A DNA stretch of 64,000 nt, taken from the IMG/VR virus record IMGVR_UViG_3300045988_112441; one strand, 5' to 3'. The position numbers and the translations under genes are program-made. Positions 1 through 64,000 of the stretch are shown here, one piece after another. Numbering within the stretch: the first letter of the stretch is position 1; the number at the start of each line of letters is the position of its first letter. Source of the DNA: a virus. Below the pieces are notes generated by a model. That model searched no databases. It was not told the origin of the DNA and saw only the letters and a list, made by a program, of their open reading frames with translations.

Positions 1-78
1 GGTAAGACCTCCTGCTTATCTGTGTGAGTTTCAAAATTAGGTATATTATACCTTACTTCCTACTTTTTTTCAAGATGG

Positions 79-221
79 TCTATGCAAATCTCTATAAGTC
101 TATATTTATCGATATTGCGACATTATTTCGAAGTCGTTTTTGCCATTCCAAAATGGACTCTATGCAAATCTCTGTAAGTCTATATATCTTTTGAAGATTT
201 GGTGTCAAAATTGGTGTCAAA
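79..221. repeat. Direct repeats next to the integrase 3' end: two ~27-bp copies (79-105 and 159-185, TCTATGCAAATCTCT[A/G]TAAGTCTATAT) plus tandem TTGGTGTCAAA x2 (199-221)
   Basis: Read directly from the sequence. The position next to int suggests att-arm or recombination-directionality-factor binding sites. Confidence 0.5.
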
Positions 222-224
222 TAA

Positions 225-1391
225 TTAGGAAACAATCCTATTAAACTGTTTGATTGCCTCTGCTTCGGTCTCTTCTTTTAAGATATGAGTATACACTTTC
301 AAGGTTATATCGGGCGACGAATGTCCCATGAGGTATTGAACCGATTTAACATCCATCTTGGCTTTGACAAGCCGTGTACAATATTCGTGGCGCATACTAT
401 GGGCAGTGACTTCAGGCAATGGTTCATCATGGCAACTATTATAGGCTTTGATTAGTCCTTCAAAAATTCTAACAAGGTTTTTATTCGTATAGGGCCTTCC
501 AGTTTTTGCTATAAACAAGAAGTCGGCCTGCCCATCTATTATTCTCTCTGCTTTTACAATCGGACGTTGTTTTATCGCTTCTTCAAAAGCAATGATGGCG
601 TCTTTAGATAATGGGATAGTCCTTATCCCACTTTCTGTTTTTGTAGGTGCTAAATACAGCCCGCCGCTCTTTCCATCGTACACCATCTGATGAGATATAG
701 TAACAGTGTTGTTATCAAAATCAAATGACTTTTTTGTTAGCCCGCATAATTCTCCTGCTCGAAGTCCTGTCTCGTGCAAAAGCATCACCATGCCAACATG
801 CCTTTTATATACTCGACTAGATTTCATGAACTTGATCAGATTTTGATACTGCTCTTCTGTTAATATTTCTTTTTCTTTTGAGTCACATTTGACAACTGTA
901 TTTAATTTAAAAACGAATGGATTTCTAGGAATTATATTCTCATCAAACATTTCTTGAAATGCCGGTCTAGCTAAAGACATGACATCTCTGATTGTTGTAT
1001 AACAATATCCTTCGTTATCCAATTCTCGTGCAAATTGTTTTACATCGCGCACTAAAATATCAGTTGCATTCATTTCCCCAATTAGGTGATTCTGAAAGAT
1101 TTTCAAATTCTGCGATTTTGTTTTATAGCTGCTTGGCCTAATAGTAAGTTTTGTTTCTTCGAGATGTCTTTTTGCTAATTGGTATACTGTGATTTTTGAA
1201 GTAGACGTTGTACTCCAATTAAGTTTTTCTTGGATTTCAGCTTCTTTTTCTCTCAATTCTTTAAGTGAAGTGGCGTATATTATTGAGCGTTTTCCAAGTT
1301 TGTTTGTCCATCTATATTGGTATCTCCCATCCTTTCTCTGGCTCTCGCCGTCTTTTAAAACTTTGCCATTATTATCTTTACGTCTTATCAT
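225..1391 (-). CDS. int: Tyrosine site-specific integrase
   Basis: 388 aa. C-terminal tyrosine-recombinase R..H-x-x-R..Y motif (HSMRHEYCTRLV...LMGHSS...ITLKVYTHI). Confidence 0.85.
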   Translation of the reverse strand: MIRRKDNNGKVLKDGESQRKDGRYQYRWTNKLGKRSIIYATSLKELREKEAEIQEKLNWSTTSTSKITVYQLAKRHLEETKLTIRPSSYKTKSQNLKIFQNHLIGEMNATDILVRDVKQFARELDNEGYCYTTIRDVMSLARPAFQEMFDENIIPRNPFVFKLNTVVKCDSKEKEILTEEQYQNLIKFMKSSRVYKRHVGMVMLLHETGLRAGELCGLTKKSFDFDNNTVTISHQMVYDGKSGGLYLAPTKTESGIRTIPLSKDAIIAFEEAIKQRPIVKAERIIDGQADFLFIAKTGRPYTNKNLVRIFEGLIKAYNSCHDEPLPEVTAHSMRHEYCTRLVKAKMDVKSVQYLMGHSSPDITLKVYTHILKEETEAEAIKQFNRIVS

Positions 1392-1464
1392 GATGCAGAA
1401 CTCCTTACGTTATATAAGAAGCTCTGGTGTGACACCATGAGTATACCACATCAGAGCCTATATT

Positions 1465-1659
1465 TCAAACAGAATACGTTTGATCTATATATTTTTCGAG
1501 AGCTTTACGTTTGATAAGACGTTTATTCCCCACCCAAAGTACCAATGGACAGTTTTCATCATCAGTAATCGCTCTTAGTCGGCAGACCCCAATCCCCGTG
1601 TAAGCAGCCGCTTCATCTAACGTCAGAGTCGTCTTTTCCCAAATTGGGACTTCTTTCAT
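1465..1659 (-). CDS. Excisionase-like HTH DNA-binding protein
   Basis: 64 aa. LTLDEAAAYTGIGVCRLR...NKRLIKRKALEKYI resembles the Xis/MerR-type HTH. Sits immediately upstream of int. Confidence 0.5.
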   Translation of the reverse strand: MKEVPIWEKTTLTLDEAAAYTGIGVCRLRAITDDENCPLVLWVGNKRLIKRKALEKYIDQTYSV

Positions 1660-2483
1660 TCAATCACCCTCTCCATCTTCTCTTCCCCATACCTTGCCAC
1701 ACATACATTGTAAAGTAGCATGGCACGTGTCATAAGGCCAACTCCGCCGATACGAGGGGTCACTTTGATGTCTTCCATCTCATAAATATCATCGGCACAG
1801 TCGCCGTGTTGCTTTCCGTTCTCGTCATAGTTGATGCCAACATCGATGCAGACTTCAACCCGATCAAGACCAAACGGTGTGATAAAGTTGCGCTTGCCCA
1901 CAGCAGAGATGACCACATCGACCATTTCAAATCCAAGAGTAGTGGCCTTCATGCGGGAACCCGTGCTATTCACAGAGATCACATTACAGTGCCGTTTAAT
2001 CAGCATATCAACCAGCGGACGACCAACAATATCAGATTGACCGCATACGAGTACATTCTTGCCATCCAGATCGTAACCGATGGAGTCAAAAATCTTCATA
2101 ACGCCCAGCGGAGTGCAGGGCTGAAATTTAGATGTAGAATTAAAGCCATCAACGTCAAGTTCATCTGGAATACAAATATTTTTAGGGTCGATATGTTTTG
2201 GCAACGGAAGCTGAACAATGATACCGTCCACATATTCCCAATTATAATCTTCTAAGATCTTGTTGTTCAATTCATCTTCGGTAATATTTTCTGGCAGTTT
2301 GACAAGCTCCACTCCGATTCCAACCTCTTCACAGTCACGCAGCTTGCCGCGAATATAAGCATTGGATGCAGGGTTGTCCCCTACTTGATAAATATGTAAA
2401 ATAGGAGCATAGTCATCTTCTGCGATGACATTCTTGATTTTATTTTTGATATCCTGTGCGATAGATTTGCAGTCAATAATCAT
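1656..2483 (-). CDS. folD: Bifunctional methylene-THF dehydrogenase/cyclohydrolase FolD
   Basis: 275 aa. FolD-like: YQVGDNPASNAYIRGKLRDCEEVGI, CTPLGVMKI, GQSDIVGRPL. Confidence 0.85.
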   Translation of the reverse strand: MIIDCKSIAQDIKNKIKNVIAEDDYAPILHIYQVGDNPASNAYIRGKLRDCEEVGIGVELVKLPENITEDELNNKILEDYNWEYVDGIIVQLPLPKHIDPKNICIPDELDVDGFNSTSKFQPCTPLGVMKIFDSIGYDLDGKNVLVCGQSDIVGRPLVDMLIKRHCNVISVNSTGSRMKATTLGFEMVDVVISAVGKRNFITPFGLDRVEVCIDVGINYDENGKQHGDCADDIYEMEDIKVTPRIGGVGLMTRAMLLYNVCVARYGEEKMERVIE

Positions 2484-2495
2484 TGTGAGTCTCCT

Positions 2496-2906
2496 TTATA
2501 AGAATGTCTGAAATAGTTTCCTAAGCTTTGCGCTGAGAGCGTTATTTTCAAGATATGACGAAGAATTCAATCTGAACTTTCTGTACGGAACGTTTTCAGA
2601 TGATAGATAAACATCATAATTGATGTCGTCTATTGTGAAGGACTCATTAGTGACAACTTTGGCGGTCGGTAAAAGACATTCAAGCAATGAAATATCATAA
2701 TTGAAATCCTGACAAAGAGATTTACCAAAATCATCAATATCTGGAATCTTCTCATTATCGATATAGTCCCAAATATATTTTATTCCAGTTAGACCATCTT
2801 TCATGAGGCTATCCGTTTTTACCATTTTGTGTAGGTCTGTATCAATCAAAATAAATCTACTATAGAATCCAGAAAATCCTCCATTAGACTGTAAAAGCAG
2901 CTTCAT
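2496..2906 (-). CDS. Hypothetical protein
   Basis: ORF track; co-directional packed array. Confidence 0.4.
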   Translation of the reverse strand: MKLLLQSNGGFSGFYSRFILIDTDLHKMVKTDSLMKDGLTGIKYIWDYIDNEKIPDIDDFGKSLCQDFNYDISLLECLLPTAKVVTNESFTIDDINYDVYLSSENVPYRKFRLNSSSYLENNALSAKLRKLFQTFL

Positions 2907-3148
2907 ATGTTTTCTCCTTTATACTCACTACTACTATACAGAATATTTCGTAGCTGATTGATAAAACCATCAACAACGCATTCACTGCAATCTAAATTAA
3001 CCGTACACATGCCACAGCTATCAGTATAATGGTGCAGTAGATCTTCGATTGATCTTTTATAATATTCTGTTTGGTCTTTATAAAACCCTAATTCTACCGT
3101 AAATTCGCCGCTTTTATTTAACGTATTACCGCTATTATTTTTACTCAT
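2903..3148 (-). CDS. Hypothetical Cys-rich protein
   Basis: 81 aa with CGMC...CSEC. Confidence 0.35.
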   Translation of the reverse strand: MSKNNSGNTLNKSGEFTVELGFYKDQTEYYKRSIEDLLHHYTDSCGMCTVNLDCSECVVDGFINQLRNILYSSSEYKGENI

Positions 3149-3156
3149 TTATTACC

Positions 3157-3615
3157 TCAAATAAGATGAAGAAGCCATTGTTTGCTCCAATCGATATTTT
3201 TCATGTTCACCCAGCATTTCACGTCGCCATCTTTGAATAAATATTTCTGATTGAACTTTCTTAATGTAAAATGTGGCTCGCAGTCCGGCCATGAAAATTT
3301 GCCGGGACATCTCCACACAAGATATAAATCACCCGGAATTAGGTTTGACTTATCTGTTGTCATACAGCTCAACAAAAGTGTTTTAACGAATGGATTGTAT
3401 ATATCGACATAGGCTACTACGTTTAAACATGGGCGCATGACGTTATTTAGATAGGGATGAATGAAGTTTTTTGAGATTCTAAATCCAGGCTTAAACCCAT
3501 CTATATCAATCCAATATGCGATTTTCCATCTTGGAGTCCAATCTCCGTAATCTATTATCGTAAGGTATGGTCGGTAGTTCACAAAACAAATTTTACCATC
3601 CAAGTTCAACACCAC
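3157..3615 (-). CDS. Hypothetical Trp-rich protein
   Basis: ORF track. Confidence 0.4.
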   Translation of the reverse strand: MVLNLDGKICFVNYRPYLTIIDYGDWTPRWKIAYWIDIDGFKPGFRISKNFIHPYLNNVMRPCLNVVAYVDIYNPFVKTLLLSCMTTDKSNLIPGDLYLVWRCPGKFSWPDCEPHFTLRKFNQKYLFKDGDVKCWVNMKNIDWSKQWLLHLI

Positions 3616-4084
3616 TTTCGTTTACAATATAGATGCCGTTGTCTTTCAAATACTCAATAAACTCTTCATGTGGTAATTTATGGGCGAGCTCACAAATAGT
3701 GTAGTTACTTCTACCTTTTACCCACTTTGTTTCTTTTCTCAAGTTAGACCACTGATGTACACGAAATTCCTTACAACGCCATTTTAAATGAAAGGCATCT
3801 GCACACAAATCACAAATTGGTATTTCTACATAAAAGTCACCCGGATAGCGTTTTCTTCGCCACCACTCCATATCATAGAATACAATACCATAGAGTTCAG
3901 GATAATCTTCAAATCCATGTTCTCTAAGGTAAGCAAAACCCAATCCATTGATGGTCCATTCTGCCGGCCTTGGGACTGTATATCGAAGCTGCGATTCTGT
4001 ATGTGAGATACAGGCGTTGTTATATTTACCGTCGATGCCCATAATGTACCAGTCGGATCTATAATAGCCTATTTGTTTAGTCAC
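3593..4084 (-). CDS. Hypothetical protein
   Basis: ORF track. Confidence 0.4.
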   Translation of the reverse strand: MTKQIGYYRSDWYIMGIDGKYNNACISHTESQLRYTVPRPAEWTINGLGFAYLREHGFEDYPELYGIVFYDMEWWRRKRYPGDFYVEIPICDLCADAFHLKWRCKEFRVHQWSNLRKETKWVKGRSNYTICELAHKLPHEEFIEYLKDNGIYIVNESGVELGW

Positions 4085-4538
4085 AACTAATCACCTCCCC
4101 CGTATCATCACCCAACGGCCACGTGCATCCATAAAATGTTCCCAAATTTTCGATTTTAAAATAGTACCATTTTTTCGTCACGTAGTCATAAATACTGTAG
4201 CAAGTGCAGCGGCCATCCGGCCAATGGTTCTTTTTAATAGCATCAATATCAAGTTCTAAAAATCGTTTGATTTCGGATAATTTATATGAAGTAAAAATAT
4301 AATCCCATGGGCCACGCCAATGGATAAACCACATGTGCTCTACGGAGTTCGGCCATTCTACAGAAAATCGTTCGACTGGTTTACTTCTGCCAAAATTCTT
4401 ATATTGAAGAAAATAGTTGCTGATACCGTGTACACCAGTCCAATAATGGTCTTTAGTGCAGATGAAATGAGAATAGCTTTCCCATTCTGGATTTTGTATT
4501 TCCCAGTGATTCTTTTCGATTGAAAATCTATTGTCCAT
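4077..4538 (-). CDS. Hypothetical protein
   Basis: ORF track. Confidence 0.4.
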   Translation of the reverse strand: MDNRFSIEKNHWEIQNPEWESYSHFICTKDHYWTGVHGISNYFLQYKNFGRSKPVERFSVEWPNSVEHMWFIHWRGPWDYIFTSYKLSEIKRFLELDIDAIKKNHWPDGRCTCYSIYDYVTKKWYYFKIENLGTFYGCTWPLGDDTGEVISCD

Positions 4539-4602
4539 TCAATCTACCTCATAAAAGTCTAGTTTTACCGTATTTTTCGCTAATTTTTATAGCGATGATA
4601 CG

Positions 4603-5106
4603 TTATTTATTTACCATTCGTAACCGTTTCTCCATAAAGTCGTCCCATTTCATACCGAGAGGACTACCGTCAACATCCACACAGTTGCCATAATCATCAC
4701 GATAAACGGCAGGTTCTGTCGGCTTACCATAAAATGGAATAGATTCTTTTGGGACAATTTGAATTTCTTTGTTAGGATCATAATTAAAATCGTGAGTTCC
4801 ATCGCAAGCCACGATGTCCCCATCTGGCATTATATAAACCGGCTTGAAAAATTTCTTATTTAGATTATCAGATGTATCGAATGTGACACCAGTGATTTCC
4901 CACTCGTCATACCAATGTTTGCTCATTTTTCCACCACATATAAATATCTTCATTTCGGATTCGCAATCTAGTTTCTTTTTCAAAGAAGCATTCATTTGTA
5001 CTATCCCAAATTGCCATGACACAAATATTATCATTCCCGTATGGTTCATACCCATAATATTCGTGAAATTGAAGTAGTAGCCGAAATGTTTTGTTGTTCT
5101 GTCCAT
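4603..5106 (-). CDS. Hypothetical protein
   Basis: ORF track. Overlaps ORF 4907..5143 in another frame; the two may be one frameshifted gene. Confidence 0.35.
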   Translation of the reverse strand: MDRTTKHFGYYFNFTNIMGMNHTGMIIFVSWQFGIVQMNASLKKKLDCESEMKIFICGGKMSKHWYDEWEITGVTFDTSDNLNKKFFKPVYIMPDGDIVACDGTHDFNYDPNKEIQIVPKESIPFYGKPTEPAVYRDDYGNCVDVDGSPLGMKWDDFMEKRLRMVNK

Positions 5107-5166
5107 AAGCAGGGATTGGTTCGTCTTCAGTTTTTATCCACATCGAATTCTCCTAAAACATACATT

Positions 5167-5382
5167 TTAATTCCCAAAGATTTCGCTTCTTAAAATAGGA
5201 CGATCATAACTTCTTACCCAGTGTTCACACTCCGGGCATTTAATTTCATAGTACGGGTCAAGACTTCGTGCCATCAACATATCTTCACTATTATCAGACC
5301 AAAACTCACACCCGCAATCACATACAAAATGATACGCCAGCTTTACCGGTTCCTTTCTGTGTTCAATAATTTTGATTGCCAT
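5167..5382 (-). CDS. Small zinc-ribbon protein
   Basis: CDCGCEF...CPECEH. Confidence 0.4.
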   Translation of the reverse strand: MAIKIIEHRKEPVKLAYHFVCDCGCEFWSDNSEDMLMARSLDPYYEIKCPECEHWVRSYDRPILRSEIFGN

Positions 5383-5666
5383 TATTCTTCTCCTTCGCTC
5401 AAACTCTTTAAGACTTTCTGAATCCTATAGTATCTACCTAGCGGTGTTTCAAAAATAGACCTCAGCCATTCAAAGAAGGTCTGCTTGCCAAATACTTCAT
5501 TATAATCTGCAATATCAATTTGCTTTGCGGTTTCACCACATTCAGGACAAGTGTATCGCAACTCAAAATTGGCAGCTGTAGCATAATAGTCCTTATAGAT
5601 TGAGTCGAAATGTGTCGTCAGCATAAAAATCACAATGACAATGAGGACACTTGAATTCAACTGCAA
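5382..5666 (-). CDS. Small zinc-ribbon protein
   Basis: CPECGETAKQ; the true start may be an internal Met. Confidence 0.35.
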   Translation of the reverse strand: MQLNSSVLIVIVIFMLTTHFDSIYKDYYATAANFELRYTCPECGETAKQIDIADYNEVFGKQTFFEWLRSIFETPLGRYYRIQKVLKSLSEGEE

Positions 5667-5715
5667 ATTTTTGAGGTTCTTGCTCGTGGCCGCGCTTTAC
5701 AATTTTAGTTGCCAT
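5593..5715 (-). CDS. Small zinc-ribbon protein (trimmed to an internal Met)
   Basis: CPHCHCDF. A GGAGGTG RBS sits before the internal ATG, and the trimmed start removes the overlap with the upstream ORF. Confidence 0.3.
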   Translation of the reverse strand: MATKIVKRGHEQEPQKFAVEFKCPHCHCDFYADDTFRLNL

Positions 5716-5935
5716 CAGGCACCTCCACGGTAAAAATATTTTTGTTTGCTTCTTTCCAAGAAATAAACTCAGTCCCGGCAACTTCTGCTCTACATCTATA
5801 GCATCCAATCACATTATTCTCAGGAATATCCAAGTCAGGATTTTCAAAAGAAGCTACTCTAATCTTAGTTGTACAACCGCAGTTCTTACAAGGGAATACA
5901 ATTACTGGATTTTTCAAGCTGTCAGTTTTATGCAT
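5705..5935 (-). CDS. Small zinc-ribbon protein
   Basis: CKNCGC...CYRCRAE. Confidence 0.4.
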   Translation of the reverse strand: MHKTDSLKNPVIVFPCKNCGCTTKIRVASFENPDLDIPENNVIGCYRCRAEVAGTEFISWKEANKNIFTVEVPDGN

Positions 5936-5944
5936 ACTAATACC

Positions 5945-6157
5945 TCAATCTACAAACACAAATGGGGCACTAAAAAAGTTCTCCCCAACAATCATATTTT
6001 CTTCAGATAAAGAAACCTTGATAACTTCATCGTCAGTATGCGTTTCATCATATTCTGCTGTATCGCAGAGCTTGTTAAACTCTCCGTCATTCTTAACGAA
6101 CAGTGTTCCCTTCCCAAGCTCAATTGGTTTCTTTTCTTCTCGAATATGTGCTTTCAT
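5945..6157 (-). CDS. Hypothetical protein
   Basis: ORF track. Confidence 0.35.
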   Translation of the reverse strand: MKAHIREEKKPIELGKGTLFVKNDGEFNKLCDTAEYDETHTDDEVIKVSLSEENMIVGENFFSAPFVFVD

Positions 6158-6891
6158 GCCGCCTCGATTCTTTCTTTAGCAATCTTAAAATATTTTTGGT
6201 CAAGTTCTATACCAATGTAATTTCGTTCAAGATTTTTAGCAGCAATACCGCTTCCTCCAACTCCCATGCAGTTATCAAGAATGGTTTCACCCTTATTTGT
6301 GTAAGTGTTGATAAGCCACTCCATTAAAGCCACCGGTTTCTCGGTTGGATGGAGCATAACGGAGCTGTGTGCTCTTTGGAATGTCACCAGCGATTTCGGA
6401 TACTTCTTCGTATCTCCTACTCTCATTGCGGAGGCTTGATTTGTAGAATCGAAATTCCCATAATTGTTATTTTTACGGTTGCCTTCTTTATACTTGGTTC
6501 CCATACCATGAAGTGGCTCGCCTTCAGTGAATTGAGGATTATATGTAGGAAGCTTTCTATAAAAGACTACGATTTCTTCTGTACTACGAAGCGGCATTCT
6601 CTTTGCATTCAAGAACCCAGAAGAAAGAACTTTGTCCCAAACAAGATTATATCGCCACATCTTACGATTGCTTTCCATAAGATCGGCCATAAACATGCCA
6701 TCAGCGAATAGACAGATTGCACCATTATCCTTAATGATTCGGTTGTATTGTTCCCACAGCTTATCGAAAGGAATCACAGAATCCCATTTATTATGAGTGA
6801 CACCATAGGGCAAGTCACAAAGAATCATATCGATAGATTTATCTGTGATTTGTGGCATAATTTTCAAACAATCATCATTATAAAGTTCCAT
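6154..6891 (-). CDS. Orphan DNA methyltransferase (N6-adenine/N4-cytosine, beta class)
   Basis: 245 aa. An N-terminal DLPY (DPPY) motif and HPTEKP. No restriction-endonuclease partner nearby. Confidence 0.8.
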   Translation of the reverse strand: MELYNDDCLKIMPQITDKSIDMILCDLPYGVTHNKWDSVIPFDKLWEQYNRIIKDNGAICLFADGMFMADLMESNRKMWRYNLVWDKVLSSGFLNAKRMPLRSTEEIVVFYRKLPTYNPQFTEGEPLHGMGTKYKEGNRKNNNYGNFDSTNQASAMRVGDTKKYPKSLVTFQRAHSSVMLHPTEKPVALMEWLINTYTNKGETILDNCMGVGGSGIAAKNLERNYIGIELDQKYFKIAKERIEAA

Positions 6892-6938
6892 TCATTCACA
6901 TCCTCTTATTCCTCCCACCCACCCATAAAATTTACCTT

Positions 6939-7262
6939 TTACCGGAATGAATATTTCGTTCTAATCGAAGGTGTTTCTACACTTTTTGCAGGATTCTCCA
7001 GCGTTGCAGCCGATGCGATAATTTCACCGATGCTCTTCTGGAATTCCTGCAATTTCTTCAATTCGCTTTTAATATCAACTTTCACTTCGACATTTTCAAT
7101 AAACCCAATGTCCTCAAGACATTTACAGTAACCGGCAATCTCGTTATAGAAGATGTGGTCGTACTCTTCCAAAAGCGTGTGCTCGTCAAACAGCTTTACT
7201 TGCCATGCAATTCCAAATGGAGCTTCTTTCTCGTAATGAGATTCGATAATATAATACTTCAT
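6939..7262 (-). CDS. Hypothetical protein
   Basis: ORF track. Confidence 0.4.
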   Translation of the reverse strand: MKYYIIESHYEKEAPFGIAWQVKLFDEHTLLEEYDHIFYNEIAGYCKCLEDIGFIENVEVKVDIKSELKKLQEFQKSIGEIIASAATLENPAKSVETPSIRTKYSFR

Positions 7263-7328
7263 TATATATTCTCCTTACTTGATGCTGTCCTTAGCTTTAA
7301 CCCTCTTTAAAACATCAGCTTTATTCTC

Positions 7329-7862
7329 TTACTGTTTTCCGGTACTTCCAAAACCACCGGCTCCGCGCTCAGTTTCGTCCAATTCGGAAACTTCTTTAAA
7401 ATCAGCCTGCCAAAATGGAACAACTGCCATCTGAGCAATGCGATCACCATGAGTAATCATCTGCGGGATATTGGAGTGGTTATGTAGCGCAACGATATAC
7501 TCTCCACGGTAATCTTGATCGCACACGCCAATTTTGTTCGCAGGAGCAAGTCCAAGCTTAGTTGCCATACCGCTGCGAGCATAGATAGCGACATACCAAC
7601 CTTCCGGCGGAGCCATTCGCAGACCAGTATGAACCTTAACGGTTTCACCCGGCTGAATCATGATGCAGCGGTCACCATTCTTGTTTACCATCGTTGCATC
7701 ATCAAACCCGATATAAGCATACAGGTCTGCACAAGCAGCGTTTTTTGAGCCATAAGTCGGCAGATGAGCATCTTCGTGCAGTTTATTGATTTTAATGTTG
7801 GGGCGATACGGCATCCGACTCATGCCATAGCCAAGATTAGTAGTTGTGTTTCCTAAATCCAT
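7329..7862 (-). CDS. dut: dUTP diphosphatase
   Basis: dUTPase motifs: ARSGMA, GVCDQDYRGE, RGAGGFGSTG. Start trimmed to the Met just after the nrdG stop. Confidence 0.85.
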   Translation of the reverse strand: MDLGNTTTNLGYGMSRMPYRPNIKINKLHEDAHLPTYGSKNAACADLYAYIGFDDATMVNKNGDRCIMIQPGETVKVHTGLRMAPPEGWYVAIYARSGMATKLGLAPANKIGVCDQDYRGEYIVALHNHSNIPQMITHGDRIAQMAVVPFWQADFKEVSELDETERGAGGFGSTGKQ

Positions 7863-7863
7863 A

Positions 7864-8409
7864 TTATTTTCCTTTCTCTTCTGGAGTCCACCAAAGGACT
7901 GGATTATCTTTTCCTGCGCTCCTCCAAATATCAATCACCCTCTGATTTGAGCTTCCCATATATGGAAGAGAAATATCTTTTTTCGCCTCAATAAAAGGAC
8001 CATCAACAAGAACTGTTGTGTATGAAAAAATGTTGACAAGAATGACGCTATCCCATGATTCCATCCATTCTTGTCGCAGTTCTTCATATGTGTACCCCGT
8101 CCATAACCAGATATCTTTTTTTCGCCCAAACTCTTTGTAAACACATTTGCAGATACGAAAGATTGTAGTTCTATTCTCCGGCAAGAGTGGATCTCCACCA
8201 GTGAGAGTCAGTCCCTGAATGTAATCAGGTCGAAGTAAATCTACAATTTTATCAAGCGTTTCATCTGTGAATGGCTGACCACCATTCGGGTCCCATGTGG
8301 TAGGATTTTGACAGCCGGGGCAGTGATGGTTACATCCCGCGCAGAACAACGTGACTCTTACGCCTGGCCCATTCGCAATATCACATGGAACAATTTTAGC
8401 GTAGTTCAT
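7864..8409 (-). CDS. nrdG: Anaerobic ribonucleotide reductase activating protein (radical SAM)
   Basis: CAGCNHHCPGC cluster, GGDPLL. Confidence 0.8.
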   Translation of the reverse strand: MNYAKIVPCDIANGPGVRVTLFCAGCNHHCPGCQNPTTWDPNGGQPFTDETLDKIVDLLRPDYIQGLTLTGGDPLLPENRTTIFRICKCVYKEFGRKKDIWLWTGYTYEELRQEWMESWDSVILVNIFSYTTVLVDGPFIEAKKDISLPYMGSSNQRVIDIWRSAGKDNPVLWWTPEEKGK

Positions 8410-8789
8410 TTAACGCCCTCCATTTTTGCCCCACAGTAGGGACAATACTTAAAAGGCTTGTATTTCTCAGAGCCGATACAAGGTGTCTCGCGCGGATAGA
8501 AAAAATCTTCGTAAAACTGTTCGTTGCAATTAGAACAATGATATACAGAGTCTTCTTCGTCATCGCACGGCCAGTGATCCCAGTGTGCAATAGCACGAAC
8601 TGTATTAGATTCTGCTTTCGGAAGCCCTAATAGGTCTTCGCGTTCTTCTGCTAGGAAATCGGAATAGTCATCTCGTTCGTCATAAAAGCGCATGTGCTTC
8701 AAGCCACTGTCAATTTCGTCTAGTAAAGGAGTGATATCCGCCCATTGAGCGTTTTCAGGAATATATTTCGCCATCTTGAACCACCTCAA
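8406..8789 (-). CDS. Hypothetical protein with a C-terminal zinc ribbon
   Basis: CSNCNE...CPYCG. Confidence 0.4.
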   Translation of the reverse strand: MRWFKMAKYIPENAQWADITPLLDEIDSGLKHMRFYDERDDYSDFLAEEREDLLGLPKAESNTVRAIAHWDHWPCDDEEDSVYHCSNCNEQFYEDFFYPRETPCIGSEKYKPFKYCPYCGAKMEGVK

Positions 8790-8974
8790 TGCTTAAACGT
8801 CTGTAATGCTGCAAACACGACAATGGCAACGTTCACAACTCCACAAAAGAACTTCTGTGCTCTTTCGTCATCAAAACTTGCCTTGGACACTTCAACGATA
8901 AGCTGCTCACATCGGATGCAACAGCCCATCATAATTAGAGTTGCTAAGACAGCAATCGTAAAATCAATCCACAT
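8786..8974 (-). CDS. Small hydrophobic membrane protein
   Basis: 62 aa, mostly hydrophobic. Confidence 0.35.
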   Translation of the reverse strand: MWIDFTIAVLATLIMMGCCIRCEQLIVEVSKASFDDERAQKFFCGVVNVAIVVFAALQTFKH

Positions 8975-9272
8975 CGATTAGCACCTCCTCGATAGGAATA
9001 ATCTGACCATCAACGTAGTAGCACATCTGACCGTGCTCATTATAATAAGGAGACATATAGCCGTAGCCTGCGTAGCCTGCACCTTTTCCGAACAAATAAT
9101 ACATGATGTGTGTATCCTTGTCGTACACCATAGGAGTGTCACCGATACGATAGAACCAGCCATTCGCTACAGTTACATTCCCTACCGAGTCTTTCATCCT
9201 TGTACTGCATCCAGTCAGTATAATCGCTGCTAGAAGTACGCATACGGCAGTATTTTTGAAAATTTTAAACAT
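8964..9272 (-). CDS. Putative lipoprotein
   Basis: Signal peptide plus lipobox (LLAAIILTGCS) from an internal Met, with a GAAAGGAAAGG RBS. Confidence 0.45.
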   Translation of the reverse strand: MFKIFKNTAVCVLLAAIILTGCSTRMKDSVGNVTVANGWFYRIGDTPMVYDKDTHIMYYLFGKGAGYAGYGYMSPYYNEHGQMCYYVDGQIIPIEEVLIDVD

Positions 9273-9379
9273 ACCTTTCCTTTCTGTTAAAAGCGGAATT
9301 CTATTAAAAATCGCCAAAAACTTATTGCGATAACACGTTGATTAAATTTAACTAAAATCAGGATTGTTTTCATCCCCTG

Positions 9380-9709
9380 TCACATGCATCGCCAATAATC
9401 AGGCTTGCCGATAACATCGCAATTTAAATCGTACCATTGAGTGTTCCAGCCCATAAAACCAATTTCTGATGGTCCATCATTACCGTATCTGATGTAGACA
9501 TTATCAGAACAAAGTTTATTATTTACCACTGGTTCTCTATCTTTTACTCGAATCCACCGTGGATCATAATCAACTTCCTTATAGGATGAAATCTCGATGC
9601 TATGATAACAATTGGAAAGTTCCATACGAACATCATCTTCAATGGACTTAATATTTTCTTTATCGATATCATCAACTAAAAGTTCAATGGTCACTTTCCT
9701 CACGTTCAT
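9380..9709 (-). CDS. Hypothetical protein
   Basis: ORF track. Confidence 0.4.
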   Translation of the reverse strand: MNVRKVTIELLVDDIDKENIKSIEDDVRMELSNCYHSIEISSYKEVDYDPRWIRVKDREPVVNNKLCSDNVYIRYGNDGPSEIGFMGWNTQWYDLNCDVIGKPDYWRCM

Positions 9710-10022
9710 TCTCCTTTAAATACCGCCATGCATCAGGCACTTTTAAATAATCAAACACACCGTCCGGCATCCAATTTCCTTGCTTTGAATACCACACTCT
9801 AGTTTCTCGTTCTCCGTATTTTGCTATGACAGTGCTACAAGGCTTCGGAAGATTTATCGTCGGGACATTCCAGTCATCCAACTTAGTTTCCGGCCAGTCA
9901 ATTCGAGTGCCACACTGACCGCAATAACTATTTCGATTCCCATCTTCATTACAAAGATACTCGCCGCTGCCACAATACTGGCAAGCGATAATGCCTTCCT
10001 CTGCAAAAGGATTGTTAATCAT
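9684..10022 (-). CDS. Zinc-ribbon protein (trimmed to Met47)
   Basis: CQYCGSGEY...CGQCG. The trimmed start removes the overlap with 10015..10269. Confidence 0.35.
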   Translation of the reverse strand: MINNPFAEEGIIACQYCGSGEYLCNEDGNRNSYCGQCGTRIDWPETKLDDWNVPTINLPKPCSTVIAKYGERETRVWYSKQGNWMPDGVFDYLKVPDAWRYLKENEREESDH

Positions 10023-10269
10023 GTTCAGCCTCGATTTCTTTCCATCCAATAAAATCACAAACACAAAGCTTTTCTGGATCACATCTGTGGAGCAAGAATT
10101 TATTTTGTCCAGAAAGCCTAGATCCACCAGATACTTCTGCCACTTTATATTTGTCTTCAAATATTCCAGAAAGACTCCATTGTTCAGTAACAGATAGATC
10201 TACATCATGTTTAATGACATCGCAACCACATCCACGGCATTTAAAGATTTTCACTTGTTTCTTTTCCAT
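10015..10269 (-). CDS. Small zinc-ribbon protein
   Basis: CRGCGCD. Confidence 0.4.
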   Translation of the reverse strand: MEKKQVKIFKCRGCGCDVIKHDVDLSVTEQWSLSGIFEDKYKVAEVSGGSRLSGQNKFLLHRCDPEKLCVCDFIGWKEIEAEHD

Positions 10270-10280
10270 ACAGTCGCCTC

Positions 10281-10553
10281 CTAGAACGGCACTTTATCAG
10301 AAACAGGCATTATACAAAAACTCCTTAACGGAACTCCGTTCACCTGATTGGTTTGATGGGATACCGTTCCATACATTTCACCGTTTTTGCTTTCAGACCA
10401 GTGATATGTTACTGTTCTTTCTATTTCGTAATAAGTATCGTCACCAATTACCTCGCAAGACGCCCATTTGTCGGTCTCTACAAGAAGCAAGTATTTACCA
10501 GGCAAATTGAATGGAGGTTCAATATGAGAATAGTAATTATATGTATCTTTCAT
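10281..10553 (-). CDS. Hypothetical protein
   Basis: The ORF-track start at 10565 appears to be GTG; an ATG with an AGGTGG RBS sits at 10553. Confidence 0.35.
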   Translation of the reverse strand: MKDTYNYYSHIEPPFNLPGKYLLLVETDKWASCEVIGDDTYYEIERTVTYHWSESKNGEMYGTVSHQTNQVNGVPLRSFCIMPVSDKVPF

Positions 10554-10702
10554 AACGAACCCCACCTTTCACGGCCACAGGTGTCACAGACGAAGTGCCA
10601 CTTATCATGCCAACTATGGTTACCGTCATAGAGCATCACACCACCACATCGACTGCACTCGGGAAGGAACCAACGGAGTAGACGTTTCAAAAACTTAATC
10701 AT
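10550..10702 (-). CDS. Unlisted 50-aa zinc-ribbon ORF
   Basis: MIKFLKRLLRWFLPECSRCGG...CDTCGRERWGSL with an AAGGAG RBS. Fills the gap between neighbouring genes. Shorter than 60 aa, so absent from the ORF track. Confidence 0.35.
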   Translation of the reverse strand: MIKFLKRLLRWFLPECSRCGGVMLYDGNHSWHDKWHFVCDTCGRERWGSL

Positions 10703-10704
10703 CT

Positions 10705-11064
10705 TTACTCCTTCTTCTCAATAATATCAGCCCTTTCCATAGTCTCGAAGAAATCTTCCATAATGGCATCAGCCATCTTACCAGGAATTTCGGGAAGATC
10801 TAGTCCAAAGTCTCTAAAAGCACAGTGCAGACAGCCCCATGGAGTTAAGGCGAATTTTTCATAAAAATCATCATCGTCATCGTCAGGGTCGTTTTCTTTT
10901 GAGTCCAACATATTCGTCTCGTACTCAAACTGTCTCACTTCATTCTTAGTGAGCCATTTCTGCCACTTGCCACAAACAGAACAATACAGACCAATCTGGC
11001 TACCTTTGCTCTGGATAAAGAAGGATTTACTACCACACTTACATTTGAAGTCCATCTCAGCCAC
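10705..11064 (-). CDS. Zinc-ribbon protein with an acidic tract
   Basis: CKCGS...CSVCGKW; DPDDDDDD. Confidence 0.4.
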   Translation of the reverse strand: MAEMDFKCKCGSKSFFIQSKGSQIGLYCSVCGKWQKWLTKNEVRQFEYETNMLDSKENDPDDDDDDFYEKFALTPWGCLHCAFRDFGLDLPEIPGKMADAIMEDFFETMERADIIEKKE

Positions 11065-11257
11065 CTGCCTTTTCTACATTCTGAACCATGCAGCTCGTAC
11101 CGGGATGAGATTTTTCGAAACGATAATGCGCTTTATTCATAGCATCATTCTGATCCTGTGCCTTGACCATATATGTGTTGAATGCCTGATGTCCATCATC
11201 GTAGTACATTATTTCAACAGACCAATAATTCATATAGCTCCTTTCATGCCACCACAC
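11057..11257 (-). CDS. Hypothetical protein
   Basis: ORF track. Confidence 0.35.
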   Translation of the reverse strand: MWWHERSYMNYWSVEIMYYDDGHQAFNTYMVKAQDQNDAMNKAHYRFEKSHPGTSCMVQNVEKAGG

Positions 11258-11274
11258 CCACCCCGCTAGTTAGT

Positions 11275-11502
11275 TTACTTGCTTCGACTGCCCTTAATGA
11301 AGCACTCAAGCAAAATAAGAGCCAACCAAATACCTGTTGCAACCTTAACTGTAAAAGTGATGTTCAACAGCTTAAAAATCAGCCAGATAATACCAATCGT
11401 GGCAATCCACGAAGTAAAATATGTAGCCACCAGAATCAGAACAATTCTGAGAAAAGAACCAAGTGCCTTAAAGAAATTCTTCCACACTTCTATGCTAATC
11501 AC
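11275..11502 (-). CDS. Small membrane protein
   Basis: Two hydrophobic helices. Confidence 0.35.
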   Translation of the reverse strand: MISIEVWKNFFKALGSFLRIVLILVATYFTSWIATIGIIWLIFKLLNITFTVKVATGIWLALILLECFIKGSRSK

Positions 11503-11508
11503 CTCCGG

Positions 11509-11748
11509 TCAATCGTCCTCGATATGGACACAAGCTGGAACAACCACCTCAGAGTCGTACAGGCGGATTAGTACCCCATTTGCAAGTTTTACTGCATTTG
11601 CATGGCAGTTATCTTCTGTTATAGTAGAAACTTTCATGCATAATGTCTTATTGCTTCCGTAATAAAATGGCTTGCCTTGCTCGATACTTTCAAATTCAAC
11701 TGTTTCTTTTTCCTTTTTTAGAATTTTCATTTTATATAACCCCACCAA
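11509..11748 (-). CDS. Hypothetical protein
   Basis: ORF track. Confidence 0.35.
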   Translation of the reverse strand: MVGLYKMKILKKEKETVEFESIEQGKPFYYGSNKTLCMKVSTITEDNCHANAVKLANGVLIRLYDSEVVVPACVHIEDD

Positions 11749-11767
11749 CCCACCGCTTATACATTAT

Positions 11768-13969
11768 TTAATTGTCGCTCAAATGAACCACTCGATCTCG
11801 AATTTCCTGAGTGCGCCCCTGATTCCAAAAATTGGTTCCCAGGTAACCACAAGTACGTCTTACGACATTCATTTTGTTCTGGTCACGATTACCACAATTC
11901 GGGCACTCCCATATAAGCTTGTGGTTTTTCTCATCTTCTACAATTTTAATTTCGCCGTCGTAGCCGCAGCACTGGCAGTAGTCGGACTTGGTGTTCAGCT
12001 CCGCATACATGATGTTGTCGTAAATGAACTGCATAACACTAAGCACCGCAGGAATGTTCTGCTGCAGATTTGGCACCTCGATATAGCTAATCGCCCCTCC
12101 TGGAGAAAGCTTCTGGAACTCGCTCTCAAACTTTAGCTTAGTGAAAGCATCGATATGTTCACGGACAACGACATGATAAGAATTTGTTACGTAGTCATGG
12201 TCAGTAATATCTGGAATCATACCAAACCGCTTCTGCAAGCAACGTGCAAATTCATATGTAGTGGACTCCAAAGGAGTACCATACAGAGAGTAATCGATGT
12301 TTTCAGCGGCCTTCCACTCGTTACACTTATCATTCATGTGCCGCATAATTTCGAGAGCAAAAGGTTTAGCATCAGGATCGGTGTGGCTCTTGCCGGTCAT
12401 ATACTTCACACACTCATACAGACCGGCATAACCCAGGCTGATGGTGGAGTAGCCGCCGAAGAGCAACTTGTCGATCTTCTCGCCCTTCTTTAGACGAGCT
12501 AATGCACCGTACTGCCACAGGATAGGGGCCATATCAGAAGAAGTGCCGAGTAGACGCTTGTGACGAATCTGTAGAGCTCGATGACACAATTCGAGTCGTT
12601 CATCGAAGATTTTCCAGAATTTATCCTTGTCCCCTTCTGAACTGCAAGCCACGTCCACCAGATTGATGGTCACGACGCCCTGATTGAAGCGGCCATAATA
12701 CTTATGCCCCTTAACCCAATTCTTGGCACTAGCTACGTTCTCAGTGGTGCGGTCAGGAGTAAGGAAGGATCTACAGCCCATGCTAGGCCACACACCGCCT
12801 TTAAGCTCCTTCATAACCTTTGCGGAAATATAATCAGGAACCATTCGCTTGGCAGTACACTTAGCTGCCAGCTCAGTCAGGTAATAATACTTAGAATCAG
12901 AATGAATGTTATCCTCATCAAGAGCATAAATGAGCTTTGGGAAGGCCGGAGTGACCCATACACCAACTTCATTCTTTACACCCTGAATGCGCTGTTTTAA
13001 CACTTCTTCAACAATTAGAGCCAAATCATCACGAGTTTGACCTTCTGGAACTTCATCGAGGTACATAAACACGGTGATAAAAGGGGCCTGGCCGTTTGTC
13101 GTCATCAAAGTGACAACCTGATACTGGATGGTCTGCACGCCACGAGCAATTTCTTTATGTAAACGATCTTCTACAATTCGATTGATAGTTTCAGACTCCG
13201 GCATCTTATCGATTTCATTATTCTGAACCATCTCGTAAAATTCTTGGTGTACTTCACTTGTGATCTTCTTGCGGGAAACATCTACGAATGGAGCCAGATG
13301 TGAAAGTGTAATACTCTGACCTCCAAATTGCATCGAAGCTACCTGTGCAATGATCTGGGTGGCAATGTTGCAGGCGGTGGAAAAGCTGTGAGGTTTTTCA
13401 ATATAGGTGCCGGAGATGACGGTGCCGTTCTGGAGCATATCTTCAAGATTGACCAGATCGCAATTATGGCAGTGCATCACAAAATAATCTTTATCATGCA
13501 CATGAATTAAACCACTTTTGTGTGCATCTCGGATATCCTTTGGAAGTAGAAGTCTGTCAGTTAGTTCCTTAGATACCTCTCCGGCCATGTAATCACGTTG
13601 CGTGCTATTGATGGTTGCGTTCTTATTACTGTTTTCCTGATTGATTGCGTCGTTCTGGGCATCAAGAATTTCAAGAATACTTGCGTTGGTTTTCTCTTTA
13701 TCTCGAATTTCCTGACGATACTGCCGCCACTGACTATATGCATTTGCAACGTCAATAAACGGGCTATTTGCTAGACTGTCCACTACGATATCCTGAATCT
13801 GCTCAACAGAAAGAATGCCCGGCATGTCTGCGATATAGTCAGCAATCGCATTCGACACACGAGCGTCGATACTACCCGGTGTACAGGTCATCGCCTTCTC
13901 GACTGCATTCACAATCTTACTTTTATCAAAAGGGACTTCCGTTCCATCGCGTTTAATCACATATTCCAT
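11768..13969 (-). CDS. nrdD: Anaerobic ribonucleoside-triphosphate reductase
   Basis: 733 aa. C-terminal glycyl-radical motif RRTCGYLG and a Cys-rich zinc site. Confidence 0.9.
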   Translation of the reverse strand: MEYVIKRDGTEVPFDKSKIVNAVEKAMTCTPGSIDARVSNAIADYIADMPGILSVEQIQDIVVDSLANSPFIDVANAYSQWRQYRQEIRDKEKTNASILEILDAQNDAINQENSNKNATINSTQRDYMAGEVSKELTDRLLLPKDIRDAHKSGLIHVHDKDYFVMHCHNCDLVNLEDMLQNGTVISGTYIEKPHSFSTACNIATQIIAQVASMQFGGQSITLSHLAPFVDVSRKKITSEVHQEFYEMVQNNEIDKMPESETINRIVEDRLHKEIARGVQTIQYQVVTLMTTNGQAPFITVFMYLDEVPEGQTRDDLALIVEEVLKQRIQGVKNEVGVWVTPAFPKLIYALDEDNIHSDSKYYYLTELAAKCTAKRMVPDYISAKVMKELKGGVWPSMGCRSFLTPDRTTENVASAKNWVKGHKYYGRFNQGVVTINLVDVACSSEGDKDKFWKIFDERLELCHRALQIRHKRLLGTSSDMAPILWQYGALARLKKGEKIDKLLFGGYSTISLGYAGLYECVKYMTGKSHTDPDAKPFALEIMRHMNDKCNEWKAAENIDYSLYGTPLESTTYEFARCLQKRFGMIPDITDHDYVTNSYHVVVREHIDAFTKLKFESEFQKLSPGGAISYIEVPNLQQNIPAVLSVMQFIYDNIMYAELNTKSDYCQCCGYDGEIKIVEDEKNHKLIWECPNCGNRDQNKMNVVRRTCGYLGTNFWNQGRTQEIRDRVVHLSDN

Positions 13970-13980
13970 GTAATCACCTC

Positions 13981-15504
13981 TTACTCAGCATCCTGCGCAT
14001 CGTTCTTTTCAGAAACAATCGTCGAATCGCTTACAAGGTTCACATTCTTAGTGACCTTTGCATCGTAACTGTTGGCACGGACAATTTCCTTCATATCAAT
14101 GCCAGTTGCTTCACGAACGGCCTCAAAAGTCTGAGCCATGACTGCTGGGACATTGCCGGAAATCTCAGAAACACCATTTGCGTTACTGCCAATGATGGAA
14201 ACCTTGTCAATGGACGCCAGCGGCTTTGCAACCTCAGCTGCAATGCTAGGAAGAATCTTAATGATCATTTCACCCATAGCCGCACCATTGTACTGCTTGT
14301 AAGCTTCGGCCTTCTTCAGCATAGCTTCTGCTTCAGCAAGACCCTTCTGCCTGATGGCCTCAGCTTCCGCCATGCCAACCATACGGATGCCTTCTGCCTC
14401 CTGTTCCTTAGCGAACTTTGCGGATTCTGCAGAACGCTCTGCTTCGTACTTCTTTGCTTCAGCTTCCTTCTGACGCTTATACAGGTCGGCGTCTGCCTGC
14501 TTGCGAATCTCCGCATCCAGCTTTTGCTGACGAACTTCTGCTTCCTGAGCGGCCAACTCAACCATCTTCTTCTGCTTTGCAATAGCTGCGTCAGCTTCAG
14601 CTTCCTTAATTTCCTTATCACGCAGATTCATTTGAATCTCACCAGCAGCTTCTGCATCAGCATTTGCCTTATCAGCCTCCGCCTTCAGAGCGGCCTGAGT
14701 CAGAAGATACTCATTGTTGCGCTGTGCAATAGCGGTCTTGGATTCAATTTCCTTTTCATTTGATTCACGAGCAGTATCCGCCTTAGCACGAGCAATATCA
14801 CGAGCGGCTTCGGCCTTAGCAATCTCTGCCTGTTTCTTCACCAGCTCTTCCTGCTGAACACCAATTGCCTCAATGACACCATGATTATGACCCTGAGCAT
14901 CAATAGCATCCTTAATATCCTGAACATTGAAAGTAACAACTTCCAGACCCATCTTTGCTAAATCAGGACGAGCATTCTCAACAACGGAAATTGCCATCTG
15001 TTTACGATTGGTCAGGATATCATTGACAGTCATCTCAGAAACAATCTCTCGCAGATTGCCCTGAAGGACATCGTTGATCTTTTCGTTAATGCCATCTTCA
15101 CTCATGCCAAGGAAGTTGGAAATAGCAGCCTGCTGACGAGCACTAATATAAGTCTTTGCATCCTCACAACCGGCACTCTTAATCTCATCATCAGTTACAG
15201 TAGAGTTCTCAGAGTAAACCTGAACAGTAACAACAGAGTCCAGCCACAGAGAAACACCCTCTTTAGTCTTTACACCGGTTTCAGGAGTCTTGACATCAAT
15301 CTTGAGCAATCGCATATTCAGACGGTCAGCTCGCTGAATAACCGGAAGGACGAACACGCCACGACCACAGATAACTTTCGGCTTAGACAGTCCAAAACCT
15401 GTTACGACGATTGCCTGAGTAGGAGGAGCCTTCTTATAGCAAGTAAATGCAAAGGCGATCAGAAAGACAACAACGACAGGAATTGCAATAAACATCATAT
15501 TCAT
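13981..15504 (-). CDS. Flotillin-like SPFH/band-7 membrane protein
   Basis: 507 aa. N-terminal transmembrane helix, SPFH domain, then a long AEAEA/KQKK coiled coil. Confidence 0.75.
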   Translation of the reverse strand: MNMMFIAIPVVVVFLIAFAFTCYKKAPPTQAIVVTGFGLSKPKVICGRGVFVLPVIQRADRLNMRLLKIDVKTPETGVKTKEGVSLWLDSVVTVQVYSENSTVTDDEIKSAGCEDAKTYISARQQAAISNFLGMSEDGINEKINDVLQGNLREIVSEMTVNDILTNRKQMAISVVENARPDLAKMGLEVVTFNVQDIKDAIDAQGHNHGVIEAIGVQQEELVKKQAEIAKAEAARDIARAKADTARESNEKEIESKTAIAQRNNEYLLTQAALKAEADKANADAEAAGEIQMNLRDKEIKEAEADAAIAKQKKMVELAAQEAEVRQQKLDAEIRKQADADLYKRQKEAEAKKYEAERSAESAKFAKEQEAEGIRMVGMAEAEAIRQKGLAEAEAMLKKAEAYKQYNGAAMGEMIIKILPSIAAEVAKPLASIDKVSIIGSNANGVSEISGNVPAVMAQTFEAVREATGIDMKEIVRANSYDAKVTKNVNLVSDSTIVSEKNDAQDAE

Positions 15505-15523
15505 GTATTTTTCTCCTTGATTA

Positions 15524-15616
15524 TCTTAAAACAAATTTGGCAAAGCCAAAAATCAACATTGTAACAAACAGGGCAAATGCCGCAAATGGTTCTTCCCAGT
15601 TGTATCTCATTCTCAT
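15524..15616 (-). CDS. Unlisted 30-aa hydrophobic micro-ORF upstream of flotillin
   Basis: MRMRYNWEEPFAAFALFVTMLIFGFAKFVL with an AAGAGGT RBS. Resembles the small membrane partners of flotillin operons. Confidence 0.3.
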
Positions 15617-15629
15617 TTATGTAAACCTC

Positions 15630-16070
15630 TTAAAACTTGACCTCATCGGCACAATCAGGGACCACGGCAGTTTCGATGTTTGGAGCATGGATTTCTGGAC
15701 AGAAAACCAAATCATCCGTATAGTCGGGCTTTGCATGACGAGGAATGTAATCCGACATCGTAGTCAGCTTATCAGTTACCTCGTTAGGGACTTTCTTGAG
15801 CGTATCTACGACACTTTCAGCAACCTTCTGCTGTTCCTCTAAAAGCCGGATTTTATAGTCCAAATACCAACGTGCCTTCGTCAAATCTTGAAGCTGAGAA
15901 TTGCCATCTTTGTGACCTGCCCGGCTCAGATACTTACCAACATTCCAAAGATAAGCATCCTTGTCTAACTGCCACTCCCGTAGCACTTTGATTGCCTCAT
16001 AGGGATTGTCTGCACCGCCGTAATAAGACGGGTGCTCGACGTTCTTCTTGATTTCGTCAAGTGTTTGCAT
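15630..16070 (-). CDS. DUF3310-like phage protein
   Basis: HPSYYGG...NPYEAIKV...W...LWNVGKYL. Start trimmed to a Met preceded by an AAGGAGG RBS. Confidence 0.45.
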   Translation of the reverse strand: MQTLDEIKKNVEHPSYYGGADNPYEAIKVLREWQLDKDAYLWNVGKYLSRAGHKDGNSQLQDLTKARWYLDYKIRLLEEQQKVAESVVDTLKKVPNEVTDKLTTMSDYIPRHAKPDYTDDLVFCPEIHAPNIETAVVPDCADEVKF

Positions 16071-16773
16071 CAATAACCTCCTTGTTTTTTTCAATAGGCT
16101 TATAAACATCTGCCAACCGAGGATGACGGCCACAGCAGCCACGACCTTCTGGACAGAACGGATACTTCGGATTAGCCTCACAGGAAGGAACCATCCAGTT
16201 TGCTACTTCAGGACAAACCTGTGCAACTTCCTTCTTCATTTCTGTGAACATCTCGCGGATTTCTTTTTGAGCCCTAGAACAAAGTCGAAGATGACTCATC
16301 TCAATCAAAGCACGAGCGTTCATCGTGATGTAGAATTCTGTACAGCAAGCATTTGGCAGAACTGCACGAGCGTCTTCGTTTTTGGCATTATGATACTTCT
16401 TGAGAATCTGATAATCGGTATCAATGTCCGACATCATATTATCGAAAACATCAGCATCTTCACCGGTAAACGGATTTACATACTTGAATCCATCCTCGCT
16501 GCAATAACGCTGGCTGCGGCAGCTCATGCTAATATGTCGATGACGACTAATCTGTGCCAGAAGTGCGCGACTCACATCTTTGACATAGAACGTAAAGTTG
16601 ATGTGTTCAAGCACAGAATAATGACCGCTGGCCTTACATCCCTTAGCAATCTTATAATCGTCAGTCATTGAAGAATCATAACAAATACTCGCAGCTTCCT
16701 CTACAATATCTAAAGGATTCTTATCATTTGTAGGAACAACTCGCTGTGTGTACGCAATCAAATCAACAGTCAT
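16057..16773 (-). CDS. thyX: FAD-dependent thymidylate synthase
   Basis: ThyX motif: RHRHISMSCRSQRY. Confidence 0.8.
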   Translation of the reverse strand: MTVDLIAYTQRVVPTNDKNPLDIVEEAASICYDSSMTDDYKIAKGCKASGHYSVLEHINFTFYVKDVSRALLAQISRHRHISMSCRSQRYCSEDGFKYVNPFTGEDADVFDNMMSDIDTDYQILKKYHNAKNEDARAVLPNACCTEFYITMNARALIEMSHLRLCSRAQKEIREMFTEMKKEVAQVCPEVANWMVPSCEANPKYPFCPEGRGCCGRHPRLADVYKPIEKNKEVIDANT

Positions 16774-16783
16774 TCAACTCTCC

Positions 16784-17008
16784 TTAATATTCGTCCTGCC
16801 AGTTTTCAGGAATGTCGTTCTCACCAATTACGATGCAATTTTTAGGTGCGACATTTAAAGTGTACTTTCCATCTTGAACTTTAATCATTACGTTCATAAT
16901 GGAGACAACTTTATGAATGCTCCAAAGAACTCCGCGACCTTTTCGAGTTCTAGCTCTAAGAACTGTGTCGCCAATATGAATTTCTCTATTAAGAATATCG
17001 GTTACCAT
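16784..17008 (-). CDS. Hypothetical protein
   Basis: ORF track. Confidence 0.4.
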   Translation of the reverse strand: MVTDILNREIHIGDTVLRARTRKGRGVLWSIHKVVSIMNVMIKVQDGKYTLNVAPKNCIVIGENDIPENWQDEY

Positions 17009-17019
17009 TTAATCCTCCT

Positions 17020-17184
17020 TTACTTTAGAAGTGCAAACTTAAACCAATCTGGGAAGCTTGATACTGAAATCCAATATTTGATAAGACAAGATAATAGCCA
17101 CAACGCAATCATGATTCCGACCGCAATAAGATAATCCTTAAAAATCTTAATGAAAGCGATCCACATCTTAATCCTGTCTCTCAT
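17020..17184 (-). CDS. Unlisted 54-aa membrane protein (holin-like?)
   Basis: MRDRIKMWIAFIKIF...WLLSCLIKYW with a GAGGTGAGG RBS. Confidence 0.3.
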   Translation of the reverse strand: MRDRIKMWIAFIKIFKDYLIAVGIMIALWLLSCLIKYWISVSSFPDWFKFALLK

Positions 17185-17371
17185 TTACCTCACCTCTTTC
17201 AATCAACTCATCCACAGTAACCTCTCCACAGAGAACCTGTTTAAGCTGCTCTTCTGACAACTGATATGTAATCGGATCTCCACATTCAGTGGGATATCGA
17301 GCTAAGATTCTATAATACTCTGCAAGGGCTCGTTCCTTACGACCCTGCTCACGATGGTCAATACCAATCAT
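17168..17371 (-). CDS. Hypothetical protein
   Basis: ORF track. Confidence 0.35.
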   Translation of the reverse strand: MIGIDHREQGRKERALAEYYRILARYPTECGDPITYQLSEEQLKQVLCGEVTVDELIERGEVNERQD

Positions 17372-17616
17372 ATCGCCCCACCTCCTTCCTCAAATTCTTC
17401 ACTCTTTCCGGTCACGACATAGATGTCATCTTCGAGATCTTCTTTATCAACAAACGATATTTCTCCTAGCCGCAGACCGCACTTGTTACTTTCTGGTCTG
17501 TTGTCAATTATGTAGAAGTCGCCAGCATCACAAAGAACCTTATACCAGTGTCCTTTCTGCAAAGTGGCTTCTGCCGGGCCCCACTCTTTATAGTCCGTTC
17601 TGAAGTACATCCTCAT
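17368..17616 (-). CDS. Hypothetical protein
   Basis: ORF track. Confidence 0.4.
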   Translation of the reverse strand: MRMYFRTDYKEWGPAEATLQKGHWYKVLCDAGDFYIIDNRPESNKCGLRLGEISFVDKEDLEDDIYVVTGKSEEFEEGGGAI

Positions 17617-17963
17617 TAGAGCTCCTTGTAGGGTTCCATATCACCCTTCCAAATCTGAAAATAAGGATGTGCGTCAATGCCGTAAACCTGACCCTTCATA
17701 CCGGTACTGGTGATTTTGTAAGGCTTTCTGTCTTCAAGGCTATTGATAAAGTCCTGATACTGAGGACTCATCTTAAAGAAATCTTTCTTACCCTGAATCC
17801 TCTTTACCTTAATAGTGACCTCATCACCAATCTTTGGTTCCCACTCTTCAACTGGCATTCCAGCAAGAAAATCGGGCCCACCAGCCTTCTTGATTCGCCT
17901 GGCAAGGATTCGTGCTTTACGCTGCTCTCTGCGCCGGTCTTCTCGATTCATCGAATTACTCAT
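17616..17963 (-). CDS. Hypothetical basic protein
   Basis: ORF track. Confidence 0.4.
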   Translation of the reverse strand: MSNSMNREDRRREQRKARILARRIKKAGGPDFLAGMPVEEWEPKIGDEVTIKVKRIQGKKDFFKMSPQYQDFINSLEDRKPYKITSTGMKGQVYGIDAHPYFQIWKGDMEPYKEL

Positions 17964-18195
17964 ATTCTGTTCCTTTCAGCTTATCAAAGTAGGGATCGCC
18001 GTCTCGCTTCTCTAATAAGTTGAGCTCCCCGGCGGAGCCTACAGAATACAAACGAAAATTTTTAAAAATCTCAGCACCTTTAATAGTGGCTAGAGATGTA
18101 ATCACGTAAATGATATTGTGTTCTTCTGTACCATCCATAAGTTGAACTTCAAGTCGTTCTTTCTTTGGGATGGCTAGTTTTCGGAAGTCGTTCAT
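17956..18195 (-). CDS. Hypothetical protein
   Basis: ORF track. Confidence 0.35.
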   Translation of the reverse strand: MNDFRKLAIPKKERLEVQLMDGTEEHNIIYVITSLATIKGAEIFKNFRLYSVGSAGELNLLEKRDGDPYFDKLKGTEYE

Positions 18196-18450
18196 TTATT
18201 CCTCCGGCATTTTAAAAATCCTCTCATCACAACAATAGTCGTCAAAAATGTTTCCGATAATCTCGTAGCATCTTGACGCAGTATTATAACTACCAAGAAC
18301 AATTCCGCGTTCTCCCATACCTTGCCTTGCGTAAACATTAAGGTTTGCGGCATCAATGATTGCCATGCGGTCAAGATTTATAATTTCTCCACCTTGCGTT
18401 AAAAGTAGCATTTTAGTCCTCCGGCATATCGAAACTAACACGGCTCTCAC
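18196..18450 (-). CDS. Hypothetical protein
   Basis: ORF track. Confidence 0.35.
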   Translation of the reverse strand: MRAVLVSICRRTKMLLLTQGGEIINLDRMAIIDAANLNVYARQGMGERGIVLGSYNTASRCYEIIGNIFDDYCCDERIFKMPEE

Positions 18451-18637
18451 AAAGAGCAGTATTAATTTCTTGGATTACTTCTTTTGCTCGTTCTACTGTT
18501 TTATATTTACCAAGTCTCATCCATCCATCTTCATCAAAGGTATACGCTCTGATTACTGCTGATTCATCTACAATATGGATTCCAAAACATTTACCGGTGT
18601 CAACAACTCCGGTTTGATTCTGTGTTAAAATAAACAT
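18413..18637 (-). CDS. Hypothetical protein
   Basis: ORF track. Confidence 0.35.
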   Translation of the reverse strand: MFILTQNQTGVVDTGKCFGIHIVDESAVIRAYTFDEDGWMRLGKYKTVERAKEVIQEINTALCESRVSFDMPED

Positions 18638-18646
18638 TGTAAAACC

Positions 18647-18985
18647 TCACAAATCTGCAAGCTGTGCAGGAGAATTGATATCTGGACTATCCAAATCCAT
18701 CCCAAACTCCTTAGACATTTCATTCTTGATTCCCCAAAAGTAACCTTCGGATGGAGCGTAAACAATAGTCCACCATCCATACGCTTCTTTATTCTTAGGC
18801 GTGAATTCACGAGTTGGAATTCGATTGCCGCTGAAGCTAATTGTTGTGGTTTTGGATGGATTCTCAACACATTTGTTATCCAGAATCCGAAGAATGTGTT
18901 TAATAGACTTCTTGGAAAGATTCATGCCAGCCCTCCCGTTCAGCTTTCCACTGAGCATACTTATCATAAGCAATCTTTTGGGCAA
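18647..18985 (-). CDS. Hypothetical protein
   Basis: ORF track. Confidence 0.35.
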   Translation of the reverse strand: MPKRLLMISMLSGKLNGRAGMNLSKKSIKHILRILDNKCVENPSKTTTISFSGNRIPTREFTPKNKEAYGWWTIVYAPSEGYFWGIKNEMSKEFGMDLDSPDINSPAQLADL

Positions 18986-19304
18986 GCTCTCTATTCTCAG
19001 CGGTTACATAAATAGTCCATACCATTTCCTTATCGTAAGGAGCCGAATCAAAATAATTAGGTTCCCATTCTTTGTCTTTAATATCTTCAACATCTCTATG
19101 GGAACGGATTACGAGCCAGTCTCTATTTTTTTCGTAGTGATAAACCTTCCAAACGCCAATCGGATTTATAATACAATCCTCGTACTCTTCGACATCACCG
19201 TCGTAAGCTGCAGCGATTCTTCCCGCTTTTTCTTTATCTTCAGTAATAGTAATAATTCGATAATTTGAATATTTACCTTCGGTTACTGCGTAATAAGTTT
19301 TCAT
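18900..19304 (-). CDS. Hypothetical protein
   Basis: ORF track. Confidence 0.4.
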   Translation of the reverse strand: MKTYYAVTEGKYSNYRIITITEDKEKAGRIAAAYDGDVEEYEDCIINPIGVWKVYHYEKNRDWLVIRSHRDVEDIKDKEWEPNYFDSAPYDKEMVWTIYVTAENRELAQKIAYDKYAQWKAEREGWHESFQEVY

Positions 19305-19381
19305 AATCCTCTCCTTAGCCGTAGCTTACTTCATTCTTATCGTTTCCACCCATCCAATAAAAGGAATCTTTTAACTTGTTT

Positions 19382-20695
19382 TTAGGCATAAGACACCTCG
19401 TTCTTGTCATCTCTAAATCTTACAAAGGTCGGGAATTGCAGGGACTCAGCGCCAGTTTTCTTGTCACAGCTGACCTCTTTGTATTTACACTCAACAATCT
19501 TGCCAATGTAGTCATCAGGATTCGCCCACACAGTAGCTCTCGTAGCGTCATCAAAGCCAGAGCCAATGCGTAGCTCATTACCCTTGTAGTCCACAACGAG
19601 AGCTCCCGTCGTGCCAGCCAGACGGTTCTGACCTTCCTCAATCGCGATGATTCGCAGGTCAACAGTATAAAAACGTTTTACTTTCAGGCATCCATTATGT
19701 CGTGCCCGGCGGTAAGGGACATCTCTGTTACAGACAAGTCCTTCCCAGTCATTTGCAACAGCATAATCAAGCCATTTAGCAATCTGTGAATGGTCGGTTC
19801 CTTCGTAGACCATCTCGACAACTTCAATGTTTTGAAGATTGTGCTGCTTGATTTTCTCTTTCAGCTCAAGAAGCCGCTGTTTACGAACTGAATACCGTTC
19901 AACACATTCGTCATTTTCAAACTGTCTCTGTAGAACCATATCGAAAATTACGAACTTGATGCAGCTCTTATCTGTAGAATCGCTGTTAATAATGCCTGTC
20001 CCAACAACGAAATTTTTGTTATCTGACAGACCATCGACATTCTTACGAATTAACTCTCCATCAAATACATAACCAAAATAGCCAGTATTTTTAATATCGT
20101 TGATAATGTGGTCAAGTCCAGTAAACTTTTGCGCCTGTCTGGAAATGAACTGACCATTGATAAAGGTGCCGCGCACTCCATTTAATTTGCGCGATACAAA
20201 AATCATTTCATCCCGCTTCAGTTTAACCTTGTCAATCGGATATCCCTGCTGTACCTCCCAGACAGGAACAATCTCTTCGCCGTACACCTTATTGATGGTA
20301 GCTGCCTCGACTCCGATCGGCAGGTTCTTAGTGAACAGTCGTTTCAGAAACTCTTCGTATTCAGGATTTTTATGTAAATAATTCTGGATTGTTGCGATGG
20401 ATGTATCAGAGCCTGTATTGTGACTAGCACCCATAATATAAAGGTATCCGCAGCTGAGATACTGAACATCGAAATCCGGCCTTGCGGTTACCTTCTTATT
20501 GATCTTTGCATTAGACAGGCCAGTAACAATTGCCGGGTCAAGCAGGAATCGGAAGAATGCCATTAACTCATCAGCTTCATCTCCAAAATCCTTACGTGCA
20601 TCCAGCAAAATGCGGGTCTTGTCCGTCTTTTTCTTTGCTTTCTGCAATGCCTTAACCATCGCATCAAGCTTACCTATGAGCTCTTTATCTGTCAT
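19382..20695 (-). CDS. lig: ATP-dependent DNA ligase
   Basis: 437 aa. Adenylation motif SRKLNGVRG (KxDG/KxNG), nucleotidyltransferase fold and OB-fold tail. Confidence 0.8.
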   Translation of the reverse strand: MTDKELIGKLDAMVKALQKAKKKTDKTRILLDARKDFGDEADELMAFFRFLLDPAIVTGLSNAKINKKVTARPDFDVQYLSCGYLYIMGASHNTGSDTSIATIQNYLHKNPEYEEFLKRLFTKNLPIGVEAATINKVYGEEIVPVWEVQQGYPIDKVKLKRDEMIFVSRKLNGVRGTFINGQFISRQAQKFTGLDHIINDIKNTGYFGYVFDGELIRKNVDGLSDNKNFVVGTGIINSDSTDKSCIKFVIFDMVLQRQFENDECVERYSVRKQRLLELKEKIKQHNLQNIEVVEMVYEGTDHSQIAKWLDYAVANDWEGLVCNRDVPYRRARHNGCLKVKRFYTVDLRIIAIEEGQNRLAGTTGALVVDYKGNELRIGSGFDDATRATVWANPDDYIGKIVECKYKEVSCDKKTGAESLQFPTFVRFRDDKNEVSYA

Positions 20696-20708
20696 AAAGC
20701 CTCCTTGT

Positions 20709-20726
20709 GTATCCTGTGTTATATAG
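20709..20726 (-). promoter_or_regulatory. Conserved 18-bp element GTATCCTGTGTTATATAG, copy a, just upstream of the ligase RBS
   Basis: One of at least seven near-identical copies of GTATCCTGT(G/A)TTA(C/T)ATAG, each just 5' of the RBS of a minus-strand gene. Confidence 0.5.
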
Positions 20727-20727
20727 T

Positions 20728-20768
20728 TATAGCTAATAAAGAAAGGCTTGTCGTTACGAGCAAGCCTT
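20728..20768 (-). terminator. Hairpin AAGGCTTG-N10-CAAGCCTT with flanking T-rich tracts
   Basis: 8-bp perfect stem, followed on the minus strand by TCTTTATT. Lies between the helicase and ligase operons. Confidence 0.4.
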
Positions 20769-20777
20769 CTCTTTCTC

Positions 20778-20795
20778 GTATCCTGTGTTATGCAT
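20778..20795 (-). promoter_or_regulatory. Conserved 18-bp element, copy b (GTATCCTGTGTTATGCAT)
   Basis: Sequence identity with the other copies. Confidence 0.4.
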
Positions 20796-20839
20796 CTAAA
20801 GAGAGAATTTTAAGCCTACGGGATGGAGACTTTTTATAA

Positions 20840-20857
20840 CTATATTATACAGGATAC
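20840..20857 (+). promoter_or_regulatory. Conserved 18-bp element, inverted copy c (CTATATTATACAGGATAC)
   Basis: Reverse complement of the element. Confidence 0.35.
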
Positions 20858-20868
20858 GAATATAATTG

Positions 20869-23800
20869 TCAATGCTTTTCTGAAAATTCTTTCCGTAAAA
20901 ATTCCTTCAAGAACGTCCGCTTGTATGGCACCCTCGAAGTCTTTACAGCCCGATCAAGAGCATGAGTTTCGGCGCAAATCACACAATACTTCTTGGCACG
21001 AGTAATGGCCGTATAGAGCCATTCTCTCGTCAGCATCAGGTATGCAGAGTTGTCCATACCAACAATCACATACGGAGCCTCACTGCCCTGTAGTTTATGA
21101 CAACTTAAAGCATAAGCAAGTTCAAGCGTTGCCCAGATGTTATTCCCACCAAAGTAATGCGGAATGAAGATCGTTCCCCATTGGTCAAAATCAACCAGAA
21201 TAAAACTAGTCTCAATCTTTCGGATAATGCCACGGTTTCCGTTGAACACCGGACACTTCTCTTCCTTTTTCTTTGTCTTGAGATTGTATGTGTGAAGTTC
21301 ATAATTGTTCTTGTTGATAATGACTTGATCGCCCTCACGCAGAGTATACACTCTATCCTTGCCATCACCATAGATTGTGACCTTTGCTTCTGCTTGACCA
21401 CGACTCGGATTCACAATTTCCTGAATAGCATTATTGACTTCATAAGTACAGATACTACCACGCAGCTTCTGTGGAAGTACAATCTGAATCTTCGCACTAT
21501 CATTCCCTACCTTATTATATAAGGTACGGTACTGATTGATGATGTGATTGAATGACTCACTTGCATCTTTATAGATATCAAGCTCCAAATCACGAAGTTC
21601 ACCACGAATCTCACTACCAGCCCAGCCATAAGGCACCAATTGCGTAGCATTGCGAACCTTGATGCTCTCCGTGATAATTGCAGACTTAGCTGCCTGACGA
21701 TGGATCTTAGTCAACCGAGCCACAGGAACAACCTTAGATGCAAGCATATCCTTGAAAATGTTACACATACCGATGCTCTCAAGCTGTCCGTCATCACCAA
21801 TCATGATGAATCGCTTTCCGGTCTCGATTGCCTGAATCAAGTCATAGAACAACTGAGCTCCAACCATAGATGTCTCATCCAGAATGATAATATCTTCTTC
21901 AAGAGGATTGTCCTTGTTATGAATGAAACCACCATTCTCAATATCATAACCAAGAAGACGATGAATGGTCTTCCCGTCCTGACCAGTAATCTCCTGCATA
22001 CGAGCTGCGGCACGTCCAGAGAGTGCAGTCTGAGCGAAAGACTTACCGTGAAGGACCTTTAGAACACCAGCGACAACGGTACTTTTACCGGTGTTGCCTG
22101 TGACACAAATTCTTCCATTATATCTTATCAGAAACATATGAGACGGAACCGTAAAACAATACTTATATCCATCGCTTGAACGAACAATATCAATATCGCT
22201 TTTACTGCCTTTTGTCATAAGAGAAACTTTTCCATTCGAGTGTTGCACAATATGAACATTATACTCTGTGACCATTCTACCGTGCCGTTCAATATTTGAT
22301 TCATGTACAACAGAACGATAACCACAAGAAGAAAATGCGAACTGAACAAAATCTGCCGTTTCTTTAATCAGTGTACTAAAATCTTTCCGTCTCCCCTCTT
22401 TTACGTGACCGTCCCAATTTAGAATCTCATCGCAAATCACCTCTAGCTGATGATGATTACAGCTATACCAATACGAAGTAAATCTTTTTTCTTTTCTTGG
22501 AGCATAAAAGACAAAGTTCGAATATTCCAAGTCTTTTGGATTCCACTGATGCTCATCAAAGTATCTACCACTTTCCAAAAGAAGTCTTCTCATGCGAAGT
22601 TTCTTTCGCTCTTTTTTTACGTTTACTCTACACCAAGCTGATTTATGATCCTTCAAAAACGACCCATCGCAAATAACAGCACACATTAGTCTAATATCAG
22701 CATCGCTCAAATCGATTCCTGGACCATCATAATTGAACGTTGTTATAAAATGTCCGTTAAACCCAGACTTTCGTTTAACATTTCTTTGATACAACTCCCA
22801 CATTGGGATTTTAGCTAAATTGTTTTTGCTGGTCAAGTAAACAACATTATGCTCTGCACTCAATAGTTGATTGATACTGCCCGACTTGTTTTTCATGTGA
22901 TATAGATATTCACATTTAAATTTTACATATTTCTCAGGCTCAACAAGCGTTGTAGTCCCATTTTCATTATATTGAAGAACTTTGTCGCCCTTAACATAAT
23001 CTTTTATTTTTTTCCATTGGATACCATTAAAGAACTCCATCTCTGCATCAAGGCATCCGCCGTAACCTGTTAAGATACAGACGTTGCTAGAGCATACCTT
23101 TTTAATAGCATCTCTCTGCTCTTCAGTGTACTCGATACCAAGTTCATCCTCGGCCTCATTGATTGTTGCATCCATATTTCGACCAATCGGCTCAACAGGA
23201 ACATCCGCCAGACGCTTGATTTCCTTCGCAATACTATCTTCCAGATTCCACACTCTAGTTAAAGCAAATTCCTGACGGTCATCGCTCCACCAAAGCGTTT
23301 CACGAGCATCATGCAAATGGAAAAGTGCCCTTTTGATGACTTCTTGGTCACCCTCATTCAAATCAAGTTCCTTAATACAGCTATTGATTGTCTGGTTTGC
23401 CGAGATGATAGAGTTGCCTTCTTCGGCACGGCCAGCAAGAAAGTGCATGACGTAAGCTTCAATTCTAAATTGCGAATTGTGTTTCAACCCCATATTCAGA
23501 GCTAGAGCGTCAGCCTTCTTCCAGCCGATGCCATACACATCGTCAATCAGGACGTAAGGATTCTCTTCAATCTTTCTCACCAGAGTGTCTGCACCATGAT
23601 ATTGACGGACAAGCTTTTCAATAGCACTAGGGGTCAGACCGTACTCAATTAGCTTTGTGTACGCATCACTGTTATCAATGTTGTTTTCATAAGTATCAAT
23701 GATCTTTTGAGCTCTGCCTTCCGTAATACCACTAACAGTGCAAAGCGACTTGATATCACCATTCTTGATAATCTCATACGGATTTTCGAATGCTTCATAA

Positions 23801-24162
23801 AGTATCTCAAACTGATGGTCGGTCAGGATATAATGGAGAAAGCTTTTCTGTTCTTCCGGGTCAGTAATCTCTTGAAACTCATTCATATAAATGATTTTAT
23901 ACTGGTCACCAAACTTTTCATGATGAACATACTCACCACAGAACGAATAAGTTTTATTCATATCGAGGCTAGGAACGTTGCCCTTTAACCGGAGGTCACT
24001 GTATCGACTCATAACAGGATTTCCCTGCTTGACTTTTACCACCTCGGCAGAGAAAGTGGCGAAGCCGCCGGGCTCCACCTCCCTCCCATCTTTCGGATAA
24101 AAGACTCGTTTTATCCTGATGTAGCAACGGATCATATTTTCATTGAATTTTTTATCTGCCAC
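20869..24162 (-). CDS. RecD-like SF1 DNA helicase with an intein in the Walker A P-loop
   Basis: 1097 aa. N-terminal HhH-like domain. GYGG|C...intein...N|TGKST. Helicase motifs DETSMV, IMIGDDGQL, HKLQGSEA, ITRAKK. Confidence 0.8.
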   Translation of the reverse strand: MADKKFNENMIRCYIRIKRVFYPKDGREVEPGGFATFSAEVVKVKQGNPVMSRYSDLRLKGNVPSLDMNKTYSFCGEYVHHEKFGDQYKIIYMNEFQEITDPEEQKSFLHYILTDHQFEILYEAFENPYEIIKNGDIKSLCTVSGITEGRAQKIIDTYENNIDNSDAYTKLIEYGLTPSAIEKLVRQYHGADTLVRKIEENPYVLIDDVYGIGWKKADALALNMGLKHNSQFRIEAYVMHFLAGRAEEGNSIISANQTINSCIKELDLNEGDQEVIKRALFHLHDARETLWWSDDRQEFALTRVWNLEDSIAKEIKRLADVPVEPIGRNMDATINEAEDELGIEYTEEQRDAIKKVCSSNVCILTGYGGCLDAEMEFFNGIQWKKIKDYVKGDKVLQYNENGTTTLVEPEKYVKFKCEYLYHMKNKSGSINQLLSAEHNVVYLTSKNNLAKIPMWELYQRNVKRKSGFNGHFITTFNYDGPGIDLSDADIRLMCAVICDGSFLKDHKSAWCRVNVKKERKKLRMRRLLLESGRYFDEHQWNPKDLEYSNFVFYAPRKEKRFTSYWYSCNHHQLEVICDEILNWDGHVKEGRRKDFSTLIKETADFVQFAFSSCGYRSVVHESNIERHGRMVTEYNVHIVQHSNGKVSLMTKGSKSDIDIVRSSDGYKYCFTVPSHMFLIRYNGRICVTGNTGKSTVVAGVLKVLHGKSFAQTALSGRAAARMQEITGQDGKTIHRLLGYDIENGGFIHNKDNPLEEDIIILDETSMVGAQLFYDLIQAIETGKRFIMIGDDGQLESIGMCNIFKDMLASKVVPVARLTKIHRQAAKSAIITESIKVRNATQLVPYGWAGSEIRGELRDLELDIYKDASESFNHIINQYRTLYNKVGNDSAKIQIVLPQKLRGSICTYEVNNAIQEIVNPSRGQAEAKVTIYGDGKDRVYTLREGDQVIINKNNYELHTYNLKTKKKEEKCPVFNGNRGIIRKIETSFILVDFDQWGTIFIPHYFGGNNIWATLELAYALSCHKLQGSEAPYVIVGMDNSAYLMLTREWLYTAITRAKKYCVICAETHALDRAVKTSRVPYKRTFLKEFLRKEFSEKH
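22093..23055 (-). mobile_element. Intein (about 321 aa) with a LAGLIDADG-type homing endonuclease domain, inside the helicase P-loop
   Basis: The host P-loop reads ILTGYGG-[CLDAEM...VTGN]-TGKST. Intein starts with Cys and ends with Asn followed by Thr. Internal LMCAVICDGSF and FAFSSCGY motifs. Confidence 0.7.
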
Positions 24163-24174
24163 TTTATAACCCTC

Positions 24175-27100
24175 TTACGCTATCTCTCTATCATGCAGCC
24201 ACTGCTTATAAGGCTTCATCTTCTCAACAATGTACGAATTTTCTTTTCTCTTGCAAAGGATTGCAAGATCGTTACCCTTTGAAATCAGACTTGAATATCG
24301 TGCATACTGAGATGCCCAACAAATCATTTCGACAATACCACCTGTCGTGTAAACATGTAAGTACGCAAACTGGTTGCCACGTTTATCCTTCTTTTTTTGG
24401 ATATCTACGATGACACAAATAGCAGTTGCCTTACCGCCATCCTCTACAGTATCAAGACCAGCATCAATATAGGTGCAAGCATCCTTAATGGGATTGCTAG
24501 TCAAAAACATTGAAAGAGTTTCAAATTCCCACATGTGCTCGTCTTGCATATACTTTTCAGCAAACGCCTGCATAAATGCATTCCGCTTTTTGTCTTTTTC
24601 TTTCTTTCGATTCCATGTGCCCGCTTCCCAGCGCTCCCTTCTTACCTTATTATATAAGGCAAGTCTGGTTGGTTTGTCTTTAACAGAGTCCGTATCAATG
24701 CCGTATTCGTCTTTAAGAATGGAAATCTTAGGGAGAGACGCCATCTCATGGAATCCTTTCTCTTTATACTCATTCTCAAAAACCATATTTGCAAAAGTGA
24801 TTAAGATTTTTTTCTTATCCTTTGTCGGGATAGCGCCAGCCTTAATCAACTTGACAACATTTGAGGTTCCAATCTTACCACCGTTTGCTCTCTGAACAAA
24901 GTCTGCCAGTCCAGAATATGGACGGTCTGCAATCACTCCTGAAGCGACACTCTCACCCATTCCCTTAATGGCTTTCAAACCAAACAGGATTGTGTGCTTT
25001 TCCGCATCAGCCTTAAATTCCATATCAGACTTGTTGACACTTGGAGGAAGGACACGAATATGTAGACGGTCGCATTCGTTGATAAACACACCCATTTTGC
25101 CAGAATCGTCTTCCTTGGTAATCATACACGCAGCCATGAAATACTCAGTATAATGAGTTTTCAGGTAAGCCGTCAGGTAAGAAAGAAGTCCATACGCAAC
25201 TGCGTGGCCTCTATTAAAGGAATAAGAAGCCTGCTTCAAGATTAGTGCCCACATCTCAGAAATCTGGTAATCATTCCATCCTTTCTTGTGAAGACCATCT
25301 CGGAACTGAACTTCCAAGGATGCCATAACATCTTTCTTTTTCTTGCCGATAGCACGACGAGCATTGTCAACCTCAGTTTCAGGGAATCCTGCATAGCGGA
25401 ATACCGCTAGTGCCTGTTCCTGATAAAGAAGAATGTATTGCGTCTTAGCAAAAAGCTGTTTGATGTCAGGATGGAGTAGTTTGATAGTCTCTGGATGAAG
25501 TTTATTGGAGCAATACGTCGGGAAGCTGTCCTTAGTACCAGGACGATTCGCTGCGTTCACAACAATGATATCCTCAGCATTATCGCACTTTGCTTCAACA
25601 CACATCTTTCGTGCTTCTGCAGATTCCATCTGGAAAATGCCAATTGTGTTGCCCGACTTGTAGACGGTATCATAGACAGCCTTATCACTTAGATCAAGAT
25701 GGTTGATATCGACATCTTCCCATGTTAATCCAGCCATCTTTAACGTATCGTCAATAATGTCCAGATTCTCAAGACCAAGGAAGTCCATCTTGACCAGCGA
25801 CAAATCATCCATGGCATTGTGCATCTCAAGTTGGCACATCTGATTGCCTTCTCTGTCCATACAAAGAGGACAATATTCAATGACAGGCTTGGGCGTAATC
25901 AATGTACCGGCAGCATGGCGACCCATACTCTTAGGCAGACCCTCAAGACGCATAACGTATTTGAACCATAGAGGAAACTTGTCATATACATTAGAAAGCT
26001 GTTCACTCTTTCCGAGGATATCCTTTAGTAGAACTTCCTTTTCAACTTCTTCGCCAAGATCATCCAGCGTTTTTACAGTCGGAATTAACTTGGCGACCTC
26101 ATTACGTAATTCATACGGAATCTGCATATAATACGGGCTTTCTGGGTCTTCGTTCAGAACTTTGCCAATATCTTTGATGGCAACTTTTGTAGACAAAGAG
26201 TTAAACGTAGCGATAGGAGCAACATTTTCTTTGCCGAAAAGTTCTTCTGCAATAGCAATAAGTTCCTTTCGACGACGTTTAGAGACATCGAAGTCGAAGT
26301 CGGCCAGGCTCTTTCTACCTTTGTTTGCAAAGCGAGAGAAGTCAAGATCCCAACGAACAGAGTCAATCTGAGTAACATTCTCCATAAAAAGGCAAAGACA
26401 ATTTGCGCCAGAACCACGAGAGTACCCACGAGGAATTTTGCGTTCATCAGCCTTTTTGCAAAGCATATACAGCATAATGAAATAGTCAATATAATCAACA
26501 TACTTCAAAACATCCAGTTCCATCTCAATACGATTCCGCCGGGTTTGCTGTTCCACTTCACTCATCCACCCGAATTTTTTATTAAAAGTGGCATATACAA
26601 GGTGCCGAAGATAATCAAAATGAGAATCAAATTTTCCCTCAATTTTCACTTCTGGCATCTGGTTCGGCTGTCCAAGACCGATATCGATATCATCAATCAT
26701 GTCTGCGATTTTCACAGACATCTCACAGCCTTTTTTGATAAAGTCCTCATCAAACTGCTTTGATAGCGTTCTCAAAACATCGTTTTCAGTCTGAAGATAG
26801 CAGTCAACGTAGCTTTCACCAACTTCTCGGCCTTCTCCAATCTCAACAAAGACAGAGTGTGCATCAATATCTTCTTTAGAAAGCATGTGAGCATCGGTCG
26901 TAATGGTATACGGCAAGTCGTATTTCCTAATAAACGCCGCAATTTTTGCATTGGCCTCAGCTTGATCTGGCGTATCATGTGACTGTACTTCCATAAACAC
27001 GTCATCAAAGATCCATTCCAGTTTGTTCCATAACTGCCATGCTTCAGTCTCGTTGCCATCAACAAGTAATCTACTCATTCGACCAACTTGACAGGCTGTA

Positions 27101-27519
27101 AGACAGATGATACCTTTACCCCACTCGTTCTGTTCAATAATGTTCAAAGAAGTTCGAGGCTTTTTATACATACCATCAACGCAAGCATTTGAAACAATCT
27201 TAAATAGATTTTTTAAACCGGTCTCGTTCTTTGCTAGTAAAACAAGATGGTAACGAGGTTGTTTATAGTCTTTTGTATCGGCTTTCTCTGCCTGATTATC
27301 TACTTCATAGACTTCACAGCCGATGATAGGCTTAATACCTGCTTCCTTGCAAGCCTTAACTTGGTCAACAAAAGAGTGCATTTTTCCGTGGTCTGTAACC
27401 GCGATTGCTTTCTGGCCATTTTCTTTGGCAAAGTTTACAAGTTCCTTGACGGTAAGAATAGAGTCAAGTAACGAACCCTGCGCTGTATGTACATGAAGAT
27501 TTACAAAATTATCTGACAT
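24175..27519 (-). CDS. dnaE: DNA polymerase III alpha subunit
   Basis: 1114 aa. N-terminal PHP domain (HVHTAQGSLLD...VTDHG), polymerase core and OB domain. GGAGG RBS. Confidence 0.9.
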   Translation of the reverse strand: MSDNFVNLHVHTAQGSLLDSILTVKELVNFAKENGQKAIAVTDHGKMHSFVDQVKACKEAGIKPIIGCEVYEVDNQAEKADTKDYKQPRYHLVLLAKNETGLKNLFKIVSNACVDGMYKKPRTSLNIIEQNEWGKGIICLTACQVGRMSRLLVDGNETEAWQLWNKLEWIFDDVFMEVQSHDTPDQAEANAKIAAFIRKYDLPYTITTDAHMLSKEDIDAHSVFVEIGEGREVGESYVDCYLQTENDVLRTLSKQFDEDFIKKGCEMSVKIADMIDDIDIGLGQPNQMPEVKIEGKFDSHFDYLRHLVYATFNKKFGWMSEVEQQTRRNRIEMELDVLKYVDYIDYFIMLYMLCKKADERKIPRGYSRGSGANCLCLFMENVTQIDSVRWDLDFSRFANKGRKSLADFDFDVSKRRRKELIAIAEELFGKENVAPIATFNSLSTKVAIKDIGKVLNEDPESPYYMQIPYELRNEVAKLIPTVKTLDDLGEEVEKEVLLKDILGKSEQLSNVYDKFPLWFKYVMRLEGLPKSMGRHAAGTLITPKPVIEYCPLCMDREGNQMCQLEMHNAMDDLSLVKMDFLGLENLDIIDDTLKMAGLTWEDVDINHLDLSDKAVYDTVYKSGNTIGIFQMESAEARKMCVEAKCDNAEDIIVVNAANRPGTKDSFPTYCSNKLHPETIKLLHPDIKQLFAKTQYILLYQEQALAVFRYAGFPETEVDNARRAIGKKKKDVMASLEVQFRDGLHKKGWNDYQISEMWALILKQASYSFNRGHAVAYGLLSYLTAYLKTHYTEYFMAACMITKEDDSGKMGVFINECDRLHIRVLPPSVNKSDMEFKADAEKHTILFGLKAIKGMGESVASGVIADRPYSGLADFVQRANGGKIGTSNVVKLIKAGAIPTKDKKKILITFANMVFENEYKEKGFHEMASLPKISILKDEYGIDTDSVKDKPTRLALYNKVRRERWEAGTWNRKKEKDKKRNAFMQAFAEKYMQDEHMWEFETLSMFLTSNPIKDACTYIDAGLDTVEDGGKATAICVIVDIQKKKDKRGNQFAYLHVYTTGGIVEMICWASQYARYSSLISKGNDLAILCKRKENSYIVEKMKPYKQWLHDREIA

Positions 27520-27860
27520 CTATTCTCCTTCCACCATTAAAACTGATTACGTTCCTTCAGGCGCTTAATCCAACGCTTGCGCTTTTCATCGGCAGTAATA
27601 TTTGCGTGCTCAAAAAAAATCATAAATACGGTCATCGTCGTCATCAAACAACGCATATAGGCAATTGAGTACATCGCCATATTCTTCATTCAAATCAGCC
27701 CACGCTTCACGAATACTTACTGGTGTAGGGTTCTTTTCTATCACGAGCCCGGCGAAGCTTTAATGCCGCCTTTGCAACTTCAGAAGCCTCTTCTGACAAC
27801 TGCGCTAAAATTTCATTCTCGTCGATATAATCAAGGACTCGCAGACCTTTATTTCTATCT
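27520..27860 (-). pseudogene. Fragmented small gene (three consecutive reading frames, no ATG start)
   Basis: Protein-like segments ...ILAQLSEEASEVAKAALKLRRARDRKEP / TPVSIREAWADLNEEYGDVLNCLYALFDDDDDRIYDFF / EHANITADEKRKRWIKRLKERNQF lie in three frames. One join is at an A8 run (27612-27619). Confidence 0.3.
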
Positions 27861-28622
27861 TTAACCATCACTCTTCACCTTGTCTCCAAACTTAATAATG
27901 TCATCAAAAAGCATCACATAGTCATCAGTGTATTTATTTCCATGGAAGTGACCAAAATACCAGAACGGTTTACAATCGTTAGGATAACATTCGTATATAT
28001 CATCAAAGAATATTTCAGTTGACTGGTCTACTGTGCTTTGATCAATACCACCGATAAACAATTCAGTTGGAATGAACCGGAATGGACAGGTATGCGTGAG
28101 CATAACATCAATATCATCGATTTGAGGGTCATGTGTAATATTCCAGATCTTTTTCTTAGTCTTTTCACTCGGCTGTTCATTCGGCCACCAGTTCCATCCA
28201 CGTTCCAACCGATAATATTTATCTACGGAATAAGCTCCGCCGCAAACAAGACAGTTCAGAATTTCCCTATCAGCAAGAATCTGGTAAACTTCGCCATCAA
28301 TAGCAAAATACTGATTGGGATAATGTGGGTCATGCCACACTTTTCCGCAAATATCTCCACTGATTTCCTTTGTCTTATAGCCATCCTTACGAGACGGGCG
28401 GCGTTCGTGATTTCCATGAATGCAGAATAAATTCGCAGGGATGTCCGCAGCAATGGTCTTAATGCTCCATTCACGAGAATCATCCTTGCCGTAGTAATTC
28501 AAACCAACATCGCCAAGGCAGATAATCCAATCATTCTTTCCAAGATTGTGTCTAATGCAAAACTTATTTAGCTTTAAGAGACGATTAAAGTCGCCGTGAA
28601 TATCGCCTGTAATATAAACCAT
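27861..28622 (-). CDS. Calcineurin-like metallophosphoesterase
   Basis: GDIHGD, GDVGLNYYG, GNHE motifs. Confidence 0.7.
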   Translation of the reverse strand: MVYITGDIHGDFNRLLKLNKFCIRHNLGKNDWIICLGDVGLNYYGKDDSREWSIKTIAADIPANLFCIHGNHERRPSRKDGYKTKEISGDICGKVWHDPHYPNQYFAIDGEVYQILADREILNCLVCGGAYSVDKYYRLERGWNWWPNEQPSEKTKKKIWNITHDPQIDDIDVMLTHTCPFRFIPTELFIGGIDQSTVDQSTEIFFDDIYECYPNDCKPFWYFGHFHGNKYTDDYVMLFDDIIKFGDKVKSDG

Positions 28623-28631
28623 ATACTCACC

Positions 28632-28880
28632 TCACTCAAAATCTTCTTTATCAATCACATAAGTTCGTGGATAAAACCTATCGTTTCTATCACCGAAAAT
28701 ATCAACAAAGTAGACTTTAACAATCTCAAACTTACGATTACACTCTTTGCTTTTTAGCATTTTAACTGCATCTCTTGCATTTTCAGCGTAGATTTCTCTG
28801 TGTAAGTTGTGATATTTCTTGAGCGTATAATTATATGTACGGTAATCAATTTTGTAATATCTATATCGTCGTTTTTCCAT
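28632..28880 (-). CDS. Hypothetical protein
   Basis: ORF track. Confidence 0.4.
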   Translation of the reverse strand: MEKRRYRYYKIDYRTYNYTLKKYHNLHREIYAENARDAVKMLKSKECNRKFEIVKVYFVDIFGDRNDRFYPRTYVIDKEDFE

Positions 28881-28883
28881 TTT

Positions 28884-29207
28884 TCATTCAAAATCAAGAA
28901 CAATCATATCTCCCATACCTTCATAGAAAACATGATCCATCTTAAATTTCTCACTAACCGATCCGTGGTCAGTTTCGATACAAATCTCCCAATCTGGATG
29001 CTGCTCTGCAAATTTATCAAGAATATGAGTCAATTCATCCGGTTCAATAATATGAGCACCATCATTTAAAATCTGATTAAATGCTGTATCTTCCCGAAGT
29101 GGTTCTAAATCTGCAATAGTATGTGCAAGTGATTGATGTGCTTTGTCAAGCAAATTTAATGGCAAATCGTAATTACCAACTTTATTCATTGTCAACCAAC
29201 TCTCCAT
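28884..29207 (-). CDS. Hypothetical acidic protein
   Basis: ORF track. Confidence 0.4.
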   Translation of the reverse strand: MESWLTMNKVGNYDLPLNLLDKAHQSLAHTIADLEPLREDTAFNQILNDGAHIIEPDELTHILDKFAEQHPDWEICIETDHGSVSEKFKMDHVFYEGMGDMIVLDFE

Positions 29208-29523
29208 TCTTTACTTTTACAGCCTTATCGTCCCAATATTCATCAGCCCCAACCTTTCTAGAAGCAGTGCCAAAATGCTCTTTCCACTCAGGAAGACTCT
29301 CATTGATGGCATCAAACTGAATACCCCAATCAAAGCAAGCCTCCATTGCATCATACAAAAGCTTTCCTTCCCGACAAGTCCAGAGAATCAGACCAGCACC
29401 GTGCTTCTGTTCCTGAATTGCTTGATAAATGACATTCCAGTTTGGTTCACCGATATCAGGATAATTATTCTCACAGAGAGTGCCATCAAAGTCGATGGCG
29501 ATAGCACGTTTCCAATTTCCCAT
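29182..29523 (-). CDS. Small HAD-like phosphatase-fold protein
   Basis: IAIDFDGTL (DxDGT motif I). Confidence 0.35.
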   Translation of the reverse strand: MGNWKRAIAIDFDGTLCENNYPDIGEPNWNVIYQAIQEQKHGAGLILWTCREGKLLYDAMEACFDWGIQFDAINESLPEWKEHFGTASRKVGADEYWDDKAVKVKNGELVDNE

Positions 29524-29524
29524 A

Positions 29525-31249
29525 TCAAATCACCTCAAAATCAACAATCTGCGCCTGCGGAGTAACTTTGTTTCCGTACTGATTTAAAGACAACCGGCAT
29601 ACAGCATTGATGTATTTTTCTTCCTGATCACCATAGAAGTCATTATTGATCCAGCCAATCATCCGGCCATTATCTGCAAAGCACACAAAATCAATGCCTT
29701 TTTCTTCATCAGAATACTTCCACATATTGCCGTTCTTGCCCATCGGAGCACATCCACTATGAATCAGCGGAATATTTTTAATGTAGAAATATGGCTCTGA
29801 GATTCCCTGTGCCCAGATTTTATGCATTTCATACATGGTCTTCGGCAATGCAACAGTCAGCCTACTATAGTCAAAATCAAAGTCAACCACGATTGCTTTG
29901 CTCATCGTGACATCTTTAAGCAGCTCATTACAATCCGCAATCGCCTTTGGCACGTTTTCTTTCTTGATTTTCACACCAGCAGCATTATCATGACCAAGAA
30001 CTGACTCAAAATCTCCGGTACTCATCAGGAACTCCTTTAAACTTTCAATCGGAGAGCCGTCAGGATTTCTCATTGAACCACCGTAATAGTCCGGTTCATC
30101 AGCAAAAGTACGAAGCAATACGCACGGTTTTGCATACATTTCGGCCAGCTTGATTGCCACAACACCAGTCAGAGTGTTATCAAGAATGCCAGTGGAGTTG
30201 CAGAAGAGAATCTTATTCTGGTCTGCACCATGCTTTTCAATCAGTTCCTGCAACTCTGCAACAGCCTTATCCTTAGTTTTGTTTTGCTGATATTTACAAG
30301 AAGAACACTCACGAGCTACATGCTGCGCCAGAGTCTCATCAATCGTGATACCGGCATTCTTGCCACGAGTCGGAGTGTACTGGAACGTCTGTTCCTCACC
30401 GACCATCGCACGGAACATCCGCTTCTTCTGCTCGGATGAGCCAACACGAATCAGTGCGTTCATCATCGGAACGACGTAGAATTGAACATCATTGATAGTC
30501 GGGTCACCCTTGATGTTGAAGCTATTCGCCTCAACCAAAGCACAAATCATCGGATTTACAATTCGTGCCAGACCTTTCGTGCAAATGCGCTTTGTCTCAT
30601 GCGAGTGCATATCCATGACATCACCGATGTTTCCAACAGCCACCAGATCAAGATACCGGTCTGCAACATCAGTCCAATTATCCTCATCAACAGCCTGAAG
30701 GAACTTATATACCACGCCAGCACCAGACAGTTCCTTGTTAGGATATGTACCATTCTGGTTATTGACGATTACTGCGTAAGGATTCTCTCTGTCGCAGATG
30801 TGATGGTCAAGAATCAGAATATCGATGCCCTTATCACGAAGTTCCTTGCATTGCTCAACATCGTTACTGCCAGCGTCAGGAATAATCAGCAGAGTGGTTT
30901 CAGGTGGAACTTCGATTTCTTTAGAGAGTCCATGTTCCTTACCACTATGATGCAGAACATTGATTTTTCCAAAATAACCAATCGCCTTCAGGTACTGGAA
31001 CATCATTGAGGCACTTGTGAAACCATCCACATCACAGTCTACAAGGATAGAGATGATAGATTTTTTCCAAAGGTGTTTATTCAACATCATGACAGCATAC
31101 TCGATATTGTCCAATTCCCACGGAGAATTCAAGCAAGAATCATCCAGATTCATGTAGGTCTTATAATCCTTGACCCCTCTGTTCTCCATAATCGTTCCAA
31201 TCGGGTCTGATAGGTCGTTCCTACTCCCCTTCCAGAGTTTTACATTCAT
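29525..31249 (-). CDS. DHH-family RecJ-like ssDNA exonuclease
   Basis: DCDVDG and ILDHH motifs; 574 aa. Confidence 0.7.
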   Translation of the reverse strand: MNVKLWKGSRNDLSDPIGTIMENRGVKDYKTYMNLDDSCLNSPWELDNIEYAVMMLNKHLWKKSIISILVDCDVDGFTSASMMFQYLKAIGYFGKINVLHHSGKEHGLSKEIEVPPETTLLIIPDAGSNDVEQCKELRDKGIDILILDHHICDRENPYAVIVNNQNGTYPNKELSGAGVVYKFLQAVDEDNWTDVADRYLDLVAVGNIGDVMDMHSHETKRICTKGLARIVNPMICALVEANSFNIKGDPTINDVQFYVVPMMNALIRVGSSEQKKRMFRAMVGEEQTFQYTPTRGKNAGITIDETLAQHVARECSSCKYQQNKTKDKAVAELQELIEKHGADQNKILFCNSTGILDNTLTGVVAIKLAEMYAKPCVLLRTFADEPDYYGGSMRNPDGSPIESLKEFLMSTGDFESVLGHDNAAGVKIKKENVPKAIADCNELLKDVTMSKAIVVDFDFDYSRLTVALPKTMYEMHKIWAQGISEPYFYIKNIPLIHSGCAPMGKNGNMWKYSDEEKGIDFVCFADNGRMIGWINNDFYGDQEEKYINAVCRLSLNQYGNKVTPQAQIVDFEVI

Positions 31250-32268
31250 TTAATTCTCCTAACACAGTTTTCAATCAATGCCTTAAATTTTTCAGGATTA
31301 TCAGTCGGGGCTTCCTTTTCATCCAGAATCCCTTTATCATCTACTACAGCATACACACTTACGCCATCGACAAATCGATTAGCGAGAACCATAAGCTCAC
31401 TAAGCTGAACGTCTTTATCAAATACAAAACAAATATCAACGCAAAGACGTGTTAAAATTTCAATTTGATTCTGTGAAACCTTCTTACCGCCAGTCGCCAC
31501 ACAGTTGTAGACATCCATGTTCCACATCTGCATGACAGACTTTTCAGCTTCACCAACATATACCAGACCTTCATTCTTAATGTACGGCTCTGTCTTATAC
31601 AGGCCATACAGAATACGGTTTCTGGCACACGGCTCAAGATATAGATACTTTAATTCACCTTCAGGCGGCTTACCAAAATATCTTCCCTTTACACCAACCA
31701 AAGTACCAATTTCATCTCTGATTGGAATCGTGATTCTATTTGTTAGTTCATCAAAACCAATCTCAAACTCCCGTTGTGTCTCGTAAGATATCCCATCGTC
31801 AGCAAAAATCTGGTTAACATAAGGTTTGTAATAACCGAGGATGGCTTCGGAGATGGGGACTATCGGACGGTCATCCTCGTGTTCTTCACCTTCATTTTGC
31901 ATGGTGATGAGTTCTTTTAGAATCAACATACTTTTAGGAAGGTCTTCCTCGAAGTTGTGATAGTAGTCAAGTCCAACCCATTCGCAGATTTGCTTAATAG
32001 CTTTTGGGAAAGACAGTTCCAGAAAGAACTGGACGACAGAAATCAAATCATAACTGGTCTTTCCATTGACAATGTCTCGTGTGTAATCTACCGCAGTAAG
32101 ATTTTCATTCTCGTAGATACAGAGTGCCGTCCTATTGTCACCATCTGGATTCGCACACTGGTAATACCCAGCTTTGTGACTAATATGATGACACCCAAGC
32201 TCTTCCAGAATCGGCTCAATCTGCTGTTCTTCAAGAATGTAATTTTTCAAATCTGCGATATTTACCAT
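31246..32268 (-). CDS. DNA primase (zinc-finger/Toprim-like)
   Basis: N-terminal CHHISHKAGYYQCANPDGDN zinc-binding region. Sits between RecJ and DnaB. Confidence 0.5.
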   Translation of the reverse strand: MVNIADLKNYILEEQQIEPILEELGCHHISHKAGYYQCANPDGDNRTALCIYENENLTAVDYTRDIVNGKTSYDLISVVQFFLELSFPKAIKQICEWVGLDYYHNFEEDLPKSMLILKELITMQNEGEEHEDDRPIVPISEAILGYYKPYVNQIFADDGISYETQREFEIGFDELTNRITIPIRDEIGTLVGVKGRYFGKPPEGELKYLYLEPCARNRILYGLYKTEPYIKNEGLVYVGEAEKSVMQMWNMDVYNCVATGGKKVSQNQIEILTRLCVDICFVFDKDVQLSELMVLANRFVDGVSVYAVVDDKGILDEKEAPTDNPEKFKALIENCVRRIK

Positions 32269-32277
32269 TGTAGTTCC

Positions 32278-33801
32278 TTACTTTCTGGTGCAGACACCGA
32301 CCTCTTTCCAGACATTCTGGTTCAAATTCACTTCAAACATGATTTTCTTTTTCTCACCAAAACGGTTTTTATCGATGTTTCCAACGTAATACCGCTTATC
32401 TGGATTCAGCCGATGGGCACAGTCACCGCCCCACTCAGGGTCATGAGAGATGTATTGATACTTTGCGAATTTATCTTTCGGAATTTCCTTGAATAGAACC
32501 ATCGTCCAAGCAACATGCTTAATCATTTTTGACTCAGCAATGTTGTTTGAATTCAGCTCATCAGGAAGATACTCATGAGCATTTTCAGCCAACTGAATAC
32601 TGCCATAGATAAAGATCTTCAGGTTTTTCGCAATCTCTTCAAGCTCTGTGGCCGTGACCTTGAACGCTGCCCATTCACCAATCGAAGCGATGTCGTTCTT
32701 TAGAGTATCGTAGAACACATACTTAACTCCCTGAGTGAGAGCTGCCTTCTGGATTTCAAATCGTAGGGACTTGTCACTATAATCAGCAGAAACATCTTTT
32801 GCGATAATCAAGCCTTGTGATTCGCTCTCAATCCACTGGCAAACATCAAGCACATTGCGATACTCTTCGCTTTCCTCATAGACGCGAGCTGTGAATTCAT
32901 CAATGCTTTCTATGTATTCCCCGTCTTCGTTTTGCTTTCGGAAGATGAAGTTTCCATTTGCATCCCGGTACATTCCAAGGGTGATTTCTCGTTCATCCTT
33001 GTGAAAGCGATGACCATGCAACTCTTGAAACTCAGGATTATTGATGGCAGTGACTAGCAAGCAATACCGGACGGATTCAAGATCCATCTCATTCAGCAGC
33101 AGAAGAGCTTTCTGCTTTTGAACCAATGTGACGTAAGCAACAATCGCCATCATGTATCTAGTCTTGCCAGCGTTAGATGGCATACCATTGAACATCACAG
33201 TACCCAGCTTCAATCCTCGGAACAAATCATTCATGATTGGGTACTGGAACGGCAAGCCCATATCAGGAACGCTCAGACGTTCATTGACCATCGGCAACAG
33301 ACTGTTATTCAAAATCTCAGCATCGTCGTTTGTGATGATGACAGTATTGATCTTGTCGGCCTTGCCACGAATCAATTTGTAAATGTCCTGAGCGCCAAAC
33401 ATTTCAAATTGCCGATGCTTCAAGATTCCTTCGATGTTAAATCCGTTTCTCTGATACTCACGAAGCAACGAATATTTCTTTAGGATATTGAAATATCCCT
33501 TGATGTCCTCGTCATTCGCAAGGCTCATGTAGTATTCAATGGTTGACCAGCCCTTCAACCGCTTGTATTGAGACAGTCTGGACTCGTCTTCGGCCATAAA
33601 TGTTAAAACAGATGTTTTGTTGAATTCTTGAGTCCGAGTTTCGTAAATGATTAACGCCGCATCGTAGAAAAATTTTGTTGCTTCATCGGCAAAATCGTAC
33701 TTGCTCTTGACATAATGCCCATACTCGACCAAATAGTCAGGATGCTTGTAAATTGCGCCAACAAATAGAATTTCATTCGGGATATTTGAAATGAGTTCCA
33801 C
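32278..33801 (-). CDS. DnaB-like replicative DNA helicase
   Basis: 507 aa. N-terminal DnaB-like domain, Walker A GMPSNAGKT and a RecA-like core. Confidence 0.7.
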   Translation of the reverse strand: MELISNIPNEILFVGAIYKHPDYLVEYGHYVKSKYDFADEATKFFYDAALIIYETRTQEFNKTSVLTFMAEDESRLSQYKRLKGWSTIEYYMSLANDEDIKGYFNILKKYSLLREYQRNGFNIEGILKHRQFEMFGAQDIYKLIRGKADKINTVIITNDDAEILNNSLLPMVNERLSVPDMGLPFQYPIMNDLFRGLKLGTVMFNGMPSNAGKTRYMMAIVAYVTLVQKQKALLLLNEMDLESVRYCLLVTAINNPEFQELHGHRFHKDEREITLGMYRDANGNFIFRKQNEDGEYIESIDEFTARVYEESEEYRNVLDVCQWIESESQGLIIAKDVSADYSDKSLRFEIQKAALTQGVKYVFYDTLKNDIASIGEWAAFKVTATELEEIAKNLKIFIYGSIQLAENAHEYLPDELNSNNIAESKMIKHVAWTMVLFKEIPKDKFAKYQYISHDPEWGGDCAHRLNPDKRYYVGNIDKNRFGEKKKIMFEVNLNQNVWKEVGVCTRK

Positions 33802-33818
33802 TCATCCACCTCCCTCTT

Positions 33819-34511
33819 TTATATCTCATCGAGAATTGCACTTATATCAATTTCATTCTCGTTTTTACTCTGTTTCGGTGCTGTTTTCATACGTTTCAGT
33901 ACCGTTTCAGTCAGATTTTCCTTCATTTTTTCTTCGCTTTCACTGCGAATCGAAGCTAGTCTTTCTTTTCGATCGAGATAACTAGGATATTGAGCCAATA
34001 AAACAGCCAAGTCGTAATTCCATCGCTGACTCATATCACAACCCTTTGCTTCTTTCTCGGCAACTATCTTATCTAGTCGGGGTTTCGCTAGAACCCACAT
34101 ATCGTAAAGTTCTAGCGGAGGAATAGAACCTCTGTATTTGTAATAATTACCGGAAATTAACTGCGCAAGTTTCGAGTAGAAGCTACCAGGAACAACCGCC
34201 GGGGCGTATATATCTCGAATATGGTCGAAAAGAATCTTTTTCTCTTCCTGTTTGATATGTGCAAGCTCACGATTGTGGTCTTGTTCTCTCTTTTTGGAAA
34301 GAAGATCATCGACCTTTTTATCCGTAGTGTCATTCACTTTGTCAAAAAATGCCCTTAGCAGGTCATCTGTCCAAGGGCGTTTTTGATTTTTCTTTTTTTC
34401 TACAAAACAATCCTTATGATAAAAACCAGTCTTGTCGTAGAAAAATGTGCTACGGTCTCGCTCGATGAAAATGTTCTTCCCGCAAATCTTGCATTTACGG
34501 GTTAGTTCCAT
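33819..34511 (-). CDS. Hypothetical replication-associated protein (N-terminal zinc binding)
   Basis: CKICGKN...HKDC. Sits between DnaB and the Sak4-like ATPase. Confidence 0.35.
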   Translation of the reverse strand: MELTRKCKICGKNIFIERDRSTFFYDKTGFYHKDCFVEKKKNQKRPWTDDLLRAFFDKVNDTTDKKVDDLLSKKREQDHNRELAHIKQEEKKILFDHIRDIYAPAVVPGSFYSKLAQLISGNYYKYRGSIPPLELYDMWVLAKPRLDKIVAEKEAKGCDMSQRWNYDLAVLLAQYPSYLDRKERLASIRSESEEKMKENLTETVLKRMKTAPKQSKNENEIDISAILDEI

Positions 34512-35659
34512 TAAGCCAGTTCCTTCTCCATGATTGCGGCGACCTTCTTCAGTTCCTCAATATCAGTCATAGAACGGAACGCGGTAGACAGGCCAGCCGC
34601 CTTAACAGCCTTCTGTGCTGCGCTCTTCTTCACAGGAGAAGCGGAAGCAATCAGGTCGTTCAGCTTTGCCTTGATGTCATCCATAGAAGGCTCTTTACTA
34701 TCAGAACTCTTATCTGCCGGAACATCATCCGGCTCATCGTTTTCGATACCAAGGTCACGCATACTCAGCTTAACCTCAGTCTTAACAGCATCGTTTAAGC
34801 CGTTTTTGATGACGTTCTCCCGATTCTTTGCGCTACTAGAGATAATATCCTGATACTCAAGCAGGGTCAGATCCTCAACGACCTCACCGCCCTTATGCAT
34901 ACCGGTACGATCCTTATCGAAGAAAGCGAGCTGCTGACCATCCTGAAAATACAGGCGGAACTCAGTATCAACGTTGTACTCCTGACCAGCAAACCCATCA
35001 GGAATCTTACGACCAGTAGGCTCACTTACGATAGAACCATTCACAACCTTAGTATGCTTCTCGTCCTTCTCTCGGCAAACAACGATGTAGTTTACACCAG
35101 ATGCATTCAGATCCAAAATCAGAGACTGACCCTTGAAGTTCAGGGTATTGAAATCCTTGAGCTCCATGCCAGCACCCTCAATCTTAACTGCCTTTTCATC
35201 ACCAGTCAGACCCTGAGATGCGGCCTTAACCTTGGCACGCTTCTGCGAGAAGGCGGTGAGGCCCTGGGTAGCAGTCATCTTGAGGATGGAAGCGGAGTCA
35301 ACAACCAGAGCGTCTGCACGGAACGGCTTACTGTCTGCATCCAGATAAACATCTCCATTCTCATCCTCGATATCCTCATCGTTGGTAACCATCTTGATAT
35401 AATCCTGAACTTCTGCCAGAGACTGGGTGTAAACAATCAACAGATTATCAGGATTCACACCATTGGCTTCCAGCTCCTCGGTGTAATTATCAATAGAACC
35501 ATTTTCGGTATCCAAATACAGAACACGGAACGGCTTACCGTCTGCATTCTTCAAATAGCACAGCTGCATAGCAGTACGAGACTTACCAGTTCCCTGTTCA
35601 CCATAAATCAGCATATGAAGCTTCTTACGAACAGCAGATGCCTTACGAATCATAGCCAT
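34511..35659 (-). CDS. AAA_24/Sak4-like RecA-fold ATPase
   Basis: LIYGEQGTGKSRTA Walker A plus LYLDTENG. Confidence 0.5.
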   Translation of the reverse strand: MAMIRKASAVRKKLHMLIYGEQGTGKSRTAMQLCYLKNADGKPFRVLYLDTENGSIDNYTEELEANGVNPDNLLIVYTQSLAEVQDYIKMVTNDEDIEDENGDVYLDADSKPFRADALVVDSASILKMTATQGLTAFSQKRAKVKAASQGLTGDEKAVKIEGAGMELKDFNTLNFKGQSLILDLNASGVNYIVVCREKDEKHTKVVNGSIVSEPTGRKIPDGFAGQEYNVDTEFRLYFQDGQQLAFFDKDRTGMHKGGEVVEDLTLLEYQDIISSSAKNRENVIKNGLNDAVKTEVKLSMRDLGIENDEPDDVPADKSSDSKEPSMDDIKAKLNDLIASASPVKKSAAQKAVKAAGLSTAFRSMTDIEELKKVAAIMEKELA

Positions 35660-35687
35660 ATATGTAAATTCCTCTCTAAATCTTTTA

Positions 35688-35981
35688 TTAAACTTTCAAA
35701 CACTCATACCACGGATCACCCGTTTCAACTGCATGAGCAACATAATCCAACTGACGGGTGATGTTATCCACACTATCAACCAGAAGGTCTTTACACCCTA
35801 CCGGAACAGCACCACCATTGCATTCCGCGTCGGCTTTAGCTTCTGCAATAATCTCAGGATGCGTAGTAAACACAATAGACATCATCGGAGAGTCTTCTTC
35901 AGGTTCCTTTTCAAGCGCTTCGATGTAGACAATGTAAAATTTCATACCATTATAAGCGGTATACTCAAGAGTATTCTGCAT
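35688..35981 (-). CDS. Hypothetical protein
   Basis: ORF track. Confidence 0.4.
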   Translation of the reverse strand: MQNTLEYTAYNGMKFYIVYIEALEKEPEEDSPMMSIVFTTHPEIIAEAKADAECNGGAVPVGCKDLLVDSVDNITRQLDYVAHAVETGDPWYECLKV

Positions 35982-35996
35982 AACTAAACTCCTTAT

Positions 35997-36014
35997 GTAT
36001 CCTGTATTGCATAG
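35997..36014 (-). promoter_or_regulatory. Conserved 18-bp element, copy d (GTATCCTGTATTGCATAG)
   Basis: 15 nt upstream of the ATG at 35981, followed by an AAGGAG RBS. Confidence 0.45.
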
Positions 36015-36030
36015 CTAATGCTAAAATAAA

Positions 36031-37131
36031 TTAACCCCAGTCGTCCTCTTCCTCATTTGCAGGAGTTGCAGTAGACTTGTTGGAACCACCCCACCAAGAA
36101 GTGTCGTTCTCAGCAGCCTTGCCGTCGAAGTCCTTCTTAGCCTGAGTATTGGCAGCAATCTTTGCCCGTGCCTCGGAGATATTGTCCTCTGTGTAAGTAG
36201 GTTCCGCATCCTTGTCGCCAGGGTTCGGATCAAAGGAATCAGGATTAACGCCCTCAATATACAGCTTACGAACTGCCGGAGTGCTCTGGCGCTTCATCTT
36301 ATTAGGACCACCCCAGATATTCTCGGTCTCAACTTCCTCAACCTTCTGCTGATTGACAATGGGGCCAAAACACTCAAAGCTAGTATAAGACTTCAGACGC
36401 TTACGAATAGAATCAGCCAGAACCTTATTCTGAGTGTTTGCCTTATAGTCAATGAAAAGCTCTGCGTCCTCAATGGTGTTGTAGTTCACAATTTTTGCAT
36501 CAACAACTACTTCATCATCCTCATCACTCTTGCGGCAACCAGTGTAAACAATGGTCTGAGTAAACAGAGCCAGCTCCTCGAAACCCTCTGCATCGAAGTC
36601 GATTTCCTTAGAGCTCAGAGACACCTGAGTAGGAACGAAGCGAATTTGGTGCTTGCCGTTGTAAGTGCTGTACTCGATGTTACCACGGACATACACATTG
36701 TCACCATCATGCAGGTTATCAGAGATCTCCTTGGCTGCATCGAAGTCAGTCAGAGTCTTGTTATCATTGACGACCTTACCAGACTCATTCGTCTTCTTGG
36801 TAACACCGACCTTAACGCCAATCATATCATAGCCTTCCGGTGCAACATAAGTCAGACGATCCTTCCAAGCAACTTCCTTCTTATCCTTCTCGATGCCCTT
36901 GTCCTTATCGGCACGGCGGAAGAAGTAAACCTTATCACGAGGCATACCATCAAGATCAACATAAAAAGTGTTTTCATTGGAAGTCTGAACGCCAAAGCTC
37001 AGGACACGGCGCATAGCACCATTCTTAGTCTCCTTCTCGTTATAGAAGTTGCTACGCTGGGTGCCGGTGACCTTACCAGCCATCTCAAAAGAACCACGGG
37101 TCTGAGGAAGATTAAAAATTCTATCTGCCAT
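36031..37131 (-). CDS. Putative ssDNA-binding protein with an acidic C-terminal tail
   Basis: 366 aa ending ...ANEEEDDWG, an SSB-like tail. Sits next to the Sak4-like ATPase. Confidence 0.35.
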   Translation of the reverse strand: MADRIFNLPQTRGSFEMAGKVTGTQRSNFYNEKETKNGAMRRVLSFGVQTSNENTFYVDLDGMPRDKVYFFRRADKDKGIEKDKKEVAWKDRLTYVAPEGYDMIGVKVGVTKKTNESGKVVNDNKTLTDFDAAKEISDNLHDGDNVYVRGNIEYSTYNGKHQIRFVPTQVSLSSKEIDFDAEGFEELALFTQTIVYTGCRKSDEDDEVVVDAKIVNYNTIEDAELFIDYKANTQNKVLADSIRKRLKSYTSFECFGPIVNQQKVEEVETENIWGGPNKMKRQSTPAVRKLYIEGVNPDSFDPNPGDKDAEPTYTEDNISEARAKIAANTQAKKDFDGKAAENDTSWWGGSNKSTATPANEEEDDWG

Positions 37132-37276
37132 ATCAAGTCTCCTTTATATAATTTTGTTTCATTGATAATCACTTATGTTTCTTTTTATTGTCTTGAATCA
37201 ATTCATGCACTATTCATTTTATGTGTTATCCTCCGTCTGGTTTATTGATGGCTTATATTTCATACGGCACTCGCCG

Positions 37277-37489
37277 TTAGAAATCGTCCTTTAAAGGATT
37301 ATGTACAAACATTGCGCCGAGCACTATTGGGAGCCGTTCTGAACATTCAGGGCACAAATCAAAACTCAAAAGCGAACCATCAAGTTGGCTACCATAAGAG
37401 TATTGATGCTCAAAACTGATTCCCTGCTCGCTACCTATCGGCTTGATTTCACGACCACACCAGTTACATATTTTCTTACATGTGTTCAT
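37277..37489 (-). CDS. Small zinc-ribbon protein
   Basis: CNWCGRE...CPECSER. Confidence 0.4.
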   Translation of the reverse strand: MNTCKKICNWCGREIKPIGSEQGISFEHQYSYGSQLDGSLLSFDLCPECSERLPIVLGAMFVHNPLKDDF

Positions 37490-37506
37490 ACGGCATCACC
37501 CCATTT

Positions 37507-37794
37507 TTAATATTCTCTATCACGGAACATCTTAGATTGAGCACGAGTCAGTCTGTTATTCCGGCCATACTTAGGTCTGAATACGGACTGTAGCTTGTTG
37601 TTTGCATATTCGAGGTCACTCTCCAGAATCTTGGCAGCTTCTTCAATGTAGTCTCGAATGGCACAATATTGGTCATTGCTGATACAGTGCGTCTTTAGAT
37701 AATCAAGCATATCGACGGCCTGATTTTTCAAAAGAAGCGTATCTTCAAGCTGTGTCTTGCGCCGTTGGAAGAAATCTATATTCATAGGCATCAC
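37507..37794 (-). CDS. Hypothetical protein
   Basis: ORF track. Confidence 0.4.
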   Translation of the reverse strand: MMPMNIDFFQRRKTQLEDTLLLKNQAVDMLDYLKTHCISNDQYCAIRDYIEEAAKILESDLEYANNKLQSVFRPKYGRNNRLTRAQSKMFRDREY

Positions 37795-38018
37795 TCCTCT
37801 AACAGATTTTCATACATGCTTCGCAATTTTTCATAGGCGACGGCTCGTTTAAGAATCATCTCGTAGGCGTGAGTAGTGTGTTCACGAGGACACCACTTTC
37901 CGCCCTCCTTGCCAAGTCGGATTTGATTCTCAAGAATTTTTTTTGCTTCATCAAAAGTCATCTTTTCGATTCGTTTCTTACTGGCATTTTTCCATTCGTC
38001 TAGTTCCATAGGAATCAC
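37791..38018 (-). CDS. Hypothetical protein
   Basis: ORF track. Confidence 0.4.
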   Translation of the reverse strand: MIPMELDEWKNASKKRIEKMTFDEAKKILENQIRLGKEGGKWCPREHTTHAYEMILKRAVAYEKLRSMYENLLEE

Positions 38019-38254
38019 TCCTTTTTGGCAAATTTACTCCAATCCATCTTGTGATGACAATCAGAACACTCACACTCGAACTTTTCCAGCTTCGTCACAC
38101 AAAACGGACAGAGATACGTGTTCTTATCCTTCTGGAAGATAGGACTTGCCGGAAGGCTCAAGGAGCCGTGATCGATAGTTACATTGATAGGAATTTTGCT
38201 GTTCATCATGTCACCTCTTGTTTGAATTAGCCTTTTATGAGATTTTCTTATCAA
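38015..38254 (-). CDS. Small zinc-ribbon protein
   Basis: CPFCVTKLEKFECECSDCHH. Confidence 0.4.
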   Translation of the reverse strand: MIRKSHKRLIQTRGDMMNSKIPINVTIDHGSLSLPASPIFQKDKNTYLCPFCVTKLEKFECECSDCHHKMDWSKFAKKE

Positions 38255-38727
38255 GTTTTCGTAACTCTAACTTACTGGGAAGAAAATTTCTACAGAAGTA
38301 TGCACTTCCAAAAGACACTCCCTCGACAGGGCTGTCTGCGTGTTTAGGGTCCATGAATCCTATTCGAGAATCAAAACACAGCATCTGTACATCATTTTTG
38401 AAGATGTCAAATCGTGTCTTACCCTGAATACTATTTGCAGGAAGTAGTAGAGCAAACGGCTTTTTAAGCTCATAGGCTCTACGCAATACTTCATCCTTCC
38501 TACTAAAAGGAGGGTTTGAAATCATAATATCCCAATATTCCGGTTCGTATGTAAAGAAATCTTGTCCGTTATCAATGTGGCTATATTCTACTTTATATCC
38601 AGCATTTCTGAACACCTGCACAAAGGCAGACCACTCTTTATCAAACGGACACCAAATCACTGTTTTACTCGACGGGGGGCAAATTCAAGCAATGGAATAA
38701 CCGCGTAAACCGGTGTGTATCGCTCAT
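38235..38727 (-). pseudogene. Phage Dam-like N6-adenine DNA methyltransferase interrupted by a +1 frameshift in a G6/C6 tract
   Basis: C-terminal part has the NPPF motif (IMISNPPFSRKD...LLLPANS). An ATG at 38727 encodes MSDTHRFTRLFHCLNLPP and runs into poly-G 38674-38679. Deleting one G yields a contiguous protein of about 160 aa with a WCPFD (DPF-like) motif. Confidence 0.5.
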
Positions 38728-38777
38728 CGCCTACCGCAGATCGGTCAGCTGTTAAATATCCTTTATTTTCTGGCAAA

Positions 38778-40242
38778 TTATCCTCCTTGCTTTTCTGGAA
38801 AATGCTTCTTAGTTACTGCAACGCAGAACGGTTCAATTTCAGATCCCCAGATAGCAGTACCATCACCATACGTACTTTCAAAGACAAGCGGAAAGCCACC
38901 GATTCCATCAAAAAGACTGCCAAGCGTAGGATTCTCACCGATATACGGCTTCATTTTCTGGAAAATCCAATACCACTGAGGCAATGCAATCGAATTGCCG
39001 AGCGCCTTGTAACGAGGAGAATCAGCTGGTTTGTGCTTTTTACCATTCTCATCAACCCACTCGCCAATATCAGTCCATCCATCAGGGAACCCTTGAAGTC
39101 GTTCACACTCGACAGGAGTCAGGCGACGAACAATCCATTGCAGATTCTTCGTTTCCTTCTCTGCAATCAAGTCAGTAGCATCCTTGTAGTCACGAGATTT
39201 CATCGTACTAGCTTGTTCACTTTCCTTGTATTCACCAATGCGTTGCATTGCAAAGGTTTTCTTTTCAGCAACAAGCGGCATATTATTGCCACCAGTCCCC
39301 CATTGAGCCGTACAAGCCGGACTTGTGTCGCCCTGTTGAGTGTATCGAGCATCCTGACTGTGACTCTCAAACACCACCGGCGAAATCTTTTGTTTTGAAT
39401 TATGTAAAGAGGTGTTGTCTGCCAAGCAAATTAACGTTTGATCTTGCAATGTAGAAAGCGTTGCGCTCTTCTCGATTTGTACCAGTGCGCCTTTGCCACC
39501 ACCTTCGCATCCTGAACGAATCTTTAAAGTGTAGGCAACAGCATTACGGTCAATAGTGTTTATAGTGAAAGCAGTATCTTCTTTTACACCAGTCCCATTC
39601 ATGTTGGTTTCTCTGTCAATCATGTTTCCGACGATACAAAAGCTTTTTTCTCCCACCACTCGATCATTTCCAACAATGCATTTTTCAGCAATTCTGGCAG
39701 CACCTTGCCACGTCGGGATGCTCTCGTCAGAATTCCCTGGCACGCCCGTGCGCTCAAATAATATCTTTGCGGCACGTTGTCCTCCAAAATCCATGACAAG
39801 CGCGATTCTTTGACGACGTTGGGGCACTCCCCAGTATTGAGCATCGAAGAGTCTCCATGCCAAAGACCATCCATTACCGGAAATTGCGCCGGATTTAGAC
39901 CATTTTCCACCTTTTTCCGAAGGTTTAGGAATTGTAGCGTCTGCTTCGACGATGTGTGCAAATTCTTCCAAGACACATCGGAAGTCTTCTCCGTTGTTTG
40001 AGGAGAGTGCTCCTCTAACATTTTCCCAGATTGCAAATTTTGGATATTCTCCATTGGTGGTATCCCTCATTTCTTTTATCACACGAATCATTTCCATAAA
40101 TAGACCAGACCGTTCTCCAGCCAAACCTGCCCGCTTACCGGCAATAGAAAGATCTTGGCTAACAAGGTGAACCACCAGTGATACACGAGACAGGTTCAAT
40201 CTTAGAACCATCAATCTCGCAAATACTTCCATAATGTTTCAC
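38778..40242 (-). CDS. C5-cytosine DNA methyltransferase-like gene, motif order IV-X then I-II, disrupted at the catalytic Pro-Cys codon
   Basis: Motifs in order: ENV (VI), QRRQR (VIII), TRD, RLTPVECERLQGFP (IX), GNSIALP (X), then LFDGIGGF (I) and SEIEPFCVAVTKKHFP (II) at the C-terminus. The GGSPC part of motif IV lies in an upstream frame (GTG at 40242 with a GGAGG RBS). A 4-nt TTAG insertion at 40159-40162 ends that frame with TAG. The ATG at 40232 then gives a protein that reads VSQDLS where motif IV should read PCQDLS. Confidence 0.65.
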
Positions 40243-40259
40243 CAAACCACCTCCTTTTC

Positions 40260-40277
40260 GTATCCTGTGTTACATAG
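40260..40277 (-). promoter_or_regulatory. Conserved 18-bp element, copy e (GTATCCTGTGTTACATAG)
   Basis: Just upstream of the GAAAAGGAGGTGG RBS of the C5-methyltransferase gene. Confidence 0.5.
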
Positions 40278-40383
40278 CTAAATCTCAGAGAATAAGCGAA
40301 AAACAATAGACGTATCAACGTCATATTATTTCAACGCTTATAAAACAAAAGTTCTAGCGGGTTTTATGTACGCCCTTTCGGGC

Positions 40384-40464
40384 TGGTGGGACATGTCGGA
40401 CTTGAACCGTGATACATATGCTCAGTTATGAGCTGAGTTCTCTAACCAATTGAGATAATGTCCC
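40384..40464 (-). tRNA. tRNA-Met/Ile2 (anticodon CAT), atypical
   Basis: Perfect acceptor (GGGACAT/ATGTCCC), D-arm and anticodon arm (CTCAG-CTCATAA-CTGAG), and an encoded CCA. The variable region is about 9 nt and the T-stem has only 3 bp (mismatches at 49:65 and 50:64). Confidence 0.45.
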
Positions 40465-40653
40465 ATAAAAACCAGTTAAATAGCTGCAACTATTCAACTG
40501 GGCACCTTCCTTATAAAACACTATTGCATCTATATCATATAGACGAGGAAGGAATAACAGCGATGCACATTTCCTATATCTCGCCCCTTTCGGGGTGGTA
40601 TCTCGCACAGGCGCGGCCGGATCTGACCGCCAAAGATCCTACCCATACGAGAT

Positions 40654-40728
40654 TGGAGCAGCGAAAGGTAGTCGAAACCTCATCCTCAGCTTGGAAGGCT
40701 GATGTACTAGCCGTTGTACGACCGCCGC
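40654..40728 (-). tRNA. tRNA-Gly (anticodon TCC) with a G3:U70 pair
   Basis: Full cloverleaf: acceptor GCGGCGG/TCGCTGC with G3:U70 and G7:U66, D-arm GTAC-AACGGCTA-GTAC, anticodon loop CTTCCAA, T-arm GAGGT-TTCGACT-ACCTT, U73 and CCA. Confidence 0.6.
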
Positions 40729-40831
40729 ATGAAAACCCAGCTTACAAAACACTACTGCACCATCACTGGCGAGCTGGGAATAATAGTGGTCAAAGGATAT
40801 CAACAAACGGTACGCAACCATTCTATGACCG

Positions 40832-40916
40832 TGGTGCCACAGGCGAGACTCAAACTCGCAAGCCTTTCGGCGTCTACCCCTAAAATAGATGTGTAGGTCA
40901 ATTCCACCACTGTGGC
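40832..40916 (-). tRNA. tRNA-Leu (anticodon TAG), class II
   Basis: 85 nt. Acceptor GCCACAG/CTGTGGC, anticodon stem TCTAT/GTAGA, loop TTTAGGG, variable arm CGCCGAAAGGCTT, T-arm GCGAG-TTTGAGT-CTCGC, A73 and CCA. Confidence 0.65.
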
Positions 40917-40923
40917 ATATAAA

Positions 40924-40997
40924 TTGCGCCGGAAAGAATCGAACTTTCGCAATCGGGACTTCAAAGGACCCTGCCTTAACCGCTTGGCTACGACGCA
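40924..40997 (-). tRNA. tRNA-Gln (anticodon TTG)
   Basis: Acceptor TGCGTCG/CGGCGCA, Gln-like D-arm GCCAAGCGGTTAAGGC, anticodon loop CTTTGAA with a U:U mismatch in the stem, T-arm GAAAG-TTCGATT-CTTTC. No encoded CCA. Confidence 0.6.
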
Positions 40998-41093
40998 TTA
41001 TATACTTGGCTTGCTGTGTCCTATTGCTCCATTTTTGGAGAGCCAAGAATAATAGGAAAGGTATTTTATGAAAAGCATGTTGGGAAACCAACT

Positions 41094-41166
41094 GGTCGAA
41101 AACGTCAGATTTGAACTGCAACTCCTGCTCCCAAAGCAGGCGTGTTACCATTACACCACGTTCTCG
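41094..41166 (-). tRNA. tRNA-Pro (anticodon TGG), atypical
   Basis: C1:G72 acceptor (CGAGAAC/GTTTTCG), A73 and CCA. Anticodon arm CCTGC-TTTGGGA-GCAGG. One extra nucleotide at positions 8-9, and a weak T-stem. Confidence 0.5.
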
Positions 41167-41169
41167 ATA

Positions 41170-41257
41170 TGGTGCCGCAGGTGGGATTCAAACCCACGAT
41201 CCATATTTCAGGCGTCCCGGTTTAAGCGGGAAATGTATGTCACTCCATCACTGCGGC
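41170..41257 (-). tRNA. tRNA-Leu (anticodon TAA), class II-like
   Basis: 88 nt. Acceptor GCCGCAG/CTGCGGC, anticodon stem TCCCG/CGGGA, loop CTTAAAC, 17-nt variable region, T-arm GTGGG-TTTGAAT-CCCAC, A73 and CCA. Confidence 0.5.
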
Positions 41258-41263
41258 ATATAT

Positions 41264-41295
41264 AGAAGCTGTATTTTTTTACAGCTTCTTTTTTA
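41264..41295 (+). terminator. Strong rho-independent terminator on the plus strand (antisense to the tRNA/HNH array)
   Basis: AGAAGCTGT-ATTTTTTT-ACAGCTTCT followed by TTTTTAT; 9-bp perfect stem. On the minus strand it is followed by ATATAT, so it is not a terminator in that orientation. Confidence 0.55.
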
Positions 41296-41301
41296 TCAAC
41301 G

Positions 41302-42198
41302 TTAATTTTCCTCTTTACTGTTCATATCTAATTTTCTGTATGGTAAATCATAATACTTGCACCATTTACGTATGGCATTTCCTGATACTCCATATTTTCT
41401 TCCAACATCTTGAAAGGACATTGAAGCTGTGTCTACCATCAATTGTTCTTTATCAGGAAAATCAATGCGTTTACTGTAAGGATTTCCTTTTAAACAATTT
41501 TTACAGAGACATCCTTTTGCACGCGGACTCATTTCTTTTCCGCATATTGAACAATATTTGATTTTTCTTCTTTTTCTTTCTTTTTTCTCACGGATAACCT
41601 TTTCACGTGGAATTTGAGTTACGTTGTTTTCAATCATTAGTTGCCTTGCTTTGTCATACCACACTCTCGCAGAATAATAAATTCCAACTTTTTCAAGAGC
41701 GGCATTTATAGTTGATGTTGTTTTTAACGCATCAAGAAAATCTTTATCGCTCACAGTCTTGTATTTCCCGATATTATTTTTGCACCAATTATCAGTTTGT
41801 GCATGACAATTCGGGCAAAGCAACTGAAGATTGTCTAATTCATTATTTATGTGGTTTCCGTCAATATGATGTACTTGCAATGGAATCTGTTTGCCCATCT
41901 ATTCAGAGTTTCCACAACATTCACACTTATATGGTTTGATAGAAAGAAGTGCGGATTTTAAATCCTTTATTCGTCTTCCATTTTTAAAACGAGACAAATC
42001 CACGTTCCCTTTATTCTAGCCCTGCCCAGTGAAATGAGAAGTATTTATATTGTGCGCTTTTGCATAATCTTGAAGTACGTGATTCGTACTTCCACCATTT
42101 TTTGAATATCCAAGCTTCTCCGCAACCGCAGCCTAACTTTTGCTTTCCTCAAAAGCTTGCTCAATTTCTTCTTTTGTAAGTTTATCAATCTTTTTCAT
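41302..42198 (-). CDS. HNH homing endonuclease as one continuous 299-codon frame with three in-frame TAG codons
   Basis: GGAGG RBS before the ATG at 42198. Frame reads MKKIDKLTKEEIEQAFEESKS-TAG-38 aa (KLGYSKNGGSTNHVLQDYAKAHNI...)-TAG-38 aa (...KPYKCECCGNSE)-TAG-MGKQIPLQVHHIDGNHINNELDNLQLLCPNCH... TAGs at 42133-35, 42016-18 and 41899-901. No other stops or frameshifts; ORF-track coordinates confirm they share one frame. Confidence 0.7.
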
Positions 42199-42390
42199 AA
42201 AATGCCTCCAACATCTAATAAATGAATATTCGGACTCTGGTGCCAAGGACGGTATTCGAAACCGCATGTGTTTCCACAGCGAGGTTTGGGCTCGCCCTGT
42301 CTCCCATTTGCAGCACCTTGGCATATATTGCCGGTCTTTCCCGGCTGTCAGCCCCGCTCAGGGCATTTTCGGAGGAAGAAAATGTCTTAA

Positions 42391-43059
42391 TTACTCATTA
42401 CCAAGCGTATCAGCGATATCCTTGAAGTCATTCCACTTGATTTTGACAATTACTCGATTACCTCTGCGGTCTTTCAACTCAACCTTTGGACGACCAACCA
42501 GACCTTCCATATAAATGTCATCAATCGAAACCGTAGACTTCGGATGTTGACACACAAACTTGATACCGTCTCGAATCGTCCCTGTAAACAAAATAGGAAC
42601 TACTTGGATACCAAACATCTGAGCAGTCTTTTCAACCCACTCTCTACTCTGGTAGTTATCACCAACCAGGGCATCGAACAAGATGAACCACTCATCAGGT
42701 CGGTATCCATGACCACATCCTTGAATTTTGCCACCATAACCCTCTCCAAAGAGGATTACTTCTTTATCACCGTAAGTCTGTTCAAACAATTCCTCTGCTT
42801 CAGAAGTACCGAAAATTTCATTTAGTGCATCCACCAAATTCTTAGGAAGTTCGGCACGTTCAGTTCGTCCGGCAAAGCTGACTTTATGACCGTCCCAGCA
42901 AACACGCACATTCGTGCCATCCACTTTCTCAGTAAATTCCCACTCATTATTTTGTAGGAACTCAATGGTTTCATTACGAAAATCACCGATAATCAGCTTT
43001 TTAGTGCCTTCGATATCACGATTAAACACCGTTTCGATTTTTTCGTAGGTTTTCATCAA
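42391..43059 (-). CDS. RNA ligase (ATP-dependent nucleotidyltransferase, Rnl-like)
   Basis: 222 aa. Lys-adenylation motif TEKVDGTNVRV. Size and fold resemble small phage/bacterial RNA ligases. Confidence 0.6.
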   Translation of the reverse strand: MMKTYEKIETVFNRDIEGTKKLIIGDFRNETIEFLQNNEWEFTEKVDGTNVRVCWDGHKVSFAGRTERAELPKNLVDALNEIFGTSEAEELFEQTYGDKEVILFGEGYGGKIQGCGHGYRPDEWFILFDALVGDNYQSREWVEKTAQMFGIQVVPILFTGTIRDGIKFVCQHPKSTVSIDDIYMEGLVGRPKVELKDRRGNRVIVKIKWNDFKDIADTLGNE

Positions 43060-43132
43060 AAATCACCTCAAAATTCTAACGTATTTTCGTTAATTATTTT
43101 AACGAAAATCACGATAAAATGTCTATTTTAAT

Positions 43133-45345
43133 TCAGCTCTTCTGCTGACTTGCGTAGAACTCATTCCGCAGCTGAATAATACCCTTTTTGCAGAAAGATT
43201 CCTGGTCTTTCTCTCGTTGTTCACGCATCCAACCATAAAACAGGTTATCCTCAGCAGTAAATAACTTTGCGGTATTTTCATAATAGCCACGTTTCTGAAC
43301 GCTCTGCATGACACCACGCAAGAACTTCCAGTGCTTATAATAAGGAAGCTTCATCTTAAACATGAAATTGTTGCTGTCTCGCAAAACAAAGCCTTCAACG
43401 TGTTCAAAGCCATGATGCAGATAGTTCTCGTTCATGACTTCCTCGTACCAAGGATAGAATTCACTCCAGTTCTCAAAGGTCTTAACCTTCTCCTTAATCT
43501 GCAGATGACACTTCTCAGCTACACGCTTCAGATCATCGTAATCCATCACACTGAAGTTCATATCATTCGCAACAATATCCAGCAAAACAATATGCGGTTT
43601 CTTATATTCAATGATATGAGCATCATTCACAGGATCAATCACCTCGAAGATGATAGAACCATTCTCTTTTGCAACTTCTTTCAGATTCTTACGGTCTTCA
43701 TCAGAAGTCGTATCCATGAGAATCTTTCGGAACATATCTGCAAAAGGCCCTTCAGGAGTGGATTTACTTGCAATGAACAGACCATCCTGTTCTGCATCAT
43801 ACGAAATGATACCAAGAAATCCATTCTCTTTTAAATATGCAGTCACCGGGAACTTCAAAGTGTTCTGTAGGTTTCCAATTCTCGTTTCATTCCGCTCATC
43901 AACCGCAAAGAATTTATCATAGCTTCGAGCTACAATCTTATTCGTCTTTGTGTTAATGAACAATCCCCTTGCTTTGGTAGAAACCTCATCCCAATGCTTC
44001 TTATAAAATGCTTCACGAGAGAAGTTGAAAGAAGAAATATCTCCGAATCGCTTCTCAAACACATATTTGCTTTGACGCATCTTACCAACAAGTTCTGCGT
44101 TATCGAACTCAGTTTTCATTTCAACGGCAGTTTCAGTCTTTGGCTCCTCTTTTCGGAACACATCGTTCTTGGTTTCTACACACTTGATTGACTGACCGTG
44201 TTCAAGTTCCACGCAACGAAGATATCCGCCAAACTCGATTTTTCCTTCGAGGTTGTAGCACCGATGCCCCATATCAATAGGAACATCCTGCACATTCCGA
44301 TGACCGAAGATCTGAATGTAGCTATCCGGCATCGATTTTTCCCAAGACTCAGCCACGGTTAGCATATCAGGATAGCGACCTACACCTTTAATCATCTGAT
44401 CAGCAGATACAAAAGGAAGAAAATAAGGCAGATAGCTCAGGCCACCATGACTTACAAAATACCGCTTACCATCATACTCAAAGTAGGCACACTGGCCGAC
44501 TCTGGAATAGATCTTACGAGCAGTGTTCTTGTCAATACCGGCTTTAAAGAGCTGCGGACGAGTGTAGTTTGCAAACTCTTCACTCTGAACCGGTTCATCA
44601 TGCCCCACTTGTTCAGACAACGCTCGTGATTCCCTTCCAAAAGGATCACATTCTTGCGGTTGTTATTTACAACATCACACAAGAACTTGAATACTTCAAC
44701 GTTTTCGATGCCACGATCGAGATAATCACCAACGAAGATATAAAGTTCGTCGTCCTTCATCTCACCAAGGTATTCACTTAAACAAGTATAGCAGCCATGA
44801 ATATCACCGATGACATGAACCTTCTTCCACTGGTTGAAGTCATTCGGATAGTAGTTCAAATCGGACATCACATCCGTAGTAGAAGGAAGAACCGTCACGC
44901 CAGAAGGAACTTTTTGAGTAGCAAACCGAGCGTACATCTTATCAATGGCCGCTTCAGGAACTCGCTTCAGCCATTCTCTCTGAGCGTTTCTTCGTTTGCA
45001 TTCCTCGATCGGAAGATCCGTCATGTCAATAACATACATCCGATAACGATACTGTTTTGCAAGATTCTTATAACGATTCATTTCGACCGTCTTGGAATTC
45101 GTTGCATCAATCACGGTAAACTCACCATGACTCATACGCACCTCAAGCAGTTTGAAAAGCATCTCCCATACAACATCATCATTCTGCGGAGAAATCTCCA
45201 TCTGCCCGGCAGGTGTTTCCTGTGCGCTCTGGCACATAAGGCGAAGTGTATCAGCACTCAATACGTACTGCTCAAGATTATGCTCTTTAATATAGGTGGA
45301 CTTCCCACAACCTGGTGCTCCACGGAACAGCAAAAGCGTTCTCAT
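43133..45345 (-). CDS. Pnkp-like polynucleotide kinase/metallophosphatase/ligase-like adenylyltransferase, encoded in two overlapping frames
   Basis: ORF 44452..45345 has a P-loop kinase (FRGAPGCGKST) plus GDIHG/GDYLDRG/GNHE. ORF 43133..44620, in the -1 frame, continues with FVSHGG, GHRN and a KENGF ligase-like motif. The 169-nt overlap contains T_TTA_AAG in phase (44542-44548) and a G4 run. Confidence 0.6.
44542..44548 (-). promoter_or_regulatory. Candidate -1 ribosomal frameshift heptamer T_TTA_AAG inside the Pnkp overlap
   Basis: In the zero frame of the upstream ORF (tct tta aag). A -1 slip enters the downstream frame (ttt aaa gcc...). Confidence 0.3.
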
Positions 45346-45366
45346 CTACATTTCCCTTTCTAATAA

Positions 45367-45384
45367 GTATCCTGTGTTACATAG
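45367..45384 (-). promoter_or_regulatory. Conserved 18-bp element, copy f (GTATCCTGTGTTACATAG)
   Basis: 21 nt upstream of the Pnkp ATG. Confidence 0.5.
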
Positions 45385-45390
45385 TTACAA

Positions 45391-45417
45391 TGTTAAAATC
45401 AAGGGGCAGAAGCCCCC
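45391..45417. terminator. GC-rich hairpin GGGGC-AGAA-GCCCC with T-tracts on both sides (bidirectional terminator)
   Basis: Downstream of gene 45423..46349 and upstream of element f. Same terminator-then-element layout as between helicase and ligase. Confidence 0.5.
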
Positions 45418-45422
45418 TGTTT

Positions 45423-46349
45423 TTAATTTTTGTGGAAGTATTCGACCCAGCCCTTGTATCCTTGTCGAAAACTGATATACGCAACCTTGCTGCACTTTCT
45501 TCCGATAATGTCCGCAAGAGGATATTTACCATTTCCGAAACTAAGTTCTGCAAGATTAAATTCTGGATGAGTTTTACAGTAGTTATAAACCTTGACATAC
45601 TCGCCGTTTCTGGTCAGATGTCTTCGGTCTAAAGCCTTTGAATGATATCTTCTTTCGAGAATATCATTCAAGCGCGTGAAATAACTATGAATCGTATTCG
45701 TAGACATTTTTGAATCACTGTCTGCACCAGTTCTATCCTCTGTTTTGCGAAGAATGTAATCACCATTTATGACATAAAACGTTCTGTATCCTCCCATATT
45801 TGGAGCATCGTATTGTTTCATTTCATAACACTGCTTAATGATATTCATCAATCTCGCGTCAACACCGGTCTTATTCAGAACAGTACATGATTCAAAATCA
45901 ACATCGTTAATTGTCAGATTAGAAACCTCTTCGGAAGTAAGACCAATCCAGTACAGCACGGCAATCACGTTCATACGAATCTGATATGGTTCTTCATACT
46001 TGTCCAAGAAATCAACAAACTCATCAGCTGACGCAAAATACTTGTCCTCGTACATATTGTCTGAACTCACGTCGCTCTCCGAGAATTCAGCTAAGTCATA
46101 CATGCTCGCTCGATACTCACTTTTGATGTAACCTGTAATTATTGACTTTACATTTCTGAACGACCGACTTGAATTCACCCAATTGTATTTGGCAAACATC
46201 TTTACAAAATCATCTTTTGTGAAGTCAAACAACTCATACCCACGCTCGGCCTCGTAATCCATAACATGGTTAAGTGTCGATACAACAAACTCACCGCTTC
46301 TATCAGAATACTTTTCGGCAAAAGCTTTGATTTTTTCTTCAGTAAGCAT
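45423..46349 (-). CDS. Hypothetical protein (possible divergent tyrosine-recombinase-like fold)
   Basis: 308 aa. LTSEEVSNLTINDVDF and HSYFTRL...RRH...Y segments resemble recombinase boxes, but only weakly. Confidence 0.3.
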   Translation of the reverse strand: MLTEEKIKAFAEKYSDRSGEFVVSTLNHVMDYEAERGYELFDFTKDDFVKMFAKYNWVNSSRSFRNVKSIITGYIKSEYRASMYDLAEFSESDVSSDNMYEDKYFASADEFVDFLDKYEEPYQIRMNVIAVLYWIGLTSEEVSNLTINDVDFESCTVLNKTGVDARLMNIIKQCYEMKQYDAPNMGGYRTFYVINGDYILRKTEDRTGADSDSKMSTNTIHSYFTRLNDILERRYHSKALDRRHLTRNGEYVKVYNYCKTHPEFNLAELSFGNGKYPLADIIGRKCSKVAYISFRQGYKGWVEYFHKN

Positions 46350-46402
46350 AGTGGCACACTCCTTCTTATTATATGTAGTGTACCATTAAACCTTATAAAA
46401 AA

Positions 46403-46822
46403 TCAAGCAAATGCGGCAAAATTCTGAAATTCCATAGTATGTTGTACGCCGCTCAGGAATGCTGCGAGCAAAAACGGCTCATCCTTACATCTTGCCATTG
46501 CAATCATATTCATTTGACGCTCCGACAAGACACCAAGTTTCTTAATGAACTGTCCTTTGTTAAGTGTATCAGTCTCTTCACAGAGAACGATACTGTCAAC
46601 CTCTAGGAAATCACAATCTTCCTTTGCGAGTAAAACATGAACCGGAGAGCGCTTGTATATTCTGGAAGACAACGGATTTCCTTTAATTGTGGGACTAAAG
46701 AAGTTGCGCTTATTGTTGCTCGTCACAACGAACGGTCGAATACCGCGCTGCTGATGACCTGTCGCATTGGACAAATCGACCAACCAAACCTCTCCGACCT
46801 TTGGGTCAGTATTGTTGTCCAT
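46403..46822 (-). CDS. MazF/PemK-family endoribonuclease toxin-like protein
   Basis: 139 aa. GEVWLVDLSNATGHQQRGIRPFVVTSNN...PLSS...HVLL...VDSIVLCEE matches the PemK/MazF fold signature. No MazE-like antitoxin ORF adjacent. Confidence 0.6.
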   Translation of the reverse strand: MDNNTDPKVGEVWLVDLSNATGHQQRGIRPFVVTSNNKRNFFSPTIKGNPLSSRIYKRSPVHVLLAKEDCDFLEVDSIVLCEETDTLNKGQFIKKLGVLSERQMNMIAMARCKDEPFLLAAFLSGVQHTMEFQNFAAFA

Positions 46823-46840
46823 AGTTTTTTCTCCTCTACA

Positions 46841-46880
46841 ATAATGTAGCTCCGTTCCATAGCTACATTATACAGGATAC
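46841..46880. promoter_or_regulatory. Palindrome ATAATGTAGCT-N9-AGCTACATTAT overlapping inverted element copy g (CTACATTATACAGGATAC, 46863-46880)
   Basis: 11-bp inverted repeat upstream of the MazF-like gene; operator-like. Confidence 0.4.
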
Positions 46881-46914
46881 AACCACAGAAGTCAAGAGGT
46901 TTTTGAAAATATTT

Positions 46915-47271
46915 TTAGTGCCCGTACAACTCAGGATTCTCTGATACGAACACACTGGTATCATCGAAGATCATCTCATACGCTTTCTCTTTATCGCCCG
47001 GCCTAAGCTCTATCCTCCTTACTTCGTGGCACTCCTGCCGCAGCTCAATGTGACTTTCGTTTCCCAAAAATCCAATGCCTTTGACAATTCCATGCGTCTC
47101 TATACCAATGTCGTCCATCTTTTTGCAGATCATGTGAACATCCACACCATTGCAAATAAAACAGACCCACACTCGCTTTTTTCTTATGTACTTCAAAAAG
47201 TTCTCAACCTGTATAACTCCCAAAACCTTTTTCTCACTCATCGAAATACCGCCTTCCGCTCGCATAAACAA
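46915..47271 (-). CDS. Hypothetical protein
   Basis: ORF track. Confidence 0.4.
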   Translation of the reverse strand: MFMRAEGGISMSEKKVLGVIQVENFLKYIRKKRVWVCFICNGVDVHMICKKMDDIGIETHGIVKGIGFLGNESHIELRQECHEVRRIELRPGDKEKAYEMIFDDTSVFVSENPELYGH

Positions 47272-47364
47272 CTTTCAAGATATATTATACACATCTTTTT
47301 GTTTTAGTCAATATATTAAACATCTTTTCGTTGTATTATTTATTAAAATTTTAGATGATGCCAT

Positions 47365-47991
47365 TTATTCAGCATCATCCACAACCAGCTTCGCATCATA
47401 ATAAAACCTGTGTGCGCCAAATTGTCCAGCAAAGGTTGCTCCGCGCTCGTGCCAACTTCCGGCAGCTGCCGCCGGGGCCACAAACCATTGAATTGGTTTG
47501 TCTGAAATTTTAGCGCCGTAATCAAACACCATAGATACCGCCAACTCGTTCTCTGCCGTTACCTTCCTATTATATAAGGTACTGTATCCATACTTTCTGA
47601 AGACCTGCTGGATGGTCAGGCCATCAAGTACGGCAGAATCATAAAGACATTGAGCGACAGCCATCTGACCTTCTAAGCTATCAGCACCTGCTTCACAGGC
47701 GACAATCTGCTCGGCAAGAGCACGCTCATCATCAGTGAGTTCGTGTTTACCCTGGCTGAAGTTCACTACCCGCGTCTCGATAACGGTTTCTACAATGACT
47801 TCTGGCTCCTTTTCTTCTTGCCGTACAATACTTACTGCCGGAGGACTACTATTATAAAGGTACGAATTACTCCGATTCTGAATCCCTGGGCTGATCTTCG
47901 ATACCAGACTCCCTGTCAGCAGGCATATTATACATATAATAGTAATATTTTGCTCACGATTTATTAACAAATTAGAGCTAATAAGAATCAC
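47365..47991 (-). CDS. SleB-like cell-wall hydrolase (Hydrolase_2) with an N-terminal membrane anchor; candidate lysin
   Basis: TDDERALAEQIVACEAGADSLEGQMAVAQCLYDSAV...QQVF. Confidence 0.55.
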   Translation of the reverse strand: MILISSNLLINREQNITIICIICLLTGSLVSKISPGIQNRSNSYLYNSSPPAVSIVRQEEKEPEVIVETVIETRVVNFSQGKHELTDDERALAEQIVACEAGADSLEGQMAVAQCLYDSAVLDGLTIQQVFRKYGYSTLYNRKVTAENELAVSMVFDYGAKISDKPIQWFVAPAAAAGSWHERGATFAGQFGAHRFYYDAKLVVDDAE

Positions 47992-48012
47992 TTCCTTTCG
48001 AAAATATTGGTT

Positions 48013-48204
48013 TTATAAGCTGCGCAAAAATTCATACAGCTCAATTTCACCTTGCAGCCAAACGACATCTCCGCCAGCCTTCAAATACACCGAATAGATC
48101 TTATCAGGATGCTCGAAGATAGATTCTACCTTCTTAGCTGCGTTCCGATCAATAAGTACACTACTCATAGTCTTATTCTCCTTCTTCAAAACGCATATCC
48201 ACAC
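48013..48204 (-). CDS. Hypothetical protein
   Basis: ORF track. Confidence 0.35.
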   Translation of the reverse strand: MWICVLKKENKTMSSVLIDRNAAKKVESIFEHPDKIYSVYLKAGGDVVWLQGEIELYEFLRSL

Positions 48205-48521
48205 ACATTATTATGCAGCGGCGGGTCAATCTCGAATGCTGTGTCACTCTCAGCATCATATTTAAACCACCTCGTCAATTCTGGTCTTGGATACAGACCT
48301 TCCTCGTATCCTTCAACGACTGCGTAGTTGTAACAATGTTCAAAGATGTCAGTCACGTTTTCCTTAACAACTCGAATAGCCTCTGCTAAATCTGTAAAGA
48401 ATCCAGCAATCCAACTGTCGTCCGGCATCCAGTAGATGCCTTTGGTATTTGACACTGGCGAACTAAATTTCGCATTCTGCTCGTTCTTAAACGAGTCAAT
48501 CATTGTTACGGTATAAATCAT
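48186..48521 (-). CDS. Hypothetical protein (trimmed to the Met with an AAGGTG RBS)
   Basis: The trimmed start removes the overlap with the upstream ORF. Confidence 0.35.
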   Translation of the reverse strand: MIYTVTMIDSFKNEQNAKFSSPVSNTKGIYWMPDDSWIAGFFTDLAEAIRVVKENVTDIFEHCYNYAVVEGYEEGLYPRPELTRWFKYDAESDTAFEIDPPLHNNVCGYAF

Positions 48522-48522
48522 T

Positions 48523-48741
48523 TTAAAACACCTTATTATCAAAATGTACTCTATCTTCAACTGGTTCCTGTAACCATACAATCCATTCAAATTTATTCTT
48601 GGGATAACGGTCTGGATACTTCTGAATGTTCTCAAGAAACTTTTCAAGCCCCATAATGTCTATCTTTCTAATTGCGTCAAGTCGAGTCACTTCATGTTTG
48701 TTCTTTTCATGATTTGTTTCGCTCATAATATTTTCCTCCAT
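48523..48741 (-). CDS. Hypothetical protein
   Basis: ORF track. Confidence 0.4.
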   Translation of the reverse strand: MEENIMSETNHEKNKHEVTRLDAIRKIDIMGLEKFLENIQKYPDRYPKNKFEWIVWLQEPVEDRVHFDNKVF

Positions 48742-48754
48742 TAAATCTTAGTTT

Positions 48755-48985
48755 TTATTCGACTCGCTTATTCCACGCTTCGATAAGGTCGGCTTTGATT
48801 CTTTCCTTGTCTTTTTCAGAGGAATCAAAGTAGTAAGTTTTGCTTTCCATGAAAACATGGCAGTTGCACCTATTTTCTTTGTTTCCTCTCGTAACATACA
48901 TCCATCGTGTTTGGCGATAACTGCCCTCTGCAACGGTAACTTCTCCACCACAAAAAGGACACGGCTTTAATTTATATTCACTCAT
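48755..48985 (-). CDS. Zinc-ribbon protein (Lar-like restriction-alleviation candidate)
   Basis: MSEYKLKPCPFCGGE...C; resembles the Lar family. Confidence 0.35.
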   Translation of the reverse strand: MSEYKLKPCPFCGGEVTVAEGSYRQTRWMYVTRGNKENRCNCHVFMESKTYYFDSSEKDKERIKADLIEAWNKRVE

Positions 48986-49032
48986 AACTATGTCTCCCTA
49001 AATCTCAGCTTTTATTAGACATACCTTTTCAC

Positions 49033-49248
49033 TCAAAAGTTATCCAAATCATTTTTAGCAGCTAACACATTGTAATGAATTTCATGCTCGTGTCCTTTTA
49101 CAGAATCATTTAATCTTTTAGCGATCCTTTCCGCTCCTTGTTTTGAAAATTGCCAACTTGCCGTTTTCTCTTTTGTCCATCCATCTATACATTTATATTT
49201 TTTGTACTCAATACCATTTTTTGTGGTTTTAATTACATAGAATTTCAT
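49033..49248 (-). CDS. Hypothetical protein
   Basis: ORF track. Confidence 0.4.
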   Translation of the reverse strand: MKFYVIKTTKNGIEYKKYKCIDGWTKEKTASWQFSKQGAERIAKRLNDSVKGHEHEIHYNVLAAKNDLDNF

Positions 49249-49279
49249 AGAATCCTCCTAGAACTTAACTTTTATCACA

Positions 49280-49579
49280 TCAACTACGTTCTTTAATCAA
49301 ACCATTATCCGATGCCTCTGCTCTTAATTTTATGAGTTCTTTCTTTGTTTCAAAATTTTTCTCATATCTTTCCATAAAAGCCCGAACGTTCATGTTCTTC
49401 TGGTTATTCGGAAAGATAAATTCATCTAAAATACCATCTTTTGTTACCGTATAAATATCCTTTGATGTATACTGTTTTTTCAATTTCACCTCAAAGCCAT
49501 GTTTTAATAGCCAAGAGATAGCTAGTTCCTCTTGTTTATTAAAGTCCCATTTTTTATTTTCAAGTCCTTGTAAATTCAT
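49280..49579 (-). CDS. Hypothetical protein
   Basis: ORF track. Confidence 0.4.
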   Translation of the reverse strand: MNLQGLENKKWDFNKQEELAISWLLKHGFEVKLKKQYTSKDIYTVTKDGILDEFIFPNNQKNMNVRAFMERYEKNFETKKELIKLRAEASDNGLIKERS

Positions 49580-49684
49580 AAGTCCACCTCATTCCATGCT
49601 TGCGCATTCTGTGATTATGCAAAGTTTAACAGCATAACCAGTTGTCGTTAAGCTTTTTACAGCAATTTCATAAGAACCCGGATT

Positions 49685-49900
49685 TTATCGACCATTGTGT
49701 ATTGCATTTTCGATCTTGCCATTGATAGAATCGATTTCACGCATCAGCCTACAACGATAGTTTCCGTTCTTATCAAGTCTGAAACACAAATCCTCATCGT
49801 CACTCTTGTAACCAATATAGCATCCAGACCGACACAAGCTCGTCGCATCAAGCGCATCTTGTATAACTCGTGCTTCATTGAGAGTCAAATCAATCTTCAT
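49685..49900 (-). CDS. Hypothetical protein
   Basis: ORF track. Confidence 0.35.
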   Translation of the reverse strand: MKIDLTLNEARVIQDALDATSLCRSGCYIGYKSDDEDLCFRLDKNGNYRCRLMREIDSINGKIENAIHNGR

Positions 49901-49915
49901 TGTTGTCCACCACCT

Positions 49916-50203
49916 TTATTCTTCTGCCTTTCCACCAACTCCGGCGATAAACACCCGATGCTTTCCATTCTCGTCACGCTGCCAATCACCACCAAGCATC
50001 TCAATCGTATTCAAGACTGTATGGTAAATCTCAACGGAATCCATTGCCTTTTCTTCATCTCCAAAATCATTGGTATGAATCCAACGCCAATTATTATCCA
50101 ACCAGCTGACAACTTTCATAACACCAGCCCGCAGTTCTTTTTCTTTCGTGTTTGTCATTTTTTCACTCCTTTGTTTTACATATCCTGGTTCACAGCATTC
50201 CAT
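49916..50203 (-). CDS. Hypothetical protein
   Basis: ORF track. Confidence 0.4.
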   Translation of the reverse strand: MECCEPGYVKQRSEKMTNTKEKELRAGVMKVVSWLDNNWRWIHTNDFGDEEKAMDSVEIYHTVLNTIEMLGGDWQRDENGKHRVFIAGVGGKAEE

Positions 50204-50685
50204 ACCTCAGTCGAAATCATGTCGTTCTCATCGGATAGGCGACTAATCCAAGCATTGAGCACTTCACGGTACACTGTCATATTTGGACAAAAATGACTGT
50301 TGGTGAATACCGGCATATCGTCATTACACAGAATTCTCATGATGGCAGCGCACACAGCGGCAGATCTCGATACGCCAGCAGCACAATTCACGCAGAACCA
50401 ATCGGTCTTATCTGCTTCGTGGTTATCCAAGACAAATTTCACAATATTCCTAGCTTGAACATCCGTAATGCATGTACCTTCCAGATCAGTAGTACAATCA
50501 TCAAACTTCAGCGGTAGAAAAGTAATATTACCCTCACACTTATGAAAATCAATATGATGGCCATTAGCTTCAGTGATTGAGATAAACCGAATCCGTTCAA
50601 AATGTGGCTGTCGGATAAAGTCTTCTGCATCTTCTGCGCTCATCACCGAGAATTTCCATTTTCTTCGATACATAGTAATAATCAT
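50176..50685 (-). CDS. Dual-specificity/protein-tyrosine phosphatase-like (CX5R)
   Basis: CVNCAAGVSRS active-site signature. Confidence 0.55.
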   Translation of the reverse strand: MIITMYRRKWKFSVMSAEDAEDFIRQPHFERIRFISITEANGHHIDFHKCEGNITFLPLKFDDCTTDLEGTCITDVQARNIVKFVLDNHEADKTDWFCVNCAAGVSRSAAVCAAIMRILCNDDMPVFTNSHFCPNMTVYREVLNAWISRLSDENDMISTEVWNAVNQDM

Positions 50686-50870
50686 TTCTCATCATCCTTC
50701 TTTAACAACACTTGTTTTAAATATTCTGGTGTTAGTTCTCTTATCGTTCCATCTTCCTCTTGAATCATTGGCACTTTATATTCTGACGATAACGGAACAT
50801 TATACTTTTTACAAAGACTCAGGAACAATTCACGATTAAACATCAAGCTCTCCTTCAACAAATACTCCAC
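50682..50870 (-). CDS. Hypothetical protein
   Basis: ORF track. Confidence 0.35.
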   Translation of the reverse strand: MEYLLKESLMFNRELFLSLCKKYNVPLSSEYKVPMIQEEDGTIRELTPEYLKQVLLKKDDEK

Positions 50871-51238
50871 GAGTCATTCCATGCACTCAATTCTTCTAAC
50901 TCATTCCAAATCTGGTCAGAAATATCTTTAATAACAGGATGCTTCTTTACCTGTTCCCATACAATTCTTGTTTCTTCTACGGTAAAATCCCCATAAATAT
51001 TGTTAAACCACTTTACTAGAACCGGATTAGTACCTTCCGGGAAAACAATCTTTTCATGTTCTGTGTTATCAGAACTCATAAAACCAAACCAATAATCGAG
51101 TGATCCGTCAACTTCAGAATCTCTTTTCTCTTTAATATATTTACTTTCTACTCCACCAAAAATTTTTGCAACCTCACACAACTCTCTGTCAAATCGTGGA
51201 TAGCTAGAGCTTCCAGAATAACGATAACCCATACCCAT
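50855..51238 (-). CDS. Hypothetical protein
   Basis: ORF track. Confidence 0.4.
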   Translation of the reverse strand: MGMGYRYSGSSSYPRFDRELCEVAKIFGGVESKYIKEKRDSEVDGSLDYWFGFMSSDNTEHEKIVFPEGTNPVLVKWFNNIYGDFTVEETRIVWEQVKKHPVIKDISDQIWNELEELSAWNDSWSIC

Positions 51239-51259
51239 AATTATTTTCCTCCAAAGAAT

Positions 51260-51535
51260 TTAGGTTTTATTGTTTTCATAAAGTTTTAACATAATTTCTA
51301 GCGAAACAGAATCCAGACTACCATATTGAACCAAATTAAGCGCCATGTAAAAATTCCTTCGAATATTAAAGTCCACTACGTCCTTTATCTCACCGCCTTT
51401 TTGAGCGTGATACAAAATATTATTTAACTTAAACAGTTCCTGATAACTTAACTTGACAACGGCATCACCATCCGTATCTTTTGGATTTTCATTTCCATTA
51501 AAACTCAGAATATTCATATTTGCACCTCCAGTCAA
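51260..51535 (-). CDS. Hypothetical protein
   Basis: ORF track. Confidence 0.4.
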   Translation of the reverse strand: MTGGANMNILSFNGNENPKDTDGDAVVKLSYQELFKLNNILYHAQKGGEIKDVVDFNIRRNFYMALNLVQYGSLDSVSLEIMLKLYENNKT

Positions 51536-51735
51536 ATATCCAAGTCTTTAAAATCAACCACTTCTGATTCACCATCATATTCAATATCTACATTCGATAA
51601 ATATGTTTTGTACGTCTTTTCACGACGTATAGCAGCTTCCATACTCGGACGTCGAATATCATAAAGCAACTGTTTAAGTTCTTCATCCGTCAAATTGTAC
51701 TCTTCTTGCAACATACTCATATCCACACCTCTCAA
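51532..51735 (-). CDS. Hypothetical protein
   Basis: ORF track. Confidence 0.35.
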   Translation of the reverse strand: MRGVDMSMLQEEYNLTDEELKQLLYDIRRPSMEAAIRREKTYKTYLSNVDIEYDGESEVVDFKDLDI

Positions 51736-51821
51736 TCAAAACGCAAACGGATTGTTATCCACTGTTGTTATCAGTGCCACATTCAAAATAAACATTACAA
51801 ACGCGGTCATTCCATATTACC

Positions 51822-52010
51822 TCAATCTCTAAATTCAATATCTACAACAATATTCTCAGGCTCTGTCATGTACCTTCGTGCCAACAGCTCTACCATACGT
51901 TCCTTGTCACCAAGATTGCTTTCTCGTAAAATATACGAAGCAACTTGCTTGCCTCTGTACAAAAATACGGCCCAAGCGCTTCTCCTTAGCGGATTTGAAA
52001 CACCAATCAT
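51822..52010 (-). CDS. Hypothetical protein
   Basis: ORF track. Confidence 0.35.
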   Translation of the reverse strand: MIGVSNPLRRSAWAVFLYRGKQVASYILRESNLGDKERMVELLARRYMTEPENIVVDIEFRD

Positions 52011-52351
52011 TCCATCGCTTCCTCCAGAGAGGTAGTCACATCACCAAAGTCAAAATCCAGAGCACCAATCATATCATCCAGAGCATCCACAGTATCAGAC
52101 AGATTCGTGCAAGCATTATCTGCTTTATCGTACCGCTCACTCCCCTGCAAATTCTCCGGCATGTTATCACGATACTCTTCTTCTTCCCATTGGATATCCT
52201 CAACATCGGATTTTACACTTTCGACCTCAGATACAAGTTCTTCCAGCTTCTTACGGATGGAATCAAAGCGGTCAATGGTCTGTTTTATAGCTTTTCTACG
52301 AGTGTTATTCATTTTCAAATCTCCTCTCAATCTACAATACCAAGCTTGCAA
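52007..52351 (-). CDS. Hypothetical acidic protein
   Basis: ORF track. Confidence 0.4.
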   Translation of the reverse strand: MQAWYCRLRGDLKMNNTRRKAIKQTIDRFDSIRKKLEELVSEVESVKSDVEDIQWEEEEYRDNMPENLQGSERYDKADNACTNLSDTVDALDDMIGALDFDFGDVTTSLEEAME

Positions 52352-52728
52352 ATGTTTTTCGGATCAGTAATGTAGCCAAATGTCAATGTATTACGAAGAT
52401 ATCCCTTGTATTCAAATCCACGGTCACGAGCCGCCAGACGGCACACATCCCGAATCGCAGATTCTCTCGGCCAAGAAATACCAGCCAACTGATACTTCCA
52501 CTGAAGATCTCTCAGCTTCTGCCACTCAATCACAGGTTTTTTCTCATCCTCGAAACACAAACCATTCTGTACCGCATACTTTAGAGCATCGCACCGTTTA
52601 CTCTCTTCCGATGTGCAAATGCCCCAATCATTTTCAAGACGACGATACGCCCTGTTAAATGGTGCTTGCTTTGCCGCATCAATACCAAACGCTGCTCCAA
52701 GCAGACCCAAACCAAGTAACAGTCCCAT
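52327..52728 (-). CDS. Hypothetical secreted protein
   Basis: N-terminal signal-like LLLGLGLLGAAFG. Confidence 0.4.
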   Translation of the reverse strand: MGLLLGLGLLGAAFGIDAAKQAPFNRAYRRLENDWGICTSEESKRCDALKYAVQNGLCFEDEKKPVIEWQKLRDLQWKYQLAGISWPRESAIRDVCRLAARDRGFEYKGYLRNTLTFGYITDPKNICKLGIVD

Positions 52729-52743
52729 ATTTTAAACCTCCAT

Positions 52744-53427
52744 TTATGCTGTTTCCAATTCTCTTTTAACCAACGGACGACGTTTCGTTGCGTTTTTTAA
52801 CCAATCGTTTCCACTAGGGGCTTGTCTATCCACTCTTGTATTGCGACCACAACCAATCGGACACACCCGGCGGTAATCATCAGCTGTCTTGCAGCCAAGA
52901 GATTCAGCTTCGTCCAGTGCTTTTCGCACATAAGCCCATGTATTACCGCCCAGATCAGAACACTTTCCAATTACAGCAAGTACGAGTTTATCACCCATGC
53001 GTTCAACATATTCTGCCAAAGCCTTCTTTCCTGTAGCACTGAGCTTCCCAATATTCTCTCGAAAAACATCCTCGACAGATTTCGTCGTTGTCGTCTCATC
53101 ACAAGACGAAGACGATATCTTATCTTTTTCTTTCTCTTCTTCTTTTTCTAGCTTGGTTTTGCTTGCGCTTGCTTCGCTTTGCTTACGCTTGCTTGATGAG
53201 CCACCAGCTTTACCAGAAATCCTCTTACCTTCGATGTATTCGGCATCTTTATCCAAATCTCTCTTCACGGCAGGCCACACATACCGCTCATTTCCGTTGA
53301 GTTCAGGCTCCGTTCCAGACGATTTATATTTCATCATCGCCAGTACCAGACGCCCCACCTCGGCAGCACTAATGGGTTCAAAGTAGCTCTCGTAAGTATC
53401 CCAGATTTTAATATAAGTATCAGCCAT
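52744..53427 (-). CDS. Putative replication initiation/replisome-organiser protein (DnaD-like C-terminal region)
   Basis: Low-complexity S/K/E linker, then TWAYVRKALDEAESLGCKT. Position next to the integrase. Confidence 0.3.
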   Translation of the reverse strand: MADTYIKIWDTYESYFEPISAAEVGRLVLAMMKYKSSGTEPELNGNERYVWPAVKRDLDKDAEYIEGKRISGKAGGSSSKRKQSEASASKTKLEKEEEKEKDKISSSSCDETTTTKSVEDVFRENIGKLSATGKKALAEYVERMGDKLVLAVIGKCSDLGGNTWAYVRKALDEAESLGCKTADDYRRVCPIGCGRNTRVDRQAPSGNDWLKNATKRRPLVKRELETA

Positions 53428-53435
53428 AACACACC

Positions 53436-54275
53436 TCAGTCTTCCAAGCTGTGTGTATTCACACCATAAAAAGTCTTCTTATAATATTCTTTTGCCTTAT
53501 CCTCATCAAAACCAACGTACCGTAATGTAATATCCTGACTACTATGATTCAACTGACCCTGAATCCAAGACAATGCCTGGTTATCATCCTTATTAAGACA
53601 CATCTCACGATAACCAAATGTCTTACGGCAAGAATGAGATGCAATCTTATAATTAAGACCCAAATCTTTGCCAGCGTTACGAAGAATACGAGCAAAAGAA
53701 TCAACATCAATAGGATCACCGGCCTTTTTGGGTTCTGCAATATGAGGAATACCAGTTTTCCCATCTCCACCATTTGTCCTCAACGACTTTTTCCAGCTCC
53801 CCTGCCGAGACGGAAACATCCAATCGTCATATCCAAGTTTCGCAATCTTAATATATGTTTCAACAATATCCCTCGCTTCTGGAGTAAGGATGATTTCTCG
53901 ATACTTGGACGTTTTTTCTTCAACGATACACACTCCAGCGTCTTCAACCACTTCAATTTTTCCATTATAAAGGCAATAAGACATATCGGAAACTTTCAAT
54001 TTGAGTAAATCACTAGCACGTAACCCGGTTGCGATACCTACGTTAAATAGACACCAATTGCGATATTGCTTTTTATCCCAGAAGTATTCCGAAATCATTT
54101 GAACATCATCCAAGCTTCTAATTGGAGAAATATTACGCTTACGCTTCTGCTTACTTCTTGTAACACCACGTTTTTTAGCCGGAACAGAAGGTTTCGGATT
54201 AAAATAAATCAATTTAGGTATCTGTTCTTCTTTTCTTTCAACAACTGCGCTCATTATATTCACCTCAAACTCCAT
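53436..54275 (-). CDS. Tyrosine recombinase/integrase (second copy)
   Basis: GLRASDLLKLKVSDM, HSCRKTFG, LNHSS...TLRYV (R..H-x-x-R..Y). Confidence 0.75.
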   Translation of the reverse strand: MEFEVNIMSAVVERKEEQIPKLIYFNPKPSVPAKKRGVTRSKQKRKRNISPIRSLDDVQMISEYFWDKKQYRNWCLFNVGIATGLRASDLLKLKVSDMSYCLYNGKIEVVEDAGVCIVEEKTSKYREIILTPEARDIVETYIKIAKLGYDDWMFPSRQGSWKKSLRTNGGDGKTGIPHIAEPKKAGDPIDVDSFARILRNAGKDLGLNYKIASHSCRKTFGYREMCLNKDDNQALSWIQGQLNHSSQDITLRYVGFDEDKAKEYYKKTFYGVNTHSLED

Positions 54276-54489
54276 ACTTCAAACAATACTTACCGTAAGA
54301 TAATCCTTCAGCATCTGCCATTCTTACAATCTCAACAAATGTTGGTTTATGTTTCTTTTTATTCTTGCATCGAATGGATGCCTCATTTCTTATTATCTTA
54401 CGACATTCATCACAATAGAGCTTTCCACATTTAGGACCATACCATGTAATGCCACAGCGATTACACGTTATGTTTCCATATACCATCAT
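54265..54489 (-). CDS. Small zinc-ribbon protein
   Basis: CNRCGITWYGPKCGKLYCDEC. Confidence 0.4.
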   Translation of the reverse strand: MMVYGNITCNRCGITWYGPKCGKLYCDECRKIIRNEASIRCKNKKKHKPTFVEIVRMADAEGLSYGKYCLKYGV

Positions 54490-54758
54490 AATTTACACCT
54501 CAAACTTGTCAATTTTCCAATGATGTCGATAGTAATTTCCAGAATTCCCACTAACAACGGACACCTTACATGAATCACACCACGTTTCGTCCTGTTTCAC
54601 ACTATTTCCTTACGAATCCCGGCAGTCCTTATAAAGCAAGAACATCTTTTCAGACAACTTCTCTTTATCTTTGTTAATAGTAATAATATTACCTTCTGCG
54701 TAAAAATCGCTAGAGTCGATACATTCGTGTAAAATATGAATCGTCATTTTTATATACC

Positions 54759-55382
54759 TCAATTCTTTTCAAACAGATCGTTACGAACCTTCGGAGTAAA
54801 TTGACGCGAGTCAAGCTGTTCAATAGCAGCCTCAAGCCGACCATGGCCCCAATCATCGTTATTTCGATGGTTCATCACAATCTCAAGCAGAAGCTTTGCA
54901 TCCTTAGCTTCTCTGCGCTTCCGGCGAGCTCTTTTAAGTTCTGCCATAAGCTGATAGCCTTGCGCTGCATTTACAGTTTTGAACTCTATTGCGTGTTCAA
55001 TATCAGCAATCTCATCGCTAGCCGCAGTTAAATCACTGTAGACTTTGGCATATAAATCATCGAGGCTGGTCATTGTTTTGTCTGTGACCTCAAGATTTTT
55101 CTTCAACTCTATCAGCCATTCAGAATCTTCCATGTGAAATGCGTATGTATTTGGCTTTACAGCCGGAGCCGTTATATTCGGACTCTTGCCTGCGATGGTA
55201 GCTTCATCCATAGATTTTGGTGCATAGCGTCCGTTCTTATACCCAGCGGGAAGTTTATTGATTTCACAGATTGCCAGCCCCTTTGATTCAAACTGCAATG
55301 CCAGATTGATATCACAGGTGGCGCAGATTCGACCTCCCTTCCGTTTCATAATATAGTTATGACCATTCGAGATTACATACAT
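54759..55382 (-). CDS. Hypothetical protein
   Basis: ORF track. Confidence 0.4.
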   Translation of the reverse strand: MYVISNGHNYIMKRKGGRICATCDINLALQFESKGLAICEINKLPAGYKNGRYAPKSMDEATIAGKSPNITAPAVKPNTYAFHMEDSEWLIELKKNLEVTDKTMTSLDDLYAKVYSDLTAASDEIADIEHAIEFKTVNAAQGYQLMAELKRARRKRREAKDAKLLLEIVMNHRNNDDWGHGRLEAAIEQLDSRQFTPKVRNDLFEKN

Positions 55383-56690
55383 TTACTTATTCTCCTGTCC
55401 TTTCATCAGCTGCTTCACAGTCTTCTTAAATAGCGCGAGATTCTTTTCATTTTCGATAAACACCTTAGTCTTCGTATGCGGTGCCTTACCGTGTGCCTTT
55501 TCGTAAGCCACAAACAAATTATTCATTTTCTTATAGCCAATATGCTCATAAATCAGAGTGTAAGTGTGCTTATATTGTGGCTTGTCACCAAGTTTTTCCG
55601 CCAGAGGCATCATGATTGGAAAAAGGATCTTCGCCGTCTCACTCTGTTTCTTGTTCTTAAGTTTTTTGTTAACGACTTCTTTAGCTACCACATCAATCAC
55701 AGGAGTAACGTTCATATTTGTTTCAGAAACTGCTTCGACAGCCTTTGGAGTCGGACGAAGTTCATTCTGATTCTGATGCAGACGCTCGATAGATGCTACG
55801 TACATATCTGCAACAACAGCCTCCATGATAGATTTCCAAGTGGAATCCTCTTCGATAATGTCGATTATTGAAATTTTCCCACTACGATTCGTTCTCTTAA
55901 TATACTTTGCACGAGCATCTTCCAAAACAAAACCATAATTACGATTCAGATATTCATAGATCTTGTGAAGCGTTTCTTTATTTGTGTAACCTTTAGTATT
56001 TGCAATCACACCAATCTTGCTATACAAATCTTTACGCCAGTCACTCATTTCATCCCGAAACACATTGCGAGGAGTATAGCTCTTAGCACGAATCGAATTA
56101 TCCATCTGCTTATCCTTAATCTGATGGACACACTGAGACACGCTGCTGATTACATTCAGTGCTTCGTTGCTAGTAGCACGAGCTTCCTCAATTTGGTCAC
56201 CGAGCTCCTTGCGAGTGGAATCAAGTTCACTCTGAAGGTTCTTCATACTATCAAACAGAGCGTGAAGTCTTACATCAATAAATTCTTTACTCAGTGCAGC
56301 ATCCATCTGAGGCGTAGCCAGAACGGTGTCACCACGCATCAAGGATTCCATGATGTCCCAGCAGAAATCCATGAACGCATCTGCTTTCGGCTGACGTGAC
56401 AGACGGCAGATTTCCATAACACCACGCAAACTGTAAACAATATATTCACGTTCCTTCGTGATTCCGCCCTCAACTTTCCTCAGTTTGAGGAATGTTGAAA
56501 GAGGGTCAAGACGATCCGTATTCTTAACATGGATGTTTTGAATTGCCTTATTAGGATTATTGTACTCTAGCGCTGCACCAATTTGTTCACGAGTCATGTA
56601 ATACTGATGCTTGTCATTCTGGTACACATCCACATTCAGTACACCAAAGGGCTTAGAGGTTATTACGGTCATAGGATTATTAGTAGTCAT
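55383..56690 (-). CDS. Phage antirepressor-like protein (ORF6N/Bro-N-type N-terminal domain)
   Basis: FGVLNVDVYQNDKHQYYMTREQIGAALEY resembles an ORF6N/Bro-N domain; 435 aa. Confidence 0.45.
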   Translation of the reverse strand: MTTNNPMTVITSKPFGVLNVDVYQNDKHQYYMTREQIGAALEYNNPNKAIQNIHVKNTDRLDPLSTFLKLRKVEGGITKEREYIVYSLRGVMEICRLSRQPKADAFMDFCWDIMESLMRGDTVLATPQMDAALSKEFIDVRLHALFDSMKNLQSELDSTRKELGDQIEEARATSNEALNVISSVSQCVHQIKDKQMDNSIRAKSYTPRNVFRDEMSDWRKDLYSKIGVIANTKGYTNKETLHKIYEYLNRNYGFVLEDARAKYIKRTNRSGKISIIDIIEEDSTWKSIMEAVVADMYVASIERLHQNQNELRPTPKAVEAVSETNMNVTPVIDVVAKEVVNKKLKNKKQSETAKILFPIMMPLAEKLGDKPQYKHTYTLIYEHIGYKKMNNLFVAYEKAHGKAPHTKTKVFIENEKNLALFKKTVKQLMKGQENK

Positions 56691-56709
56691 TTTTGTTTAC
56701 TCCCTACAC

Positions 56710-56961
56710 TCACTCTTTAATCATAAGTTGTTCTTTAGTCCATCGCATCATCTTAGTGCATTCATCTGTAGACGTATTTTCCCAGATAAAGACTCTGCCT
56801 TCGCCAGTTTCTTTATCAATTTCCGTGCAAGACAAATCAATTTGAACGCCATCTTCTCTCTGAAGATAAATGTAAATTCCTGGATAATCTTTATAATCTC
56901 CATCAGCTTCAGCAACCAGTTTTCCAATAGGCGTATCAATTTCAAATCTCTTTTCATTCAT
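56710..56961 (-). CDS. Hypothetical protein
   Basis: ORF track. Confidence 0.4.
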   Translation of the reverse strand: MNEKRFEIDTPIGKLVAEADGDYKDYPGIYIYLQREDGVQIDLSCTEIDKETGEGRVFIWENTSTDECTKMMRWTKEQLMIKE

Positions 56962-56990
56962 ATTACCATCTCCTTAGAAGAACTGTTTTA

Positions 56991-57251
56991 TCAAATCTCT
57001 ACGATTTTCCACCAGTCGTATACGTCACAAGCATCAATACGAATATCACCTTTTAATCGCAAAACACTAAAATTCTGTTCACCGTTTTCATCTTTATAAT
57101 ATTTACAATAATGATTTACAAGAATATCGTCCACTTGTTTGTTCATTTCATTTTCCGCCTCAAGAATCGTATTAAAACCCTTTTTATAAACAACTTCTGG
57201 GAGAAATGAATTCTCACCTTTTGCAATATAAATATTGATAAGCAAAAACAT
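56991..57251 (-). CDS. Hypothetical protein (trimmed to the Met with a GAGGAGG RBS)
   Basis: The trimmed start removes the overlap with 57266..57478. Confidence 0.35.
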   Translation of the reverse strand: MFLLINIYIAKGENSFLPEVVYKKGFNTILEAENEMNKQVDDILVNHYCKYYKDENGEQNFSVLRLKGDIRIDACDVYDWWKIVEI

Positions 57252-57265
57252 TTTGTTTCCTCCTC

Positions 57266-57478
57266 TTAAAACTGATACTTCCAAAAGATTCGTGCGTTGC
57301 CGGTAATATCTTGCAAGCAAGAAATGTACTCCCGGAACGAAATCAGCCCTTGTATTTTTATAACCCATGCTCGCTTTGCACGAACTGCAATCGCTGGATC
57401 GTACTTCACAGCATCATCAAATGCACTGTCGGTCATCTTACGTTCAAAGTAACGAATTTCGTTGATATTCATAATCAT
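57266..57478 (-). CDS. Hypothetical protein
   Basis: ORF track. Confidence 0.35.
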   Translation of the reverse strand: MIMNINEIRYFERKMTDSAFDDAVKYDPAIAVRAKRAWVIKIQGLISFREYISCLQDITGNARIFWKYQF

Positions 57479-57678
57479 TTCTCCTCTGTCTCACTCAGTT
57501 TCTTTTCAAAATCTTCGAGTTCTTCATAATCTTCATCTGTGAGATAATCGTCGATCTCAATATCCAAAAGGATATAACACTGCGCCTGCAAAGCAACATA
57601 CGCATCATCCGCACTCATTCCATTTTCAATAAGAACCTGTGCTGCTTCCATGAGTTTATCATTCATAGTTCGTTCCAT
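57475..57678 (-). CDS. Hypothetical acidic protein
   Basis: ORF track. Confidence 0.35.
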   Translation of the reverse strand: MERTMNDKLMEAAQVLIENGMSADDAYVALQAQCYILLDIEIDDYLTDEDYEELEDFEKKLSETEEK

Positions 57679-57695
57679 TTTCTAAAACCTCGATT

Positions 57696-58013
57696 TTATT
57701 TAATTTCAATATTCATTTTGCTAAATAAATATTTAGCAGATTCTTCAATCGCATCAATAGACCAAACATTAGGATTACACACACCAAGAATTTTATCGCC
57801 AGAAGCATTGTAACGTGCATCACAAAAATGCCACCAGCTATTATCGCCAGCATCATATTCATAATAAACATCCACATCAATTTCAGGGTGACCATCTACA
57901 TGATATTTAATCTGATCTTTATCATTAAATGTATCCGGTTTGTATCCACGTCCATTCCATCCAGAAGGATTCATTTTAGAAAGAAAATCTCTTGCAATCT
58001 CACGTGCCGTCAT
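57696..58013 (-). CDS. Hypothetical protein
   Basis: ORF track. Confidence 0.4.
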   Translation of the reverse strand: MTAREIARDFLSKMNPSGWNGRGYKPDTFNDKDQIKYHVDGHPEIDVDVYYEYDAGDNSWWHFCDARYNASGDKILGVCNPNVWSIDAIEESAKYLFSKMNIEIK

Positions 58014-58203
58014 AAGTTAATGCCCCCAAAATAAAAGCTTTTTCTGAATCAAAAGGTTTTAGTAACTCACATTTGTTGGTTTCTTCATTAAAAATACCAA
58101 CTGTCACACCTTCTCTTAACCAATATGAAAGTGTATCAAGAGCTTCCTTAACTTCGTCCACTGAATGATCCCATCCGCAATTTTGGATAATCATAACTCT
58201 CAC
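58000..58203 (-). CDS. Hypothetical protein
   Basis: ORF track. Confidence 0.35.
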   Translation of the reverse strand: MRVMIIQNCGWDHSVDEVKEALDTLSYWLREGVTVGIFNEETNKCELLKPFDSEKAFILGALTYDGT

Positions 58204-58218
58204 TCCCTTAATTCCTCA

Positions 58219-58437
58219 TTATATTATTATCTTATCCTCACCAAGCGTTTCGGTTTCATACGTTGCATAGACAAGCTCTGTCGGCTTGCTGTAACACATT
58301 TTCATCCAGTTAAGTTCTGCGTTACGCAGCTCTTTTGTAGGATAGACTTCATGCCCTCTATATGTATCGCCGTACATAAAGTGTCTGACAGAGTATTCAA
58401 GATGGTAATACATTATTTTTCTCTCAGCTCCTCGCAC
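58219..58437 (-). CDS. Hypothetical protein
   Basis: ORF track. Confidence 0.35.
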   Translation of the reverse strand: MRGAERKIMYYHLEYSVRHFMYGDTYRGHEVYPTKELRNAELNWMKMCYSKPTELVYATYETETLGEDKIII

Positions 58438-58610
58438 ACTTTAGCAATGATAGCAAGACCATTACGACGAAAATCAGCATTGTAAGGATTTTGTGCCATA
58501 ATATCTAGCGAATGCAACAAATTTTCTAAATCAAGGTTATACTCAACACCTGCTACATCGCAAAGCGTCTCCGTCATTTGTTTAATGTCATATTTTATAG
58601 TAATTCTCAT
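58413..58610 (-). CDS. Hypothetical protein
   Basis: ORF track. Confidence 0.35.
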   Translation of the reverse strand: MRITIKYDIKQMTETLCDVAGVEYNLDLENLLHSLDIMAQNPYNADFRRNGLAIIAKVCEELREK

Positions 58611-58625
58611 AATAAAACTCTCCTT

Positions 58626-58862
58626 TTACATCAATTTGTTAGAAATATCAAATGCTTTCCATCTGAAACCAAATTCATCCGTCCAAACCTGTGCCTCGAG
58701 TTCGTCACTATCATAATAAGCCAGAACATTAGGAAGGTCAGAATACATTGCATGGCATTCTTTCGAATCATCCACGATATATTTCATAACTTCTTTTTCG
58801 TTTTGAAAAAACTCAGGCTCAAAAATTTCACCTTTAGAACCACATTTGATAACACACCACAT
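58626..58862 (-). CDS. Hypothetical protein
   Basis: ORF track. Confidence 0.4.
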   Translation of the reverse strand: MWCVIKCGSKGEIFEPEFFQNEKEVMKYIVDDSKECHAMYSDLPNVLAYYDSDELEAQVWTDEFGFRWKAFDISNKLM

Positions 58863-58865
58863 AAC

Positions 58866-59360
58866 TTATACCTTACTAAAATTTGCATTAAAAAGAATCT
58901 CATTACCATATTCAGTAAGAGTATCCTTAAACCACTTTTCGTTCTTTTTCCACCACGACTCAGCTTGTTGCGAAGTCAATACAATTCCTTTTTTCTTCGC
59001 TGCATCAATAACGTCATCGATACACCAACGAGTTTCAGCAAACTAATACTGATTTACGTCATCATCCTTTTCCTGTTCGTCTTCAATATAGTTATGGCAA
59101 TAGTTGGTGTAGAAATCCACATCAAAAAGTGTGATAGTCATATCATTGCCGCTTAATTCACGTTCAACGTCAGCTACTTCTTCTCTGAGATACAGCTCAG
59201 ACATAATACCGTCTTCATGTTCCTGAATCCATTTCTCTGTAATATTGAACTTTTTCGCCAGTTCATCGACCTCAAACACCCATGTGCCATAATTCGTGTT
59301 TTCAGTGCCATACTTCACCATATAATCAGCAATCTGACGTTCCATCATATTATCATCCAT
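58866..59360 (-). CDS. Acidic protein (paralog of 63089..63412) with a TAG stop followed by a 58-codon in-frame protein-like extension
   Basis: The ORF-track product (105 aa, ...FDVDFYTNYCHNY...VNQY) ends at TAG 59043-45. The same frame continues: FAETRWCIDDVIDAAKKKGIVLTSQQAESWWKKNEKWFKDTLTEYGNEILFNANFSKV, ending at TAA 58866-68. The extension has no ATG of its own and exactly fills the intergenic gap. Confidence 0.4.
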
Positions 59361-59389
59361 GGTATTTCCCTCCTAAAATTCAACATTTA

Positions 59390-60289
59390 TCAAAAGCGCC
59401 AGCTAGTTGTAACAACCTTTTTTGCTTCGCCTTCTTCGTATTTGTTATTTTTAATAGCTTCTTCTAAACCATTACCTGCATTGTAGGCCATACCATTTTG
59501 AACAAGATCATCTCCAAGAAAACCACCACAAGAATCAATTTCAACCCAATTGGATTCGGCGCTTTCTTCGACATCATCTTCTACAAAACCATCCTGTTCA
59601 TAAAGCGTATACCCATACACTTCACCAGTCAGATAGTTGTTATATGCCTCAACGTCAAGTTCCATATTTTTTTCAGCAATAGCTTTATTCTTTTCGTTAA
59701 AGTCAGAAAGAACAGTAACAATCCATCCAGCGCAACTTGAATCAAACGTATCATTGTAAGGATATGTCCGATCTCCGCAGCTCATCGTGATTACGCTGTG
59801 TTCGTAAATCCAAAGAGGAAGCCAAACCACTTTCTTTTCAAGCAATTTCATACAATCACGAATGGAAAAATCTCCTCTTGAATACTGAACAAGATCATCA
59901 TAAAACAGATTTCTCCAAGAATATTCTTCTTCATTTGGAATCCAATCGTTTGACTCAAAATCATTGACGCAAATTGCCCAATAATCATTATCGTCATCCT
60001 GGTCGTGATATTGAACTGCACATGTATCAAATAACTTTTTGTTTACAAGTGCATCAAGAACTTCCTTGTCGTCGCAATACTTCCAAACAAGGTTATTCCA
60101 AAAACTTTCCGGTGTATCTGCTTCAATAAAGTCTCCAAGTTTATAATTCCCATAAAAGCAAGCCATAATAGAATCATGGTCATAATCACGAGGGTTACAC
60201 TCTTCGCCATTGTCTGCCCAAATATGTAAACAATAATTTATATCGTTGTCTGTCCATTTTATGGTTTCATTATCATAGCAATATAACAT
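59390..60289 (-). CDS. Highly acidic protein (possible DNA-mimic/anti-restriction candidate)
   Basis: 299 aa, very rich in D/E with aromatic residues; no catalytic motif. Confidence 0.4.
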   Translation of the reverse strand: MLYCYDNETIKWTDNDINYCLHIWADNGEECNPRDYDHDSIMACFYGNYKLGDFIEADTPESFWNNLVWKYCDDKEVLDALVNKKLFDTCAVQYHDQDDDNDYWAICVNDFESNDWIPNEEEYSWRNLFYDDLVQYSRGDFSIRDCMKLLEKKVVWLPLWIYEHSVITMSCGDRTYPYNDTFDSSCAGWIVTVLSDFNEKNKAIAEKNMELDVEAYNNYLTGEVYGYTLYEQDGFVEDDVEESAESNWVEIDSCGGFLGDDLVQNGMAYNAGNGLEEAIKNNKYEEGEAKKVVTTSWRF

Positions 60290-60308
60290 ATTTAAAATCT
60301 CCCTTTTA

Positions 60309-60503
60309 TCAATCTTTTTCTTTCACAAAAATCATCAGCATATTGAACTCTGGTGTGATGAAGTCAACCGTGTAGCGTCTTGCTTCTGAAATTTCAAGAA
60401 GAGAATTATTATTGTAACATTCAATTTCTTCGCCTGAATTACAATCACAAAGCGTAAAGCTAATGTCATCCGGAATAATTGAAAGTAAAGTAAGCAGTTC
60501 CAT
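60309..60503 (-). CDS. Hypothetical protein
   Basis: ORF track. Confidence 0.35.
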   Translation of the reverse strand: MELLTLLSIIPDDISFTLCDCNSGEEIECYNNNSLLEISEARRYTVDFITPEFNMLMIFVKEKD

Positions 60504-60516
60504 ATTCCATCACCTC

Positions 60517-60789
60517 TTATGCACTAGCCTTTTCTTCAAAAGCGTACCAATCAGACCAAATCTTATCGACCTCGCCATTCTTAAAACCGTTCTTGTAATC
60601 AGTGAACTCAACATAATAGTTGCTTGTCCACTCATTCAGATAGTGTTCATAGATGGCTGCGACTCCACGCTTTGTTTCAACGACAAAACTATCAACCAGA
60701 ACACCTTCAACATAAGCACCAGTGTATTGTGCTTTATTCTGGTGCATCCAACGGCCAAGAGTACCCGCATCCAAATAAAAACGTGTCAT
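60517..60789 (-). CDS. Hypothetical protein
   Basis: ORF track. Confidence 0.4.
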   Translation of the reverse strand: MTRFYLDAGTLGRWMHQNKAQYTGAYVEGVLVDSFVVETKRGVAAIYEHYLNEWTSNYYVEFTDYKNGFKNGEVDKIWSDWYAFEEKASA

Positions 60790-60802
60790 AATTCATTCTC
60801 CT

Positions 60803-61051
60803 TTACTCTGCAATCATCATAGCAAGAACCGGCTCGCCAGAATCCTTCAATTGAAGTTCTAGAATATCACCATCATCAACGATTTCGCACTTATTAAGAT
60901 AATCTTGAAGGAAGAACATCTGACATTCTTGCCAGAAGATTTCTCTCGGGTTTTCGTTCTCATCTACAAATACATCCTTGTGATGGAAAGATCCGTTCCA
61001 AACCCAACTTTCACCATCAAAACAAGCGTGGACTTCTCTCAGATCCCACAT
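60803..61051 (-). CDS. MWDL-family small protein (tandem paralog 1)
   Basis: Starts MWDLREV. Upstream region shares ATCCCACATAGTTAATCCTCC with the next copy. Confidence 0.4.
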   Translation of the reverse strand: MWDLREVHACFDGESWVWNGSFHHKDVFVDENENPREIFWQECQMFFLQDYLNKCEIVDDGDILELQLKDSGEPVLAMMIAE

Positions 61052-61053
61052 AG

Positions 61054-61299
61054 TTAATCCTCCAAAGTTTTAGAATGTCTTAAAATAATAATTTCTTTCA
61101 TTTCTTCTTTATCTCTTGCGGTAGGAAGAACAAAAAAGGAAGAATACTCTGGAAAATAAAAAGAAATACAAAAACTAAGTATCATATACATGATTGTGAA
61201 GTAATGACCTGTTTGTTTGTTCTTGAACTTTGCTCTTCCGATTTTATATTCTTCAGAGTATTCATCTTTAATTAAATCCCACATAGTTAATCCTTCCAA
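61054..61299 (-). CDS. MWDL-family small protein (tandem paralog 2)
   Basis: Starts MWDLIKDEYSEEYKIGRAKF. Confidence 0.4.
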   Translation of the reverse strand: MEGLTMWDLIKDEYSEEYKIGRAKFKNKQTGHYFTIMYMILSFCISFYFPEYSSFFVLPTARDKEEMKEIIILRHSKTLED

Positions 61300-61508
61300 A
61301 AGTTGAGTTTCTTTTTGATTGTCATCTCAATTTCGTCTTTATCACCGTCAGATAGAATCTTATTATCGTACTCGGAATAGCAAAACATAACGCTACGGCC
61401 ATTATATTTATACATAACCATTGCTGTTTTTAATTGTTTGTCACGAAAAAAGGTTGCACACCCAATTCCATATTTTTTAGAATATTCATTTTCAACTAGA
61501 TCCCACAT
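61287..61508 (-). CDS. MWDL-family small protein (tandem paralog 3)
   Basis: Starts MWDLVENEYSKKYGIGCATF. Confidence 0.4.
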   Translation of the reverse strand: MWDLVENEYSKKYGIGCATFFRDKQLKTAMVMYKYNGRSVMFCYSEYDNKILSDGDKDEIEMTIKKKLNFWKD

Positions 61509-61512
61509 TTTA

Positions 61513-62025
61513 TCACCTCAAAATCTCCTTGAGCATCTTTACCATACCTTCGTAATCTTTATCATCGGCACCCAGCATACGAACCGTCATATCAAAATCA
61601 ACTGTCTGACAATCACTGAAATCGTATTGTTCAATATCATTACTACAAGTGTCAGGGTAATGTTCTTCGAGCCGGTCTTTCGTACCACAGTCACAGAAGG
61701 TTCCAGAATAATAATCACTGGCCGACTCACCTGTTTTCATATACACACGGATACCATCTGTGACAATCACTTTAGCGAACCGCTTCATATCTTCTGGCGT
61801 AAAGGTCTTATCCATAACATCATACGAATAGACCATGTAACAAGTTTTATCAGGCTCATAAATATCCTGTTCCTTATCTGCACCAAACGCTCTAGCGTAT
61901 CCACCAGCCCATCCACCACAAAACACAAGAATTTCTTTTCCCGCTTCGATAGCTGCCATATATTCCTCTTCAGGAATCGCTACAATTCTTCCGTTAGGAA
62001 AAATAAAACCTTCAAATTCTCTCAT
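61513..62025 (-). CDS. Hypothetical protein
   Basis: ORF track. Confidence 0.4.
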   Translation of the reverse strand: MREFEGFIFPNGRIVAIPEEEYMAAIEAGKEILVFCGGWAGGYARAFGADKEQDIYEPDKTCYMVYSYDVMDKTFTPEDMKRFAKVIVTDGIRVYMKTGESASDYYSGTFCDCGTKDRLEEHYPDTCSNDIEQYDFSDCQTVDFDMTVRMLGADDKDYEGMVKMLKEILR

Positions 62026-62029
62026 TTTA

Positions 62030-62239
62030 TCACTCCTCTGCGTCTTTTACCGTAACACTATCAATGTCCGTCGGATTCGGATTATCTGGTTCAATCTCAC
62101 CGGCAACAAATCTATCTTTCGCAATTTCATAAGCATCATCTTTGTTGTCTGCTTCTACAAACGTTGTGTAAGTAACTCTTGTTTCAATAGTAACGTAATA
62201 GCCGTTCATTTTACACACTCCCAACATTCTTGAATCCAT
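62030..62239 (-). CDS. Hypothetical protein
   Basis: ORF track. Confidence 0.35.
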   Translation of the reverse strand: MDSRMLGVCKMNGYYVTIETRVTYTTFVEADNKDDAYEIAKDRFVAGEIEPDNPNPTDIDSVTVKDAEE

Positions 62240-62483
62240 AAAGGCTATAACCTTTACATTTGAAATACCGCATCGCTTTGTTAATCTGAGAAGAGCTTGC
62301 TGTCGAATGGCTTTTTAGGTATGTATTCTTATATTCACACAGCTTCTTATACTCATCACTTTCACGATGGGCTTTCAGCTTTTTGCAATGGTCGTGGCAA
62401 CCAGGATAACGCTCCGGTGCCACGCAATAATGGCATGGATCAGTCAATTTCTGCCACCTCCCCAGCTTCATAAAAAGCAACAA
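62211..62483 (-). CDS. Cys/His-rich zinc-binding protein
   Basis: CHYC...CHDHCKK. Confidence 0.35.
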   Translation of the reverse strand: MLLFMKLGRWQKLTDPCHYCVAPERYPGCHDHCKKLKAHRESDEYKKLCEYKNTYLKSHSTASSSQINKAMRYFKCKGYSLYGFKNVGSV

Positions 62484-62622
62484 CGTAGGATTGAGCTATT
62501 CTTTTATCCTTCCATCTATACGGAGTAATAATAACCTTGCCGCTCATCCATGTTTGTTCAACATGATACCAGCCATCAATATAAACAATCTTCATTCTTT
62601 TGTATTTCATATTCCACCTATC

Positions 62623-62910
62623 TCATTTATTAGACTTGCACTGATATTTGCGTTCAATCATCTCTGCATCAGCGCAAGTCATACCGTAATACCAACGCAC
62701 ATCAACAACGGATTCAACCCAGTTTCCAGTCTTGCGGTTCTTTATGACACGAACCTCTTCAACATCTTTGTGAATCTGTGTGCCTGGCTTCGGGAGATAA
62801 GTCAAAACACTTTCTTCAGAATGTTCCAAATCGTAAGAGCCAACAAATGTGCAATCACGTTTGATCAAATCAAAAATTTTCTTGCGGTTCTGTTTAGACA
62901 GGTTTCTCAT
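62623..62910 (-). CDS. Hypothetical protein
   Basis: ORF track. Confidence 0.4.
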   Translation of the reverse strand: MRNLSKQNRKKIFDLIKRDCTFVGSYDLEHSEESVLTYLPKPGTQIHKDVEEVRVIKNRKTGNWVESVVDVRWYYGMTCADAEMIERKYQCKSNK

Positions 62911-63092
62911 ATTGCAAACTCCTTTTCTCTTGTAAACTTAATCACCAACGCATTCACGTTGGCTGCTTCAATCGTGCTTGCTCTTGCATCCTCGTGATTG
63001 CCAGCTCTGAGGAACGAAACACTCTGATCCATCAGCTTACGCCGATATGAAGAAAGAGCTGCGAGAACGATATTCTTTTCAGTGTTGGTCAT
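62907..63092 (-). CDS. Hypothetical protein
   Basis: ORF track. Confidence 0.35.
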   Translation of the reverse strand: MTNTEKNIVLAALSSYRRKLMDQSVSFLRAGNHEDARASTIEAANVNALVIKFTREKEFAI

Positions 63093-63412
63093 ACAATCTC
63101 ACTCCAATTTTTATCCTCTACATTGGGACAAAATTTTGTATAAAAATCAACGTCAAAAGTTTTCACATAAAAATTAGAGCCTTCTTGTAGAGTACATTCC
63201 ACATCAGCAACCGATTCGTGTTCATAAAGTGAATCAAAAATCTCTCCACAATAGGCCGCAACAAACATTTTGCTTACGTTAAATTCTTTTGTGATTTCGT
63301 CAATATGAAAAATCCAATTGCCTTCTGTAGTATTTTTTGTACCTTCTTTGACCATCCATTCGGCAATCTGCTTCACAACTTTGCTTTCGTCCATTTTTAT
63401 CACCTCAATCAA
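63089..63412 (-). CDS. Acidic protein, paralog of 59043..59360
   Basis: Shares ...W.F..DE..K.FN...F...FDVDFYT.. with the 59043 gene. Confidence 0.4.
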   Translation of the reverse strand: MIEVIKMDESKVVKQIAEWMVKEGTKNTTEGNWIFHIDEITKEFNVSKMFVAAYCGEIFDSLYEHESVADVECTLQEGSNFYVKTFDVDFYTKFCPNVEDKNWSEIV

Positions 63413-63642
63413 AACTGAACCACTTCATGTTTGACTTTCTCCAGCATCTCTTTCTCTTGTTCTTCAAGACGCTCAACCTCATATAAAACGCTGTGAATAC
63501 CATAAATAATCAATTCACGATCTCGTTCACGGTTCGCTTTGTTTTCAAGGTTGCTTTTACAACTTCCTTTGCATAATTCGATTTCTCTAAGAACAAGATT
63601 ATCGATTGCGTATTTTAGAATCCGTTTATCTTTCTCAGTCAT
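63409..63642 (-). CDS. Hypothetical coiled-coil protein
   Basis: ORF track. Confidence 0.35.
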   Translation of the reverse strand: MTEKDKRILKYAIDNLVLREIELCKGSCKSNLENKANRERDRELIIYGIHSVLYEVERLEEQEKEMLEKVKHEVVQF

Positions 63643-63651
63643 ATTATCACC

Positions 63652-63819
63652 TCAATCTTCGTAAAATGCTTTCTTATTCTGACATTTGTAGAATGCAATT
63701 ACCTCGTGAACATACTCAGGATCGTCATGAATTCGCAACGAAAATACTTCGTTTGCTTTCTTTTTGGTGCATCCAAACTCCCAGCAAAACGCTTCAATAA
63801 AATCTCTCCGAATGTTCAT
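63652..63819 (-). CDS. Unlisted ~55-aa Cys-containing ORF
   Basis: MNIRRDFIEAFCWEFGCTKKKANEVFSLRIHDDPEYVHEVIAFYKCQ... Confidence 0.25.
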   Translation of the reverse strand: MNIRRDFIEAFCWEFGCTKKKANEVFSLRIHDDPEYVHEVIAFYKCQNKKAFYED

Positions 63820-63842
63820 TTTTTTGTTACTCCTGCTCCATC

Positions 63843-64000
63843 GTTACGCAAATCAAAGGCTCATCAGGATATGCTTCTTCGTCAGAAAAACACACACCCT
63901 TTGACACCCCCTGACCTGAAGTTCTTTCCAGTCTCCGAATTCAGTATTGGTATACATTCCAAAAACCAATTCGGTATTTTCGTCATAGCCAAACTCTTTC
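63843..64000 (-). CDS. Partial CDS (C-terminus only; continues beyond the window)
   Basis: ...KEFGYDENTELVFGMYTNTEFGDWKELQ... is open to the window edge. Confidence 0.3.

Follow-up and report, generated by a model that had tools for sequence, protein, structure and literature searches.

The minus-strand open reading frame (ORF) at 59043..59360 of this viral DNA and the 58 codons that continue its frame beyond a TAG stop are most likely one gene, encoding a two-domain protein of 164 amino acids. In the reading favored here (probability about 0.75), the TAG, at codon 106, is decoded as tryptophan by a phage-encoded amber-suppressor tRNA with anticodon CUA. With slightly less assurance, the same decoding can be extended to a whole, widespread SPbeta-like family of temperate Faecalibacterium phages of ~125-140 kb, which probably uses natural UAG-to-Trp decoding through a diversified tRNA-Trp derivative with anticodon CUA. 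An earlier note, made from the sequence alone, had proposed that TAG serves as a sense or readthrough codon. Four lines of evidence support that proposal: the Trp at position 106 of homologs; selection on an HNH gene that also contains TAGs; a CUA tRNA that tracks TAG codons at Trp positions; and a near-identical strain that carries both the TAG allele and such a tRNA.

The window (the whole stretch of DNA that was analyzed, 64 kb, with every gene on the minus strand) holds a tyrosine integrase gene at 225..1391, adjoining a Tn916-type excisionase. Host genes come immediately after the integrase in relatives; one of these, for a carboxyltransferase, is labeled "MULTISPECIES ... [Faecalibacterium]". 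The G+C content of the host genes is 60-69%, versus about 40% for the phage. The relatives are 125-140 kb long and carry SPbeta-type genes (YorF, YonJ, YonK, and a YonO-like RNA polymerase). From the integrase, the host flanks, and the size and gene content of the relatives, the window represents roughly half of an SPbeta-like Faecalibacterium prophage of ~125-140 kb. Flanking host genes, sampled through 24 listed calls (about 14 distinct genes, a small sample), are undamaged, and each has TAA or TGA as its stop; they lend no support to suppression or a changed code on the host side.

The elements of the gene are listed in Table 1. From its ATG at 59360, the ORF runs for 105 codons to the TAG. 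As the earlier note observed, a further 58 codons (FAETRWCIDD...NANFSKV) follow in this frame, with no ATG, and end at a TAA just ahead of the next start codon: a three-nucleotide spacer (GTT) separates this TAA from the ATG at 58862. The extension contains no in-frame GTG either, which leaves TTG 58979 as its sole candidate start. Its codon-usage score of 0.345 is a typical in-frame value: in-frame 58-codon windows of the same genome score 0.329 +/- 0.140, versus -0.501 +/- 0.192 for off-frame windows, none of which scores as high as the extension.

Table 1. Features of the 164-codon gene, the HNH gene, and tRNA cluster 1 (window coordinates)
Feature	Position	Strand	Basis
tRNA cluster 1: Met/Ile2(CAT), Gly(TCC), Leu(TAG), Gln(TTG), Pro(TGG), Leu(TAA), Leu(CAA)	40384..42322	-	
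HNH homing-endonuclease gene, 298 codons, three in-frame TAGs	41302..42198	-	homologs; alignment of relatives
TAA, terminator of the 164-codon gene	58866..58868	-	orthologs stop at the identical TAA
Codons 107-164, predicted helical C-terminal domain	58869..59042	-	coding score; ortholog conservation; low-confidence model
TAG, codon 106, at a conserved TGG (Trp)	59043..59045	-	DNA alignment with relatives; homolog residues
Codons 1-105, N-terminal domain and acidic linker	59046..59360	-	ORF; 164-aa orthologs, 100% coverage; paralog match
GGAGG ribosome-binding site of the 164-codon gene	about 59373-59369	-	

TAG is a rare terminator in the window, as had been noted: of 117 minus-strand ORFs, 60 end in TAA, 54 in TGA, and 3, including the ORF at 59043, in TAG. 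The earlier note had counted two TAG-terminated ORFs (this one and an HNH fragment), both with coding-like continuations. The continuations stand; the count does not, as ORFs 10281..10565 and 92..235 also end in TAG. The TAG of 10281..10565 appears to be a real terminator, since it forms part of the TAGGAGG ribosome-binding site that serves the following ORF. Several ORFs of relatives likewise stop at a TAG where their homologs end, in some cases at a tandem TAG TAG. Because TAG thus appears still to terminate some genes, its decoding would be partial: suppression, rather than a clean change of code. Altogether, the window contains 4 in-frame TAG codons, 326 TGG, and 376 CAG.

The strongest evidence that the extension belongs to the gene comes from orthologs. 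A protein search with the fused sequence found 207 homologs, and in more than 200 homologs a C-terminal part matching the extension lies in a single ORF with the N-terminal part. The best 120 of the 207 are nearly all exactly 164 residues long, and at position 106 they have Trp (117), Leu (3), and in no case Gln. (Gln is how a code-15 gene caller would write a TAG, and its absence from these 120 indicates that the TAG in the 164-codon gene is limited to one lineage.) At the DNA level, TAT TAG TTT in the window aligns with TAT TGG TTT in five relatives, a single G>A change. The orthologs terminate at the TAA position of the window gene, and TTG 58979 is an internal Leu codon in them. Since the homologs are single ORFs, and since one base separates TGG from TAG, the extension is the authentic C-terminal part of the 164-aa protein.

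The earlier note had suggested the paralog at 63089..63412, alongside database homologs, for this comparison. That paralog aligns to the N-terminal domain alone (44% identity) and stops soon after; it has no C-terminal domain to match the extension, so the orthologs provide the decisive comparison. Among GenBank phages, blastn of the region gave no match, and tblastn gave only distant matches to the N-terminal domain, in Faecalibacterium phage FP_oengus. The FP_oengus homolog consists of the N-terminal domain only.

An AlphaFold model of ortholog P0001 (mean pLDDT 60, low confidence, and therefore unsuited to a fold search) predicts three parts: an N-terminal domain (residues 1-80); an acidic linker (81-111), which includes residue 106; and a C-terminal domain (114-158) made of helices 114-123 and 130-158. 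By this low-confidence model, the codon-106 stop falls at a domain boundary. Pfam and PHROGs searches provided no function for the 164-aa protein. The C-terminal module weakly matches stand-alone small phage proteins (phrog_3893, E 0.005; phrog_15449, E 0.05).

The HNH fragment that the earlier note named as another TAG event proves to be real, and a stronger case than described: a whole homing-endonuclease gene with three in-frame TAGs (42135-42133, 42018-42016, and 41901-41899) and an otherwise undamaged frame, rather than one fragment end. It sits between tRNA-Leu(CAA) and tRNA-Leu(UAA). Across five independent relatives (60-96% protein identity), the internal stops of this gene are all TAG, and all fall on five positions at which the close clade has Trp, forming a TGG/TAG mosaic among lineages. 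No internal TAA, TGA, or frameshift occurs in the HNH genes of these lineages, and their true terminators are TAA or TGA. The window and relative L017 have TAGs in common at codons 61 and 100. Their HNH genes are well diverged (dS 0.64), and downstream of the common TAGs dN/dS is 0.07-0.10. A silenced gene would not show such values, so the TAGs do not silence the HNH gene. As judged by this downstream purifying selection, TAG is evidently translated there. The window-type gene with three TAGs is present in four IMG/VR contigs, all four of which have a CUA tRNA.

In-frame stops were also surveyed across the family, using coding-strand ORFs (from a simple selection made for the purpose) and counting cases in which homologs align across the stop. 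These surveys replaced six-frame, two-strand versions, which were swamped by off-frame and antisense ORFs aligning through DNA similarity. (Raw lengths of continuation past a stop are uninformative, because neighboring genes often lie in the same frame.) In the early region, homologs align across 24 of 56 TAG stops, versus 9 of 472 TAA and 5 of 442 TGA stops. In the late region nearer the lysis end (29 loci), the corresponding counts are 34/111, 3/317, and 2/258. Continuation past TAG is thus more frequent than past TAA or TGA, as the earlier note's reading predicts. Moreover, the late region of 80 relatives contains 95 TAG-at-Trp events, at 13 sites, versus no TGA-at-Trp. Mutation does not account for this asymmetry, since one kind of transition produces both TGG->TAG and TGG->TGA. 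A small number of TAGs in relatives fall at Gln or Glu positions instead of Trp; TAG-at-Gln accounts for two cases in the early-region survey and for about 3 sites in the relatives overall. Contigs of one large IMG/VR dataset (3300045988) dominate the relatives, and all of these counts are phylogenetically non-independent.

The 64-kb window contains no suppressor tRNA, tRNA cluster 1 included. In IMG/VR relatives, a second tRNA cluster is located between the ClpP/PhoH/YonJ genes and the late operon. (The 533-aa ORF used to collect the cluster 2 loci is itself probably an antisense artefact.) ARAGORN identifies a CTA-anticodon tRNA in cluster 2 of 35 relatives, and tRNA-Trp(CCA) in 8; the two share one genomic slot and never occur together. 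One CTA type, which is that of the window strain, is missed by ARAGORN, and was found by a motif search and the Rfam tRNA model. It scores 40.0 bits with that model (threshold 29) and forms a full cloverleaf with the anticodon loop CUCUAAA. This correction moved 16 genomes out of the "no suppressor" class; among 75 relatives, the resulting types are CUA (51), CCA (7), and neither (17).

An invariant acceptor stem, the G73 discriminator, and an encoded CCA end are common to the six CUA types and the three Trp types. Together these tRNAs conform to a single cloverleaf, with compensatory changes in 13 of its 21 pairs, and for five of the six CUA variants the most similar of all phage tRNAs is the phage tRNA-Trp. 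ARAGORN labels the CUA tRNA "tRNA-Pyl", which reflects its CTA anticodon only. Pyrrolysine decoding is not supported: the cloverleaf is standard, with a 5-bp anticodon stem and an acceptor stem as in phage tRNA-Trp, and the gene tables of the loci contain no Pyl-pathway Pfam families.

The occurrence of TAG-at-Trp codons tracks the type of tRNA. Within the adjacent ~21 kb, such codons are found in 44 of the 51 genomes with a CUA tRNA (mean 1.76 events), in 2 of the 7 with tRNA-Trp(CCA) (one event each), and in none of the 17 with neither (Fisher's exact p=6e-11, for genomes that are not phylogenetically independent). The association extends to the window's own strain. ENA assembly ERZ28601055 contains a scaffold (scaffold_73) that differs from window positions 49043..64000 at 4 of 14,958 bases (99.97% identical). 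This scaffold has the TAG allele and, at the end of the locus, the first 62 nt of a CUA tRNA, including the anticodon, directly after tRNA-Lys(UUU) in cluster 2. In window coordinates the tRNA would be at about 83.4 kb, 19.5 kb past position 64000. A second contig with the TAG allele (ERZ28599188 scaffold_11) carries another CUA tRNA type.

How common is the TAG allele? Among public assemblies, 381 blocks index its exact 105-aa product, a frequency equal to that of the commonest intact alleles. Nine loci from seven independent assemblies (ENA ERZ28601055, ERZ28625104, ERZ28599904, ERZ28599188, and ERZ28598262; Logan SRR14017495 and ERR14205428) carry the TAG, and the extension is open in all nine. 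Inside the gene these loci differ from the window by 0-2 bases; their neighboring genes differ. Recurrence on this scale excludes a sequencing or assembly error as the source of the TAG. Hypermutation was also rejected as the origin of the TGG>TAG change, because the remaining differences between the gene and its relatives are ordinary. Scans for the allele in JGI metagenomes found no match, and scans of GTDB genomes gave chance matches only (Pelagibacter, Chitinophaga). The near identity of the carriers indicates that the allele is recent; by sequence and distribution, it is a young, very successful haplotype.

These observations suggest the following mechanism. A single G>A change would have converted the TGG of Trp106 to TAG. 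A phage tRNA(CUA), a relative of the phage tRNA-Trp(CCA) and presumably encoded outside the window, would, when expressed, compete with release factor 1 at UAG and insert tryptophan, yielding the full-length protein. Terminating ribosomes would release the 105-aa N-terminal domain, which resembles the stand-alone paralog. With UAG read as Trp in competition with termination, both the 164-aa and the 105-aa products are expected, and the early gene could thereby possess an isoform switch tied to suppressor expression. Since tRNA(CUA) would restore the full-length protein, TGG->TAG would be a near-synonymous change in this phage family; TAG codons may thereby have built up in the HNH homing endonuclease, in late genes, and, in the window's lineage, in the 164-codon gene. 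We infer that the inserted residue is Trp, and that tRNA(CUA) is charged with Trp, from the positions at which TAG is tolerated, the kinship with tRNA-Trp, and the G73 discriminator. By analogy with the proposal of Borges et al. (bioRxiv 10.1101/2021.08.26.457843), the homing endonuclease and the late genes may, as a result of suppression, be expressed later or at a lower level.

Of the other explanations, plain amber nonsense survives best, as an unlikely but still substantial possibility: a G>A stop in a dispensable accessory gene, with a functional 105-aa product, the 58 codons a young undecayed remnant, and any suppressor readthrough incidental. Its appeal lies in the restricted distribution of the TAG. 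When loci are compared as DNA, all nine that carry TAG belong to the window's lineage, whereas TGG stands in all 15 from outside it, eight in IMG/VR contigs and seven elsewhere, in agreement with the lack of Gln-106 among the best 120 homologs. For the 164-codon gene, plain nonsense also draws plausibility from the youth of the allele: the nine loci show no decay downstream of the TAG, and an allele this young is not expected to show any. Nonsense changes do occur in small early genes of these phages, among them a GAA->TAA change at 54610-54612 common to the TAG-allele lineage, and a TGG->TGA change at Trp137 in a member of the same gene family as the 164-aa protein (relative L010). Moreover, truncation without readthrough could be tolerated, because the N-terminal domain alone makes a viable paralog; the FP_oengus homolog has the same form. 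However, the strain carries a CUA tRNA, so that UAG is no clean stop while this tRNA is expressed, and an allele found in 381 blocks, on a par with the commonest intact alleles, has no obvious cost. Neutral nonsense would also lack the late-gene bias (95 TAG-at-Trp versus 0 TGA-at-Trp). Decoding of the TAG as Trp by the phage suppressor tRNA is accordingly the preferred reading.

Genetic code 15, under which crAss-like and Lak phages read TAG as glutamine, is very improbable here, even though TAG->Gln is the one reassignment of TAG on record for phages (Borges et al., bioRxiv 10.1101/2021.08.26.457843). Because CAG is commoner than TGG in the window (376 vs 326), Gln decoding should yield mostly TAG-at-Gln. 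Instead, TAG aligns with Trp in this gene (117 of 120 homologs), at five HNH sites, and at at least 13 late-gene sites, versus about three sites for Gln; these few Gln alignments, and Logan gene calls that place Q at the HNH TAGs, are what the Gln reading has in its favor. The E. coli glutaminyl-tRNA synthetase mischarges tRNA-Trp(CUA), which also fits with Gln; but the phage CUA tRNA has the acceptor stem, the discriminator, and the genomic slot of tRNA-Trp.

Scarcely credible is the earlier note's own alternative of two genes, with the extension providing an independent 37-aa protein from TTG 58979 behind AAAAAAGGA: the TTG does follow a weak purine-rich stretch, and the C-terminal module does have those weak stand-alone PHROG matches, but no homolog has a separate gene, the >200 homologs instead having the extension fused in frame with the N-terminal part; conservation begins right at the TAG, 21 codons ahead of a TTG that orthologs use as an internal Leu codon; and the conserved block between TAG and TTG, FAETRWCIDDVIDAAKKKG, would be lost. 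A-to-I editing (UAG to UIG) and hairpin-stimulated readthrough were rejected, as the TAG sites have no consistent stem-loop, and are unnecessary given the CUA tRNA; nor do signals for programmed readthrough appear, the TAG sites having no common hairpin or 3' context and the stop not being conserved in orthologs.

If UAG is read as Trp, then TAG->Trp would be a third phage recoding pairing, beside TAG->Gln and TGA->Trp. A tRNA-Trp(CUA) would then work as a Trp-inserting suppressor in a Clostridia host, which bears on the limits that aminoacyl-tRNA synthetases set to code change. Since genomes of the phage family differ in this trait (CUA, CCA, or neither), the family may capture a change in the genetic code while it is still early and reversible; with a handful of TAGs per genome, it would give rare natural insight into codon reassignment at its "ambiguous intermediate" stage. 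These prophages reside in a bacterium that ranks among the most abundant in the human gut. There is a practical aspect as well: standard gene callers split or truncate such genes, so that the HNH gene, the late genes, and the 164-codon gene appear as fragments, with Gln, or uncalled.

The assignment of UAG to Trp is directly testable, by metaproteomic detection of diagnostic peptides and by tRNA sequencing. With Trp at codon 106, the tryptic peptide spanning that codon is DDDVNQYWFAETR. For the HNH gene, the corresponding spanning sequences are ...FTGQGWNK... and ...GNSEWMGK..., and a late-gene counterpart lies around AYNGSTWQFSETPANGK.

Stop-codon recoding in gut phages, with phage-encoded suppressor tRNAs, was reportedly described by Ivanova and co-workers in 2014 and by Peters and co-workers in 2022. 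The Faecalibacterium phages resemble such phages in several respects: an apparently standard-code host; in-frame stops that, in conserved genes, correspond to a single amino acid; a matching phage-encoded suppressor tRNA (here found in the family and in the near-identical contig, outside the window); and a concentration of recoded codons in late genes and a homing endonuclease. Borges et al. (bioRxiv 10.1101/2021.08.26.457843) similarly found an intron homing endonuclease to be enriched in the recoded codon, and proposed a role in late-gene regulation. Only TAG->Gln and TGA->Trp were observed in the phages of that study. The Faecalibacterium phages differ in the TAG->Trp pairing, in its sparseness (4 TAG vs 326 TGG in the window), in the apparent retention of TAG as the end of some genes, and in polymorphism within one temperate family (51 CUA, 7 CCA, and 17 neither). 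A literature search for TAG- or UAG-to-Trp decoding found it in the context of the Balanophora plastid only, and in no phage.

Programmed readthrough, as in Q-beta A1 or MuLV Gag-Pol, produces C-terminally extended isoforms. The present case is similar in that one mRNA would give a short (105 aa) and a long (164 aa) product, with the stop at a domain boundary. However, the stop is not conserved, relatives having TGG, and decoding would depend on a dedicated cognate suppressor tRNA rather than on near-cognate tRNAs.

The closest counterpart of the tRNA is the E. coli amber suppressor su7 (supU), a laboratory or host mutant in which the tRNA-Trp anticodon is changed from CCA to CUA. Both have a tRNA-Trp body with a C->U change at the middle anticodon base, and both read UAG (in the phage, as proposed here). 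The E. coli suppressor is largely charged with Gln. Unlike su7, the phage tRNA is phage-borne and diversified, with at least six sequence types and compensatory stem changes, and the codon positions argue for Trp.

In its codon assignment, the phage system is most like the plastid code of the Balanophoraceae (NCBI table 32), in which TAG also specifies Trp. In that plastid genome, highly reduced and rich in AT, the reassignment is complete, whereas the phage would employ partial suppression while apparently keeping TAG as a terminator.

The 50-aa ORF of the window that ends in TAA is followed by a 120-nt gap, and this gap is filled by a protein-like continuation of 38 codons. Six homologs, 84 aa in length, have GAA (Glu) at the position of the stop. 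By this comparison, the TAA is a true ochre nonsense allele. It is common to the lineage that carries the TAG at Trp106 of the 164-codon gene (loci L028-L031), and it is beyond rescue by the CUA tRNA, the phage's candidate suppressor of TAG.

The 164-codon gene has an ortholog (L010) in which an opal codon replaces the tryptophan codon at position 137 and independently cuts the C-terminal domain short. On the same contig, the homolog of window 60803..61051 has TAG at a Gln position. Related loci (L001-L007) also differ downstream: there, two extra genes, of 111 aa and 76 aa, separate the 164-aa gene from the homolog of window 58626..58862. Both are missing from the window lineage, an absence that places the TAG allele beside what appears to be a deletion or cassette-exchange junction.

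Frames with in-frame TAGs occur in the late and lysis-proximal region of a related phage (L024), where gene callers are unable to bridge them. Examples include 'EINPWS*VATHIG', in the second gene past the Peptidase_M15 endolysin, and '...YTFV*SGGT...GSNS*SGTI...', where the called gene is only 33 aa. At the integrase end, the relatives continue into Faecalibacterium genes (60-69% G+C, versus ~40% in the phage).

Features of the window and of related loci (L-numbers)
Feature	Location	Strand	Details
50-aa ORF	window 54610..54762	minus	TAA stop at 54610-54612
Prophage end	window 1..1659; counterpart L025-L027:11392-21167		integrase and Xis; host genes beyond in relatives
Tyrosine integrase	window 225..1391		at prophage end
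Tn916-type Xis	window 1465..1659		at prophage end
Late and lysis-proximal frames with in-frame TAGs	L024:13000-21167	minus	other phage end
Ortholog of the 164-codon gene	L010:4439-4913		IMG/VR contig 3300045988_107279; TGG to TGA at Trp137
Putative junction after the 164-codon gene	window 58860..58866		comparison with L001-L007
tRNA with 8-nt anticodon loop ('tccg')	L022:761-837; L023:27-103		ARAGORN; amino acid unassigned
Split 733-aa gene	window, within 43133..45345; site ~44602	minus	1-nt deletion
927-aa protein, PF05183 (RdRP) match	L261 and L266-L275:12713-15496

The tRNAs supplied by both phage tRNA clusters mainly target A-ending codons. One copy of the suppressor-type tRNA (sequence GCGCCTATAATTCCAAGGTAGAAGTCAGGTTTTAGAAACCTG...), from one locus among L174-L253, has the anticodon loop TTTAGAA, which puts TAG rather than CTA at the anticodon position. 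Judging from this variant, the tRNA in the suppressor slot seems to switch its anticodon repeatedly. The tRNA with an 8-nt anticodon loop was called in a related phage, beside its HNH/tRNA-Leu cluster. This call may be spurious, or it may mark a frameshift-suppressor-like tRNA.

Window ORFs of 297 aa and 495 aa are pieces of a single AAA_33/Metallophos/T4-RNA-ligase-like gene, divided by a deletion that follows a G run (AAGTGGGG-CATG, versus GGGGACATG in L017, L263, and L265). The split may reflect pseudogenization by frameshift, programmed frameshifting, or a mistake in the assembly. This gene ends with TAG in L017, whereas the window has CAG at this position and three more sense codons before TGA.

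Finally, the operon that runs toward tRNA cluster 2 holds ClpP, PhoH, YonK, and YonJ together with the PF05183 protein; in some relatives an RRXRR/HNH gene is additionally inserted between ClpP and PhoH. A YonO-like single-subunit RNA polymerase would fit the PF05183 match.
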